64,000 bases of DNA, taken from NCBI RefSeq assembly GCF_001949145.1, contig NW_019091362.1, positions 1,991,838 through 2,055,837 of the forward strand, read 5' to 3'. This document shows, piece after piece, positions 1-64,000 of the stretch. Source of the DNA: Acanthaster planci (Eukaryota). Positions within the stretch are counted from its first letter, which is position 1, and each line of letters starts with the position of its first letter. The notes under the pieces were generated by a model. The model did not search any database. It was not told the origin of the DNA and was given only the letters and a program-made list of their open reading frames with translations. A program made the position numbers and the translations under genes.

Positions 1-280
1 GATTTTTGTTAATTTAGGTATGCAGTTGAGTAGGCATACAGGGTATAGTTTACCTTCACCCTTTTTATTTTTAAGATTTGAACAGATCTTGCTGGGTATA
101 GCTACATAGGGTAAAACGCACGGAAATAGAAACGCCCTATACTTAATACTTGGCTTGAAACCAGAACGTCTTCCTGATGAGATATGGAACGGGAAACAGG
201 ACTGTCTGCTTCTAGGTTTAATACCAGTCCAAGGTAGAACTAACTCGACCCCACAACCGATGCAGTAAAATGCTTCATTT

Positions 281-408
281 GCCTTTTAGAAGTATGGCGG
301 ACACAATAGGAGGGCGCTGTTTGAAGTGGTAAATTTGGAGCAAACACAAAAGATTTTACCCAAACCAAATAGAGCACTCCTATTGTTTCCGCCATACCTC
401 TAAAAGGC
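281..408. mobile_element. Short palindromic MITE-like element
   Basis: ~40-bp imperfect inverted repeats GCCTTTTAGAAGTATGGCGGACACAATAGGAG / CTCCTATTGTTTCCGCCATACCTCTAAAAGGC interrupting a diverged copy of the EGF-unit intron. Confidence 0.65.
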
Positions 409-502
409 TATAATTAGATTTTCGTCAATTCTTTCAAACAAGATTCTGTGTAAGTCACTGGCGTTATTCTTAGAAGTAGGTGTCTGTTTCCTCTCTAACT
501 AG

Positions 503-550
503 ATCCATGTGAGAGTGGTCCATCCATGTGAGAGGACAGTGCCACTGTAC
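503..550 (+). pseudogene. Decayed, truncated EGF exon (oldest unit of the array)
   Basis: Same acceptor context (GGCGTTATTCTTAGAAGTAG...CTAG|ATCCATG). Reads DPCESGPSM*, then an out-of-frame GQCH. No donor; downstream 560-755 matches the unit intron. Confidence 0.65.
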
Positions 551-1392
551 ACACACACAAAGGGAAAAAGTGAAAATAATTTTGACTTCCAAATATTTAC
601 AATACTTTACAGCCAGTGCGACCCAGTTTATACGTACCCACAATACTATAATATTATTTTGTGGTAGTCTTATAGACAAAGGTGAAAATATGACACAAGA
701 CAGCAAAAAGAGGTTTTTAGATCATTCAAAGTTCACCTCAACTCCCTCACTATTGTGACAAATTGGCTTTAACAAGTTTAGGTTTCAGTGAAAAGATGAC
801 ATCATTCTTATCTTTGTATATAGTCGCAGAGAATGAGCAAGACCATTGTACTGGTACCCGTGCATATTGGCATTAATCTCTGCGTACTTTCCCATGTAAA
901 TGTAGCCTACACGTTTAAGGCACCGCGGGACTGGCGCTAGTGTATATTCTGTCTAGTTTGTGCCATGCTACTCGCGGTGTAGGGCAGTTTCGCAGAAGTC
1001 TCGAGGCAGTCTGGAGGCCTGGTTCAGCGAGTGAACAGTGGTGTTTGTGACCGCTCCTTTTGTGTGCGCCACAGCAGAGAGTCTGCTAGCAATTCAAGTA
1101 CTGGTTCCGCAATCTAAGCAGTTATTGCAGTAACTGTAACATATCCGCAGTGGTTGACTCATTGTGTAGCCTACTGTTCAGTATCGGTTAGAAAGGATTG
1201 TGGGTAGAACAGTACTGTGTGGGTAGAGTTGTGGGCAGAGTTGTCGAAGGTTGTCGGAAGGTCACCTTCTAGAAAAGTGGTGAAAGATTTGATAGCCAGA
1301 GTGTCGGCAGACGCCCTGAGTTACCAGTTAGTTGGGTTACTTAATTAGCACCGGCAGTCCGACGATATCTTGGGTGCAGTCACCCGAGTGAG

Positions 1393-1590
1393 GAGTGCGA
1401 ATTGCGGATACAGCTGAGAGGTTGTAGAGTGCGGATTGCAGATTCAGGTTAGAGGTTGCTGAGTGCGGATTGCGGATGCAGGTTAGAGGTAGCGGAGTGC
1501 GGATTGCAGATACAGGTTAGAGGTTGCGGAAGGCGGAGTGCGGATTGTGGATTATTGGCGGCACTTTCCGGATTGCGGAGTGCGGATTAA
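1393..1590. repeat. 34-bp minisatellite (GAGTGCGGATTGCAGATACAGGTTAGAGGTTGCG-like), ~4 full plus partial copies
   Basis: Units start at 1393, 1427, 1461 and 1495, with partial copies near 1536 and 1578; lies in a ~1.1-kb block not shared by the other EGF units. Confidence 0.85.
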
Positions 1591-1967
1591 TTAAGTGTTC
1601 TTTTGTAGTTGTATTTTGTATTCTTTTGTAACTATTGTATACAATAAGCAACTCCTTTTGTTTAAATATAGTGATTATATAAGCTAGGGAAAAGTATATT
1701 AAGTTCAGTTGATCTTGCCGGCAATATCTTGTTTACACACATGCTCATTGTTGTGTCAGTCGACCAGGTAGCCAAATCAATCACCAATCGGAGGTATATT
1801 TCCGCCCAAACAACCCCTAACCCTTGGACCTTAGATTGCTCGTCAACTCATGGGCCCAAGGGATGCAGTAGTATTTCATTAGTTTTTCATGAATCCTTTC
1901 ATGTCACATTCTTTGTAAATTTTGGGCGTTATTCTTAGAAGTAGCTATCTATTTCGTCTCTTACTAG

Positions 1968-2081
1968 ATCCATGCGACAGTAATCCTTGTGTCCATGGAG
2001 AGTGCCACTCTAGGCCTAATGGCGGATACAGGTGCCAGTGTAAACAAGGGTATACTGGAGACAAATGTGAAATAGAACCAG
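1968..2081 (+). CDS. Gene 1 exon: EGF-like domain
   Basis: ctag|ATCC...CCAG|gtacgt, 114 nt, phase 1-1; [38 protein letters not shown] (6-Cys EGF pattern). Confidence 0.9.
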
Positions 2082-5000
2082 GTACGTATGTTTTGATTCC
2101 TCATCAATGGGTTTGTAGTAAGCGTAGTGGAAGTTTGCAAGCAGTTTTGGGGCACGTAATTTGCGTCCATGAACTGCAGCAGGAGCTAACCATAGTTACG
2201 ACATTCAGGCAAAAACCGTGAGGAAAAGAACGAAATAGATTGCCTACCTGTCAATTGGTTGCTGGTTTTTCGTGACCAACATTCGGCTTAACTCCATCCT
2301 GGTCAAAAATCGTGCTTTGCTTTAGCCGAATGCCGACAGTCGTCCATTTCAATGGCATCGCTGGGATCGGTGGACGACATGTTGGGATTCGCTATCCGGC
2401 AGGAAATCCTGCAAAATGTCATTATTTTCCTTGTTTCGTCTGCAGGGTAGCGGTGTTACTTCCATGCATAAAAAGTGGTAATGTGCCGCGTACTCACGTG
2501 AAGTGTTTAACACATCGATATCCAACAACCGATGCAGCAGTATTGCATTAGTTTTTCATAAATTCTTTCATGTCACATTCTTTGTAAATTTTGGGCGTTA
2601 TTCTTAGAAGTAGCTATCTATTTCGTCTCTTATAGATCCATGCAACAGTAGTCCTTGTGTCCATGGAGAGTGCCACTCTCGGCCTAATGGCGGATACAGG
2701 TGCCAGTGTAAACCAGGCTACAGTGGAAACAAATGTGAAATAGAACCAGGTACGTATGTTTTGATCCCTTGTCAATGGGTTCGCAGTTAGTGTAGTGGAA
2801 CACTGCAAGCAGTTTTGGGGCAAGACTAGCTTAAAACTGGCATAAAGGGCCAGGTTGTTCACCGCTATCAAGCCCTCCCTATATCGTTTAGTGTTTAAAG
2901 ACCCTTTGCAGGGTGATGGATGCTGTTCTGTTTCGCGGTGAGTTTTGTTCAGAGGCGCTGTTGAAGTCTCTTCAGATGTCCTGTCTGATTTTGTGGTAAG
3001 TGGGTTTTCCGCTGTATAGGGAATGAATACATTACATGGTCGTGGGAGTTCATCGTATCACAGACTAAAAAGTGACCTCTGAAAACTGACTGATACTGCA
3101 ACCTTTGCATAAGTAAACTCAGGTGCAAAATCCAATGACACTGTGTATTTATTGTCTCTGTCGTTGACGTCTTTGAAAATACACTTGACAAAAACCTACG
3201 CCAAATATTTGTTTATAAAAAAGGCAAAAAATGCCGGAGCCGAAAACGAAATGTCTTTCTGTATAACGAGCTCCGAATTCCCAAAATGTTAAATACATTA
3301 CAGTCAGTGCTACCCAGTTTACTCGTAGACACATGAAACGGTACAATATCAAAGGTGAAATTATGAAACAAAACGGCGGAAAGAGCTTTTTTAGATCAAA
3401 AATTCATGTTTAGGTTCACCTCAGTTCCCTTACTTATATTTTCGTTAATCTTGAAAACTCCAGACTGAGACCACCCTGGAAATTCAGAAGAAATTCTCCA
3501 AGTGGTTATAATTTTGATTTCCCAGTAAAACAACGATCCAGGTCATAATCGACCTAGGCATCCCCAAGTGCCTCTGTTGTCTCACTGATTTGCTTTGTTT
3601 TAAGTTCACGTAATTTGCGTCCATGAACTGCAGCAGGAGCTAACCATAGTTAGGACATTCATGCAAAAACTGTGAGGAAAAGAACGAAATAGATTGCCTA
3701 CCTGTCAATTGGTTGCTCATTTCCGTGACCAACATTCGGCTTTACTCCTTCCGGGTCAAAAATCGTGCTTTGCTTTAACCGAATGCTGATAGTTGTCAAT
3801 ATCAATGGCATCGCTGGCATCGGNNNNNNNNNNNNNNNNNNNNNNNNNNNNNNNNNNNNNNNNNNNNNNNNNNNNNNNNNNNNNNNNNNNNNNNNNNNNN
3901 NNNNNNNNNNNNNNNNNNNNNNNNNNNNNNNNNNNNNNNNNNNNNNNNNNNNNNNNNNNNNNNNNNNNNNNNNNNNNNNNNNNNNNNNNNNNNNNNNNNN
4001 NNNNNNNNNNNNNNNNNNNNNNNNNNNNNNNNAAAAATCAGGTGCAAAATCCAATGACACTGTGTATTTATTTCTCTTTCGTTGACATCTTTGAAAATAC
4101 ACTTGAAAAAAATCTACGTAAAATAAATTTACGTTTATAAAAAAGGCAAAAAATGCCGGAGCCGAAAACGAAATGTCTTTCTTTATAATGAGCTCCGAAT
4201 TCCAAAAATGTAAAATACGTTACAGTCAGTGCTACCCAGTTTAGGCTACTCGTAGACACATGAAACGGTACAATATCAAAGGGGAAATTATGAAAAAAGG
4301 CTGCGAAAAGAGCTTTTCTTATATCAAAAATTCATCCTAAAGTTCATGTTTAGGTTCACCTTAGTTCCCTCACTAATATTTTCGTTAATCTTGAAAACTG
4401 CAGACTGAGGCCACCGTGAAAATTCAGAACAGATTCTTCAAATGGTGACAATTTCGATTTCCCAGTAAAACAATGATCCTAGCCATAGTCGCCCTAGGCA
4501 TCCCTAAGTGTCTCTGTTTTCTCACAGAATTTCTTTGTTTCAAATTTACGTAATTTGCGCCCATGAACTGCAGCAGGAGCTAACCATAGCTTCAGACATT
4601 CAGGCAAAAACCGTGAAGAAATGAACGAAGTAGCTTGCGCACCTGTCAATTGATTGCTCCTTTCCGTCCTCAACGTCCGGCTTTATTCCATTCGAGTCAG
4701 AATTCGTGCTTTGCTGCTTCCGAAAGCTGATCTCACCGTTGTCCATATCGATGGCATCGGTGGACGACATGTTAGAGTTGCTATCTGGCAGCAAATTCTG
4801 ACAAACGTCTTCATTTTCCGTGCTTCGTCTGAAGGGTAGTTGTGTCACTGGGATGCGTAAAAAAATGGTAATGTGCCGCGTATTCACGTTAAGTGTTTAA
4901 CACATCGATATCCAACAACCGATGCAGCAGTATTGCATTAGTTTTTCATGAATTCTTTCATGTCACATTCTTTGTAATTTGTGGGCGTCATTCTTAGAAG

Positions 5001-8000
5001 TAGCTATCTATGTCGTCTCCTACTAGATCCCTGCGACAGTAATCCTTGTGTCCATGGAGTGTGCCACTCTAGGCCTAATGGCGGATACAGGTGCCAGTGT
5101 AAACAAGGGTACAGTGGAAACAAATGTGAAATAGAACCAGGTACGTATGTTTTGATCCCTTATCAATGGGTTCGCAGTTAGTGTAGTGGAACACTGCAAG
5201 CAGTTTTGGGGCAAGACTAGCTTAAAACTGGCATAAAGGGCCAGGTTGTTCACCGCTATCAAGCCTTCCCTATATCGCTTGGTGTTTAAAGACCCTTTGC
5301 AGGGTGATGAATGCTGTTCTGTTGCGCAGTGAGTTTTGTTCAGAGGCGCTGCTGAAGTCTTTTCAGATGTCCTGTCTGATTTTGTGGTAAGCGGTTTTTT
5401 CCACAGTATGTGGAATGCATACAAGTGGTCGTGGAGTTCAGCGTATCACAGACTGAAAATTGACCTCTGAAAATTGACTGATACCGCAACCTTTGCATAA
5501 GAAAACTCAGGTGCAAAATCCAATGACACTGTGTATTTATTGTCTCTTTCGTTGACGTCTTTGAAAATTCACTTGAAAAAAATCTACGTAAAATATTTGT
5601 TTATAAAACAGGCAAACAATTCCGGAGTCGAAAACGAAATGTCTTTCTTTATAAAGAGCTCCGAAATCCAAAAATGTAAAATACATTACAGTCAGTGCTA
5701 CCCAGTTTACTCGTAGACACATGAAACGGTACAATATCAAAGGGGAAATTATGAAAAAAGATTGCGAAATGAGCTTTTTTAGATCAAAAATTCATCCTAA
5801 AGTTCATGTTTAGGTTCACCTCAGCTCCCTCACTNNNNNNNNNNNNNNNNNNNNNNNNNNNNNNNNNNNNNNNNNNNNNNNNNNNNNNNNNNNNNNNNNN
5901 NNNNNNNNNNNNNNNNNNNNNNNNNNNNNNNNNNNNNNNNNNNNNNNNNNNNNNNNNNNNNNNNNNNNNNNNNNNNNNNNNNNNAATTTGCCGCGTGCTC
6001 ACGTGAAGTGTTTAACATATCGATATCCAACAACTGATGCAGCAGTATTGCATTAGTTTTTCATGAATTCTTTCATGTCACATTCTTTGTAAATTTTGGG
6101 CGTTATTCTTAGAAGTAGCTCTCTATTTCGTCTCATACTAGATCCATGCGGCAGTAATCCTTGTGTCCATGGGGTGCCACTCTAGGCCTAATGGCGGATA
6201 CAGGTGCCAGTGTAAACACGGGTACAGTGGAAACAAATGTGAAATAGAACCAGGTACGTATGTTTTGATCTCTTATCAATGGGTTCGCAGTTAGTGTAGT
6301 GGAACACTGCAAGCAGTTTTTGTGCAAGACTAGCTCAAAACTGGCATAAAGGGCCAGGCTGTTCACCGCTATCAAGCCCTCCCTATATCGCTTAGTGTTT
6401 AAAGACCTTTTGCAGGGTGATGAATGCTGTTCTGTTGCGCAGGGAGTTTTGTTCAGATGCGCTGTTGAAGTCTCTTCAGATCTCCTGTCTGATTTTGTGG
6501 TGATCAATTTTTTCCACTGCATGGGGAATGATTACAAGCGGTCGTGGAGTTCATCGCATCACAGACTGAAAATTGATCTCTGAAAATTGACTGATACCGC
6601 AACCTTTGCATAAGAAAACTCAGGTGCAAAATCCAGTGACACTGTATATTTATTGTCTCTTTCGCGTGACGTCTTTGAAAATGTCTTTCTATATAATGAG
6701 CTCCGAATTCCAAAAATGTTAAATACATTACAGTTAGTGCTACCCAGTTTACTCGTAGACACATGAAATGGTACAATATCAAAGGTGAAATTATGAAACA
6801 AGACGGCGAAAAAAACTTTTTTTAGATCAAAAATTCATCCTAAAATTCATGTTTAGGTTCACCTCAGTTCCCTTACTAAGTTTTTCGATAATCTTGAGAA
6901 CTCCAGACTGAGACCACCGTGAAAATTCAGAAAAAAAGTCTCCAAGTGGTTATAATTTTGATTTCCCAGTAAAACATCGATCGAGGTCATAATCGACCTA
7001 GGCACCCCCAAGTGTCTCTGTTTTCTCACAGANNNNNNNNNNNNNNNNNNNNNNNNNNNNNNNNNNNNNNNNNNNNNNNNNNNNNNNNNNNNNNNNNNNN
7101 NNNNNNNNNNNNNNNNNNNNNNNNNNNNNNNNNNNNNNNNNNNNNNNNNNNNNNNNNNNNNNNNNNNNNNNNNNNNNNNNNNNNNNNNNNNNNNNNNNNN
7201 NNNNNNNNNNNNNNNNNNNNNNNNNNNNNNNNNNNNNNNNNNNNNNNNNNNNNNNNNNNNNNNNNNNNNNNNNNNNNNNNNNNNNNNNNNNNNNNNNNNN
7301 NNNNNNNNNNNNNNNNNNNNNNNNNNNNNNNNNNNNNNNNNNNNNNNNNNNNNNNNNNNNNNNNNNNNNNNNNNNNNNNNNNNNNNNNNNNNNNNNNNNN
7401 NNNNNNNNNNNNNNNNNNNNNNNNNNNNNNNNNNNNNNNNNNNNNNNNNNNNNNNNNNNNNNNNNNNNNNNNNNNNNNNNNNNNNNNNNNNNNNNNNNNN
7501 NNNNNNNNNNNNNNNNNNNNNNNNNNNNNNNNNNNNNNNNNNNNNNNNNNNNNNNNNNNNNNNNNNNNNNNNNNNNNNNNNNNNNNNNNNNNNNNNNNNN
7601 NNNNNNNNNNNNNNNNNNNNNNNNNNNNNNNNNNNNNNNNNNNNNNNNNNNNNNNNNNNNNNNNNNNNNNNNNNNNNNNNNNNNNNNNNNNNNNNNNNNN
7701 NNNNNNNNNNNNNNNNNNNNNNNNNNNNNNNNNNNNNNNNNNNNNNNNNNNNNNNNNNNNNNNNNNNNNNNNNNNNNNNNNNNNAATTTGCCGCGTACTT
7801 ACGTTAAGTGTTTAACACATCGATATCCAACAACTGATGCAGTAGTATTGCATTAGTTTTTAATGAATTCTTTCATGTCATATTCTTTGTAAATTTTGGG
7901 CGTTATTCTTAGAAGGAACTATTTATTTCGTCTCATACTAGATCCATGCAGCAGTAATCCTTGTGTCCATGGAGAGTGCCACTCTCGGCCTAATGGCGGA

Positions 8001-11000
8001 TACAGGTGCCAGTGTAAACCAGGGTATAGTGGAGACAAGTGTGAAATAGAACCAGGTACGTATGTTTTGATCCCTTATTAATGGGTTCGCAGTTAGTGTA
8101 GTGGAACACTGCAAGCAGTTTTGGGGCAAGACTAGCTCAAAACTGGCATAAAGGGCCAGGTTGTTCACCATTATCAAGCCCTCCCTATATCGCTTAGTGT
8201 TTAAAGACCCTTTGCAGGGTGATGAATGCCGTTCTTTTGCGCAGTGAGTTTTGTTCAGAGGCACTGTTGAAGTCTCTTCAGAAGTCCTGTCTGATTTTGT
8301 GATAAGCATTTTTTTCTGCTGTGTGTGGAATGAATACAAGTGGTCGTGGAGTTCATCGTATCACAGACTGAAAAGTGACCTCTGAAAATTGACTGATACC
8401 GCAACCATTGGATAAGAAAACTCACGTGCAAAAACCGGTAGTGGAAGGCTATTCAAAGTTCATGTTTAGGATCATCTCAGTTCCCTTACTAATAGTTTTG
8501 GTAATCTTGAAAAAGTTCAGACTGAGACCAATTCTTCTCGATTAGATAGCACCGTGGGACGGAAAAAGTTGACAAATGTGGCTTTGTATTGAAAGGATTA
8601 AAAAGGTTACTGGGTATGGCCCGTGCTACACAATGACTTTCTGCTTCCGATATTCCTGTAAATCTGTGTACCTCTCGCATGCATGTTGGTACATCTGCCT
8701 CTATTCGCAAGGAGGCAGAGCATTTTCGATTTACGGAAGGATATTGTGGCGGGACGACTGACACCTTTTGTGGCGAGCCCAGTAGACCGGCCTGATAGAA
8801 GATGGGATTTACCTGGCCTAACCCCACAAATATATTTAATAACCTTGCGCAAGGACGAGCGGCTACCCAGACACAAGGGGGGATATCAGCTAACGAGCGG
8901 CGGACTAAGCTTAGGAGCAGTTCGTTTGGTGGAAATTTACCACCGCTTAAGAAAGATCCATCTGGCAATAAGGCAATTAAATGAAGGAAAACCTAAATCA
9001 GCCTCACAATGACACAGGATTTCCAAGGACAATTAATCAAGTAATTGGTTTAATGCAATAATAAATCAATGAGGTATATAAATATCACAAGGTTTATTTA
9101 CACATTTATTTATTTATTCATTTATTTATTCCATTTCTTTATCCAGGGTATGCCCAAACAGTTACAAACTTGTTTCCATTGGGGCCCTGTGATCATTACA
9201 AGTTAATAAAATAGTTGGAAAATCCCAACGAAAAGTAGAATTCACATCAATATTTACAAATGCAAACCACTAAAATATCACACACAGTGAACATTTAAAT
9301 AATCAAGGCATTAATTAAATACTTATCACGGAATGGGTGAACCCCCCCCCCAAAAAAAAAACACTATGGGAAAAAAGAACACGGGGAAATTCCCGATCCG
9401 GCTCCAGCGAACATTGGCAACCAAGTTTACTACTCCATAGATCAGCGTTTTGGACTTCACGGCACTGGTCATGACTTTCCGTAGTTCTGATTTGAATGTC
9501 CCTGAGGAGTACAATACTTCTGAGTTGTTCTGGCAAATTGTTCCTTGTTTTTGCACCACTCACGGTAAAACTTTGAGCGTAGCATTCTTTTTTAGCTAAA
9601 GGGACTTTAAGTGCCTTGTTAACTGAGTTTCTTGTTTCACGAATCTGTGTGAATGGCATAAATAGATTGTCATACACATAGGAGTCAATTTGTTTAGACA
9701 TTTAAAAACAAGAACAGCCTTTTTAGATCAAACTCTCTCGTAAAATGGTACCCAGTTCAGTAAAGTCCGATTAGTGCCTCCAGCTTAGCTAAGGACAAAT
9801 GGAGCCAGTAATATCTTAGCGATATTTTGTGGTGTTTTGGTTGCAATTAGCTACAATTTATGGTTGCGACCAGAGGGAAATATGTCTCACATTAGCTCTA
9901 CCTTTGCCTCTGGAATACACTTTTGCTTCGTTACACTATCCATGAAATGTATGCATTTTTATTTCCGTCCTTCCAAAACTTTAGTTTTCAAAGACTTGGT
10001 TCGAATTTAGCTAAGACTGTCCAACATAATGTTGACCATCACTGGACAGCTACATTCATAACGAACAAAATGAGCTATTTTATCACAAGGAGTGATCATG
10101 AGATCTCATAAAATAAACATTTTTATTAACATCGCAATGGAAATGATTGAAATAAATCACAAATCACATACACAACCTAAACTATATTAGTTACGTACAT
10201 ATATAATATATTTACTTAGTATTAAGTGTGTTGGTGGCTTTACTACAGGGTGATATGTCCAGTGCAGTGCAGTTGGTAAAGTTGGTATTGCACTCCCTGC
10301 TTTCTACCATCTGCTGCAGCCGCTGGTCGGGGAGGGCAGCCGATTTTTTTTAAGTCTTCCCCTGCCAGTACATAGCCTCTCCAACACAAAGACTCCTGTA
10401 GTGCCTCTTCGTGGCAGCACACGGTAACTGGGCATCTTGCAGCCCCAGGCTGACTCTGCAGCGGATCTCGGAGCAGCAGTGGTCCCCAGAGACATGGGCC
10501 CACCCGTAGGCCCATATGCCCTGATTACATGTCAACCACTGCAGATAGCAAAGGCTAAATAAGACCTGTCAATTGGCGGACGATCCTTTCTGAGGGAGAA
10601 CGGCCATCTAGCAACATCGTTTTTTGCAGGTATTGAATGAACAGCCAGGGAGATAACCCTGTCACAAATCTGGAGTGGAGCCCTACAGGCGGTCGGCTGG
10701 CTTTGTCTCATGTTAACCCCCCAGCAGCTCCTGCATCCCTGCTCATCCCAGTTGTCTTGATCCCGTCCTGCCATCAACTGGATACGAATGATCTGGGACG
10801 AGAGGGTGAGGCTGATGTTGCGCGATTCTTTCTCGCCCAAATTAACTTCAGTAGCGCAAGTTATGACTTCAAAAGCCCTGTGGTGATGGGGGAGTGGCGA
10901 ACCAGAAAGTGCGGATTACACTCAGGCTACTGTCACAAACTTGCACACAGCCGGCTCAGGCCATACGGTCGCTATCCATTGGACTGAGGTGACAGTGGAA

Positions 11001-14000
11001 TCCGGCAGCCCCACGAGCGACCAAGTAGCCCTCTTAAGGATCGCTCTACTCGCCTCCAGAGCAAGAGGACGGGGCTAGACAAGGTGCCCCAAACATGGCC
11101 TGCCTCATCTCAACCTGACCAGCGTACTGCAGCTGGAGGAATCCCTTCAACGCAGTCGAATAAGGAAAGTAAAGAAACCCAAAGTGGTTTCACTTACTCT
11201 TGGCACTTGGAACGTGCGAACCCTAGCCTAAAGGATAACGACAAGGCTAAAAGACCTGAAAGACGCACAGCACTCGTGACTAGAGAACTCGCCCGCAACA
11301 ACATTGACGTCACAGCTTTCAGCAAAACGCTTACCCAGTGAGGGACAGATCTCGGAACATGGTGCTTGTTATATATTTTTCTAGACAGTGGCCGCAGCAA
11401 AGAGGAACGGGGAGAGGCGGGAATTAGTTTTGCAATAAAATCTCACCGTGTGTCAAAGCTTGCCAGCTTGCCAAGGGGTAAAAGACCGTTTGATGACTCT
11501 CAAACTTCCTCTGGGCCAAAACAAGTCTGCAACAATCATCAATACATACGCACCAACAATGACTTATTCGGAAAAAGCCAAAGGCAAATTTTATGAAGAA
11601 CTCGATACCCTCATTTCAGCAGTTCCAAAGTCAGAGAAGTGATTTTAATGCTAAAATCGGCACGGACTGGCAAACTTGGAATGGTGTGACTGGTCCTCAT
11701 GGTGTGGTAACTGTAACAGTAAATGATATTCTGCTCCTAAATTTGTGCTCCATTCCTGACCTTTTCATAACTAATACTTGCTTCCGCCTGCCTACCCGCA
11801 GTAGACCTTCTTGGATGCACTCTCAATCTAAACACTGGCATCTGATCGACCGTGTCATCACGAGGAGAAGGGACAGACAGAATACAAAGATCACCAAAGC
11901 CATGTGTGGTGCTGACTGCTGCACAGACCAGCGGCTGATCGTATCCAAATCAAGCTCCACATCGTGCCAAACCGGTGACCTCATGTTAAGAAGACCCACA
12001 AAAAGCTAAATGTGTCCAAACTCGTGCTGCTTGAGGTTACGATGGGCCTTGCCAGTGACCTGGAGAGTAAACTTGAAGACCTTCATTTAGGAAGTCTCCT
12101 GACGGAGGATGACTGGTCTGCATCCAAGGAGGCGGTGTCCTCAACCGCCCTAAAGTGCCATGGTTCTGTAAAGCGGATGTTACAATCTGAAAAAAACTCA
12201 AGTCTATTCAATTATTAACCTTGAATTTTATCCAATGCAACAAAGAAGTCAAACAAGATCACTCTGATATGGGGAACCAATAAATAATTATACTTTAATG
12301 AGAATTTACACTTAACATGTTAAAGAAAATGATAATAGAAGAAAATGTTGAATGGAACTACAATGATAAGGATAAAGAATCAAGAAAATATCTTATATAA
12401 GAAGATGATCTTACGGGCAAGAGCTTAGCAGGCACTACGGCGAACAATGCTGGACTCCACAGATGGCGAACATCAGTTCTATTCCTTGACGGTGCAAAGA
12501 CGAGCTGCAACGGGGACAAAGATCACGTCGAATAAGAATGACCGGGCTCGAGACGAAACGGCGAGGGTGTGATGACCGTGGCAAATACGGGTTTGATGCT
12601 CCCACAAACTTTTCATTATGTTTCTTGAAATAGATTTTTTAGAATTACTTAACCTTACAAGAAACCTCCAGACTATAGACAACTGGAATTATCGTAAGCT
12701 TACAAGAAATCGCCGGAGGGTACCACCAGAATATCCTAGACTACAGTTAGGTCATTCACCGTGGCCTGGGTCAACGCGGGTCACACATGGAATCGTGTGT
12801 GGTACCATTACATAATCTGCAACACGTATAGAGACTATGTGTGTATACATGTACATAACACGGAAAAACCAAGACTGGTTTGACGGGAATGATGAGTAAA
12901 TCTTGAATCTCCTTGCTGAAAAGCACCGCATTTACAGAATTGCTATAGGCCTAAATGACCCCACATCAGCCACTAAGACGGCAGCCTACACCAGCATCCG
13001 CAGGGAATTCCAGGCCAAGCTCTGCAAGATGTAGGATGACTGGATCAGCAGTAAATCTGAGGAAATTCAGGTCTATGTGGACAGTAAAGACTCTAAGCGC
13101 TTCTATAATGCCATAAAAGCTCTCCATGGACCGCAGTCCTCCGCCCCTGTCCCCTTCTCAGTGCAGGCGCGTCAACTCTGATGAATGATAAACTTCAAGA
13201 TTTTGGATCGTTTTTGCTGTTTTGAATAGAATCGACTGTCCCCCATCAACGACGAATCTATCCAATGCCTTCCACAGACCCCAGTAAAGCTGAAGCTGGA
13301 TGCTTCAACCACCTTTGATGAGACTCTGGAATCCAAATGACCAAAGGAAAGGCACCAGGCATTGATGCAATGCCCCTAAAAAAATACACGTCAGGAGGCC
13401 CACCTTCCAATCCATGTGGGCATAGGGTGTTATAACACAAGACTCTAAGGATGCCTCTTTTGTACAAAGAAAAGGAAACTGCAAGTCCTGTGACAACCAC
13501 AGAGGGATATCTCTCCTGTCCATAGCCGCAAAGATCCATGCCAGAGTCCTTCTCAACCGCCTCACCCTGCATCTCGAACAGGATTACCTCCCCAAAAGCC
13601 AATGTGGCTTCTGCTCTGGCAGAGGCACAGTGGTCATGATCTTTGCAGCAAGGCAACTCTAGAAGTGCCAGAACAGAACGGGGACCTGTATATCACCTTC
13701 GTTGATCTCACTAGGCCTTTGATTTAGTAAGTAGAGAAGGCTTGCGGAAAATCATGGCCAATTTAAAACTTCCAGAACACTTCATCAACATGATACACTA
13801 GTTTCATAACAGAATAACAGCCCGTGTGCAGGATGACGGTGAAACCTAAGATGCCTTCCCCGTGACAAACAGTGTAAAGCAGGGCTGTGTTTCAGCACTG
13901 ACACTCTTCAGTATTATGTTCTCTGCTATGCTCACTGACGCCTTCTATGACAGCAAGGAAGGAATAGCCATCCGGTACAGGGCTGACAGGAAGCTCTTTA

Positions 14001-17000
14001 ATTTGCGCCGACTGCATGCAGTGAGAAAGGTCAAAGAGACAGTCATAAGGGACTTCCTCTTCGCTGACAACTGTGCTTTAATGCCACTAGTGGGAAGTCA
14101 ATGTATGCAAGCTATTACTGATAGGCTTTCCAAGTCATGGGACAACTTCGGCCTGATCATAAATATTATGAAACCTGAAGTTACGTGCTAACCCCGCCCT
14201 GGTAAGCCCCACCAGAAACCCAACATCACAGTTAAAGGTACTGGTCTTAATAATATGCATGTGTTCACATATTTAGGCAATACTCTGTCACATGAGGCGA
14301 ATATTGACGAAGAAGTCGAAAGCAGAATCGCCAAGGCCAGCAGTACCTTTGGGAGGCTTCAAAAAGCTATCTGGGAGCGATGGGGTGTCAGGCTTAGTAC
14401 CAATCTCAAAGTTTACCAAGCTGTAGTTATCACTGCACTTCTTTACACATGCCTAGCCGGCAGCTGAACCATTTTCGTACTGCCTGTCTCTGTAGGCTGA
14501 TGAGAATTAGATGGCAGGATCACATACCCGATACGGAGGTCCTTGCCCGTGCCAGTATGCTTAATAAAATACCCTCATTGAGACCATGACTTCAAACTTG
14601 CTGATTGATAGAGTGTCTTCAGAGATGGCTGATGAGTCCAATCTGTGCGTGGAACTGTCTGCCAAAGATTGTACACATTACTTCTTCAGACCAATATTAT
14701 CTCTCGTTCGCTTAGGCTCGTACAGTTTCAACCTTTGAGGATGAATTTCACCTTCATTATTAGGCACGTTCGCACGAACACTTTTTTTTTTAGTGACAAT
14801 CGGTTGTCCCTGGTATAGTATGGAAGAAAGACAGAACTCACGACGATAAGGTATGTTTTGCTCCTTGTTCGGGAATCGTATGTTGATACCATAATGAGCT
14901 TGAATTTTTGAAGAAGTGTTTAATGCCAGATTCTTCGTAAATACCTTGCTTTTAGTTACATACATTTCCTCTTGAGACCACTATCATCTCTCGTTCACTA
15001 AGGCTTAAAGTTTCAACCACTGAGGATGAATTGTACCTATATTAGTGGGCACGTTAGCACGAACACTGTTTGTCTACTCACAATCGGTTGTCCCTGGCAT
15101 AGTATGCACGTAATACTTCCTGGGTACGAGGACAATAGTCCAGAGGTCGACATATTACCGTTGCGCTTACTCTCCGACTTCTGTCGGTGGGGATTAATTT
15201 GTGATATCAATATGACTGTTTCGAATAATTGTCACCACTTTACCCTCTGCCACCTGCTATAAACCCACCCACATACGAATTTATCCGGACGACTCTTGAA
15301 CAGGCAGGTGAAATGGATTCGCAGGTGATACAGGAGTAGATCTCGGATTGAGAGTTAACGCCCCCACGCTTTGGCACCGGAAACATGTATTCAAACTGAA
15401 AGAACAACAGTAAACTAAAAGAAATGTTAAAAAATCTGACAGGTCTGATCCCTCCCCCATCCTCTCCTGTAATACGACGAATAACAGACTTTTCGTTCCC
15501 ATTCAGGTGCAACCGGCAGACTCGCTACAAATGACGTAAAATACAAACTAAGAGGTTGTCTATTGTATTTCCTATTGTAAGGAAATATGGATTGGGCTGT
15601 CAACAGGCAAAACCAACTTAAAGAATCCCTTTTTGGAATGCCCATGTACTGCAGTACAGTGTAGACAAAAAATCTTGTAATCAGCTGCAAGATCGAATCA
15701 ACAGTGATGAAATGTGAGAACTGCAGCACTGAAAGTTTAATCACACTTTAACAGTATTACATGCGATTCACAATAGTGCGCCTCCTCGAGTTTGCAACGC
15801 GTTTGGCCAATCACAACGCGCGAAATCTGTTGACCCTTTCCAAACGCGCATTTGGTCGACAGATTTCGCGCACTGTGATTGGCCAACGCGTTGCAAACTC
15901 TTGGTGGTGCCATTGTTGAACGGCCGTATTAAAGAGTTTCGTTATGTTGAGTAATCCTTGAGGATAGCAAACTGTATGTACTTTGCATAATACCTCACAC
16001 GTGGCTTTTTTGAACTTCTGTACAGGTTCTCAAATAGTTTCAACGGCGTTTAGCATTGTCGGTAAGCCAACAGAGCAAAGCACAACCCTCAACCCAAGAT
16101 TTAAAGCGGATAAGGCAGTGGACGGTAGCCCCTCAGCTCGCCTGTTACCTGATAACACCTGCACACACACCGGTAAGACGATTCCTTCCGCTCTCTCCTT
16201 CGAGAGCAGTATGAAGCAATTTCTGTGTAGTTTCTTTGTCGAAACGACCAATTAAGATTATGTCTTTGGTTGGAAATTGCCTACGACAGTAATAAATCGC
16301 TCAATATTTCTTGTTAGTTCCTCCAATCTCTTCATTAGGAAACCCCATTTTTTGTTTTGATTTTAGCCATATTGCATTCAGACTTACTTTATTCAAAAGT
16401 TGTTTTTCCTGGGATTCACTGGGTGGGTTTTAAACCACCTGGTAAATTGTAGACCACTGGGCCTTACCAGGTACCAGCCAAGTTGCTGAAGTATGGCGGG
16501 TTTACCCTCGCAGCTGAGCTCCATAGCCTTCTGAATGCCTTTGGAGCCGTGCCACAGTCCTGGAAGGGTGCCAATATTGCTGACATCTATAAGCGAAAGG
16601 GCGTATGCGGAAACAGTCGTGTCGTATCGCTGTTATCCACTGCTGGAAATGTCTTAGCCTGAGTCATGTTGGACCGTTTGCTTTCCGAATTAAGAAGTGG
16701 ACAATGTCTTTCCCGAGTCTCAGTGTGGCCTTTGTCGCGAGCGCTGGACTGAAGACATGATCTTTGTCATGCGCCAAATACAGGAAAAATGCGGGGACCA
16801 GCACTGCGACCTGTGCGCCGCCTTTATCGTTCTGAAAAAAAAGGCATTCGATACGCTTGACCTCGAGTTGCTGTGGGCGTTATTCACAAGATCGGCTGTC
16901 CTCTAAGGTTCACTGCCTGCTGAACGCTTTCCACGCCGACATGGCTGCCCGAGTACATTATTCCGGAAAGGTGTCAGCGTCGTTCCTTATTTCTATGGGC

Positions 17001-20000
17001 GTGAAACAGGGCTGTGGACTTGCTCCAGTCTTATTTAATCCATTCCTGGCCTTAGTGATGCGCGTGCTCTACTTTCACCGTGTGGGAGCAGGAGCTAAAA
17101 ATAGCAACACCTTTGTTTACCTCGGTATGGAGCTATCTGATAATCTTGATCTCGGTGTGAAAATCCAACGAAGAAACTGTCGTGCTGCGTCAGCGTCAGC
17201 GTTTGTTAATCTCTCCCGTCGAGTCTCTCCCGCTGACCTTCGGTGCGAAAACGGCGGTCTTCAGTGTCGTTGGCGTGTCCATCCTCTTGTACGGCTGTGG
17301 GCCTGGACTCCGTACCGATTGCAAATCTGAACCCTGCAGGCGTACTACAACAGCTGCCTAGCTGCATCTTGGGAGAGCAATGGTGGCATGCCCCCACTGG
17401 ACCACTGGAAGTTCTGCTGCTTCGCCGTCAGCTGCGATGGGTTGGCCACATACCTCGCCAAAAAAAACAAAAACAACATTTTTTTCAAACTTGAAAACCT
17501 CTATGTAGGCCTGAAATTTGGAAATCTCTTATTCTTTTTGGATTATAAGTTTGATAAGAAGTGATAACACTGAAATAGAGATAACACCGAGTTTAGCTCA
17601 GAAAGTCCACCGCGTCTGTTTTAGAAAGTCAAAAAGGCTGGACCAAAACCAATTTTGTAATGAAAGAGTTGTGTTCTGCTTATGATTTCTCGAACTCCCT
17701 TTCTTCTTGCTCACTCAGAGGCGGATAAGCCAAATCCATGGTGGAGAGTGGACCTCGGAGAAGAGCACTGCATCAGCAAAATACGAATTCTGAACCGGGG
17801 AGATTGCTGCAGTAAGTCTTGAGCATCCAACGAATAAACAAGAATTAAAACACACATGTCATCTCTCCATTGATATCAAAAACCTAAGATATGGAAACGC
17901 TGTCAGTATTGGATTCCTCCTCAATCAAATTAGGTGGTCCAACAAACCAAAATCACATTTTCTTCCATATTGAATGAAAATGGACAGATCCAAATCCAAA
18001 TTTCCTTGGGGCATAAAAATTGGCCTTTGGGAGGTCAAAATGTTTCATTTAATCTATTTGGCACTTTTGAGGGGTAAAGCCACTTTAATTAGGGCATTTT
18101 TGCGATCATTTTGAAAGAAAAGATATGAAATAGGTCAAAAATTGACCCTCCTTTTTGGGGGGATCCATGGACCCTGTTGCCCCCTAGAATCTGCTCTTGA
18201 GGGTTTGGCCTCGTACAGCTTCATTACCTCCAATAGAAATTCCTCTAAATGAAAGCCATTTCATGTCTTTATGATATGTAAGGGTATTTTCCTCAATCTG
18301 ACCTAATTTTGTAATACAGGCGAACGTTTGAAGGGCGCAGTTGTTCGCGCTGGTGACAGCACAACAATCACCGACAACCCAACTTGTGGGTCGCCCGTGA
18401 CTGCCAAGCAAGCCCAACCACTAGGCAGTACGATAGAGTTTACTTGTGAGCCAGCGTTCAGGGCGCGCTACGTTAGCGTGGATATCCCCGGCAGAGCCAC
18501 CCTGCAACTATGTGAAGTCACTGTGGAGGAGATACACCTTAGTCAGTGCCCAGGTGAGTACTAGCTGGGAACGGTATCGTAGTTCTTTTCAGACTTACTT
18601 TGGCTAACTGGAGGATACCACTTCGTAAAGCTAGTTCTCAGGCAAAGATAACTTTGATTTATTCCGAATATGTCCGTGACACTAAACGCAAAGCTCCCTG
18701 ACACTCCACATTAGTATTCAATGCCAGAAAAAGGCGACCAAGTCGTGAAGCCTAATTGTAGCAACTAGCCATGACGACCCCTGTTGTCATATTTGTAACG
18801 ATCAGCTGTCGTCTTTCGTTTGACTCGGTCGATTCCGAAATCCCAGGGCTTAATAACAATACTGACAAGTCAAGTTTTGCAGAAAAACCTTTCTGTTGAC
18901 CGGTTTCCAGTTCGACCAGCATTTTACAACTATTCAAAACGCAAAGGAATGTAGAAAGTAGTAACTTGCAAGAGTCTTGTCCACGAGAATTATTTCCGGT
19001 ATTTGGGGATGGGCTGTTATTAATGGTTCAGCATTGGTATGAAGGGGAAGGTTGCTATGTTGTCATCGTTGTCACTGTGTGTGGGTGAATTTTTTTTCAT
19101 AACCCTAATTCGACATTTGTTAAATGGCTTTTAAATGCTTTGCCATCGCCACCTGAAGGGAATCCACCTACCGAGGACGATAGTACAGTAACTTTCGCAG
19201 AGGTAGATGAAATAATGGTGTTGTAAACATGTGATATGACGAATGACAGACAGCCAAATGCAAAATGAAACGCGGTTATTGAATGCCTTTTCTTTTAGTA
19301 AGAAAGGTTTGTACAGTAAGTGACTCTCAGCAGGCAAACGAGCCCCTGAAGTTATGGTTGGCAAACGACATGTTTTCATTAACAACAAATCACACTTTTC
19401 TTTCAATTTGATATTAACAGATTCTAACGTGTCTTTTTTCAGCCTGTCCGGATACACAATGTAGTCTGAACTGTCCGGGAGGTTTTGAAAGGGACGCGAA
19501 CGGCTGCCAGATGTGTGATTGCGTAGGTAAGTACGACCACCGTTTCCAATGCAAACGAGAAAGAAATGCCAAACTCTTGTGTTGATGATAACGGGAGAAC
19601 TTGTCAGAGTAGAGTGGTTTGAACTCGAATCTTTCTTTCTCCAACCTCTTGGTTAACCGCTCCTTCTTACAATATGTTCCGTATCAATCTAGGATATAGG
19701 CATTCCTATATTTGTTGCACAAACGGTCTACACGTTAGTGGTAATTGCGATTCCCGTGATCACAATTTCCTTAATTACCCAGAGATCTCAGAAGACGACG
19801 AGGAAGAAGAACCTGATAAGGAAGGGAAAGTTTTTCAAACCGACGGAGGTAGCCACGAGCTCATCATCAGTCGTGAGGTTAACAGGAAGCTGGAACAGGA
19901 ATTTGTCATCGACCGCAACGACCCGTTAGAGTTCACGCTGTTATCGTCCAGTGGAAACATCAAAATAGGTAAGAATCTCGATATTCAGGAAAGGTTCGAG

Positions 20001-23000
20001 GCTAAAACACGTCACGTTTCCTCTGAGATTATCGAGTGGAGCTGCTGTTATAGTACCAAGTTTGATAGGTCGTCTTTCTTATTCTTTTTTTAATAGTTAC
20101 GTTGATAACACACTTGGAAGTCCAGAATGATAAGGGCATGAAACTGAATTCCGTCAAATTTCCAAATTGGTGTATGAGCCATAAGAAGCTGAAATTTGCC
20201 GTGGATTTCATCACAACCGGCTTCAAGCTCCTGATTATAACATCATCCGGAGAGGAGAGATTACTGACTAAGTATATAAAAAAGAGCAACGAGAAGTTCA
20301 CCTGCGAATCTCTGAAACTGAAAGCCCAGAAAAAGAAGAGGTGCAAAGTGGAATACAAACCAAGGAGAAGATGTCGAGGTAAGAGGCTAATTGTCCTGAC
20401 GGGTTTCAGGCTGTATAATACCCACTCTGCAAATACGGGCCTTTCACAATGGAGTGCCTCCAAGAGTTTGCAGCGCGTTGGCTAATCACAATGCGCGAAA
20501 ATCTGTCCACCTAATGCGCAATTTGAAAGGGTCGGCAGATTTCGCGCGCTGTGATTGGCCAATGCGTTGCAAACTTTTGGAAGCTCACTATTGTGAAACG
20601 CCCGCTTTATGTTTTGACTGCAAAATGGCTTTATTTCAATATTTACAGGGGTGATGGGTGTTTCAATTAGATTTCCCCAATCTTTAAAGTTCTGACTATT
20701 GAAGACATTTTTCCGACAAATAATTTGATCAAATTATTTCTTTTAAACCACTCGAATAACTATTAATAGGAAAGTACGGAAAGTATCTGAAGAAAAAGCA
20801 CGGTAAAAGACGAGGTAAGTTTTCCCACAAATGTTCTGTGAATTAATTTTGGTGCGAACATTGTGTTTAACACTGGTAGTTTCGTTTCGTTAATTCATTC
20901 ATTAATCTCAAACAATGTTGGCAATTGACGTCCTTCAATGGTTGTAAAGCCAATTCTCAAAACGTATTTTGACTTATTTCATTCGCGTTTAAGCACGATT
21001 TCTTATTCAACTTAAAGGAAGTCTCTCCTTGTCCAACCAGAAAGTCCTTCCATTGAAAAATTGGAAACATGGCTTGGGCAACAAGATCTGGGAATTAACT
21101 GTTAACAACTGATTTCTTCAAAGACGGGGGTTGGAATACGCACCCCACGGCTGTAAGATGGGTTAACATCAGGATTAAAACTACAGCCTTTGAAAATGCT
21201 TGGTTAACAATGATGGACATCAACACGCTTTACTCCAACATTTTTCTTGAACTTAATTATCCTGAACACTTTACTCTTTCCTTCTATTTAAACTTTCTTT
21301 TTATCAGTTAACAAGACGGAAATATAACCCAAAGAGAATGAACTTTCGTTTCATTTCCTGTTAGATGACATCAATCATATTAAGCAGAAAGGAAATAAAA
21401 CGTCGTAGACTTGGTTTTTCTCTCACTTATATAATTTTCTTGATTGCAAATTAAATTGAAGCAAACAATTTGAGTTTGTATATGAGTAAAGTGGAAACAC
21501 TGTTCCTATTTTATTGTAGAATAATTGAACATTTCTTGTTATCATTTAATAATTATAAAATGTAACCCGATAAAGAAGGAATGATTTTTTTAATTTTTGT
21601 GCTGTAAGATATGGATCATTTTCAGCATAAAGAAAACAAACGTGTAAGCCTCTGTTTTTCTCTCACTTATATAACTTTCTAACACATAACTTAATTCGGA
21701 GCAAAGAATTTGAATTTATACATGAGTAAAATAGGAGAACTGTTCCTATTCTATTTTCTATAACAGATATATGACATTTGGCAGTGCAAAGCCTATTTCA
21801 AATATAATTTATATTAACATGGAGTCCATTTTCTTCCTTATTTCATAGAATCCCATTTGAAGAAGAAGCACGGTAGCAGTGAGTATCACAGTTTAATCGA
21901 TCCTGTGAAAAAATGTTTTGATTCCAATTTCTGTTGCCAAATTAATTTTAAACGACAACTTTAGACACTAATTTCTCGCACGTTGGATCTTTTACCGCTA
22001 GTGCCAAATAATGATGACCTGATCTGATGATTATCTAGCTGAATCACATTAAATGACATTACAATATACCATGACCACCCTTCACCTTAGGAAACAATAC
22101 TGAAAACTTAATTCAATCATTTTTTAAAACAAACAAACAAACAAACAACCCAACACCCCAACAACCCCCAACAAACAAACAAACAAACAAACAAAACCAC
22201 GTTTGGTTTCATCATTACGAAGCTTAGCATTTCTGATAGAATATTGACAAAACTTGGTACATCGCAAAAAAACTCAAATTTCTGTACAACAATCGCGTCC
22301 TGGTGTATCATCAAATCCATGAAATATACATACAATTTGTCTCTATTTTGTAGGTAGTGGTATTTAATTCATAAATTCAAAGATTTTGAAAGGAAGAACC
22401 AGACAATATGTATTGTTTAATTTTGTAGGCTCCTCCTCTGGAAGGAAGAAACACCACAAGAAGAGTGAGTTGAATATATTTTTCGAGTAATCGGGTTTCA
22501 ATATTAAATAATTCAAATGAGTAACTCTATTCTTCTTTAATTTTACACACTACATAATTGCCCATATTTATATTAACCTCGTATTCGAAGGGGCGCTGTC
22601 TAAATATTTCCTACATAAATTGGATTTTCTACTCTCCCTAAAANNNNNNNNNNNNNNNNNNNNNNNNNNNNNNNNNNNNNNNNNNNNNNNNNNNNNNNNN
22701 NNNNNNNNNNNNNNNNNNNNNNNNNNNNNNNNNNNNNNNNNNNNNNNNNNNNNNNNNNNNNNNNNNNNNNNNNNNNNNNNNNNNNNNNNNNNNNNNNNNN
22801 NNNNNNNNNNNNNNNNNNNNNNNNNNNNNNNNNNNNNNNNNNNNNNNNNNNNNNNNNNNNNNNNNNNNNNNNNNNNNNNNNNNNNNNNNNNNNNNNNNNN
22901 NNNNNNNNNNNNNNNNNNNNNNNNNNNNNNNNNNNNNNNNNNNNNNNNNNNNNNNNNNNNNNNNNNNNNNNNNNNNNNNNNNNNNNNNNNNNNNNNNNNN

Positions 23001-26000
23001 NNNNNNNNNNNNNNNNNNNNNNNNNNNNNNNNNNNNNNNNNNNNNNNNNNNNNNNNNNNNNNNNNNNNNNNNNNNNNNNNNNNNNNNNNNNNNNNNNNNN
23101 NNNNNNNNNNNNNNNNNNNNNNNNNNNNNNNNNNNNNNNNNNNNNNNNNNNNNNNNNNNNNNNNNNNNNNNNNNNNNNNNNNNNNNNNNNNNNNNNNNNN
23201 NNNNNNNNNNNNNNNNNNNNNNNNNNNNNNNNNNNNNNNNNNNNNNNNNNNNNNNNNNNNNNNNNNNNNNNNNNNNNNNNNNNNNNNNNNNNNNNNNNNN
23301 NNNNNNNNNNNNNNNNNNNNNNNNNNNNNNNNNNNNNNNNNNNNNNNNNNNNNNNNNNNNNNNNNNNNNNNNNNNNNNNNNNNNNNNNNNNNNNNNNNNN
23401 NNNNNNNNNNNNNNNNNNNNNNNNNNNNNNNNNNNNNNNNNNNNNNNNNNNNNNNNNNNNACGTTCTTTTCCCTCTGATATTCTTCAAAGTTGAATTCTC
23501 CAAATGCAACGAGTAACACAATCGCAAATTACGTGGGAAAATAGCATTTTGTAGTAGGGTGATACCTTTGTAAACTTGAAAATAAATTTGTTTCCGTCTT
23601 TATAACCCTCGTCGTTGATAATGGTACTCAACTAACTTTGTGATAATGTTTCTCACTAGGTTTTTATTTCAATTTAATTTTAATTATTTTTCTCATTAAT
23701 AATTGCAAAATGCAACCCAATAAGTTGGAATAAATATATCATTTCGTTTCTGCTGCAAATCATGAATCACATTTTACAGAAATTAAACAAAACATTCTTG
23801 CCTTGGTGTCTCTCATTATTTTCTCACACAAACGTAATTTGGAGCAATTTGAATTTACTCCTGAGTGAAGTTGAAATAGTGTTACTATTCTATTCTCAAT
23901 AACAGATATGTGACATTTGGCATTTTAAAGCCTATTTCAAATATAATTAATATTATTATGGAGTCCATTTCCTTNNNNNNNNNNNNNNNNNNNNNNNNNN
24001 NNNNNNNNNNNNNNNNNNNNNNNNNNNNNNNNNNNNNNNNNNNNNNNNNNNNNNNNNNNNNNNNNNNNNNNNNNNNNNNNNNNNNNNNNNNNNNNNNNNN
24101 NNNNNNNNNNNNNNNNNNNNNNNNNNNNNNNNNNNNNNNNNNNNNNNNNNNNNNNNNNNNNNNNNNNNNNNNNNNNNNNNNNNNNNNNNNNNNNNNNNNN
24201 NNNNNNNNNNNNNNNNNNNNNNNNNNNNNNNNNNNNNNNNNNNNNNNNNNNNNNNNNNNNNNNNNNNNNNNNNNNNNNNNNNNNNNNNNNNNNNNNNNNN
24301 NNNNNNNNNNNNNNNNNNNNNNNNNNNNNNNNNNNNNNNNNNNNNNNNNNNNNNNNNNNNNNNNNNNNNNNNNNNNNNNNNNNNNNNNNNNNNNNNNNNN
24401 NNNNNNNNNNNNNNNNNNNNNNNNNNNNNNNNNNNNNNNNNNNNNNNNNNNNNNNNNNNNNNNNNNNNNNNNNNNNNNNNNNNNNNNNNNNNNNNNNNNN
24501 NNNNNNNNNNNNNNNNNNNNNNNNNNNNNNNNNNNNNNNNNNNNNNNNNNNNNNNNNNNNNNNNNNNNNNNNNNNNNNNNNNNNNNNNNNNNNNNNNNNN
24601 NNNNNNNNNNNNNNNNNNNNNNNNNNNNNNNNNNNNNNNNNNNNNNNNNNNNNNNNNNNNNNNNNNNNNNNNNNNNNNNNNNNNNNNNNNNNNNNNNNNN
24701 NNNNNNNNNNNNNNNNNNNNNNNNNNNNNNNNNNNNNNNNNNNNNNNNNNNNNNNNNNNNNNNNNNNNNNNNNNNNNNNNNNNNNNNNNNNNNNNNNNNN
24801 NNNNNNNNNNNNNNNNNNNNNNNNNNNNNNNNNNNNNNNNNNNNNNNNNNNNNNNNNNNNNNNNNNNNNNNNNNNNNNNNNNNNNNNNNNNNNNNNNNNN
24901 NNNNNNNNNNNNNNNNNNNNNNNNNNNNNNNNNNNNNAAGTTCCTTTTCCTTTAATTTCACTTTCTGCTGTTAATCATGAATCACATTTCACAGAAAGAA
25001 AAGTGTCCCTCATGTTTTTCTCACACACAAACGTAATTTGGAGCAATTTGAATTTGCTCATGAGTGAAGTTGAAATAGTGTTACTATGCTATTCTCTATA
25101 ACAGATATGTGACATTTGGCAGTGCAAAGCCTATTTCAAATATAATTTATATTAACATGGAGTCCATTTCTTTCCTTATTTCATAGAATCCCATTGGAAG
25201 AAGAGGCATGGCAGTAGTGAGTTTGAAAGTTTAATAAATTCCTAACTAAAATATTATGATTCTGACTGTGAGCCCAAGCAGTTGGTTTCATGTTTTCCTT
25301 GAGATATGTTTAGGCTCATGCCACATTGCAGTCCATTACTGTTATTAATTTTTGTCTATTTGAAGCAACTATTTACGATGTACCGAGACATCAGAACTAC
25401 AATGCTGCAAACTTAAGTTGCACATTTTAGATTAGTGACAAAAAGGTTTCACGGGATCAAGTTTGAAATTTCTTATCAAATATCGGCGAAATTTTGGTCA
25501 TTGATCAAATTGCTGTCCGACAAGTCATTGTATCTGGTGTGAGGATGCTCCATGAATTATGCACACGTGTAATGTAGCTCTTATTGTCGTGTTGGTATCT
25601 GGTATTTAGGTTTCAAATCTCACGTTGTCTTAGGAAGATCCAAACAGTTTTTATTCGTTTATTTTCAGGCTCATCTGGACGGAAGAAGCACAGGAAAAGT
25701 GAGTCCGTCTGTGAAAATGTCTGCATCCTTACTTTCTTTTATACTTTTGGTAGATGGGTATCGTTTTGTTTAACCCCACATTCCATAGGGTTCAGTGAAA
25801 ATTGATTAAAGTGATGAGAAAATCCCTTTTCTTTGTCTGATATCTTGTTTGCCATCTAAACCTCCGTGTCTTGATCAGCGTGAGTATTTAAAATACAACA
25901 GCGGGTCCCGTGTCGTAGTTCTGCGCTGTCATTTACTAGCGGTGCAGTGCATCCAATCTCCCGATCTGGTCTGGAACTATTAAACCGACCAAGAACATGT

Positions 26001-29000
26001 CTTTTTCCCATAAATATGTACCATTTTAGTAAAAGATTCAAACGAATTTAATATGCCATAAATTTCGACAAATTTGTTCAAAAATTTTTCTTTTATTTCC
26101 CCGAACTCTCCCGTCAATTTGATGGTATATTAGTTGTCCAGAAGAAAAATTATGGATCTGGCGCACGCGTGGTGAGTTCTGCGTGCTGCGTGCACACAGA
26201 CTCTTAACCAATTGGAATCGCTTATTAATCTCATCTCATAATAATACGTGGACTGAAGAGGGCGTGAAGCTAGTTCGCTGTCCGTCCTGACCATTTGGCC
26301 CTGGTCGGCCTGACTTTCAATGTCCAAATTCGTCTAAATTGCGTTTCGGTTTAAAAGTTATGCAGGCTTGTCTAATCATTATATGTGTTGCTGCAGCCTG
26401 CAGTAACACATCTGATCGGCATTATCCCTAAAGCCCCCCAATTGGCTCAATACCAGTACCCGTGTGTATTGGTCGTGGTGCCCCAAGTTTTTATACGCCA
26501 CGCACGACACGCCACGGAATGACCGTACCGTGTACGGCAATTTTACCAGTGCGTGCCAGCATTGTACACGTACGTAGGCTTAGAACATTCTGCGGGAAAG
26601 TAAATTGTGCGTGTGCGATGTCCATGTTTCCCTTAGGTCAACACGAGACAAAAAGGATGTCCTGATTATAATTGTTCGCAAATGTACGTCACACCTAACG
26701 CCATCATTTGTCAGGATTGAAACATTAATTTGAGGGGTTAAGGAAAGTAATATACCAAAGGGATTTTTTTCCAGATTTACATCCACTACCGTATTCAATG
26801 CGTGCTAGAAATATTTAAATCAATTAATTATTAATTAATCAGCAACCTTGCAATACACATTCGGCGAAAACACCTTAATAACAATCCAGTATTTGTTTCT
26901 TTTTAGTGTGAAGGTATTAATGGAAATTCATATATTCATCCACGTCCAATTTGTAACCCTTTGCTGTAGATGATGCTTGGTTACCAGCAGATGTACTCTA
27001 CATGAATACCCAAACTCATCCTTACCTTTCTTTTGGTCTCTATTTGAAACTTTCAACTTAATCATCATGTAATGGCGAAAGGTACCAAACAAAATGGGGA
27101 TTTAAACTGAAGTTCATTTTCTTTGCGTCACTTTCTTCACGGTATTGTGTTGATTTCTTTCTTTCTTTTAACCTTTTCTCTTCATTTCCATTTTCCGCTG
27201 CCTAGAAGCACTACAAAAACAGTAGTTCAGTGGTTTTTGTTCATTTATCGAGTTTTTGTCGCATTTTAATCCCAAACCTAACATTTTCGCTGTTGGTGAT
27301 GCTTGCTCATAAGTGATCTATGTTTAAATTGAAAATCTTCACTTTCATCTATAATGACATGTAATTGCAAACGTACCAAACAAAACTCGGATTTAAAACC
27401 CCGAAGTTTATTTTCGTTGCTTGAAATCGACCATTCATGCTGAACAGAAACAAAGCATAGTAAAGTTCGTGTGACTTTTTTATTTCAAGTGGAATCAGAA
27501 ATCATATTCTTCTGTCACTCTCTTCATGTTGCCAAACCCTGCGTCAATTTCTTCATGGTATTGTGCTGCTGTATTCCAGTTTTGTATTTTTGATGTGTTC
27601 TCCTACTTATCTTTTTCAGCTGTCAAGAAGTACCGCAAGAAACGTAAGTTCAGCGGTCTTGCTACTGTTAAAGCCTTTGTTACATTTTATGTTATAAAAA
27701 AATGAAGCCAAATATCCTAGTTTAAGAGCAGCTACCTCCTTTCGTTACGAATGTAGTAGAAATGGTTTTTAAACTGCCTTCTATGTTTTACTTTGATGCT
27801 CTTATTGGATTCACTCTCTAAATAAGTCGGTTTAATCAAAAAATAATTAAAATTTATATATTTAAGTAGATTGGAAGTGAGCGCAATGTTAAACACTAGC
27901 TTCTAGATGTTTGTATGTTTTTCCTGCCTTGTCAAGAGATGTTTTTTCTTGTTTTGTTTGTTGTGAAATACATTCCTCTAAATCCTTTTTCGGGCAGAAT
28001 TATCTAAAAAGAACAACTGCTAAAAAAGAAACTGCAAGTTATATTCACAAGTGTTTATTTTGTTTTTCATGTTTTGACTATTTTGAAAACAAACCTTGGA
28101 TCGGCCAAATGTACAGTTGGTCCACAAAATAATTTTCCATTGTTTTACCATGCTGACAGTCGTTGGCGTAAATCTATGCCGGGGACTGGGGATGGAGCAC
28201 TATTTCAACTCACAAAAAAGCCCGGCCGTGTACATTCCAAACGCGGGGGTATTGATGGACGCTGTATAACACCAGGGGGCGCTGTTCATAATACTCATTG
28301 TAAACCCATTTAAACTTGCACCCTTACAAATCGACCCATCTAAAGCTTATGCACTTTTTGTGGCTTTTCATTATTAATGAAATAGTGTTGTTGGGCAGTT
28401 CAGAGTATACTTCAGAATGCGCCATTTTTTTTTCTCATCACAAAAAGTGAGGGGATGATCCAGTATAGCCCATGACTGGTCAAAAAGCAAGGGGATGTAC
28501 ACCCATATCCCCATCCACAGAATTTACGCCCGTGCTGAGAGTTAGTTTACAGGGAGCCATATTTTGATATGAAATGCCGACATTTGGCGCGCTTACACCG
28601 GTTATATAGTTTTCGTAATAATGCCAAACTGGTATACATTACTTTGCAGGTTATCGAAGACGGTCTGGAAGCGGTAGTGGTACGTTAACTTGTTCTTTTC
28701 ACATTCATATGTACATTGTGTCTGTCTTGTTCACCTCTGTCTTTGTGTAACAGTGTGTAGCAATGGCGTAGGTAGGCTTTGGAGGGGGTCAAGGAGTGGG
28801 AGGGCAGTTGCTCCTTTTGACTCCATGCACCCTTTAGGTATGCCACTGACTTTGTACAACGGGCGGCTCATTCACAAACATGTTGAATAGGTCAGTGTCT
28901 ACACCAGAGTTACGCGTATAGTACCGATGACTTGGAGATGAGTGACCTCCCTCTCCCCCAAAAGCTCGATTTTTCTGAGGGGCAGGGGAGTTCCCGGGGG

Positions 29001-29200
29001 GTTGTAGTTTCCCCTGTACCCCCCCCCGCGGCTACGCCACTGGTGTGAGGGGGAGACGACACACTGCCCATAAACTTAATCAATGACGTCAAGATTTGTT
29101 TACATTGTGCGTTCTTATGTGCCCCATTAGAAAGCGCACACGCAAACAAAGCGTGATGTTATTATTTCTTTCAGGTCTGTTGTATTTTGTGGGTGCCTAG
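1968..29200 (+). CDS. Gene 1 (spliced, 5' end outside window): (EGF)n - F-type lectin - antistasin - unknown domain - polybasic micro-exon tail; probable extracellular mosaic protein
   Basis: Chain of AG/GT-bounded phase 1-1 exons that join in one frame: EGF 1968-2081, 2636-2749, 5027-5140, 7942-8055; FTP 16026-16172, 17719-17811, 18320-18553; antistasin 19443-19526; 19783-19968; 20097-20378; micro-exons 20770-28679; stop TAG 29198-29200. No signal-peptide exon seen in the window. Confidence 0.8.
2636..2749 (+). CDS. Gene 1 exon: EGF-like domain
   Basis: atag|ATCC...CCAG|gtacgt, 114 nt; [38 protein letters not shown]. Confidence 0.9.
5027..5140 (+). CDS. Gene 1 exon: EGF-like domain
   Basis: 114 nt, [42 protein letters not shown]. 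Confidence 0.9.
6142..6253 (+). pseudogene. Frameshifted EGF exon copy (112 nt)
   Basis: CATGGGGTGCCAC instead of CATGGAGAGTGCCAC (2-nt loss) gives [14 protein letters not shown] with TAG at 6183-6185; splice sites intact; could be an assembly error. Confidence 0.75.
7942..8055 (+). CDS. Gene 1 exon: EGF-like domain (last of array)
   Basis: 114 nt, [42 protein letters not shown]. Confidence 0.9.
9104..9830 (-). mobile_element. 3' fragment of a CR1/L2-like non-LTR retrotransposon
   Basis: Minus-strand [34 protein letters not shown] resembles the SF..G...WN.LP..LR C-terminal motif of CR1-group ORF2; ends in an (AATA)n-type tail at 9104-9130; boundaries approximate. Confidence 0.6.
10240..14560 (+). 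mobile_element. Near full-length, degenerate RTE/BovB-clade LINE (APE endonuclease + reverse transcriptase) in gene 1 intron
   Basis: [104 protein letters not shown]; many stops and frameshifts; 5' boundary approximate. Confidence 0.92.
12178..12860. mobile_element. Solo LTR (683 bp) inserted in the RTE element
   Basis: Starts TGTTA, ends TAACA, flanked by 4-bp direct repeat CGGA (12174-12177, 12861-12864); removing it restores the RTE frame [10 protein letters not shown]. Confidence 0.8.
14690..15105. repeat. Diverged direct duplication (~130 bp, period ~287 bp)
   Basis: ATCTCTCGTTC...TGAGGATGAATT...GCACGAACAC...ACAATCGGTTGTCCCTGG present at ~14690-14822 and ~14977-15105. Confidence 0.7.
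15767..15930. mobile_element. Palindromic MITE, family A copy 1
   Basis: Long inverted arms GAGTTTGCAACGCGTTTGGCCAATCACA / TGTGATTGGCCAACGCGTTGCAAACTC; related copy at 20432-20604. Confidence 0.75.
16026..16172 (+). CDS. Gene 1 exon: F-type lectin (FTP/fucolectin) N-terminal part
   Basis: tacag|GTTC...ACCG|gtaag, 147 nt; [49 protein letters not shown] (GKP.QS, A.KAVDG, CTHT motifs). Confidence 0.9.
16460..17460 (+). mobile_element. Internally deleted RTE-clade LINE reverse transcriptase fragment
   Basis: [64 protein letters not shown]; disrupted. Confidence 0.85.
17719..17811 (+). CDS. Gene 1 exon: F-type lectin middle part
   Basis: ctcag|AGGC...TGCA|gtaagt, 93 nt; [31 protein letters not shown] (canonical PWWRVDL and NRxDCC). 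Confidence 0.92.
18320..18553 (+). CDS. Gene 1 exon: F-type lectin C-terminal part
   Basis: tacag|GCGA...CCAG|gtgagt, 234 nt; [12 protein letters not shown]...NPTCG...[40 protein letters not shown]. Confidence 0.92.
19443..19526 (+). CDS. Gene 1 exon: antistasin-like module
   Basis: ttcag|CCTG...GTAG|gtaagt, 84 nt; [28 protein letters not shown] (C-x3-C-xx-GF-xx-D-x-NGC-xx-C-x-C). Confidence 0.88.
19783..19968 (+). CDS. Gene 1 exon: acidic patch + first half of an unidentified domain
   Basis: cccag|AGAT...ATAG|gtaag, 186 nt, phase 1-1; [62 protein letters not shown]. Confidence 0.8.
20097..20378 (+). CDS. Gene 1 exon: second half of unidentified domain, turning basic
   Basis: aatag|TTAC...CGAG|gtaag, 282 nt, open; [26 protein letters not shown]...[21 protein letters not shown]. 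Confidence 0.8.
20432..20604. mobile_element. Palindromic MITE, family A copy 2
   Basis: TTTCACAAT...GAGTTTGCAGCGCGTTGGCTAATCACA / TGTGATTGGCCAATGCGTTGCAAAC...ATTGTGAAA; central loop inverted relative to the 15767 copy. Confidence 0.75.
20770..20814 (+). CDS. Gene 1 basic micro-exon A (45 nt)
   Basis: aatag|GAAA...CGAG|gtaagt; [15 protein letters not shown]. Confidence 0.8.
21849..21878 (+). CDS. Gene 1 basic micro-exon B1 (30 nt)
   Basis: polypyrimidine catag|AATC...AGCA|gtgagt; [10 protein letters not shown]. Confidence 0.8.
22127..22197. repeat. (CAAA)n microsatellite
   Basis: Interrupted AAAC repeats. Confidence 0.85.
22429..22464 (+). CDS. Gene 1 basic micro-exon C1 (36 nt)
   Basis: ttgtag|GCTC...AAGA|gtgagt; [12 protein letters not shown]. 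Confidence 0.8.
25187..25216 (+). CDS. Gene 1 basic micro-exon B2 (30 nt)
   Basis: catag|AATC...AGTA|gtgagt; (K/E)SHWKKRHGS; ~90 nt of upstream intron nearly identical to that of B1. Confidence 0.8.
25669..25698 (+). CDS. Gene 1 basic micro-exon C2 (30 nt)
   Basis: tttcag|GCTC...AAAA|gtgagt; [10 protein letters not shown]. Confidence 0.8.
27198..27221 (+). pseudogene. Dead duplicate of micro-exon F
   Basis: ttttccg|CTGCCTAGAAGCACTACAAAAACA|gtagttcagtgg versus F ttttcag|CTGTCAAGAAGTACCGCAAGAAAC|gtaagttcagcgg; acceptor CAG>CCG and AAG>TAG; upstream intron also duplicated. Confidence 0.65.
27620..27643 (+). CDS. Gene 1 basic micro-exon F (24 nt)
   Basis: tttttcag|CTGT...AAAC|gtaagt; TVKKYRKK. 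Confidence 0.78.
28650..28679 (+). CDS. Gene 1 basic micro-exon G (30 nt)
   Basis: ttgcag|GTTA...AGTG|gtacgt; [10 protein letters not shown]. Confidence 0.72.
29175..29200 (+). CDS. Gene 1 probable stop-containing exon (exon extends to donor at 29321)
   Basis: tctttcag|GT CTG TTG TAT TTT GTG GGT GCC TAG = GLLYFVGA*; downstream CCAGG|gtgagt donor. Confidence 0.55.
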
Positions 29201-29949
29201 CTGCAGGATTTGATTAAAGGCCATAATGAATACATCAGACAATAATGCATTTTTAATTTTGTCGCTCACACCAGATTAGACGGAGAGAGTCGAAAGAAAA
29301 TGGATTGGAATCGGCACCAGGGTGAGTGTACTAACGCAGTGAAAGAGAAGTGTGAAGTGGTTTAGTCGCTTTGACTCAAATTCTTACACTCCATGTTAAT
29401 AAGTACATAAGCAACGGAGCAAATACGTTTAATATGGGATTAATAACAGCAAGTTATAGCTCCATGAAAAGTTAGAATTGCGAATATCAACAGAACTTTA
29501 GTCTCGCTACTTGCATGGCATGCAGGCACGAAAATTCAATCGATTTATCAGCATTCTGCCTTAATGTGCGATGCCTAAAGTAAAGCCCTGTTGAAAAAAA
29601 TCAGAATCTTAGAGAGTTTCAACATATTCACCTTGAAAGAACTACTCACAAATTTAGGATGTAATGTAAAAATTGTGTGGTTTGGCCCCATGTGCTTCGA
29701 ATGTACGTCAGTACCTTAAACCCAAGGCAACACAACAAGTAGTTCATTCATTCATCACATCTAGACTTGACATGCACAATGCTACCTATTATAGTATCCC
29801 ATAGTAGCGATTACACAAACTTTGAAAGGTACAGGTCACTCCTGCTTGACTGGTTACACAGTGCCCTCGCACTCATAGGCTGGGCTTCACGTACATTGTC
29901 AGACCAGCCAACCTCTGAAATCACAAAACTGTATACTGAAAATGCCAAA

Positions 29950-30340
29950 GTTGTATTTTTCACTTTACAAAATCGTATTTTTCAAAAATAAGTATATTTT
30001 TCCGTGATCGGTTCGACCAACTCTGGATCGAGTCAATACTTCTTCACGCATAACATTAATCAGGCGACAAATCTATTATCGAGGTTTGTGGACTGGGAGA
30101 GTTGGCCCTTTTCCCATCTGATTCGCCAACGTTTTCAAAATCTGAATACTTTGTTACAAAGAATGCACATTGCGCACGTCCAGGCTTTCGGGGTTTCCGT
30201 ACGGGGATTTGAGTCTACCGCACGCAAATCTCCGATGTAATGCACCCACTTCCATTTCCGAGGATTCGTAACTTCAGGACCGGTCTTATCAAAGTTTGAA
30301 TCTAAGTCAGAGATTAGTTTGGACACTTTATACATTTGTG
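29950..30340 (-). mobile_element. Possible decayed DNA-transposase N-terminal (BED/hAT-like zinc finger) fragment
   Basis: Minus ORF RKWKW...AMCILCNKVFRF resembles CxxC zinc-finger starts of hAT-like transposases; stops follow. Confidence 0.3.
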
Positions 30341-31648
30341 TTGCACTGACATTTTGCTCAGTTTATATCCAAAATTGTTTGGAATCTCCATGAAATCTCG
30401 TACGAAACAATGCATGTAGAGCATGCAAAAGCGCGATAATGCACGACTGTACGACTTTTCCCCGCACTTGTCACGAAGCTCTCTATCGGAGAAAGCGAAA
30501 ATATACTAACCTTATTTCAAGCCGCAAATTTACGGTGAAATGCATCACGCGTTATAGGGAAGATTGTTAGTCGACCAACTCTGCTGACGAAGGAACGAAA
30601 ATAAACGTGAATATTGATATTTCATGGGTAGCCCATCAGAGCACAACGATAGCATGGTTCTACAATTCTTGCACTGATAACTGTTAGCACGTATACGTAC
30701 ACACATCATGTCAACGCGGTATGTACCGGGCTGCGCCATGGCTGGTGGGCCTGCAGTACATGTACGTGTATGTTGAAAGTACTGTAGCGCCGGCGGGTTC
30801 GGCCAGTGGGGGCGCCAGCTCGGACCCGCATGGAGTTGGCTGGCTGCCCGCGCTGGTATGCGAACGACCCGCAGTTTTCCCGCCTTGCGCCTGCGCAGTC
30901 CCTGCCGACAGGCGCCATGTTTAGAGTTGAGCTGAAAACGCATTGTTGTGGATGACAGCATTAAAACAGATTTCGTGACCAAAACAGCGAGTTGCGGCTG
31001 TGTATGATTCTATACCAGCGTTGAACCCTGATCAGTAGGACACGCTACAGTACACACAGGCCCTACATGTACATGTCATCTCTCCAAATTTGGATGGTAA
31101 AATTCGGCCTCTTAATTTCTGGTAGTTTGAAAACAGGGAGACACTGAAATGTCTCCCTAAAAGCCAAAGTCTCCCTAATGCTGAAAAATTTACCACAAAA
31201 TGTCTCCCAAATGACCTATTTGTAAATATAATGCTTACTTTTTCTTGAGTTTTCACGTGTTACATATAAACGAGAATACTACAAAAAATCAACATCTGAC
31301 AGCACCAAAAAGCCGTACGCACGCCCCCTATCCCCCCGTACGCTTTGTACGACCGTGAAAATGTTGGAAACTTGTATTTTGTACTCTTTAATTTGATTCC
31401 ACTTAGCCTATTCTGGTGTTTTTAACAGAACCGTGCGTGTTACAAATTTAATATTACTATTAATGTCAATGACACAAAGTAAACAGCTTGCCAGTCAGAT
31501 TTTGGGATTTTGTTCAGGTGTTACACAAAATAAAAACAGTCCAATTGTGCATAATTTATCATTTAGATTTATTAAAAGGTCATTAAAAGGTAATAACAAA
31601 TGTGTTTTCTGGATTAATGTTTTGTACTCTTTTTTGTTCTCTCCTTAG

Positions 31649-31770
31649 ATTCTGTGAACTTTGCAGGATCCTCGGAGGACACACGACATGAAATGTATTT
31701 TCATGATTACATTTTAATTTTAGCTAAATTTACGAAATTGCTTGTTTCTGTGCATGTGGTTTCTCTTTAG
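31649..31770 (+). other. Gene 1 probable terminal exon (3' UTR, or alternative coding end)
   Basis: Strong acceptor ctcttttttgttctctccttag|ATTCTGTGAACTTTGCAG; resembles gene 2 last exon (ATTCAGTGAGCCTTGCAG); open in phase 1 to TAG 31768-31770. Confidence 0.55.
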
Positions 31771-34700
31771 GATGACTACGCTATTCCTATGTTATATTTA
31801 TTTTAGTTTAATTCTATTTTAATTACCGTTCTCAGGTTGAAACAGTTGACGTTTAAATTAAGTTTTAGTGTACACACTAAATGGAAATAGAATTGTTGGC
31901 TGCATTCGAACAAAAATATGTTAACAAAGTTAGCCTTTAGCTAAAGTACTTCACGGTGATTAAAAGGTTGATTTTCTCAAATCACATAATCTTAGCAATA
32001 CAGCAACATAAAAAACCACGTTTATTACAGTTACCTCATTTCATGTGGAATCCATCCGAACAAGTCGTTTGATTTTGTTATATATACATGTACATCATTA
32101 GACACTTATGCATTCTATAGTTAATTACTAGATTGTCCAATCTAGGTCTTGTGTGGACCTTGTCCTGTGGTTAGCAAATAATATGCTGCGGTATGAGGGC
32201 AGACCAAGCTCATATTGTTCTCATTTGCTAATCACAATTGTTTCCAGAGACATGAAGCTCGTGCCTTCCAGGCAGCAAGGAAAACAATGTTCACCTTAAG
32301 AAAGTACAGTTTTTGTTGATTTAACTGGTGAAGTTTAAATTTTTGCGGATTTCATGTCATGATTTTTAAATGCTGAGGGTTTACCTCCTAAGAAACGTAT
32401 TTCGCTTAATGTGACTGAAATACTGGTCTGAATTTTGTGTGAACCTTGCTTGCTCCCTAATCCTCGAACAATTTTAATGATAGTCCTGTGGAGAATGAAG
32501 GAAATCCAGTTTGAAATCGCAAGTGTTGCTTCTTCCTTATAGGCCTAACCCTCAATTTGAAGAATTTTATTGAAAAGAGTTGAACTGACAAAACTAATCA
32601 TTCCACATAATACGACATTCCACGACATTTTAAAGTCTTCCGTGAAAAGTTTTTTTGTATTTTTTTCTGCTGCTTTTTATCCTTTCGTGCCATTACATGC
32701 ATTTCTAAATCATTTAGAATATTTTACATGCAGCACAGACGGGTTTCCCGTTGATTAAGGTTACAGATTGGTCATTGTTGATATTCCTAACCATTTGCAC
32801 AGGTGACTTTTCCTCCGAAAACCATGTTTAATAAAAAAAAAATAATGATATCGCCCTAGCTGTTCCCCAGTGGTGAGGCCCACCTTGTTGCTGCACCAAA
32901 GGGCCCATATTTACGGAACGGAAAGCGATACACAGTAATGTCGTGCGATATATTACGTTTTTACACAACAGCAAGAAACGACACAGTTTTTAAGTTAATG
33001 ATATTCCACATCAACAATGAAGTAGCAGCCAGACCATCAGATCGTGTCTAACTAGAAGGCTAATTGGCAAGAACACGCAGTCTCAGCTCGGTATCTTTGG
33101 GAAAATTACTTGTTGCAGCGGTTTGTCAAGAGACTACGAAGTATGTCTGCTCTGAATGTGAGCAACCTACAGAAACTTGTGTGTATTAGGCTATACTTTG
33201 GACTGCGCGGAATTCCCTCACAGCGAGCGTGAGAAATAGGCCTAAAATGTGCTCTTTTTGAACACTAACAGCAAACAGCTAATAGCTTGTTGCCTGGCTT
33301 TTCGTTTTGTATTCGGCGGTTCCTAGAGTATAACGAAGGAATTCAAGAGGCCTGCTGCCACACCCAGGCCCTCTTCAGAGGGAATTTGTGCGCCGAGAGG
33401 CCTTGCTCTGCCAAACGTAGCCAGGAAAAATGACATTTCCCCTTTTAGTTCCCAAAACAAGTCTCGCACACTAAACTACTTAGAAAGGCCTTTAGGTTCA
33501 GTATGAAAGATGGCATATAGTTCACACAACATTCAGACCATTTGATATCAATCAAGTTTTATATTTGGGTGTTTGGCCTCAGTTTATTTTATCATTAGTT
33601 CATCACAATTTTCTGGTGGCAGGTTTGAACATTAAATTACGCAAGCATTGATTCCTATATGTGTCTTTTCATTTATTGAAAGACTTAGTAGTCGATTTAG
33701 GGCTTCATCTTTGGCACAGGTTAAGTCTCTTCTTTCATGAATGTGTCATTTCTCGCTGCAAATTTTTGCGTTGGTGAAGTGCATACATTGTAATTTGTTT
33801 AGTGTTTTGGAAGACACACTCTTGGTTTTACCAACGATGTTGTGAGGGTGGAGATTTATTCAACGTATTCAAAATGCAACTTTGTCTTTTTACTATTATG
33901 GAGGGCTGGTGAAGGTGAAGGAGTTAAAATAAAAAGGCACCCACACCAGGGCTGCAGTCACTCCGTTTATTTCTGAAAGGAGCAAGCGGTGTGCAGGCCA
34001 GCAGCAAGGAAAAGACAGCACGTTGGGGGAATCAATTGCACAATTACAAAAATGACAGAAAAGGAAAGAAAAGAAATCCCATCAGTGAAATGCAAAATCG
34101 TCACCATAACAGACCCTATATACGAAGTAAAATACATGAAGTTCTAAACAGCCGTTCCTTACTATGGCTCAATTGTCAAGGTTTGAGAGCACATCCTGGA
34201 CTTCACAGTAAATCTCTTTTAAGAACACATTATAATAATCCCAAACATCAGATTACACTGTTAATGACAAAGAATTAGTTCAAACTGCCATTACATAGTG
34301 CCAAATTAAGCTTTTTACAGTGAAAGTAATGATTAAGTATCATTTACCTACTGTAACATGAGATTTCTCTCCAAAAGCAACAATTTCTCAAGAGACTAAA
34401 TCCAATTGATTGGAAACTCTGACCTTTGTGTTCTCATGTGCATGTGTTCTGTGAATTAGTCTAATCAACCAAAATACACCATGCGCAATGACCTACAAAA
34501 GCAATTTCAATCACCAAGAAGGAGCCTACATACTTTCACTATAATAATGTATACACACAAAAATATCAATTAAACGCTGGGAGCCCCCTCGACTGAAATT
34601 GTGATTACAGTGGATGACCAGCCGAATATACTTTTCTTAATGTGAACGCAAGAGGGCGTCCTTTGAACATTGTGACTTACGGGAAAGAAAATTCTAGTTT

Positions 34701-37700
34701 ACATCATGTTTCACTGAAATATTGCTTTTCCTGACTTCATTATACGGTGCCACAGCCCCCAATACAATGGCTTATTTCCAATTCATTAATGACCATTTGC
34801 TAAAAAGGGTAACTTTTACCTGAAAGGAGCAAGCAGTGTCCAAGCCAGCGGTACGAAAGACCATGGGGGAGGGAGGGGAGTGCATTGGGGACTGGCGTGT
34901 CATCGCTTGGTGGCGCTGTCACTTATCGCGCGCAGAGTCAATATTACNNNNNNNNNCCCCCCAAAAAGTGATTTTTCCGAAGTCTGATTGCAGCCATTTT
35001 TCAAGTGGCAACCCTCAACTTACTCGGGCACTTGGGACCATTTTTCAACCGTAGTTTTTAGCCCTTCTGCCCTCACATGAAAGCTCAAAGACCCAGGGAG
35101 TTGATCCTGGCAACGATTTACACAATCTCACCATTTTGGGGGCCAAACAATCTCCTTTTTCAAAAGATACTGTGGGGGCACTTTTAATGCTAATGAGCTG
35201 GTCAAAAATTCTCTCTTGAATTAGTGGTCTGCACCCTAAGCGTACCCGATACCTGCACATCATTACACTATGGTAAATTTTGATAATGAATACGTATCCA
35301 AGCTTACATCAGTATCCTACTTTGATTCTTAATATACACGTACTTGATGTAGATATTGAAAGCCAACGCTTTTAAATGGTTGGTAATTGTTGTCACTACA
35401 TGTACAATCGAACTTGAGCTATCGAGGTAGCGCTTTTAAGTGTCTCCTGGCTATTTTTAACAATGAAGTATGAGCCATACCATGACGTCATGTTTAACTA
35501 AGTCGCATGTCCCACTAGGTTTTAAGTTTTAGGAGCTTATCGCGCTGATGGCAGGGGCGTGCATCCTGGGCAATAGGAGGTATATTATACCCATTTTTGA
35601 CCTTAGAAATGAGCTATTTAATCATCTTTCAAATTTTTCTTGGTGATAAAATGTTAGGGCAGACAGCAAGGTATTTTTAGAGTTCCTCACAACCATAATT
35701 CATCCATTATTAGCAATGAAAAAAGGGGGCGGAAATGAAAAAAATTGCAAATATGCTGTTTTGAGGTTTAGGTTCAGGGTTGTAACATCCGTTATATGAA
35801 CAACGCCCCCTAGGTTCGTATGGTGTCAGCATCAACCCTCCCCTGCTTTCCAATTTTTCATGGCTGGACAGTTTCGTTGGCTCGTGTCATTTCCCATACC
35901 TACCCCACCTCCAGTTCCCGGCACAACCATACTGTCTCGACGCTTACAACCCTACAATTTTTCCCTGCTGAAAAATAACGATCGCGATGTTCTCGCATGA
36001 AATACTTTCTAAAAGAGTCAGGCCCATATTTAGACAACGTTTTGCATTACTTCAAGGCCAATAAAATAATATGAAGTAATGCTAGATCAAAGCATTCCAT
36101 TAATCAGTTTACCAATCCAGGCGTTAAGATTATTTGAAACGGTTTTCTTCTCATAGCCACACGATAACTGGCTGTCTCAAACGAAAAGAAGCAGTGTTCA
36201 CACCACAACAGTTGTGTTTAACCTTCAGTTTGAATATATGCCACCGTCCTTGCACTTATATATTCATGTACTAAGAGGTACTTAAAATATCTTTTGTTTA
36301 CAATATTACGTAACTAAGGAACTCAGTAACTAAGGAATAAGCTGATTTAATTCAGTCATTTGGCTATCGAAGTTTATACACAAAGGTATAAAGAGGGGCG
36401 AATTTCAGGAGTCACCCAGAGCGCACACATTTTCTAAGGGGGTCAGTGACAATTATGAACTGCCCCTCTTACATGGGTTGAATACTTTTCCAAATTTCGC
36501 ATGGGGCCATCCAGATGTCTCCATTTGCAAGTTTCAATTGTACTCAACCTAGGCTTCCAACGGGGATTTACGTACCCTATGTCCTCCACACACGTGAAGA
36601 ATGTTTTGAGCACAGAGAAACATGACCAATCACCTGCATGTTTCGACAGTATGCCGTCTCATCACTGTGAACGCAAGTTGGTCATTTGTGTGCGAGGAAT
36701 AGTCAAAGTGACTACTTGGTGCTAAGTCACAATTTTTTGTATTAATGAGATTAATTTGCTGGTTGTATTTTGTCAATAGAGGGCGTTATTGAATTGGAAT
36801 ATGAGCTACATGTACATGCTTTCAGGTCACTCTTCTGGAGTTGCCATATCTGTTTGTCGAAAAAAACATTCATCCAAAAGAAAAACATTTTAAGTTCCTT
36901 TACTTTGGTTTTATGGACACTCTCCAAGTGTAGGGATTAATTCAGGGTATTTAATTGAGGAGAACATTACACAGAAAATCTAAACAAAGACACGTTTTAT
37001 TGCTGAGGGCACACGTCATAAACGTTTATGGCATGTAAGGGGGATTATGTGCATCTATATTCACAAACTTCATTTACCTGTTATTCCGAGTTCGGTTTTG
37101 ATTGTTTAACTTTAATTAGATAACCAGATTGCCGTTGCTGATTCAGGTTTGTCAATTTCAGTATTTGTTATGGACGGATTAAACCGGCTTCACGTATTTA
37201 CAAGTTCAAGTTAACCAAGCTCATGGTCTCCGACACTGCATCCGTCACACTATGGTCTAGTCAAGCGTGATGTGACTTATCTGTTGTTTCTTAAACTAAC
37301 CTGGTAGTCAAACTGACTAATTCCGTACCGTTAACAGCGGTACATTCTACATTTAACATACTTCTTTTTGAGGTCCGAAATTTCGGGGGAGGGGACTTGT
37401 TTTCCTAGTGTGACTAATAGTGAAAATTTTGACTTAAACCGTCACTGTTAAACTCCCACACAAGCAAGCTGTATTCAAATTTATCATGTCAAAACGTTGT
37501 TTTATCAGTACCTCACGTGATGTACCGATACATCACGTGATGTTCAGCTCAAGTTACTTAGTTTTAGGCGAATATGAAATAAGTTGTGTTTTCAAGTTTC
37601 CCTATCTGCGCTGTGGGGCAGATTGTGTAACTTCCTGCGTGATGATGTGACCACCGGCAAAGTTACGCTTTTAAAATTACACTTTCAGAAAACGGTGGGG

Positions 37701-38229
37701 TTTTTATTTTGTATAAAAACTGCAATTTTCCATTCCCAGACGTTTAAACTCCCGCTTTTCTATTTTGGTAAAATTAATTCATGGGTAATTACCGCATTTG
37801 TCATGTGAGAAAGAGCTGTTGGTTAGCACTTCCAGCATGTGGAAGACTTTTAATCGAGGTACGCTACGTTTCCTTATATCGCTACTATGGAAATACTTAA
37901 TGTATCATGAAATGTATTTATTCGACAAAATAATCCATAATACTTTATTCTTTTAGACAGAGACACAAAACTAAGCCGTGAAAAAGGGCGGCAAAATGCC
38001 CCTGAAGATTGAACGCGCATGTTCATTCTCCCCGTATGCAGGAAGGTCCTGTGGTCCATGGGTTTTTGCAAGACAAATTACACCAGTTACGCTGCGTTGA
38101 AAACGCTTCTGCTGCGCTGAAAACGAACAGTGTTTTCAATGTAGCGCTTCTTGTTCTGCGGTTTCGAAGAAAACGACCAGTCCATTAGTGGCCCGCCTCC
38201 TATAACTCGCTGATGGCTTCCAAGCCTGA

Positions 38230-40850
38230 AGTCAGAGGCACATTCCTTGCCCCAAGGCAGGCATAAGATCCCTCCCTCTGAAGGAGGTCGGTTCACACAC
38301 ATGTTGTTTGTGTCTGTGGAGCCGACTGTCTTTACGAAAGCCGGTTTGGGAGACTTCAGACGAATTGACGGCTGAGTGACTGATGGAACTGCATGAACAG
38401 AGGCAGATACCTGTATACACCAAGGCTTTGGTTGAGATGGTCAGGCGCCTGTTTAGGAAGACATGATCCAGCAGACCCGCACCAAAACCGCAAGAGGCCT
38501 TTCGGGTGCGACTCTGAATTCCCTTGTCGATCGAGTATGAAAAAGACAGAATAGAGCCGAGGCAGTCGAAGCTCTGGGCAGACTTGATGGGCACGTCACC
38601 CGATTGTAAGTAATGGCATGGTAGTGAGTCGTCCTCAGATCTGTGGGGCTGGCAGACGATTTCCCGTGAGCATTAATGACTAAGCCGGCGCTGGTGAATG
38701 TAGAAGGCATAAAATGAGGATTGTGTTGCGTGGCAGGGAATCCAGAGTGAGAGCTGGAAAAGATGCATCGTCGTTATATTGGAGATTGGAACAAAGCAAA
38801 TTTTGGTAACGACCTGCAGTTTGAACAAGTTGAAACGTTGCCATCCAACCGGTAGCTAAACGTGAAACCATCGCTGAACATAAGGTCTTGCAACAAGAAC
38901 GAGATTAAAGATAGCCCGCGACAGCACACATTCTTGCTTCACATCAACGTTGGCCGCAAAAGGCTCTGACACCTGCTCAGCAAAGACAACACGAGCTGAC
39001 ATATTGTTATTGATGTCTTTCGGGAATAGCGGTGCACTTCGGTGGACATCTACATTTTGGCAAGAATGCTTCATGGGATCGCCCTGTTCACTTATTAAAA
39101 AATGCTTTTGCTAAACTGACAAGGGTCTTAGGTCAATCCGATAAAATAGATAAATATTTGAAGCAGCCACGCCACTAAAATTATGTCGGTGGTTCTGCGA
39201 CCCTTGCCAAAACCACATCGGGGACTCAGGGAAAACGACACCGACTACGGTACAGAGGAGGCGGGAGAAAAGGATACGGGCAAGAATTTTGCCAGCTGCC
39301 GCAAGCAGAGAGATGCAGCGATAGTTTCTGCAAGATCTACGTTGTTTCCATCTACAAGTAGCCTGACAGCGTTGGAGGACTTCCACTACTGGGATACGAT
39401 GCCTGACGCCAAGACGTCTCCGATGAACTGGTGGCGACGAATAAGAGTGAAATACCCACCATACTTTAAGACTTCCGCTCGAAAACCTTCTTGGTCAGCA
39501 GCCTTTTTGTTCTTGAGGACCTTCACAGTGTTACACACCTCCAAGGATGGAGACATGTCAAGCTCAATAAAAATTATAGGTAGCCAGTCGGGAAGCGATT
39601 TCCAAAAGAAGGGACACGTGTGTTGCCCCGTTTCAGGAGTTTGCTGAGGTGTTTAACCCAAACAATACCAGGGCAGTTCTTGATGAAGACTGTACCATCC
39701 GCAGATCTTAGAGTAGCTCATAAGCTGCGGCGGGGCCCATACGCGCCTCTAAAAAACGGAAGAGTTGATATCCCCGTATTTCAGAATTTCTGCAAGTTTG
39801 CTAGCCAGCAGACGTTTTCCATCTGGGGCAAAGCAGTTTGTGTCTAAGAGCGCAAGACTTTTAAATTTTCGAGAAGCCGGGTGGATGTATAGTGTTGCCC
39901 CGGATAAGCCTCATCGTGAGCATGGTTTTCTTGGACTATGAGATTCTGGATCGCTGCCAAGTTGTCATCAAACCAATCCTGATGTCTGCTACTTGAATAC
40001 CCATAAACTGTCGTCGTAGTGGAGTATAGAGTGGACAATAGATGACCCCACTCCTCTGTCATGTCTCATAGCTTGAAGAAGCAGCTGTGTCATGAGCAGG
40101 AGCACCCACAAGGGCGGCTGCAGGAGAACCTCTTTGATCAGAGATCTTATCAGGGACCTTAAACGGACCTCAATTTAATTGCTGGGACTTGCCCTGTTTG
40201 CGGACGGGGATCTGATCCTCAGCCTGTGGACGGACCGGATGAGACGATGGTAAGTCCATCAACTTACCCACGGAGAACACGAGTGATGCAGACATACCGG
40301 GGTTTTGAGATATGGGTGATAATATAATCAATGATTTGTCAGTGCGTAGAGCAAGGGTGCATCCAGTGGTCTTGAATTTCTCGGGCATCTGGAAACACGT
40401 GTTAGTAACTACCAGACCATGGGCGGCAAAGACACTTAAAAGGTGCAGAGCATTGGAGTTAATATTACCAGCGCCGTGTCTGCCAAAATCCCTGCCCGAA
40501 ATCAATGATCAGAGACAACCCCGGCATTAAAAGCGCAGTTGAAGATTGTCTAATCGGCATGAAGATTGCAAAACGCGTCGCAAACATCATCAGCCTCAGG
40601 CATAGCAAATGAGTAGAGTCGTAAAAATACTCGGCTGTTAGGGGCTGCATACATTCAACAGGCGTTCACTGATCCCAACACGGGACTTTGGTAGTATCGA
40701 GAGAAAAGAGGACTGGATATCAAAACCAATGCCGTGAATGCACTTGGCACCCTCCAGGAGGCTCTTCCAGAGGAGAATATAGCCTCGGCCAACCTTCTCT
40801 GTAGAGTCTTCCCCTGGGCCACCCTTTCTAGGTCCCTCCTTGGAGAAAAG
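38230..40850 (-). mobile_element. Degenerate RTE-clade LINE (endonuclease + RT remnants)
   Basis: Minus strand: GRHGAGNINSN..LVVTNTCFQMPEKFKT, HQDWFDDN, CRNYRCISLLAAAGKILARIL, VFPES, DVKQECVL, SFDCLGS, KASCGFG, LTISTKALVY. Confidence 0.88.
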
Positions 40851-40859
40851 TGTGCAGTA

Positions 40860-43065
40860 AAGACTTTAACAAGATTATGGCGAATTTCTTGGAAATGCCA
40901 CAATAAAGATTCTAAACATGGCGGTGTCAAGATGGTTGATTTAAGTTTATGCATTGAAGCTCTTAAGTGTACTTTGATCTGTAGACTGTTGAATAGCAAC
41001 ATTTCTAGCTGGGTTTCTTTTGTTTTATAAGATTAGTGATATTCAGAATGTTGTTTATCGTTGAATGTATGTTGTTTATCGAAGGTGATCATTTTAGCAT
41101 CACTTACAGCGCGTTCCCACTTGAATTGGGAAATAGTGGATCTTGATCCAGCATTTTGGTGTGATCGTTATCTTACCGCAACAAAACCGCAAGTCGCGTT
41201 CCCAGTCCCGCTTGATCTACCTTTTCGGACGGAAATGTCAAGCCCGAAAGATCACTGAGTTCGGTATTGCGCATGTGCTAGCTTGCTGAGCACGCGCTGT
41301 GGCAGTGTGGCGTGCTGGGCGGCATGCCTGTGACCCTGCGGTGCTTTGGGTGCGGAGTTCTACTGACGTGACGACCTTGAATCGGATCGAATGTTCAGCC
41401 CAGTACGTTGTCCCTTCAAACTTTGCTTCTGTTTTTGATACTCTGCCACACGCTGCGGGCTATACGCTAACACGGAATTAGTTTTTGATGGAAAGCAAGT
41501 GAAATTACACAAATGAAAAAGGTTAAGAAAGGGACGAATGCGCAACGAAAATTGTGAAAGTGCGAGGCACACATCGCGGCATGCATGCATTGCGCATGCG
41601 TGGTGACACATTTTGCTAGCCCGTAGTTCAGCAGCTGTTTAGGCCTATTGTGCATGCTATGCACGTTAAAAATTTCACATCAGCTACACGAAAAAACGTA
41701 TTTCTTTGTTCATCAGACCGCAAAAGTTTCGCGTCACTCGTGCACGGACGGATGTTGACAGGTCAAATTGCCGGATCAGATCCACCTTTTGCATTCCCAT
41801 CTGATCGTGATCCGCCAATTGCAGGATCAGATCCACCAATTGGGGGATCTGTATCCTGCTCCAGAGGAGGATCAAGACAGGTGGATCTGATCCTGATCCA
41901 CCTCATAACGGTTAGCGTTCCCACTACACACAATTGCCAGGTCTGATCCACCAATTGGGGGATCTAATCCGGCAATTGGGCAAAAGGTGGATCAGATCCC
42001 CCAATTGGTGGATCAAGTGGGAACAGGCTGTTATTTTCTTTAGCAGGTGAAGTATCCAAATGAGTTTTTGACTGATGTTTTTAAAGCCTAGAGTCATTGT
42101 GTTCAGTTTCGTGCCCCTTCTCAAGGGCAGGATATGCTTGAAAATGTTTTGTGGTACAACCATAGAATTAAGCACTGGGCTAAAAAGGAGTTAATTTCGT
42201 AGGTGACCTGCTTGATAGTGAAACTTCTTCAGCCTAGATAACTTTATGCTAAAAATTGACATCAGAACCAACCTTTTGGAATACGGCAGCGTTATTAATA
42301 CTGTAAGAAAATCATTTCATATCACATTGTCACGGGTCAACTCCCCTAATTCCTTTTAATTCCTTTTAATTTGATATAAAGGGCTGTACTCGTCTTTATC
42401 ATGTTCTTACCTCTGCATTGAAGGTTGTCTGTAGGTTATTTAGATGGGAAAAGGTGCTGGCTTGTAATCTTCCTCTCTCTGAATGGTTTGAGTTATGCAG
42501 TTTGCCCTTTCAGCTAACATGTGATACTAACATTAATTGCAGCGATGGTTTCAATATAGACTTACTCAATGAATCTTGGCTGTTAACTCTTATTTGTTTG
42601 AAATTGGTAAAAGATATAATGACCTGTGTTCTTTTTGTCAAGCTGAGAGTGAAACCTTGATGCATCTCGTTTGTACTTGTGAGTTTTCCACTTCTTTTTG
42701 GAATTAGATCGGAGATTGGCTTAAAAATACCCTGAACAGTGATATACTTTGGATAACAAAGCTATCTTTTTTGCAATTTCTAATAACTCCAGGAATGTAT
42801 TCAATTTATTTATCTTGCTTTGTCGCTTCCATAGTTATAAGATGAAAATGGACGGCGGTAAACCATCATTTTTATTGTTTAAAGACGATTTTAAAAGATA
42901 TTGTGCCTTAGAAAGATTTATTTCTACCTCTAACGGAAATTCAGTACCAAACGGGGCTGTTTTTCTTGCTGGGTAATTGATTAATGTCTAATGTGAAATG
43001 ACTGTGTATTGACTTCTCTTTTTTTGTTAAATTTAATGTAATACACAAGAGAAACTTGAATAAAA
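40860..43065 (+). mobile_element. 3' part of an L1/Tx1-clade LINE (post-RT region + zf-RVT), interrupted at ~41100-42170
   Basis: GGVKMVDL...ALKC..ICRLL..SW at 40.9-41.0 kb; RWEKVL..EW...LPF..TCDT; RWFQYRL..ILAVNSYL...DLCSFCQAESETLMHLVCTC....FWN (CCHC zf-RVT); AATAAA near 43058. Confidence 0.8.
41750..42020. repeat. Cluster of direct and inverted GGATCAGATCCACCAATTG-like repeats
   Basis: Repeated GGATCAGATCC / GATCCACCAATTGGGGGATCT / CAATTGCC motifs in both orientations; likely subterminal repeats of a DNA element. Confidence 0.7.
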
Positions 43066-46000
43066 GGCCCTGAGTGGGGGGGGGGGGAAACTCTCCCGGC
43101 ACACTCTAATAACAGCAGCAAATGAGAAGAGAGATAGTACTTCCTGTTTGGAGTATGTGGTAGTACCTAGCAGATGCTTTTGTAAGGGGGATTCATGGTC
43201 ACATGCAAAGAACTGGGACATTTGATTCTGAAGATTAAAATGTCCCTGAAAAATGGGCTTTTTGAATTACGTTTAAATTCTTGCTGCATTCTCTTGAATA
43301 CATAGACCTGGAGGTACCTTTATATTGACTGGGAATGGTTCTATGTTGATTTTCCTGATGAATTTATAAACGATGGTGTACTGATGTATGGTAAGGAAAG
43401 ATATTTTACCACAATTACGACCTCTGTCCCTCCATCTGAAAACAAACTGGTCTTTCCCCTTGAAATCGAGGTTTACAGACAAATTCCTTCAAATGTTGTC
43501 CGTAAAAAGGCGCAGGTAGCCGCCTTAGACGAAGTACCGCTTTTTCTGGTGGTCTACCACCAGAAAAAGCTGAACCGTCATTGGTACAGAAGACGGACGA
43601 GAAAATTCCGTCTCCATGTAAAAGCATGTTCCCGTCACCAGGCTGCAATGCCATGTCGAGACCCTGTCATCGTGTGGGCACCGCGTTTCGCTGTGGCATG
43701 TCACGGTAGGGGATGACAGACCCCTTGGGCTTAGCAAGGTGGGCTGCCTCCCATGGCTGATAAGCCCCACCTAACCAGAGCAATCTTGTTTTCGAGGAGC
43801 CAGAAACTCGCCTTTCACACGACTGCATACTGCCAAGCAGGAGGGCTTTGATTAGGAGAGGCTGTTGGAGACTCAAGTCACGGGAACACTTCAATGACAG
43901 ACAATGGTTCATTTTTCCTTCCAGTCCCTGACCGGCAAAACCGTTTGACCTCCAAAGCAGTGAACGCAAAACATGAGAAAAGTCCATTGAATGATAGCCA
44001 AAGGAAACTACAAATACCAATATGGCAAATTTAAATTGAACAATTACGACGTATTTTGGTATATGTCACCCTTAAGATCATTGCATTTCTTTATGAAATT
44101 AAAGTTTGATAGGACGTTTGACATTCACAAAGGTTTTTACAGCGAATATCTCATTTTTAAGGGGGATATTGGACTTTCACCCAGCCAGTTCGATTATATG
44201 CGGACCTTCAAATTTGTTGTGACCGAATACCTGTCACATCCATGTCCAGCTGACACAGCCAGGTGTTGCGTGGTCGGCTTCTCAAAATCCCCTTCAAGCG
44301 AGATATTATTTATTCGAACCTACTTTACAATCAACAAAGATTTCTTTGAGAGGGACATTTTTTTGCAGTTTTAAAATAAAATATAGGTTAGTCATTGAAT
44401 GGAAAATGCTGGCATCATCGATCATAACAGCATTTTTACAATCAATATGATTTCCAGATGTTCGTTCAGAGCCCAAAACCTTACACATGCTATTGATTAA
44501 AATTTTTTGGTACTATTTATTTCATTTACGTGTTAATATGAGGCGACATATTGATGAATAATTCTAAACAACTGGATGCAAACAATGCACTGATGCAAAC
44601 AACTTTGAAAGGAAGCAAAAGGTTATCCACGCTGAATTGCGTATAAGATAAAATAAAAAAAAGAAAGAAACGTGGAAAAATCTCGGAGAACGCATTTTAT
44701 GCTTCCGATAACTGTGTCACACTCCCTTCAGGTTTTCATTTTCACATTTGTCTTTCCAATTCTAAAGTAAAACAAAGTAATGATTTCCAAAGGACCCAGT
44801 TTCTGCTATCTGGCATAGTCATAATGGAACAGTTTTAAAAAGTGTCAAAGGATGTAATAATGTGACCCTCAACTCACGCTAAGTTTTGTACCCTTCTTAT
44901 CTGCGTGAATTATGTTAATATAATTTTTCAAACTCACAAAGGGCTGACAAAAACTTTTACATAATATTCAATTTCAATGCAGCTAATCTAACCTTTTTTT
45001 GTCAATTTACCCCTAAGACAGCCAAAATGCAGAATCTGTCACCCCCACAACATTAACTTCTATATAACCCCACCGTATTTCGTTCACTATACTATACGAA
45101 TTTTTCCAAGACAGGTCACCCCAAAATGTTTACTTTCCACTGGCATGCGCTCACTGGGATCGAGCAGATGCGAGTGAGAGCATGAGTTATTAATGACAAC
45201 AAAATTAGCCAAAACCGATGTGTGGATCATAAGAATAAGGCAGTATACTCACAAGGAATGTTTTTGAAAGCTTTGTCAAGTTTTTTAAAGGTCAGGCAAA
45301 GGACAACTGTGATCTGTGTGAGAGAAAAAAACAGCTCTTTCTAGGTTAACTGCCTTCTACTTTTATTTGCCAAAGCATACAAATCGAATGCCCATTTTAG
45401 AGGAGTGCGCGTGCGCATTACGTCTGTGCTGCTTAGCAGTAATAGTGTAGTTGAGTTATAATTTGTCTGTGTTTTGATGTTGGGCTATCCCACTTTTCGT
45501 GGGAAGGGTATTTGGACTTGCAGTCAACAGAAGGTAGTGCAGTTTATTCAGAGCTGTTTGTACTGTCAAACCTGAAACTCTGCCAAAGATCGCACCACAC
45601 TTGTGAGATGTGTCTAGACGTACATGTGTTAAAATATCCCAATTAAATATTAAATATACGTGCCATCACAGAGGTATATTGATTTTTAATTCGGAGCACA
45701 GGGTGAATAAGGATTAAATTCTGTTGGTATAATGAAACTGTTTTCAAGATGTGTTTTGCGTTTTTCGCAAGCTCTCGGACAAGCGCTGATCATACAGTGT
45801 TTAAATATGTTGGGTAAGGGCAAAACCCGTTATTTAAAATAATGAACCTGCATAGTTATTGCAAGATTGATAAAAAAGGAGCAATACAGAAAACCTGCAG
45901 TAGCATTTATTAAGCTGGTAATTTCTTTTTTCAAGATGAGAGGTGAGTTTCTATTGCCTGTAATTCTTATTAGCTAATAGCAGTATTATGTTTGTGCAAG

Positions 46001-46607
46001 CAGATTCAGAATAACGACTATATTTTGGTCTAATTTTGGTTAAATTTAGTTTAAAATGATTCAAATAATCAGGGATATCATTAATACGCTCGCCAGATCT
46101 ATAATCCCGGTCGGCAAAGATTTTAAACAGTTCCTGCGCCCCTCCCCCTCTGAAAAAAAATGGACGTGACGAGTCACGTGATCGACCTTCATTGCAAATT
46201 CTGAGCGGCTACAAAAAAACCTGCGCTGAGTGCATCAGGCAACCATTTGGTATTTGTTGCAGGCGTGCAAAGGCAGTCTTTTAGCCAATTTGTTCGAAAC
46301 GTTGCTCAGAAGAAAACCTTAACAGCGTAATGCGATTTATGTTCCTGCGTTTTGACATGACAGTCTCTGTATTTTATATCTAATAGTCATTGCTAGTCAA
46401 GTTTTATATGATTATTGCGCGCAGTGAACTTTCCAAAAATGTCAGTCTTTTGCAGAAATGCTTGATATCAGCATGATATCCTTTATAAAATAGTTCAAAT
46501 GTATTTTGAAATTCATGTATTGTGATTGTCAAAAGACCTAATTTATTTCATTTTTTTTTCTCTTGATGTAGGTTAGCTTTATCCATTAAGTGGACAGAAC
46601 AAGCAAC

Positions 46608-46668
46608 ATGATGACGGCATCCAAGATTCTACTTGTGCTGGCTGCAATAGTCGCAATGGTCGCCGCAG
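46608..46668 (+). CDS. Gene 2 first coding exon: signal peptide (exon starts 46572)
   Basis: tgtag|GTTAG...GCAACATG (good Kozak); MMTASKILLVLAAIVAMVAA + G|gtattg, phase 1. Confidence 0.85.
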
Positions 46669-47014
46669 GTATTGAATATCCATCGTTAGTTTTAAAAGGA
46701 ACTATGTGAACTTTATCTCTCCTCATCTAAATGACTGAGAATCGGATATCAGCCCAATGTATGAATTGATTGTCAGAAATTATACGTGGTAGGCACAGAA
46801 TGAAAAGTACTACCCAATATGCAAATAATGCTGCCCAAGTGCGAATAACTCAAGAGATAACACATATATTCCATTGCCAGAGGCAAAGTTGAATAGCCCC
46901 GCTAAATTTGACCTTTAATTGTATGCAATTTTTAGAAATGAAAAAGGATGGATCTCCAGACAAAAATGAATCCCCGAAAATTCATTTCAAAACCGAGTTG
47001 GCATAATCTGCTAG

Positions 47015-47150
47015 ATCCATGTCTGTCTGTGTCAGGGGTATTCCCTGTCATAGTGAGTGGCATTTGCCACTCGAGTTCAGAACACGGCTACTGGTGTGGG
47101 AATGTCCAAATACTGATATGCTGTGGAGCCAATTCAATTGTCTAATCCTG
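47015..47150 (+). pseudogene. Decayed EGF exon inside gene 2
   Basis: ctag|ATCCATG acceptor as in gene 1 EGF exons; DPCLS...GICHSSSEHGYWC, then frameshifted EC; small insertions, stop, no good donor. Confidence 0.65.
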
Positions 47151-47208
47151 TCAAAGCAAACCTACAATCAGTTTTTGCCTGTGACTACCATTTTTCTCTG
47201 ATTTCCAG

Positions 47209-47331
47209 CCAAGTATGGTGAATGCCCTGAAGGGTTGGCTGGTATTTGTGTTGAAGGCTGTTCAACTGACAGCGATTGTGAGGGGGAGGAGAAGTGTTGC
47301 TTCAATGGTTGTGGTAAAGTCTGCGTGGAAC
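47209..47331 (+). CDS. Gene 2 exon: WAP four-disulfide-core domain
   Basis: ttccag|CCAA...GAAC|gtaagt, 123 nt; AKYGECPEGLAGICVEGCSTDSDCEGEEKCCFNGCGKVCVE (8 Cys, KxGxCP and CxxDxDC..KCCxxGCG motifs). Confidence 0.93.
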
Positions 47332-47550
47332 GTAAGTGAAAATGGCTTCAAGTGGAGCAAAATATGGACAACTAAAAAAAGGGGATTTATTTTTGTTCAC
47401 TTCAAGAATTCGGGAGGAGGAGCTACCGTGCCTGTTTACGTGGTAAGCAGCCGTATAAATAACTGAACTATTCGAGACAGTCAGCGTTGGAAACAGGAAT
47501 ATTAAAAATCAAAATGATAAACATCAGAAATCGTAAAATGTTGATCAATC

Positions 47551-48117
47551 TACACTGTTAACAAATATCTGTTAAATAACAGCAGATTCTATTGTCAGCT
47601 GCCATTACAGAAGTTGCTTTTTTTGGGACAGCACATTCCATCGTCAATTTTTCTGTGTATACTATCAGGAGATTCGTCTGTTGTACTACTATTATTAGAA
47701 AAAGTACACGGTTGTCGGGTTTTAAAACAATTGTGTTTGTCAGTGGAGGGTATTTCTTTAATAAAAAGTAACTAAAGATTTCTTATCAGCAACTTTTGAA
47801 TTCTGCGTGCATCAATATGCGGATGCTTTACGTATGTCTGTCCTCAGTTCTCATTGGCTGTATGCAGCCTGATGCTACTGTGTATTAACAGAAAAAGCAC
47901 AGACGGCTTGCTTATTATAACATGTTCCAGGACAGAACTTTAATTTAGCGAGGATCTGTCTGTAACCGAACAGAGAGGAACAGAGCAGAAAAATGTGTGA
48001 CGAGTGGAATATTTTGTTTATTTAGAGAATATTACGAAAGCCGTAATATCTACTGTCTTTCACTGAAATTTTCAACAGAAAAACAAGTTTTCAGTTACTC
48101 AATTTCTGTGCAGTGTA
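47551..48117. mobile_element. Possible non-autonomous DNA element
   Basis: TA-flanked CACTG...CAGTG termini with weak subterminal symmetry. Confidence 0.3.
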
Positions 48118-48304
48118 TTGTCAGTTAATTCAATTTTATTAATAAATTGATCAAACAGCCTTTTTATTGTAGACTTTGCATTACAGAAGAATTTCAGCCC
48201 TTCAGGGAGACGTTATTAAGACATGGTCAATCACAATCTTAAAAATGAGTTTATGCTGCGTTTTTAAAATGCTTATTTCATTTTTCTGAATTCTGCTTCC
48301 TTAG

Positions 48305-48388
48305 CTTGCGAACCACCACTCTGCCTAATGTACTGTAAGAACGGATTTAAGAGGAACAAGGTGGGATGCAGGATTTGCCAATGCGAGG
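48305..48388 (+). CDS. Gene 2 exon: antistasin-like module
   Basis: cttag|CTTG...GAGG|gtaatg, 84 nt (same length and phase as the gene 1 antistasin exon); PCEPPLCLMYCKNGFKRNKVGCRICQCE. Confidence 0.88.
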
Positions 48389-48429
48389 GTAATGATGTGA
48401 CTTCTTGCCCCTTTCCACCCCATTAGTCA

Positions 48430-48520
48430 AAATCAAACAAAACACAAACAAACCAACACCCCGACAAAAATATTAATAAATAAACAAACAAACAAACAAA
48501 CACCCAAACAAACAAACAAA
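48430..48520. repeat. (CAAA)n / (TAAA)n microsatellite
   Basis: Interrupted AAAC repeats. Confidence 0.8.
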
Positions 48521-49119
48521 CTCCACTTCACTTCTAATGTTTGTCTTGACCAAAATGTGTAGGTCACCCACCAACACGCCGACCCCTTCACTGCATTTTG
48601 TTTGGTCCTATCGATTGTTGGCGCACATTAGGCTACATTCTCAATGCCTGAGGGTGCATTTAGTTACCTGCCGTATGCCAGTCACCCGGCTTATATTCGC
48701 TCGGTAAATGCCACATAAGTTTCTCTACATAGCGGAAATTGTTGACGGGGCAGCTGGAGTTTTCTTTTCCCAAACAGTTTTAGTTTCCTGTCTTCGGATT
48801 GGTCGGTTACGTGCATATTTAATGATTGGTTCTCTACATGACAAACCAACATTATGATGAGAATGTTCCGTTCTCATATGTTTGTACAAGTTTTTAAAAA
48901 GAACTGTAAAACGAAAGAGAGAATTCGAACCTGCGATTTCAAGTTAGGAGTACTTCCAACCAATCCACACATTGGCTGCCAAACTCCGGTGAATTTGAAA
49001 CCTTTATACCAAAGATCGTATGGCGCCACTGCGCATGCGGCGCTATACCGTCTTTGTTTTATACCTTATCCACCCCGAGCTGAAGTGCACCCCCAATCGG
49101 CAGAAAGACAGGTGGTTAC

Positions 49120-49460
49120 AAGCGAGTACTTGTACGCGTTCTGCATGTGCACAGAGACCATACATGCCGCAATCCGGTTCGTGAGTGACTTTGTCACAAA
49201 GGCAAACGCGTCACGATTTGCAGGCTCTCATCGGATAATCGCTGAAGGTGCGCGTTAACTTCCGGTTCCATTGTTCCATGTAAAACAAAGATAGCATAGC
49301 GGCGCTGCTGCGCAGCGCTAAACTATCTTTGATGTAAACGGCGATCAATGCATGTAACCCTATAAGCCGTGCACGTGTGCAGTGGGCGTGGTTTAAACTG
49401 AAGTGACGCACGAACACTTACGAACCGGATAAAATTAGTTACACGTACTCAGCGTGCTCT
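49120..49460. mobile_element. Inverted-repeat element; one arm repeated at ~50855-50920
   Basis: ATCCGGTTCGTGAGTG / CACTTACGAACCGGAT inverted pair; TGTGCAGTGGGCGTGGTTTAAACTGAAGTG shared with ~50856. Confidence 0.55.
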
Positions 49461-50578
49461 GCGTCAAACGCACATTATACTTGCGCACCTCAGGGTGCAT
49501 ACCACCAAATGGTTGTATTTCTACGTGCGAGCTCATTAATATTTTGTGATCCCACGGGGTTTTTACAATAAGACATGCCATAATCAGGAGGCACCATAGA
49601 AATACTTTTATAAATCTCGAATTTGGGACTGATAGTTTCCCGTTCGGGGTATTTCTTTCACAAAAAGTCCAAAATTGCGGGCCTGTTTTGGATAGGGGCA
49701 GGCGGCTACATTCAGTAATGAGCGCTTAGTTTTACTGCCATTTTGGGGGTATCTTCCTTGAAAGCAAAACAAAAAAGATTTCGTGGCTAACCCCCATGAA
49801 ATCGAAACGAAAAGTGATCTTCTGGCCATAATCGTGAATTTTAAGTTCCAGTAAAAAAAGCAGGGGCCAACCTCTTCACGAGAGTCAACAGGCGGCGCTA
49901 TTTCGATCCAATTTTTCACTGTTTTCTATGGGTGCGTATTTGGTGTAGTGCAACCCTCACGGCGCGCCTATGCGGTGAGTACAAAAGAACCACGCACTCT
50001 TTTGTTCCGCTCGAAGCGGACTATATAGCCACTTCTTAAACCCGTGGACAAAATTATGCATAAGCACAGAGGGCGCCCTTTTTCGAAACTATTGGATCCA
50101 GTTTGGGAAAATATATGCGGGCCAGCTTGAACAGAAGAACTTGTTACTGGAAGTATTTTCCGCCAGGTGGCCCATACATGTAGACACAGCCCTGGTATAC
50201 GTTCTGTCACTCCTATATTGTTGTATTGTTATACATTGTGTCTTTTGAGGGCTGAGATCGCGTCACGTGATACATGTATTGAGAAAAACATTAGTGGGGA
50301 TATCTCTAATGTTTTTGCCCTCAGAATAAACAAAGAGAGAATGAGGCACACATGGCTGCAGTCGTTACATTGGTAAGTGCTTTAAAATACTTGTCAAAAT
50401 GGTCATCTTCGGTGGTCATTTTTTTTTAATTGGTTGAATAAATTAATATTTGTCTAACACAGAGACGTATAGTGAGCCTCTTGATGTCACATGTCTCCCC
50501 ACCTTTTATGTCTCTGAATTGGATATTATGGGCATACTTGATTCAATTAATTCAGACCTGTGAGCCGATTGTAACCGA

Positions 50579-51008
50579 TGTATAGAGGGATCCCAATACG
50601 ACGCTTTTAGCGTCGATCTGCGCACTTCCGCGTTTGAAAACGAGGCTGTATGTGTCTGCTTCAGTTCTTAATACGATCAGACGATTGGAAGTAAGGAGTC
50701 AGGACACAAAATATATAAAGGTATGTTAAATTCAGACTTTTCAGGCTGCAGAATTTTGTGGAAGAGTCTTTCAGGATGACTCAACACGTACAATCAAAAG
50801 AAAAAATAACAACAATTGACCGCGCACTAACGTACCTGCGATGGTCGTGTGTCTTGTGCAGTGGGCGTGGTTTAAACTGAAGTGGCGTCACACTTACGAA
50901 CCGGATACTCCATGTACTCCGCGGGCGTGCGCGACGAAGTTGAACACAGAGAGCCTCAGTTTCGATGCAGATATGCGCAGACGGCGCTAATGTGAAATCT
51001 CCCTATAC
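50579..51008. mobile_element. MITE-like element with imperfect TIRs
   Basis: GTATAGAGGGAT...TAGCGTCGATCTGCGCA versus TGCGCAGACGGCGCTA...ATCTCCCTATAC. Confidence 0.5.
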
Positions 51009-51117
51009 AAATTACAAGTCCCACACGTTCCACTATAGGTTAGACCTTTTGAAAGTATATCAGAACTAACGCATATAGGATAACTCGTCAAAATCTTAAA
51101 AACGTTCCCCCTTACAG

Positions 51118-51182
51118 ATTCAGTGAGCCTTGCAGACACCCGAAGGACGAACAACTTAATGGACAGGAATCTTCAAGTTTAA
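51118..51182 (+). CDS. Gene 2 probable terminal exon
   Basis: cccccttacag|ATTCAGTG...; if joined directly to the antistasin exon: DSVSLADTRRTNNLMDRNLQV*. An intervening stop exon (e.g. 50556-50720, DL*) cannot be excluded. Confidence 0.5.
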
Positions 51183-52610
51183 TGTTGTTTCGTTGCCTAT
51201 GTTTCATTGAATTTTTCAAAGGGAGTTGTATTTAGCAAGCATGAACAATAGACATTTTGTCTGCAGTATCAGTTTTATTTGGTTCAAGGCTCAGCTATTC
51301 TTTTGGTAAACTCTTTGAATATGTATTTTCAAGGCAGATTCTGTAGCCAGATTTTAATTCGGTGAATATTTAACTGTAGACGGCTGTCATGCCTACAGTC
51401 ATGGGAGACTGAAAATGCAGACTGGCTTTGGATAAGGCCATTTAAAATTTATTTTAGATTCACATCGAAGCCTGCTCTGGATGAAGGGATTTTTGTTATT
51501 CTTACTGCTGTTATTTTCATCTACGTTCGGTTTTTTTATTGGGGTTTTTGTTTATTTGTGCTATTTTACTTTGTTTGTATTTGTTTTTCATTTACTTTGG
51601 TGATTCTAATAAATTACTCCTTTTCTTTTCGGATCTTATGTTTTTTCAGAGCAGTATGCTCTTCGCTTTAAACATGACTGCGGGATCGATGTGCAACAAG
51701 GCTTCGTTACGTGAAGCATAGACTTTCAGGTATAATGAATAGGTCTATGCAGCGCGCCCCTACTGTAAATTGAACTACAGTAGTTAAGGCCTTTGTGTAT
51801 CATCCACACGACGCCTTTTTTGTTTCTCAAGCCAAATCCTGGGTTAAATAATTTTGTGAAAAAGTTTGTGAATTTTCAGATAATTACCCATTACAAATCG
51901 TGTCTTCCTCACACCTTCCTTTCCATCACAATTAAGAAATCTAATTGAAACAAGTTTAAGTTTATGTCCAGTGGCCGTAAATGTTACATAAAGGAGGGTA
52001 ATGTATTATTTTCCTTTCTTGCGCATAAGTTGACATGTTGGTCGAGTTCGGGCACCGTGTTCTTGACACGGGTTTCTTGTTCTCGCGCTCAAACGACGGG
52101 AACACGACTCAAGAACACTGTTCTCGGAACAGGATCACACACCAACTCCTCGTCAGGGTTTTACAGAAACACACAGAAAAACTCGTGAGATTTTGATTTT
52201 TGAACAGCAGCAAAAAAAGAGAGATTGTATACAAAGTTGGAGACAATAGAAAGTTTTGCAAAATTAACATTAATTATTTTTCACAAGATAGAAGTGAATA
52301 TTCTGTTTAAATAGGAAGAATTTAGCCCAGTTGTCCAAGCATTAACTCTCGAATAGTTTACTACAACATGGACGCTTGTCACAAACTAGGCCTACCAGCG
52401 ATGACCAATTGTACGTGACCGGCGTTCGAGCGGCCGACCCAAGAACGACAAATCAAGCTGTTTGTGAGCATACGAGAACATGCCGCCCGAACTCAGCCAA
52501 AGCTTTATATGTCGGAACAACTTCACGAGGGCGCCATTTACATGTCCTGACCTGGAAAATCGTTGGTCATTAGATGGCGCCTCATATAGTTGTTGGTCTT
52601 GGCGCATCGA

Positions 52611-53038
52611 TTAGGGCGCCCTTATTAAATTCTGTGGTTCTCATTTCTTTTACCACTTGAGATAAGATCTGTCGGTCGAAAAAAAGAAATTCTTAAAACC
52701 AAAATTCCGTGTTGCTGGTAAATCCCCTTGTACGAGTCCGGGTCAAGACAAGTGTAGGGCTATATGCACGAACCTCAGTGGGCAACGGAAAGGTGCGGTA
52801 TACCGAATGGTCACGCGAACGCCGACCGTCGCTGTTGGTCATTTGCGAAGTCGTAAGTTTTCAGGGCTTTTGTTTTCAAAGGTCATGCTGGCCAATTTTT
52901 TACCCTTCGTGTTTTTTTGGGGGGTAGGCGTTTTTTAGCAGGGTCGGTGGGGAAAAAAAGCTTTTTTTTCGGTGATCGGGAGTCCAAAATAGGGTCGGTC
53001 GGAAATGAGAACCATAGAATATAAAATGGGTACCCTTA
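52611..53038. mobile_element. MITE with ~37-bp TIRs
   Basis: TTAGGGCGCCCTTATTAAATTCTGTGGTTCTCATTTC versus GAAATGAGAACCATAGAATATAAAATGGGTACCCTTA. Confidence 0.75.
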
Positions 53039-56000
53039 TGATATGAACACAAATCCTTCATTCCTTTTCCTTGATCCTGGTCAAAAGTGTTGTAGATTTT
53101 TAGTTAAATAAAGAATTTAATTTTACTTTCATGTTCATTTACATAATTACGGCATAGTAGATGGAAGTCAATAAAATGAGTTGGTATTGATGTGAGAATT
53201 CAGCGAATATACATGTATAGGCCTATGTTCATGTAGTTTATTAGGCCCTCAGGGGTGGATCAACCTCTGGCTACTGATGGTGATCGATCTGTCCAACTGC
53301 ATGCTACAAGCAACATATCTATGCCCAGTTACAGATCTTTCAAACTGACCTAAAGCCTACAAGTTTTGAATGATTGATGAAATATTCTTTAAATCAAAAT
53401 TGTGGGATAAACATACTGCTCAACACCCCCCCAAAAAAATATAATATAATGATCTGCCTTATATAAGTCACCAGTATTCATTGCAGTTGCATATAAATAA
53501 ATAAAGTGGAAATAATGTTATCATACAAACTTCCAATGAAATTATCATACATTGAAGATATCATTTGAAAATCCAGTGCTTACAATGATTCATTTATTCA
53601 GTGGCGCACCCATGTTTGTCGGAGGGGTCACTGGTCCCCCCCTCCCGGGTTTGCGCCACGGGGACTGGGATTATTGCGCGGTTACATCAGAGTTGTAGTT
53701 TAAGATATTGGTGGAGCACGATGTCTTTTTATTAGAAAGCAAAAATAAAAATGGAAACCGTGGGGGAATCATGTCCCCCAACCCCCTTCCCTCGGTGCAC
53801 CACTGCACCCCCGAGGGGGTGGTGGTAAGTCACGGTGAATCTTTTTTCTGTGGGTATAATTTCGTAGTGAGAGCTGCTAGGTTGCTCTCTCGTGCTCAGA
53901 AGGCTCCCCTCACAACTCTGAAGACACTCGGCATTGGTCCAACAAAATCTAATCGCGGGAGGTGCGCATGCGGTGTCACTAACGTTTCCAGGTTCTTGTA
54001 TTTATGGCATACTTATCTTACGAGATATTTATGAAGTGGTGTAGCCCCTGCCAGCAATATTGAAGTAGCCTCCATCCGGATGATGTATAGGCCCTATTCT
54101 AAAAAATATCATTTACGATCAAACTAACCAGTCGGTCGAGTTAATGTTGTGTCCTCATGAACTGATATATTAAGAGATGAATCATTGATGTTAATACATT
54201 TTCAGATCTACCGTCTTCATTTCGTGAGCTCACTTCCTGGAATTTACGTAGCCGGTTTGCGGGTCTTCACACGCCATGTCATTTTAATTACCGTTTCTGT
54301 CGCTGTGAACACCATGCAGTTGCACACGTGTGACACGCTATCATGTGTCGGGCATGTAAACGTTGTAATCTGGGTTTATATTTATTCCCATGTCGAAACA
54401 TAAAGAGGGCCCCCTCGGCAATGAAAATGCAGAACGCACCTCGGCCGGCCAGGGGCTCTCTGCACGCTATACATGAGTGGACTCCCCGTCACTTACGTCC
54501 ACTCCGACAGCAAATCGTTCACGGGCGGCCGCAGAAAGCAAGGTCAATCAACTGGAAATCGAATCAAAAGGCTTCGTCTCAGTCATCGCCTTCGGGCGGT
54601 GATTTCGTTTTTTAGCTTCAGTTCCTTAATTGTAAATGTAGTGTCTTCACTTTTTGTATGCGGTTCACAGTCTGCTCTGTGTATAAACTTCAAAGATCTG
54701 AGTTTTCACATTGGGGTGGCTGTTTGAAGACTAATTAGATGCCTTGTGAAATGGAGTAATTTCTTCCCTTCTCGTCATCTTTTGTGATATTCTTACATTC
54801 ATCATCCTGCCGCTATCGAGTCATCCTCTCTCCAACTCCACTTCTTGTCTATGTGCCTATGTCAATGTTTGGTTGCAGCATCGTTTACTGTGTCTTACTC
54901 CTTTACAACTTCGCTGGTCCAATCGGCAACTATAGGTTGCGCATACTTGACCTCTGAACTTTAATATGCGTTGGCGAACATCGTTAATTTTTGTGACTCG
55001 AGTCCGTGCCGTTGAGTTATTGTAACGCAGTGACTCGATTCGACAGTCATGTTCTGGCATTTTTAGTTTTTACCCCTGGGAAAGTCACACCACATCTTAC
55101 CTTTGACGCTAAAAACACATGACAGTTGTGACTTGAGTCATTATAACTCTACATCAAGCGCACTGAAACGTGCCCCATGAGGCGGAATGGAACTCCTGAA
55201 TAAAATGTCAAATATAGCAAATTTGTATCCCATCACTTCACAGGTGCGCCGTCAGTTTTTTCTGCACGATATCGTCACTGAGCACAGTACATGTACATGT
55301 ATAATTCGACGCTTGTGACAGCAAGCCTCTAAAAATCATGCAGTGCAATCACAGCAGACAGATTTCAATATCCCATCGGACTGCTGCTTCTGTTGTTGCA
55401 AAGTGTGAGCAGACGATGAGATGAAAAGGCGGGAAAATCCGAGTTATGTCCACAACAAAGTTTCGGTTTCCTTGAAAAAAATTATTTGCAGATGTTGCTC
55501 TCTTCGTTTGTTGACATGATGCAGATGCAACTTTAAAGGAGTTAATCCTCAACGACTTTCACTCGGCCTTCGATTGTAAGAGTCAATGATTTTCGTAAGA
55601 GCTCCACATGTGAATGCTAGTACTATCGCAATCAGCTTCTGGTATCGCGTCTCATGAAATTTAATGAGCACCGAGTCTCATCCAAGGGAAAATCTGGACT
55701 GACCCGAAGGTGTCTTTTTATCGCTTCGATGGGTAAAATTAAAGAGCTGCGGTTTTTGTTTCCGATTTCTGCGGCTTGAACTTGCGAGATGCCCGCCAGG
55801 GAAGTGAGCTTCATCTCGATACGTGTCACGACGGGCCACACTGCGCCGTACACATGAAGTAAAAGTCACAATTCGCTATGATTGCAAACCGCTGTTACTT
55901 TCATCTGAATAAGATAAAAGGAATTCTTTCCATTTTTTCAACCGTTCAACTTAAAACTGATGCAAGTGTATTTGTCTTCGTCTGTGTTTATCAATGGTCA

Positions 56001-56998
56001 GAATTATTCACTTTACTGGACTTGTGGAACTAAATTATTTGCCGATGCTTGTGAACTTATAATAAATATTGATATAGATAAGCGAATGTGAAAAAAACAC
56101 AATGATACAATTAATCGCGACTGTCGGACAGACAACAGAATTTAACGCAACACCACTCGGGAGTGTGAATACACAGAGGTCCACAGCAGGGAAATAAACA
56201 ACAGATAAAAGAAACAAAAGTACGCAAACACATAGGAAAAATGAAATCGCTAAGCATTGACAAACAATCGAACAAAAATATAAGCGAACAAACGAAGAAA
56301 GCCGAACGGAACATTTACGGACAAACGATGACCGGAAGATTTCGTCAATAAGTTTATATGGAGCTAGAACAAGCAAGGAAGTAAGAAGAGCTGTCTGCCT
56401 GAGTGGAATCTGGTTTCCAGAACAAAAGGTTCTGATGGGCAATATCGTTGGTCAAGTATCCGCCATTGTCAAGAGACCAAGCCAGGGAGATTGAAAATTA
56501 TACATGATCCCGAAAATGCCCAATTTCTATTAGCAAAACTTATAAATATTGTCATTAATGTATGCGAAGATACGGTGTATATAAATTACCCTTCTCTCTG
56601 ATTTCATCACGTCACACGACAAATTTCAACCCTTTTCTCGTTTTGGTACTTCCTGACACAACTGCGCAACTTTTAATGACTGTTTTCTGAAAATTCACGA
56701 ATACGCATGCGCTGCATTCAAAAATAAACTGGCCTCTGACATTGTGTCATACTTTATTTAAAAAGCAAGGTTGAGTCAAGGTCTGACTCTTCACGATCAT
56801 TGTGGAGCCCTCTCGGGCCGCCAGCCGTTCAAATGACACCTTCCGGCTACTGTGCTGTGTCGTTTTATTTCCAAGGATATTATGGGTATCAGCATTGGCA
56901 CTCTCAACCTGTTCAAGTGTTCACCATTCATACCAGAAATTTTTTAATTCATTTTATACTGAGGAGACAAGACACAGGCACAGGATGTATCAAACCTC

Positions 56999-57242
56999 GG
57001 CCCTTTTCCAATACTCAACTTGGGCTCCGTCTCAGGCTTTGTTCCCAAAACCAATCCCCGATTGTGGGCCTGAAGCGTTTAAATTAAATTGGATTACTGT
57101 AATTTCTGGCTCTCTTGCATCTCATTTGATGTTTTGTGGCACTATTAGAGTAATTACTGCGCTTACAGCTTAAATGTCAGCTAGTTAAAAAAAAACAGTT
57201 GAAGCCTGAGACGGAGCCGAAGTTGAGTATTGGAAAATGGCC
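56999..57242. mobile_element. MITE, PIF/Harbinger-like (41-bp TIRs, 3-bp TSD CTC)
   Basis: CTC|GGCCCTTTTCCAATACTCAACTTGGGCTCCGTCTCAGGCTT ... AAGCCTGAGACGGAGCCGAAGTTGAGTATTGGAAAATGGCC|CTC. Confidence 0.8.
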
Positions 57243-60200
57243 CTCGGCTGGCTCTCGGCATGCAGTTGTTCAGTTATTTCAAACCTGACGGGAGTATTCG
57301 AGTTTGGGTCTTACATCCCTTCAGCCGATCTCACATCCACATCTCACGCAAACGAGTATCTTTATTCAGCCGGAACGGGTTCAGCGCTGAACTCGAGGTT
57401 GGCACTGTGCACGCAATTATGAGCACGTGTCACAACAAAATGCCGAGCCCTGACCTTGCAGACACCAGTGACGACTGTACTGGGCCGTAAATCACGCACA
57501 AACTCCCTGACGCACAGCATTGGACGCTGCTGTTATCGCAAGGTAAATCCCTTCAAAACATGTAAAAGCCCAGAGTCAATTTATACAGTTTAGAAGTCAA
57601 GAGCTGGGTCGTTTTTGTCACACGACTTCCACCGTAAACATTTGACGAAGCAGAAACAGTCAACGACCTGGAGGCCTGCAGTTTCAACATGGCTAACGAT
57701 CATCGAGGAATAGACAAAAAAATCCCAAAATGTTTCCTATGGCTGGACTATTATGCAGTTTCATAACTGAAAGCAAAAAAGAAATAAAAAAGAAGCACTT
57801 AACAATAGCCTACTTCTTCTTTGCTGTACGCTTCCTTGTTCAAACGGGGAAAAATCCCCTGTGTGCTTGGAATACACAGACCATGTTTACATGCTTTGAT
57901 CTGGCTTAACTCTATGGTATGCTTGATAAGATATCATTTCTAAAGGAAGACTACCGAGGTATGTGGCATAACCGCCGTCCTGTAATCCCCCACCCAAACT
58001 CGCTTAGACCCCCCTCCCAAACTCCAAACTTGGAGGGGCCGGTTTATTTTCTACAATTTCTTGGCGTCCTCTTGACGACGGCGCAGCGAGAAGCTCAACA
58101 GCCCATCACTGTCGTCAGTGACGATGGTAGCAGTATTAAAGGGGGTCGGAGGGGTTCAGTAGTTGCTTGTCAAACAGTGTAGCCGTGCAAACGCTCCAGT
58201 CGATGCCGTTCAATCAAGTCTTTTCCGCAATCGACGTCGAAAAGGCGGACAGACTGAGAAATTCAAGAAGGTAACGATTTCTTAGTTCTTGCTTTCAGGA
58301 AATTCTCGGGTTGCCTCGCACAGCTACAGTGCAGCGTTGAATTGTACTTCTGAACCACACATTTGAATTTATATGCTGAATCAACATTGATTCCTCCGGC
58401 GAAAAAAAATGCCAGAACACTGAGAATAATACATCGGTCAACTGAAACCAACACGAATATCGACCGAATGGCCGTTACATGTACCTTATCAGATAGCTTG
58501 AAACCCCGCCTCACTATCCTGGGATATGTGTATCATATTGTACAATGTATTTATACATGTATATGCCCAGTACTACGGACGAATGATAATGCAGGCTAGG
58601 GATTGGGCTGATCCCATGATTGACAACACTACGTAAGGGGCAGAACGGACCACTGCGGTCAACACTTTGTGAATGAAACTGCTCCACGCGACCAGTGTGC
58701 GTGGAGCGCTGCTACCTGCATGTCTCAGTGCGTACTCACTCCCAAGAGTTATTTGAAGAGGTTACCGGCGGACGCCAACTGTGGTACGGTCGTTTCCCAG
58801 CTTGTGGAGTAACTTGCCTTGGGATTGATTTGATGCACGTGGTAAATAGCAAAAAAGTGTCCCCCACACACGGGTCACTTCGTATAAAACGAGATAGCAC
58901 CTGGGTGAGTTTCTCAGATGATCAGTCGAGGAGGATCTCGGTGCGACTCACGGATGGTAAAATTGTAAGCCCCCATCTGATTTTCTGGGCTTAGAGAACA
59001 CTTTTTTCGTGTGAACCTGAGCCTGTCTGCGTTCAGGGCTATTGTAGTCCACACCGTCGTCACGGCACAGGTACATGTACATGTACGTCACGAGTGGAGC
59101 GCGTCATTACCGTGTCCCGGTGGTACAACATACCTCGAGAACCACGTGCATGAATGAAAGAGATAGGGCTCCCTGTGCCCCATTAACTCAAGTTGCAGGC
59201 GGAGTGCGGTGGGCTTACACGATATCCTGACACACCGGCGACCTCTACTATTGACTGACGCCACGCGGTCGTGCGTTGAAGCCTTGTTGGAGACTCACCG
59301 CGAGTCAGCGGAGCCGTGCGCGCACTGTATAGCTACGCCCCTGGCTCGTCTACTGAGGTGTTTCCCTTGACACCTCAGACAATTCAGCTAGGAAAAAGAT
59401 AGGACAAGTATGACAACACTGCTGGTCTAACTGTTCACCTAGGGAAAAAATTAGTGGGACCAAGCCCTTTTCTACCAACTCTGGTGGATGACAAACTGGC
59501 TTGTAGATTTGTTTTGACATGTGAGGTGTACCACCGTCGTTATTTACCAAGGCACGTGCAGCAGGTTGAGTGTACGTGGTTGAGCCCTGATCTAAATATG
59601 CCCATTCCGACTTGTGACGTGTGAACTGTTTCATGGTTGTGACGTGTGGGAATTGACAGGAAAAGCCCCCCAAAATGATGCGAAGAAGAGAGAGATTGAA
59701 CAGCCGTGAACTTGCTTCTCTCGCCCAACTTGTTCTGTTTTTGTGGTGGACCGTCAACGAGGCTTGCGGACAGCTTATCGGTAAGTACAGTCATGAGTCT
59801 TATTTTAAAACCGTTATCAGGTCGTAATTAATCATCGGCATTGATTTCCTGAATTGTTGTTTCGATTCTTACAGACACGACGAGACGGGCTGAAGAAAAA
59901 ACCGTTCCGCTGTGTTTGTTTCATGTAAAACTTCCGTGTTTTCTTTCTAGCCCTAGGTTTGATATATGTATTTAAATGACATAAGCATAACTGTTATGAG
60001 CAGTGATGAGGCCACGACGGAACTATTAAATAATGTAGTGTAATTGCTGCTGATGACAATAAAACAGTTTTGCGCATAACATATCAGCCTGCAAAATAAT
60101 CATGTTGGCCACTTTCTTCATGGGTGGGCCATTTTTTCTTCTTGTGTACATCCTGCACCCAGTTTTTTCCACTTATTTCCCGGCAGCATCATTCAACATA

Positions 60201-62749
60201 CAAAACAGTCATTACCTCTTCCGAAGCAACTTAGAAAATAAGTCCATTTGCCAGCCAGAGCTGATATGATTCACCTGATCCATAAAAAAGACTTTGTGGA
60301 AGTTTATCACAATCCACAAACTTGATTACCAAACTCCGGTGTGTGTGCGTGTACACAACAGAACGCGCCGCCGAGAGCCGGAGAATAAAGGGGAGAAACA
60401 GTGCGTTGTGCGACACCACCAGGGTGACGAGTCTGTACTTCAGTTTGGTGACAGTTATCTGCCTCCTAATCATCGACTATTGTCGGGCTGTCCAGGCCGT
60501 AGCGCCTCTGCGCCGGGTACCGCGTCGTGACTTGTCAATTAAAGGCACATTTTCACCCGGTTTACGACAAGCTGGCGAGGCCAGCATGTCTGGCCTGGTT
60601 CACAACGCAGAGCGCCAGCCCCCCGCCCCTCGACTGACCCACTCTGTCTCCGTCGTTATTGCTAATCAGATTGGACGTTTTTATGGAGTGGTGATAAATT
60701 TTTCAATTGTCGGCTGCCATCAGTTTTCCGCCAGTACCTCTGGTCCCATTTTTGCCAATAACGGCCCTAGGCATGAATTGTAGCCATTCTTATAAGAGAA
60801 ACGATAGCCTTAACCAAACACAATTATTTACGACCGGTGTTCGTGATAATCATTGGAAGCAGTTCTTACAAGAAACTAACTAAATTTATTTACGTAACTC
60901 GCGACAGTAATTATGCATTGAAAGCAGCATGACTTGCTTTAACGTGCAATGTTCTAATATCCAAGCGCAAAATTCACGATTTCCTTCTTGCATGTGTCAG
61001 GTATCTCCTTTAACCGTGTCGGTGCGAATATTATACATGCGTTTGCTCTGTAAGTGTAGCGCCACGCAGGGCCGATCGCATGGCCGGGGAGTAAAGGCAA
61101 TGCAAACAAGGGGTCATATCACCCCCGTGTTTGATCACAACGAGGAACAGTGTATTCGGTTTGTTCACTGAAGTAGCCAGCTCTTCATCGGCGGGCAACG
61201 GTCAATTCCTTTCTCGAGATCTGATTTGATCTCGGTAGTATACACGAACGTGCGCGGCTCCTCCATCTAGCGAGGACGACATCGTGTCGCTCATGTATTT
61301 CCTATCGACGATTGTTCACTTTTAGACGGTCATTTTTTTCTGCTTTGTGTGTTCGCGATAAGCCCAAATGACTGAACAACTTTACTTTCCAGGGTCCGTG
61401 TTTGTTTAGAGTAAATTAAGGATATTTTGGAAGGTGTGTGACCCGAATAAGCTTCATTTAATTATCCCCATTTTCCGGAACAGAAGGCGATCATTGACAG
61501 TCCCTTGTTGCACTTGCAACATTGGCCAAGGCTTGCTTTGTTAAATTAATACAGTAAGTTAGAGTAAGGGGACGCAATTGTTTTGTCTACAGCCAGATTT
61601 ATGTCCAGTGAATTTAAAGTGCATGCGTCGGTTGCCGGACTATTCTTTCTTGAACAAAATAATTCTCCTGCACAGAGTGTTGTTTACCGACTACAAAAGG
61701 TAGAAAATTCCTATCTCTGAGAATGGTATGAAAACGAAAACTCGCCAAAGGGGGACCCTGCTCGTCTGCGTCAAACTAGCTTAATAATAAACGCTGTTCT
61801 GTGACGATCCCATGAAGCCAGCGGAACACATTTTGTCGCGAATTCAACACCTTCCATGACCACCCAGCGCAGTTCAATGTGATATGCTACGTCAATCACA
61901 TCACGTTTTCAAGTATGCGCAAGTATGGCCATCATGGCTTCCAATCGGAAATAGTTCGGGACATTTGTGGTGAGCAGAACGTGCCTCTGGGTCAGTGCAC
62001 GCACGGAGGAAGAAAACACGTGCCTTTGGAAAACTCCTCGCATGTCTGCACAGTAACTGTTTCATATCTATCCTGCTTATCCCCACTGCGTTACTGAAGG
62101 ATGTGTGGCCAATTGCTTTCCCGCCGTTGGTTGAACCATAGAGATAGGACTCCGGATCTTGTAGTCTCGGTGTTCTTATTACTTGGGACAACGCAAAGTC
62201 GCTCAAAAGTCTGGCACCCAGAACGCTTTACCGTCTATTACCCAGGAAACGCTGTTGATAATGCCTGATTGTAATGGGGGTCTAAAACTGCAGGTTTTTT
62301 TTCATTCCGGGCTGGGAGGGGGGGTGTTGGACCTCAATATTAAGTGGTTCTCTTGTTCTTTACAAAAGGGAGTCACACAGTTGCGCACGTTTTGTTTGCA
62401 CGGTGGCTGGGATTAGCCTGCGACGATACCGTATTCACGTCCTAACCGGAATTAGTTGAAAAGGCTTCATGCTGTCGCGGACTTTCTACCACCTATAGTG
62501 TTGAGAAAAAGCGGGTCGATGTGGTAAAAGAGGTCCTTAGTATTAAATAGCAAGCACGTGTTAATAGCCTCAGAATCAACACGCTCGGGCGTTCAAACAG
62601 ATGAGAATCTTTTTTTTTTATTAGCACTTTGCCAAGACTAGGCAGATTTCTTTTTAAGCTGACCACAAATTTAACACATTGCCTAATTAGCATTACTTGT
62701 ATTTGTTAACATTATGCCAACCGTTAATTGATCCTGCTTCCTGTTATTC

Positions 62750-63460
62750 AAGTGAATGTTGTATACACTGCATAGGCTATCCATATGTATTGGACCTTGC
62801 CTTGCTTTACTATTAGTGTAATAGTAACTTCAACTAACCATCGAGGAACTTGGTCTTTGCTACAACCATGTTTACAGCCTCTGCTTGACTCAAAATACGC
62901 GATAACACATTCAAGAGGAACTTGAATCTGAAGAGTATCATGAGGATCCTCAGCCGTAGCCATTATTGCTTTACGTCTCATTCTCATTCCGCACTGTACA
63001 TGAGCATTACTAAGGGGTTGATTCGAGCCGTGCTCATCAAGAGAATGATGTAACTGTGCTGCTTGAAAAATTCAATTTGGAAAGGGGTCCCTATTAGTCG
63101 AATGAGGCTGCATTGAGAAGGTATGATTTCGTTTATGTCAAGTGCAGAGAAGGTAGCCGGTCGATAGTTGCCTAATGCCATTCCGGCATTTGCTCCCTGA
63201 CAAGTGTGGACAAATGTTTCATGGAACATTGACCTTGGTGCCTGTGACTGATTTATAATACACTTGAGTCATCAATTCCACTCTCATCCTACCGAGGAAG
63301 GGGATATATTTATTATTTCGCTTTCGACCATTACGAGTTATTTGTTTTCCCTCAGCGGTAAATGCTCAGAAGAGTCATTCTTGATGGAACTTTAAGAGAC
63401 CAAAAGTCTTCTAGTCGAAAAACAGAAGGTCAGGGTGTTTTAAATTATTTATGTCAACGG
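62750..63460 (-). pseudogene. Possible decayed DEDD-type 3'-5' exonuclease remnant
   Basis: Minus strand PDLLFFD*KTFGL (Exo I-like FFDxETTGL), NKYIP, and EDPHDTLQ (Exo III-like HDA); heavily disrupted. Confidence 0.3.
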
Positions 63461-64000
63461 AACCTTTATCACGCGAGGAACACGTGTCACTGACTCCCGT
63501 GCTAGAAGAAGATTTCTCAACATCGACAAGTTAATCCATGGATGCGTCGCTTGCTAAGCATCCTGAATTTAGCAGTTTAACCTGAACTGTACGATTGTAA
63601 CATCGCATGCCTTGAATACCGAACAGGTGATGGTCAGAATACAAGTGTGCCAGTTTTCCCAATCCTCCTATGGTCGTCCGTTGTCCCTGAGCAGTGTTGC
63701 GCCTGAAATCGGTTTTCAACTTTACACTTGTACCTCCACACAAACCGTTACCGACCTGTAGAAAGCCACGCCATTTTTGTCATTTTACCTTTTATTTTTT
63801 TTTAACCATACTCCTGTACTTTGAGGAGCTGTTTCATGGTCCCACACGCGAGCTTATGGTATTCTCTGTGAAACGTGCAAATATGTGTGGCGCAACGCGA
63901 GTCGATGCTGATCAACTGACTTGTACAAGTCTATTTCGATGCGCTTCTTGACGACGTTCGTTGCTCTGCCAGGCATAGAGCCAGCGCTATGCTCTTAAGT

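What the first reader, a model, noticed from the sequence alone, without database searches (positions are those of the whole stretch)
20770..29200. Polycationic Lys/Arg/His/Ser tail assembled from a chain of 24-45 nt micro-exons on a lectin/protease-inhibitor protein
Seen: at least seven tiny AG/GT-bounded phase 1-1 exons, largely missed by the ORF track and spread over 8 kb of AT-rich intron. They splice in frame to [37 protein letters not shown][gaps][46 protein letters not shown]. That is about 33 K/R and 8 H in 75 residues, with one certain acidic residue. Every length is a multiple of 3, so any subset can be skipped. Inference: a splice-tunable charge module attached to an EGF/F-lectin/antistasin protein. 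It could act in binding sulfated glycans or microbial membranes, in coacervate/adhesive formation, or in matrix anchoring. I do not recognise this architecture from any described family.
Basis: partly seen in the sequence, partly recalled or inferred. Interest (0 to 1): 0.9.

Follow-up and report, generated by a model that had tools for sequence, protein, structure and literature searches.

The report
Starfish tube-foot protein's expandable cationic tail
Tiny spliced exons give this crown-of-thorns starfish protein a strongly positive Lys/Arg/His tail, lengthened by a repeated two-exon unit; the protein is likely part of the tube-foot glue, where the tail would grip negatively charged sugars much as in flatworm adhesives.

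Summary
The micro-exons are real. The window holds Acanthaster planci LOC110973026; its RefSeq model already has all seven exons and raw RNA reads join them at GT..AG sites. Three corrections. (1) The gene ends in a one-residue exon (D-stop, 29275), not GLLYFVGA. (2) No exon-skipping joint was seen; instead exon B splices back to exon A (75 reads), copies differ by a DNA-encoded variant, and a third copy of A's intron runs into an assembly gap: the A-B unit is tandemly duplicated, about four times in one run. (3) All 17 coding exons here are phase 1-1, so symmetry is no sign of regulated skipping. The protein is FAMeT-EGF-F-lectin-antistasin plus two unannotated domains predicted to have a galectin fold. 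Two paralogues and a Patiria homologue repeat the plan 'galectin-fold domain + basic repeat tail'. One paralogue, and by inference this gene, is up-regulated in tube feet. Domains resemble sea star footprint proteins; the tail (86% G/R/K/H/S) resembles flatworm adhesive ap1/ap3. Best reading: a cationic tube-foot adhesive component; function untested.

The parts
1968..8055 (+). Four intact 114-nt EGF exons (1968-2081, 2636-2749, 5027-5140, 7942-8055) in tandemly duplicated exon-intron units; RefSeq isoforms X1-X3 differ only here. The 5' part of the gene (signal peptide, FAMeT, EGF, first galectin-fold domain) lies upstream of the window.
   Evidence: Pfam EGF
16026..18553 (+). F-type lectin / F5-F8 type C domain in three exons (16026-16172, 17719-17811, 18320-18553)
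   Evidence: Pfam PF22633 E 2.2e-20; joints; boundaries
19443..19526 (+). Antistasin exon (84 nt)
   Evidence: PF02822
19783..20378 (+). Unannotated ~140-aa domain in two exons (19783-19968, 20097-20378), predicted galectin-like beta-sandwich without the canonical galactoside motif
   Evidence: no Pfam match at E<=5 for the first member; AlphaFold pLDDT 84.4; best match fungal galectin 3wg1 Z 14.1, rmsd 2.7, 128 aligned, 12% identity; motif absent in 7 of 7 copies
20770..20814 (+). Tail micro-exon E1 (45 nt)
   Evidence: 18 reads in, 22 out
21849..21878 (+). Tail micro-exon A (30 nt), first exon of the repeated unit
   Evidence: 104 reads A to B; 75 reads B back to A
22429..22464 (+). Tail micro-exon B (36 nt), second exon of the repeated unit; other copies carry A at 22444 (Arg to Lys)
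   Evidence: 72 of 95 RNA reads and a DNA-type contig carry the variant
23662..24937 (+). Third copy of the intron that precedes exon A, running into the 963-N gap 14 nt before the predicted acceptor (about 23988); further A-B unit(s) inferred in the gaps 22644-23460 and 23975-24937
   Evidence: gap content is inferred
25187..25216 (+). Tail micro-exon A' (30 nt), diverged copy of A
   Evidence: 24 reads in, 44 out; flanking intron 82% alike to A's over 250 nt
25669..25698 (+). Tail micro-exon B' (30 nt), diverged copy of B
   Evidence: 59 reads out; 64.5% alike to B's region over 279 nt
27620..27643 (+). Tail micro-exon C (24 nt)
   Evidence: 70 reads to D
28650..28679 (+). Tail micro-exon D (30 nt)
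   Evidence: 65 reads to the stop exon
29275..29321 (+). True last coding exon: completes Asp, then TAG (29277-29279); donor of a 3' UTR intron 42 nt after the stop
   Evidence: RefSeq ends
31649..32100 (+). Start of the terminal 3' UTR exon (3' end not mapped)
   Evidence: GT..AG joint 29320 to 31648 in X1; 56 loose read ends match it

Best explanation
This is Acanthaster planci gene LOC110973026, whose seven spliced micro-exons encode a Lys/Arg/His/Ser/Gly-rich tail (76 aa and about +31 charge in the reference model) with the A-B exon pair repeated in the mRNA, likely from tandem genomic copies, on a likely secreted tube-foot protein that likely acts in the temporary adhesive. Shown: splicing, stop exon, composition, B-to-A joints, domain content, family in Acanthaster and Patiria. 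Inferred: the folded, net-acidic body (pI 5.7; F-lectin, predicted galectin folds, EGF, antistasin, FAMeT) would bind glycans and other footprint proteins, while the disordered basic tail (pI 11.8) would bind sulfated or acidic glycans, the glycocalyx or the biofilm-coated surface electrostatically, and polyanions would release it, as proposed for flatworm Mlig-ap1 and Tmed-ap3. Because every exon is phase 1-1, unequal crossing-over can add or remove 22-aa units (9 K/R, 4 H each) without breaking the frame, so tail length and charge likely evolve by exon copy number rather than by regulated skipping.
For: Splicing and repeat. Read flow in X16 balances (97 into A, 104 A to B, 99 out of B; 22 entries, 24 exits), giving about 4.3-4.7 units; the 22444 variant splits 23:72, matching one reference-type copy and about three others. 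Contigs of run X9 (kind not on record; unspliced across the locus) lie at 1.7-4.3 times single-copy depth over the unit's introns. Family: LOC110991088 and LOC110991192 (contig of the same 11,795,022-nt length) and Patiria miniata LOC119723229 have the same unannotated domain followed by basic repeats; the Patiria tail is 338 aa, 43% K/R, period 38. Tissue: in PMC11093393 S3.7 (up-regulated in tube feet versus six other tissues) rows 162-166 are gbr.4.101, 103, 105, 106 (labelled LOC110991192) and 107; none of these five is listed in the other tissue sheets of that file; gbr.4.103 is 'fucolectin-related', 444 aa, with lectin, antistasin and disorder annotations and is my inferred match to the 3' half of this gene (418 aa from the lectin exon, 440 with one more unit). 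Known parallels: FAMeT, EGF, antistasin and FA58C domains in Asterias footprint proteins (PMC9382459); GRKHS-rich Tmed-ap3, 87.67% (PMC9229212) against 85.5% here; heparin blocks adhesion in Macrostomum and, as cited there, in the sea star Leptasterias (PMC6410801).
Against: No footprint proteomics, in situ signal or assay exists for this protein in anything I read. The match to gbr.4.103 rests on domain content, length and neighbours, not on sequence; that model is marked 'Secreted: No' (it lacks the N-terminal half), and gbr.4.102 and 104 were not found in the supplements searched. Tube feet are also sensory and mucus-secreting. The domain search found 10 proteins, all Acanthaster or Patiria, none from Asterias where Sfps are defined; the Sfp7/8 antibody peptide has no notable match (rank 64 of 176). 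The signal peptide was read by eye from Met34, not predicted. Copy-number estimates disagree between runs (about 1.5 to 22 times) and the tool warns that contig depth is no copy number.
Confidence: 0.6

Rival explanations
1. Surface-defence protein of tube-foot mucus: lectin domains bind microbes, antistasin blocks proteases, and the cationic His-rich tail (possibly released at basic sites) binds or damages bacterial membranes.
For: F-lectin and antistasin domains; PMC9382459 notes that WAP/antistasin domains may be antibacterial; net charge about +31; two RxK/RR sites lie near the tail end; a small signal-WAP-antistasin gene sits downstream.
Against: The cluster is up-regulated in tube feet, whereas PMC11093393 reports immune functions enriched in aboral skin, spines and papulae; the tail has only 8 L/Y/W/V residues in 76, unlike amphipathic lytic peptides (general knowledge). 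Not exclusive of an adhesive role.
Confidence: 0.2
2. Splice-tunable charge module: regulated skipping of micro-exons sets tail charge per tissue or condition.
For: All tail exons are symmetric; RefSeq models of the paralogues differ in tail exon content, 6 tails among 12 isoforms and 5 among 5; this gene's RefSeq isoforms do skip EGF exons.
Against: No skip joint among 15 rows shown in each; one tail in 3 of 3 RefSeq isoforms; symmetry holds for 17 of 17 coding exons. Only one raw-read run had usable depth (18-104 reads per joint).
Confidence: 0.15
3. The B-to-A joints come from back-splicing (a 66-nt circle or exon repetition) or reverse-transcription artefacts rather than genomic copies.
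For: In X1 and X2 (one study) exonic depth on the unit is about 19-22 times the single-copy part while X1's intronic contig is only 2.4-4.4 times other introns.
Against: A third copy of A's upstream intron is in the assembly; the 22444 variant and variant intron copies stand in the unspliced contigs of X9; a circle from the one visible B exon would carry only the reference letter.
Confidence: 0.1
4. Structural matrix or cuticle protein of the tube-foot disc: the tail anchors the protein to sulfated proteoglycans of the animal's own cuticle or connective tissue, with no part in the footprint.
For: Basic clusters are typical heparan-sulfate-binding elements (general knowledge); EGF and lectin modules fit matrix proteins.
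Against: FAMeT domains occur in 6 Asterias footprint proteins of adhesive cells (PMC9382459), five FAMeT-bearing Sfps besides Sfp1 and Sfp4b map to one chromosome there, like the cluster here.
Confidence: 0.15

Closest known systems
Sea star footprint proteins with FAMeT domains (Asterias rubens Sfp3, Sfp4a, Sfp5, Sfp7, Sfp8; PMC9382459, sections 2.4 and 3.3 and passages read)
   Same: FAMeT plus EGF, antistasin/WAP or FA58C modules, predicted disorder, tube-foot expression (inferred here), clustered genes.
   Different: One FAMeT here (Sfp7/8 have two); galectin-fold domain and K/R/H tail are not described for Sfps ('lysine', 'histidine', 'positively' occur 0 times in the main text; supplement not readable); no Asterias homologue of the new domain found; orthology not shown.
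Flatworm cohesive proteins Mlig-ap1 (KR regions) and Tmed-ap3 / Mile-ap3 (GRK, GRKHS repeats); PMC6410801 and PMC9229212, passages read
   Same: Secreted low-complexity polycation of G, R, K, H, S (85.5% here, 87.67% in Tmed-ap3), flanking lectin/EGF modules in Mlig-ap1.
   Different: Thousands of residues there, 76 to about 140 here; no vWD-C8-TIL or C-type lectin core; built from micro-exons here (exon structure of ap1/ap3 not seen); no sequence homology tested, so likeness is compositional and likely convergent.
Schistosoma micro-exon genes (MEGs); bioRxiv 10.1101/2023.06.21.545858, passages read
   Same: Secreted protein region coded by a chain of very short exons among long introns.
   Different: MEG variety arises mainly by alternative splicing of central exons and the genes are micro-exons nearly throughout; here only the tail is, skipping was not seen, and copy number changes; no homology implied.
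Galectins (Agrocybe galectin 3wg1, CGL2 1ul9)
   Same: Predicted fold of the unannotated domain: Z 14.1 and 13.5, rmsd 2.6-2.7 over 126-128 residues; Foldseek agrees.
   Different: 9-12% identity; the HxNxR and WGxExR motifs (recalled) are absent in 7 of 7 copies; sugar binding unknown.
Sponge GranRep secreted repeat proteins (bioRxiv 10.1101/2024.12.24.630263, passages read)
   Same: Secreted marine-invertebrate proteins with 30-nt repeats, a lysine-rich region and repeat numbers that vary.
   Different: GranRep repeats lie inside one exon and are expressed in immune-type cells; here each repeat is an exon pair on a multidomain protein.

Membership tests
Sea star footprint proteins (Sfps) | Found in secreted footprints by mass spectrometry | not testable with these tools
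   no A. planci footprint proteome found
Sea star footprint proteins (Sfps) | Expressed in tube-foot adhesive gland cells | tested here: inconclusive
   tissue level only: gbr.4.103 (inferred match) and gbr.4.106 (= LOC110991192) up-regulated in tube feet, PMC11093393 S3.7; cell type unknown
Sea star footprint proteins (Sfps) | FAMeT domain with EGF / antistasin / FA58C modules | tested here: met
   PF12248 E 2.8e-15, EGF, PF00754/PF22633, PF02822
Sea star footprint proteins (Sfps) | Signal peptide | tested here: inconclusive
   hydrophobic stretch after Met34, and paralogue P0066 starts at the equivalent Met; no predictor run
Sfp7/Sfp8 orthologue | Two FAMeT domains | tested here: not met
   one Pfam FAMeT stretch in P0001; paralogue LOC110991088 has two
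Sfp7/Sfp8 orthologue | Sequence homology to the Asterias proteins | tested here: inconclusive
   Sfp sequences not obtainable; antibody peptide rank 64 of 176; no Asterias hit among 10 (word-limited search)
Flatworm ap1/ap3 cohesive proteins | Low-complexity G/R/K/H/S polycation | tested here: met
   85.5% GRKHS, pI 11.8
Flatworm ap1/ap3 cohesive proteins | vWD-C8-TIL and C-type lectin core (ap1), or a repeat-only protein of thousands of residues (ap3) | tested here: not met
   none among 13 Pfam families at E<=1; length 956-994 aa
Flatworm ap1/ap3 cohesive proteins | Loss of adhesion on knockdown; inhibition by heparin | not testable with these tools
   bench test needed
Alternatively spliced micro-exon cassettes (MEG-like) | Chain of short symmetric exons | tested here: met
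   7 of 7 tail exons 24-45 nt, phase 1-1
Alternatively spliced micro-exon cassettes (MEG-like) | Isoforms made by skipping those exons | tested here: inconclusive
   no skip joint among rows shown (2 and 3 rows hidden); one deep run only; paralogue models do vary
Galectins | Galectin beta-sandwich fold | tested here: met
   predicted model, Z 14.1, rmsd 2.7, 128 aligned
Galectins | Conserved galactoside-binding motif (recalled: HxNxR, WGxExR) | tested here: not met
   0 of 7 domain copies

The most novel reading that the evidence does not exclude
This valvatid gene cluster encodes the missing polycationic component of sea star glue, the target of heparin-like release in the duo-gland model, convergent with flatworm GRKHS proteins; its charge is a heritable dial set by exon-pair copy number, from about 2 to about 20 units (tails of about 100 to 500 aa, up to about 200 K/R) among crown-of-thorns starfish, with splice variation added in the paralogues.
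Probability: 0.25. Interest if true: 0.8.

Novelty: new variant of a known kind. Interest (0 to 1): 0.52.

Why it matters
How sea stars let go is open: a glycosaminoglycan-competition model and a protease model stand side by side (PMC6410801), and the Asterias footprint catalogue's main text names no strongly basic protein. This cluster offers a concrete polycation to test, in a reef pest, and a candidate case of convergence with flatworm glue chemistry. It also shows a charge tract growing by duplication of whole exon-intron units, which short-read assemblies collapse, so the reference protein understates the tail. The gene model itself is in RefSeq as 'uncharacterized'; its ids were in 0 papers of the library.

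Tried and rejected
Allelic 3' end: I first read the joint 27648-29274 with 27 other letters as an allele; it is absent from the window (1 chance-level match on the minus strand) and matches the end of paralogue LOC110991088 isoforms X3/X7, so it was dropped as evidence of polymorphism. GLLYFVGA terminal exon: no read support among rows shown. Whole-protein AlphaFold without alignment: pLDDT 39.6, not used. Word-based homologue searches with single queries missed the paralogues; HMMER over representatives found them (150 of 18,977 hits listed, mostly EGF/lectin repeats, so distant family members may be hidden). PDB sequence search with the domain profile: best E 0.014, rejected. ESM Atlas gave no answer. 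No whole genome held, so paralogue and Patiria exon structures were not read. No RNA holder was on record; runs X13 (1-2 reads per joint) and X17 (none) have unknown tissues, so their blanks say nothing on tissue; X1's lack of laid contigs for A', B', D proves nothing (filter). Gene ids not found in the 2 supplements of PMC11957666; file 11 of PMC11093393 was unreadable and files 8 and 12 were cut. PMC6745474 not held; supplement of PMC9382459 not readable, and it may list basic Sfps. Earlier scan findings: none. No complex prediction was run.


Full report
Identity. The exon at 20097-20378 is identical to Acanthaster planci 'uncharacterized protein LOC110973026' (isoforms X1-X3). Pfam gives FAMeT (73-203), four EGF stretches, an F5/8-type lectin (556-678) and antistasin (698-723) in the 956-aa isoform. 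The window holds the 3' 569 aa: 17 coding exons plus a stop exon, which spliced by coordinates equal the end of isoform X1.

Observation. Raw RNA reads of run X16 join them in order with 18, 22, 104, 24, 44, 59, 70 and 65 reads; contigs of four further runs (RNA by guess, three studies) show the same joints down to exon C. Of three raw runs laid, one had usable depth, one had 1-2 reads per joint and one none. A post-hoc filter passed 5 of 6 candidates in the region against a simulated mean of 0.015. The reference tail has 76 aa, 34 K/R, 8 H, 2 D/E, 85.5% G/R/K/H/S, pI 11.8, charge about +31 at pH 8; the body is acidic (pI 5.7).

How the tail varies. No skipping joint is among the 15 rows shown in either lay (2 and 3 rows hidden; the smallest shown has 14 reads, so minor skipping stays possible). 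The three RefSeq isoforms share one tail and differ in EGF exons. All 17 of 17 coding exons are phase 1-1, so symmetry is the gene's general build. What the reads do show is B joined back to A in 75 reads and a contig running A-B-A. Flow balances: 97 into A, 104 A to B, 99 out of B, with 22 entries and 24 exits, about 4.3-4.7 units; position 22444 is reference-type in 23 reads and variant (Arg to Lys) in 72. The same variant and variant intron copies stand in the unspliced contigs of X9 at 1.7-4.3 times single-copy depth, and the assembly keeps a third copy of A's upstream intron that stops at the gap 14 nt before the expected acceptor. A' and B' are older diverged copies (82% and 64.5% flank identity). 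Each unit adds 22 aa with 9 K/R and 4 H; four units give 142 aa. Against a firm number: downstream exons in X16 are deeper (51-94) than upstream ones (20-26), partly from paralogue reads and likely 3' bias, so 2-5 units is the safe range; in X1 and X2 exonic depth suggests 19-22 units but X1's intronic depth only 2.4-4.4. This is unexplained.

Family. HMMER over 1.84 billion representatives and a profile search (10 hits) found the unannotated 140-aa domain only in three A. planci genes on a contig of the same length and in Patiria miniata LOC119723229. In the three relatives every copy examined is followed by basic sequence, and the last by tandem repeats: 10+10-aa units akin to A and B in LOC110991088, other units in LOC110991192, and a 338-aa tail of period 38 with 43% K/R in Patiria; in this gene only the second copy carries a tail. 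The plan is conserved while the repeat sequence is not. A four-sequence AlphaFold model (pLDDT 84.4, pTM 0.79, best of five) matches galectins (Z 14.1, rmsd 2.7, 128 aligned, 12% identity) without the recalled sugar-binding motifs (0 of 7 copies). Paralogue RefSeq models differ in tail content (6 tails in 12 isoforms, 5 in 5), which may be real splicing or mis-mapping over repeats. One apparent allele proved to be the paralogue's 3' end.

Tissue. In PMC11093393 (passages and supplements read) the table of genes up-regulated in tube feet lists gbr.4.101, 103, 105, 106 and 107 in a row, 106 being labelled LOC110991192. gbr.4.103 (fucolectin-related, 444 aa; InterPro ids that I recall as fucolectin, FA58C and antistasin, plus disorder) fits the 3' half of this gene, 105 fits LOC110991088 and 101 loosely fits the small WAP gene at 46608-48388. 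101, 103 and 105 share one co-expression module (membership 0.88, 0.91, 0.96), whose tissue I could not read. This assignment is an inference; no sequence was compared.

Comparison. Asterias footprint proteins Sfp1, 3, 4a, 5, 7, 8 carry FAMeT, with EGF, WAP and antistasin partners (PMC9382459, sections 2.4 and 3.3 read). Flatworm Mlig-ap1 has extremely basic KR regions around lectin and EGF modules, heparin blocks attachment and cations block release; the paper cites heparin inhibition in a sea star (PMC6410801, passages). Tmed-ap3 is 87.67% G/R/K/H/S (PMC9229212, passages). So the protein looks like an Sfp in its body and like ap1/ap3 in its tail, but membership of neither is shown: one FAMeT only, no Asterias homologue found, no vWD core. 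Schistosome MEGs share the micro-exon chain but vary mainly by splicing. Searches for prior description: gene and protein ids, 0 papers; Acanthaster with tube feet, adhesive and Sfp1, 2 reviews seen as listings only; crown-of-thorns, tube feet, farnesoic acid, antistasin, only the Asterias paper; micro-exon, tandem exon duplication, lysine-rich, 1 unrelated preprint. Most subscription papers are outside the library.

Verdict. Real feature, already present in an automatic gene model but not interpreted in anything I found. Most likely (0.6) a secreted tube-foot adhesive component whose polycationic tail binds anionic glycans or surfaces and grows by exon-pair duplication; rivals are mucus defence (0.2), matrix anchoring (0.15), splice tuning (0.15, not exclusive) and back-splicing for the repeat joints (0.1). 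New variant of a known kind; interest 0.52.

Noticed in passing
window 6142-6253: A fifth EGF exon copy is 112 nt (2 nt short), frameshifted, and absent from the RefSeq isoforms: a dead copy in the EGF exon array. Gaps at 3824-4032, 5835-5984 and 7033-7784 may hide more copies, so the EGF array may vary in number too.
   Followed up: partly
window 46608-48388 (+): Small downstream gene: signal-peptide exon (46608-46668), WAP exon (47209-47331), antistasin exon (48305-48388), all phase 1; related to the paralogues' WAP/antistasin modules; loosely fits tube-foot gene gbr.4.101.
   Followed up: partly
window 29322-31648: Intron in the 3' UTR, 42 nt after the stop codon, within the distance that usually escapes nonsense-mediated decay (rule recalled).
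   Followed up: partly
window about 10900-14600 and 16450-17450 (+); 38200-41100: Decayed LINE-like reverse-transcriptase fragments in the intron between the last EGF and lectin exons and downstream of the gene, judged by eye from broken ORFs; not scanned.
   Followed up: no
window 20430-20605 and 15770-15925: A short palindromic, very high-copy element (summed contig depth about 25,000 in X9; strand-switch joints) sits in two introns, likely a MITE.
   Followed up: no
window 27620-29279, run X1: X1 shows only the paralogue-type C/D end, at depth 2275 close to this gene's 2198, and no laid contig for A', B', D: co-expressed paralogue, filter hole or mosaic haplotype.
   Followed up: partly
P0025 (Patiria LOC119723229), residues 1639-1976: Tail repeats often begin with Gly and end in 11-aa units, which would fit phase-1 micro-exons; genome not available to check.
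   Followed up: no

Follow-up and report, generated by a model that had tools for sequence, protein, structure and literature searches.

How long is the basic tail with which the product of Acanthaster planci LOC110973026 ends, and by what route have the very short exons that encode it been gained and lost? The region concerned, within a window of 64,000 nucleotides of A. planci DNA, is the 3' end of that gene, and an initial annotation had proposed that micro-exons are born and die here by tandem duplication of cassettes of exon plus intron. Our reading, to which we attach a probability of roughly 0.85, is that the tail is built from in-frame micro-exons of which one pair, B and C, forms a tandem cassette, probably in three to four similar copies and one older diverged copy, with turnover probably by unequal recombination. 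All exons and intron blocks discussed lie on the forward strand.

The gene and its spliced tail

The exon at 20097..20378 is 100% identical to P0001, the RefSeq product of LOC110973026 (for which three isoforms are listed), and the exons joined from 19443 on yield exactly the last 259 residues of P0002. FAMeT, EGF repeats, F5/8 type C and antistasin domains come before the basic tail, with Pfam finding FAMeT (PF12248, 2.8e-15), EGF (1.5e-20) and antistasin (1.1e-7) in P0001. The last folded domain of P0001 has no Pfam match. FAMeT clusters head the Atlas ranking for it (PF12248, 0.92; 144 of 256 features), which is a lead only; together with the match to P0001 and the RNA joints it suggests that 20097..20378, the last exon of folded sequence before the tail, codes for the latter part (one half) of what is probably a divergent FAMeT domain. 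The EGF region of the gene, which has a possible frameshift at 6142-6253, has a duplication pattern that resembles the tail's on a larger scale.

As annotated, the tail accounts for 76 of 994 residues and has a pI of 11.8; 65 of the 76 (86%) are Gly, Arg, Lys, His or Ser (23 Lys, 14 Ser, 11 Arg, 9 Gly, 8 His). It is coded by seven exons of 24 to 45 nt, each of phase 1-1 and of a length divisible by 3, and all spliced in RNA: A (20770..20814, 45 nt), a distant relative of the B type; B1 (21849..21878, 30 nt), which stands for about three to four similar copies; C1 (22429..22464, 36 nt); B2 (25187..25216, 30 nt); C2 (25669..25698, 30 nt); F (27620..27643, 24 nt) and G (28650..28679, 30 nt). Exon H (29275..29321, 47 nt) adds the final codon and the stop, and 31649..32389, at a depth of 500-700 per strand, is the first part of a non-coding last exon.

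The gene was at usable depth in one of three raw RNA runs, X23 (about 18% of the run sampled, 14,584 reads placed, 15 of 48 joints displayed); X22 and X24 had 0-2 reads per exon joint and yielded almost exclusively repeat-derived reads here. The micro-exon joints of X23, all GT..AG, number 579 reads for A-B, 3095 for B-C, 725 for C-B2 and 784 for B2-C2, and further downstream 696 for C2-F, 1006 for F-G, 972 for G-H and 1381 for H to the last exon. The candidate micro-exons at 22355, 26638, 26908 and 28754 find no support among the 15 of 48 joints displayed, and a joint between 23698 and 23943, with a 24-nt side, was discarded as unreliable. No exon skipping is seen among the same 15 joints, which are consecutive, so that the number of copies, and not skipping, seems to determine tail length.

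One further joint runs the 'wrong' way. In 2004 reads of X23, with about 191 distinct starts, the end of C is joined back to the start of B, a jump back of 616. The same joint is present in two RNA contigs of X18, a run from another study, with a summed depth of 15,129 as against 2,199 for upstream exons. The C sequence ahead of B in this joint differs from C1 at 22444, and the variant occurs in DNA contigs also. Since the flanking single joints have 579-725 reads, 2004 back-joint reads imply about three extra links and hence, as an estimate, about four units of B1/C1 type in X23.

Repeated blocks, two gaps and cassette number

The intron block that precedes B exons carries two marker motifs, which occur exactly three times between 19 and 36 kb (21791/21819, 23930/23958 and 25129/25157). 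Its three copies are 73-83% identical in pairs, with alignment scores of 132, 158 and 149 where the maxima of 100 shuffles each were 20, 16 and 18. Copy 1, with the B1 acceptor, spans 21509..21848; copy 2 lies within a C-to-B link intron of long type (23463..23974), and copy 3, shortened and with the B2 acceptor, spans 24938..25186, DNA contigs bearing out both of these. A fourth, partial and exon-less copy at 21277..21515 is 71% identical to 21524-21755 (score 93, shuffle maximum 19). The B1-C1 and B2-C2 pairs, exons and introns together, align at 64% over 279 columns (score 51, shuffle maximum 17). Five control pairings scored 9-15, which is shuffle level, and the sequences after C1 and C2, or before G as compared with those before F or C2, aligned no better than shuffles. 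What the initial annotation had said of these blocks is borne out, namely that they stand ahead of B1, of B2 and of the gap at 23975, that the copy before that gap breaks off at 23974, 14 nt short of the expected start of a B exon, and that B-C exon pairs are repeated. The gap starts given there (22644 and 23975) also hold; the second gap ends at 24937 and not at 24938.

What do the gaps conceal? The DNA evidence consists of contigs from four runs, X1, X3, X8 and X11, of which X1 is possibly the assembly's own sample and so is not independent. An X11 contig extends 14 nt beyond 23972 into the second gap and reads a B-type acceptor tract. Identical stretches of 20-26 nt precede both 23463 (X3, X8, X11) and 24938 (X3, X8), and an X1 contig links 23463 to the intron 3' of C1 (joint 22643-23463) through about 85 letters, from which it follows that the right edges of both gaps lie after a C-type exon. 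The first gap (22644..23460, 817 N) can be bridged by only those 85 or so letters of one DNA contig, and therefore no exon inside it is required; it may also hide one cassette (1307-1491 nt), its 817 N matching neither size. The second (23975..24937, 963 N), at whose margins contigs have loose ends (23972 and 24938), conceals one or more B-C cassettes; a single one would need 894 nt. Both gaps would have arisen because a short-read assembly broke at similar copies. The B-type exon that had been predicted within the second gap is thus supported, by the X11 loose end and the C-to-B joints in RNA, while a single hidden cassette is too few: RNA links and DNA depth give an estimate of about two to three.

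The B1-C1 intron (21879..22428) is 550 nt long. All four DNA runs also contain B-C introns of a second type, which differ from it by some 9-13% and lie at a depth above that of the reference type (in X3, 26 other letters in 286 nt). At 21899 the ratio of summed to flanking depth is 3.7-3.9 in X1, 2.3-3.1 in X3, 2.6-4.4 in X8 and 2.9-3.0 in X11; at 22444 it is lower (1.6-2.6). For the link at 23498 it is about 2 (range 1.6-3.4), implying three cassettes, though contig depth is not itself copy number. B2-C2 is at single-copy depth in all four runs. The cassette, two exons in 1.2-1.4 kb, comes in a long type of 1406 nt and a short type of 1222 nt, and a mosaic contig is B2-like up to 25241 and continues as B1 intron from 21921 on. 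No read or contig of X1, X3, X8 or X11 spans the array. Extra cassettes are collapsed in the assembly; where it has one of B1/C1 type there are likely to be, by estimate, about three to four, and the reference gene model is to be corrected to a tail that is likely to be some 120-142 aa rather than 76, the RefSeq version then being 44-66 aa too short.

A candidate for exon loss lies beyond the B-C pairs. Upstream of exon F, within a duplicated block at about 26960-27268, lies a twin of F (27198..27221) with CCG where CAG would be expected, GTAGTT downstream in place of GTAAGT and an in-frame TAG. The RNA bin with its start has a depth below 1 in X23. With acceptor and donor broken, a stop and no RNA use, the twin is dead, as had been suspected. 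The duplicated block around it is likewise real: its alignment to the F block falls into two parts, one of 82 columns at 80% and one of 152 at 68% (score 48, shuffle maximum 18). What had been missed is that the F side is longer by an insert-like segment of some 120 nt. A relic search, run without a shuffle control, returned no exon-like relic besides this twin.

Probable turnover of cassettes and the alternatives

Since all exons are of phase 1-1 and divisible by 3, the reading frame should survive when a cassette is gained or lost: each step of 1.2-1.4 kb would add or remove 22 residues (66 nt), 9 of them Lys or Arg. AT-rich intron blocks may misalign, with crossover or conversion giving new and mosaic copies, and copies lacking splice sites would then decay. 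Unequal crossover is a probable route. As a rival for the route one may envisage template switching in replication, or single duplications, the copies then being homogenised through gene conversion and unequal crossover contributing little. The cassette types do differ by internal deletions (the short type, the B2 type), and the mosaic copy is equally consistent with conversion; yet head-to-tail tracts, each with a unit of its own, in three A. planci paralogues and a Patiria relative fit repeated expansion, by whatever route, and we regard this rival as unlikely.

Two further readings would do away with the array itself. One is that the C-to-B joint comes about by back-splicing, as a 66-nt circle, or by repeated use of the exons of a lone genomic B1-C1 pair. 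A circle would give the jump back of 616 as well; but in the DNA runs there are additional, diverged introns between B and C, along with C-to-B link introns, and the variant at 22444 ahead of B is shared with DNA contigs, which leaves this reading very improbable. Harder still to credit is that the duplicates are uncollapsed haplotypes set in tandem by the assembler, a doubt raised in the initial annotation and one that the two gaps flanking the duplicates might encourage. It is contradicted by the 725 RNA reads that join C1-type to B2, and so in cis, and by depth that is above single copy instead of below it, with B2-C2 at full depth in all four runs; the B1 and B2 blocks are, besides, merely 82% alike.

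Is the tandem array, then, still variable? It may be real and yet fixed in copy number in the species, with turnover in the past and differences between runs due to noise in contig building. The link depth of about 2.0 at 23498, alike in X1, X3 and X11, the single-copy depth of B2-C2 and the divergence of visible copies by 9-36%, which makes some of the duplications old, all suit a fixed array. Against it, X1 has a depth of 3.4-3.9 at 21899 and 22332, where X3 and X11 have 2.3-3.1, and variants are listed in differing subsets of runs: the short cassette type in X1, X8 and X11 and not X3, a deletion of 17 nt only in X1 and X8, and the mosaic in X3, X8 and X11 and not X1, although contigs show presence and cannot show absence. 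On these hints from contig depth and variant lists we lean towards a copy number that is polymorphic among individuals, fixity being possible with the odds somewhat against it.

Paralogues and known systems

X23 contains a second RNA form in which another G exon, of 33 nt, connects F with H (503 reads; in X18 the contig depth is 2275), and the sequence of this form has no match within the window. That it is a divergent allele was considered and rejected, as its peptide is exactly the one with which P0010 and P0011, two isoforms of LOC110991088, terminate; what was seen is that paralogue's mRNA at its 3' end, with different C, F and G exons. The presence of this mRNA means that 3'UTR variants at 41-63% in X23 are not assignable to allele or paralogue, and that the missing cover of B2, C2 and G in X18 carries no weight. 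No publications were found under the two gene identifiers. The tail of LOC110991088 has its own array of three to four B-C pairs, with unit sequences differing from those of LOC110973026. Two units from one gene resemble each other more than units from different genes do, which is what separate expansion, or homogenisation, following the gene duplication would produce. B-type units number one to four per isoform, and 10 of the 12 isoforms are without the F-G-stop end; their ends look like intron read-through, on the strength of their likeness to the B2 donor. A third paralogue, LOC110991192, and LOC119723229 of Patiria miniata have other repeated basic tracts that are 75-77% G, R, K, H and S. 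LOC110973026 is a compact case in which exons have been gained, copies occur as mosaics and an exon has apparently been lost, while arrays arose in parallel in a paralogue.

The mechanism would be of a kind already known. As described in PMC4378929, the KIV-2 cassette of human LPA consists of two exons (160 and 182 bp) and two introns in 5.5 kb and is present in 1 to more than 40 copies. Shared with it are tandem two-exon, two-intron cassettes in cis within a coding gene, the addition by each copy of an expressed in-frame unit (here 66 nt, phase 1-1, with 2004 reads for the C-to-B joint) and paralogous variants among the copies. In contrast to the folded domain of KIV-2, the A. planci cassette, about a quarter the size at 1.2-1.4 kb, has exons of 30 and 36 nt that encode a low-complexity basic peptide, and whereas polymorphism is proven for LPA, it is a candidate only for the A. 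planci array of about three to four copies with introns some 9-13% diverged.

Sea star footprint proteins offer a comparison by domain. According to the main text of PMC9382459, Sfp3, Sfp7 and Sfp8 of Asterias rubens have disordered regions besides their FAMeT, EGF and antistasin domains, and Sfp3-5, 7 and 8 lie on one chromosome. FAMeT with EGF and antistasin is common to these and LOC110973026, while the WAP repeats of Sfp8 are absent from P0001 and present (PF00095) in both paralogues; the three A. planci paralogues are on a scaffold of the same listed length. That main text mentions no Lys-rich tail or exon structure for an Sfp ('lysine' occurs 0 times), and its supplements may hold sequences or composition. 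Word-based searches, which are insensitive, gave no match to an Asterias Sfp, the named matches being from A. planci and Patiria miniata only. With no Asterias match and WAP confined to the paralogues, LOC110973026 is not filed as Sfp7 or Sfp8. By composition the 86% GRKHS tail is like the GRK/GRKHS regions of flatworm adhesive proteins (Tmed-ap3, the flanks of Mlig-ap1), Tmed-ap3 having 3700 aa of which G, R, K, H and S form 87.67% (PMC9229212), a likeness that is probably convergence of composition. The tail is likely to be a polycationic segment of a secreted protein of tube-foot type that would bind a surface or partner, and it is resemblance alone that suggests an adhesive role for LOC110973026. 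Should this be a footprint protein with a variable array, natural variants of cationic tail length in temporary underwater adhesion would be at hand. A bolder and rather doubtful extension is that a polycationic GRKHS tail is a feature of sea-star adhesive proteins of footprint type and has converged on the glue proteins of flatworms, its length governed by a number of two-micro-exon cassettes that segregates among crown-of-thorns individuals and was expanded separately in each paralogue, and so a heritable 'dial' for the charge of the glue.

In schistosomes, micro-exon genes code for secreted proteins by way of many very short exons in succession. LOC110973026 is not a gene of that type: theirs consist mostly of micro-exons, while here only the tail, 76 of 994 residues, is micro-exonic. 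No echinoderm micro-exon array is among the 17 matches listed in the exon-duplication literature. Schistosome-type skipping of symmetric exons has no counterpart in the 15 of 48 joints displayed, though the RefSeq isoforms of LOC110991088 do differ from one another in the number of units.

The EGF exon array of LOC110973026

The EGF exons lie in exon-plus-intron cassettes (window 1862-8530) that are 85-93% identical to one another and are interrupted by three assembly gaps. Four exons of 114 nt each, at 1968, 2636, 5027 and 7942, are intact, while a further copy at 6142-6253 carries a 2-nt deletion and is used by none of the RefSeq isoforms; its frameshift could be an assembly error. Near 503-550 there is a relic retaining only the 5' part of an EGF exon, and isoforms X2 and X3 each lack one EGF.

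The paralogue and a Patiria relative

RNA reads from LOC110991088, the A. planci paralogue with its own B-C array, match micro-exon F (27620..27643) and the start of exon H (29275..29321) at 90% identity or more, which suggests that 3' exons are shared, or have been converted, between the paralogues. In the 3' part of the gene (29275-32389) the stop codon is in the penultimate exon, 42 nt upstream of the last joint. Within a domain 58% identical overall between the two genes, a stretch of some 20 residues (about 850-870 of P0001, the RefSeq product of LOC110973026) is almost identical, which may reflect strong constraint or conversion. In the Patiria miniata relative (LOC119723229, protein P0016) the basic tail comprises 337 amino acids in repeats of about 38 residues, and the antistasin-linker repeats are numerous and near-identical.

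Repeats and a putative neighbouring gene

Decayed LINE-like retroelement fragments were recognized by eye in introns of LOC110973026 (11100-14600 and 16500-17450) and downstream of it on the minus strand (38300-40900). A MITE-like element of 170 nt, whose own sequence shows inverted symmetry, is present as two oppositely oriented copies (15763-15930 and 20432-20601), and in RNA mapping it accumulates a pile-up of reads originating elsewhere. A minisatellite occupies 1392-1545 (4.5 copies of a 34-nt unit). Also read by eye was a putative small plus-strand gene (46612-51700) with signal-peptide-like, WAP-like (about 47211-47332) and antistasin-like (about 48306-48388) exons.
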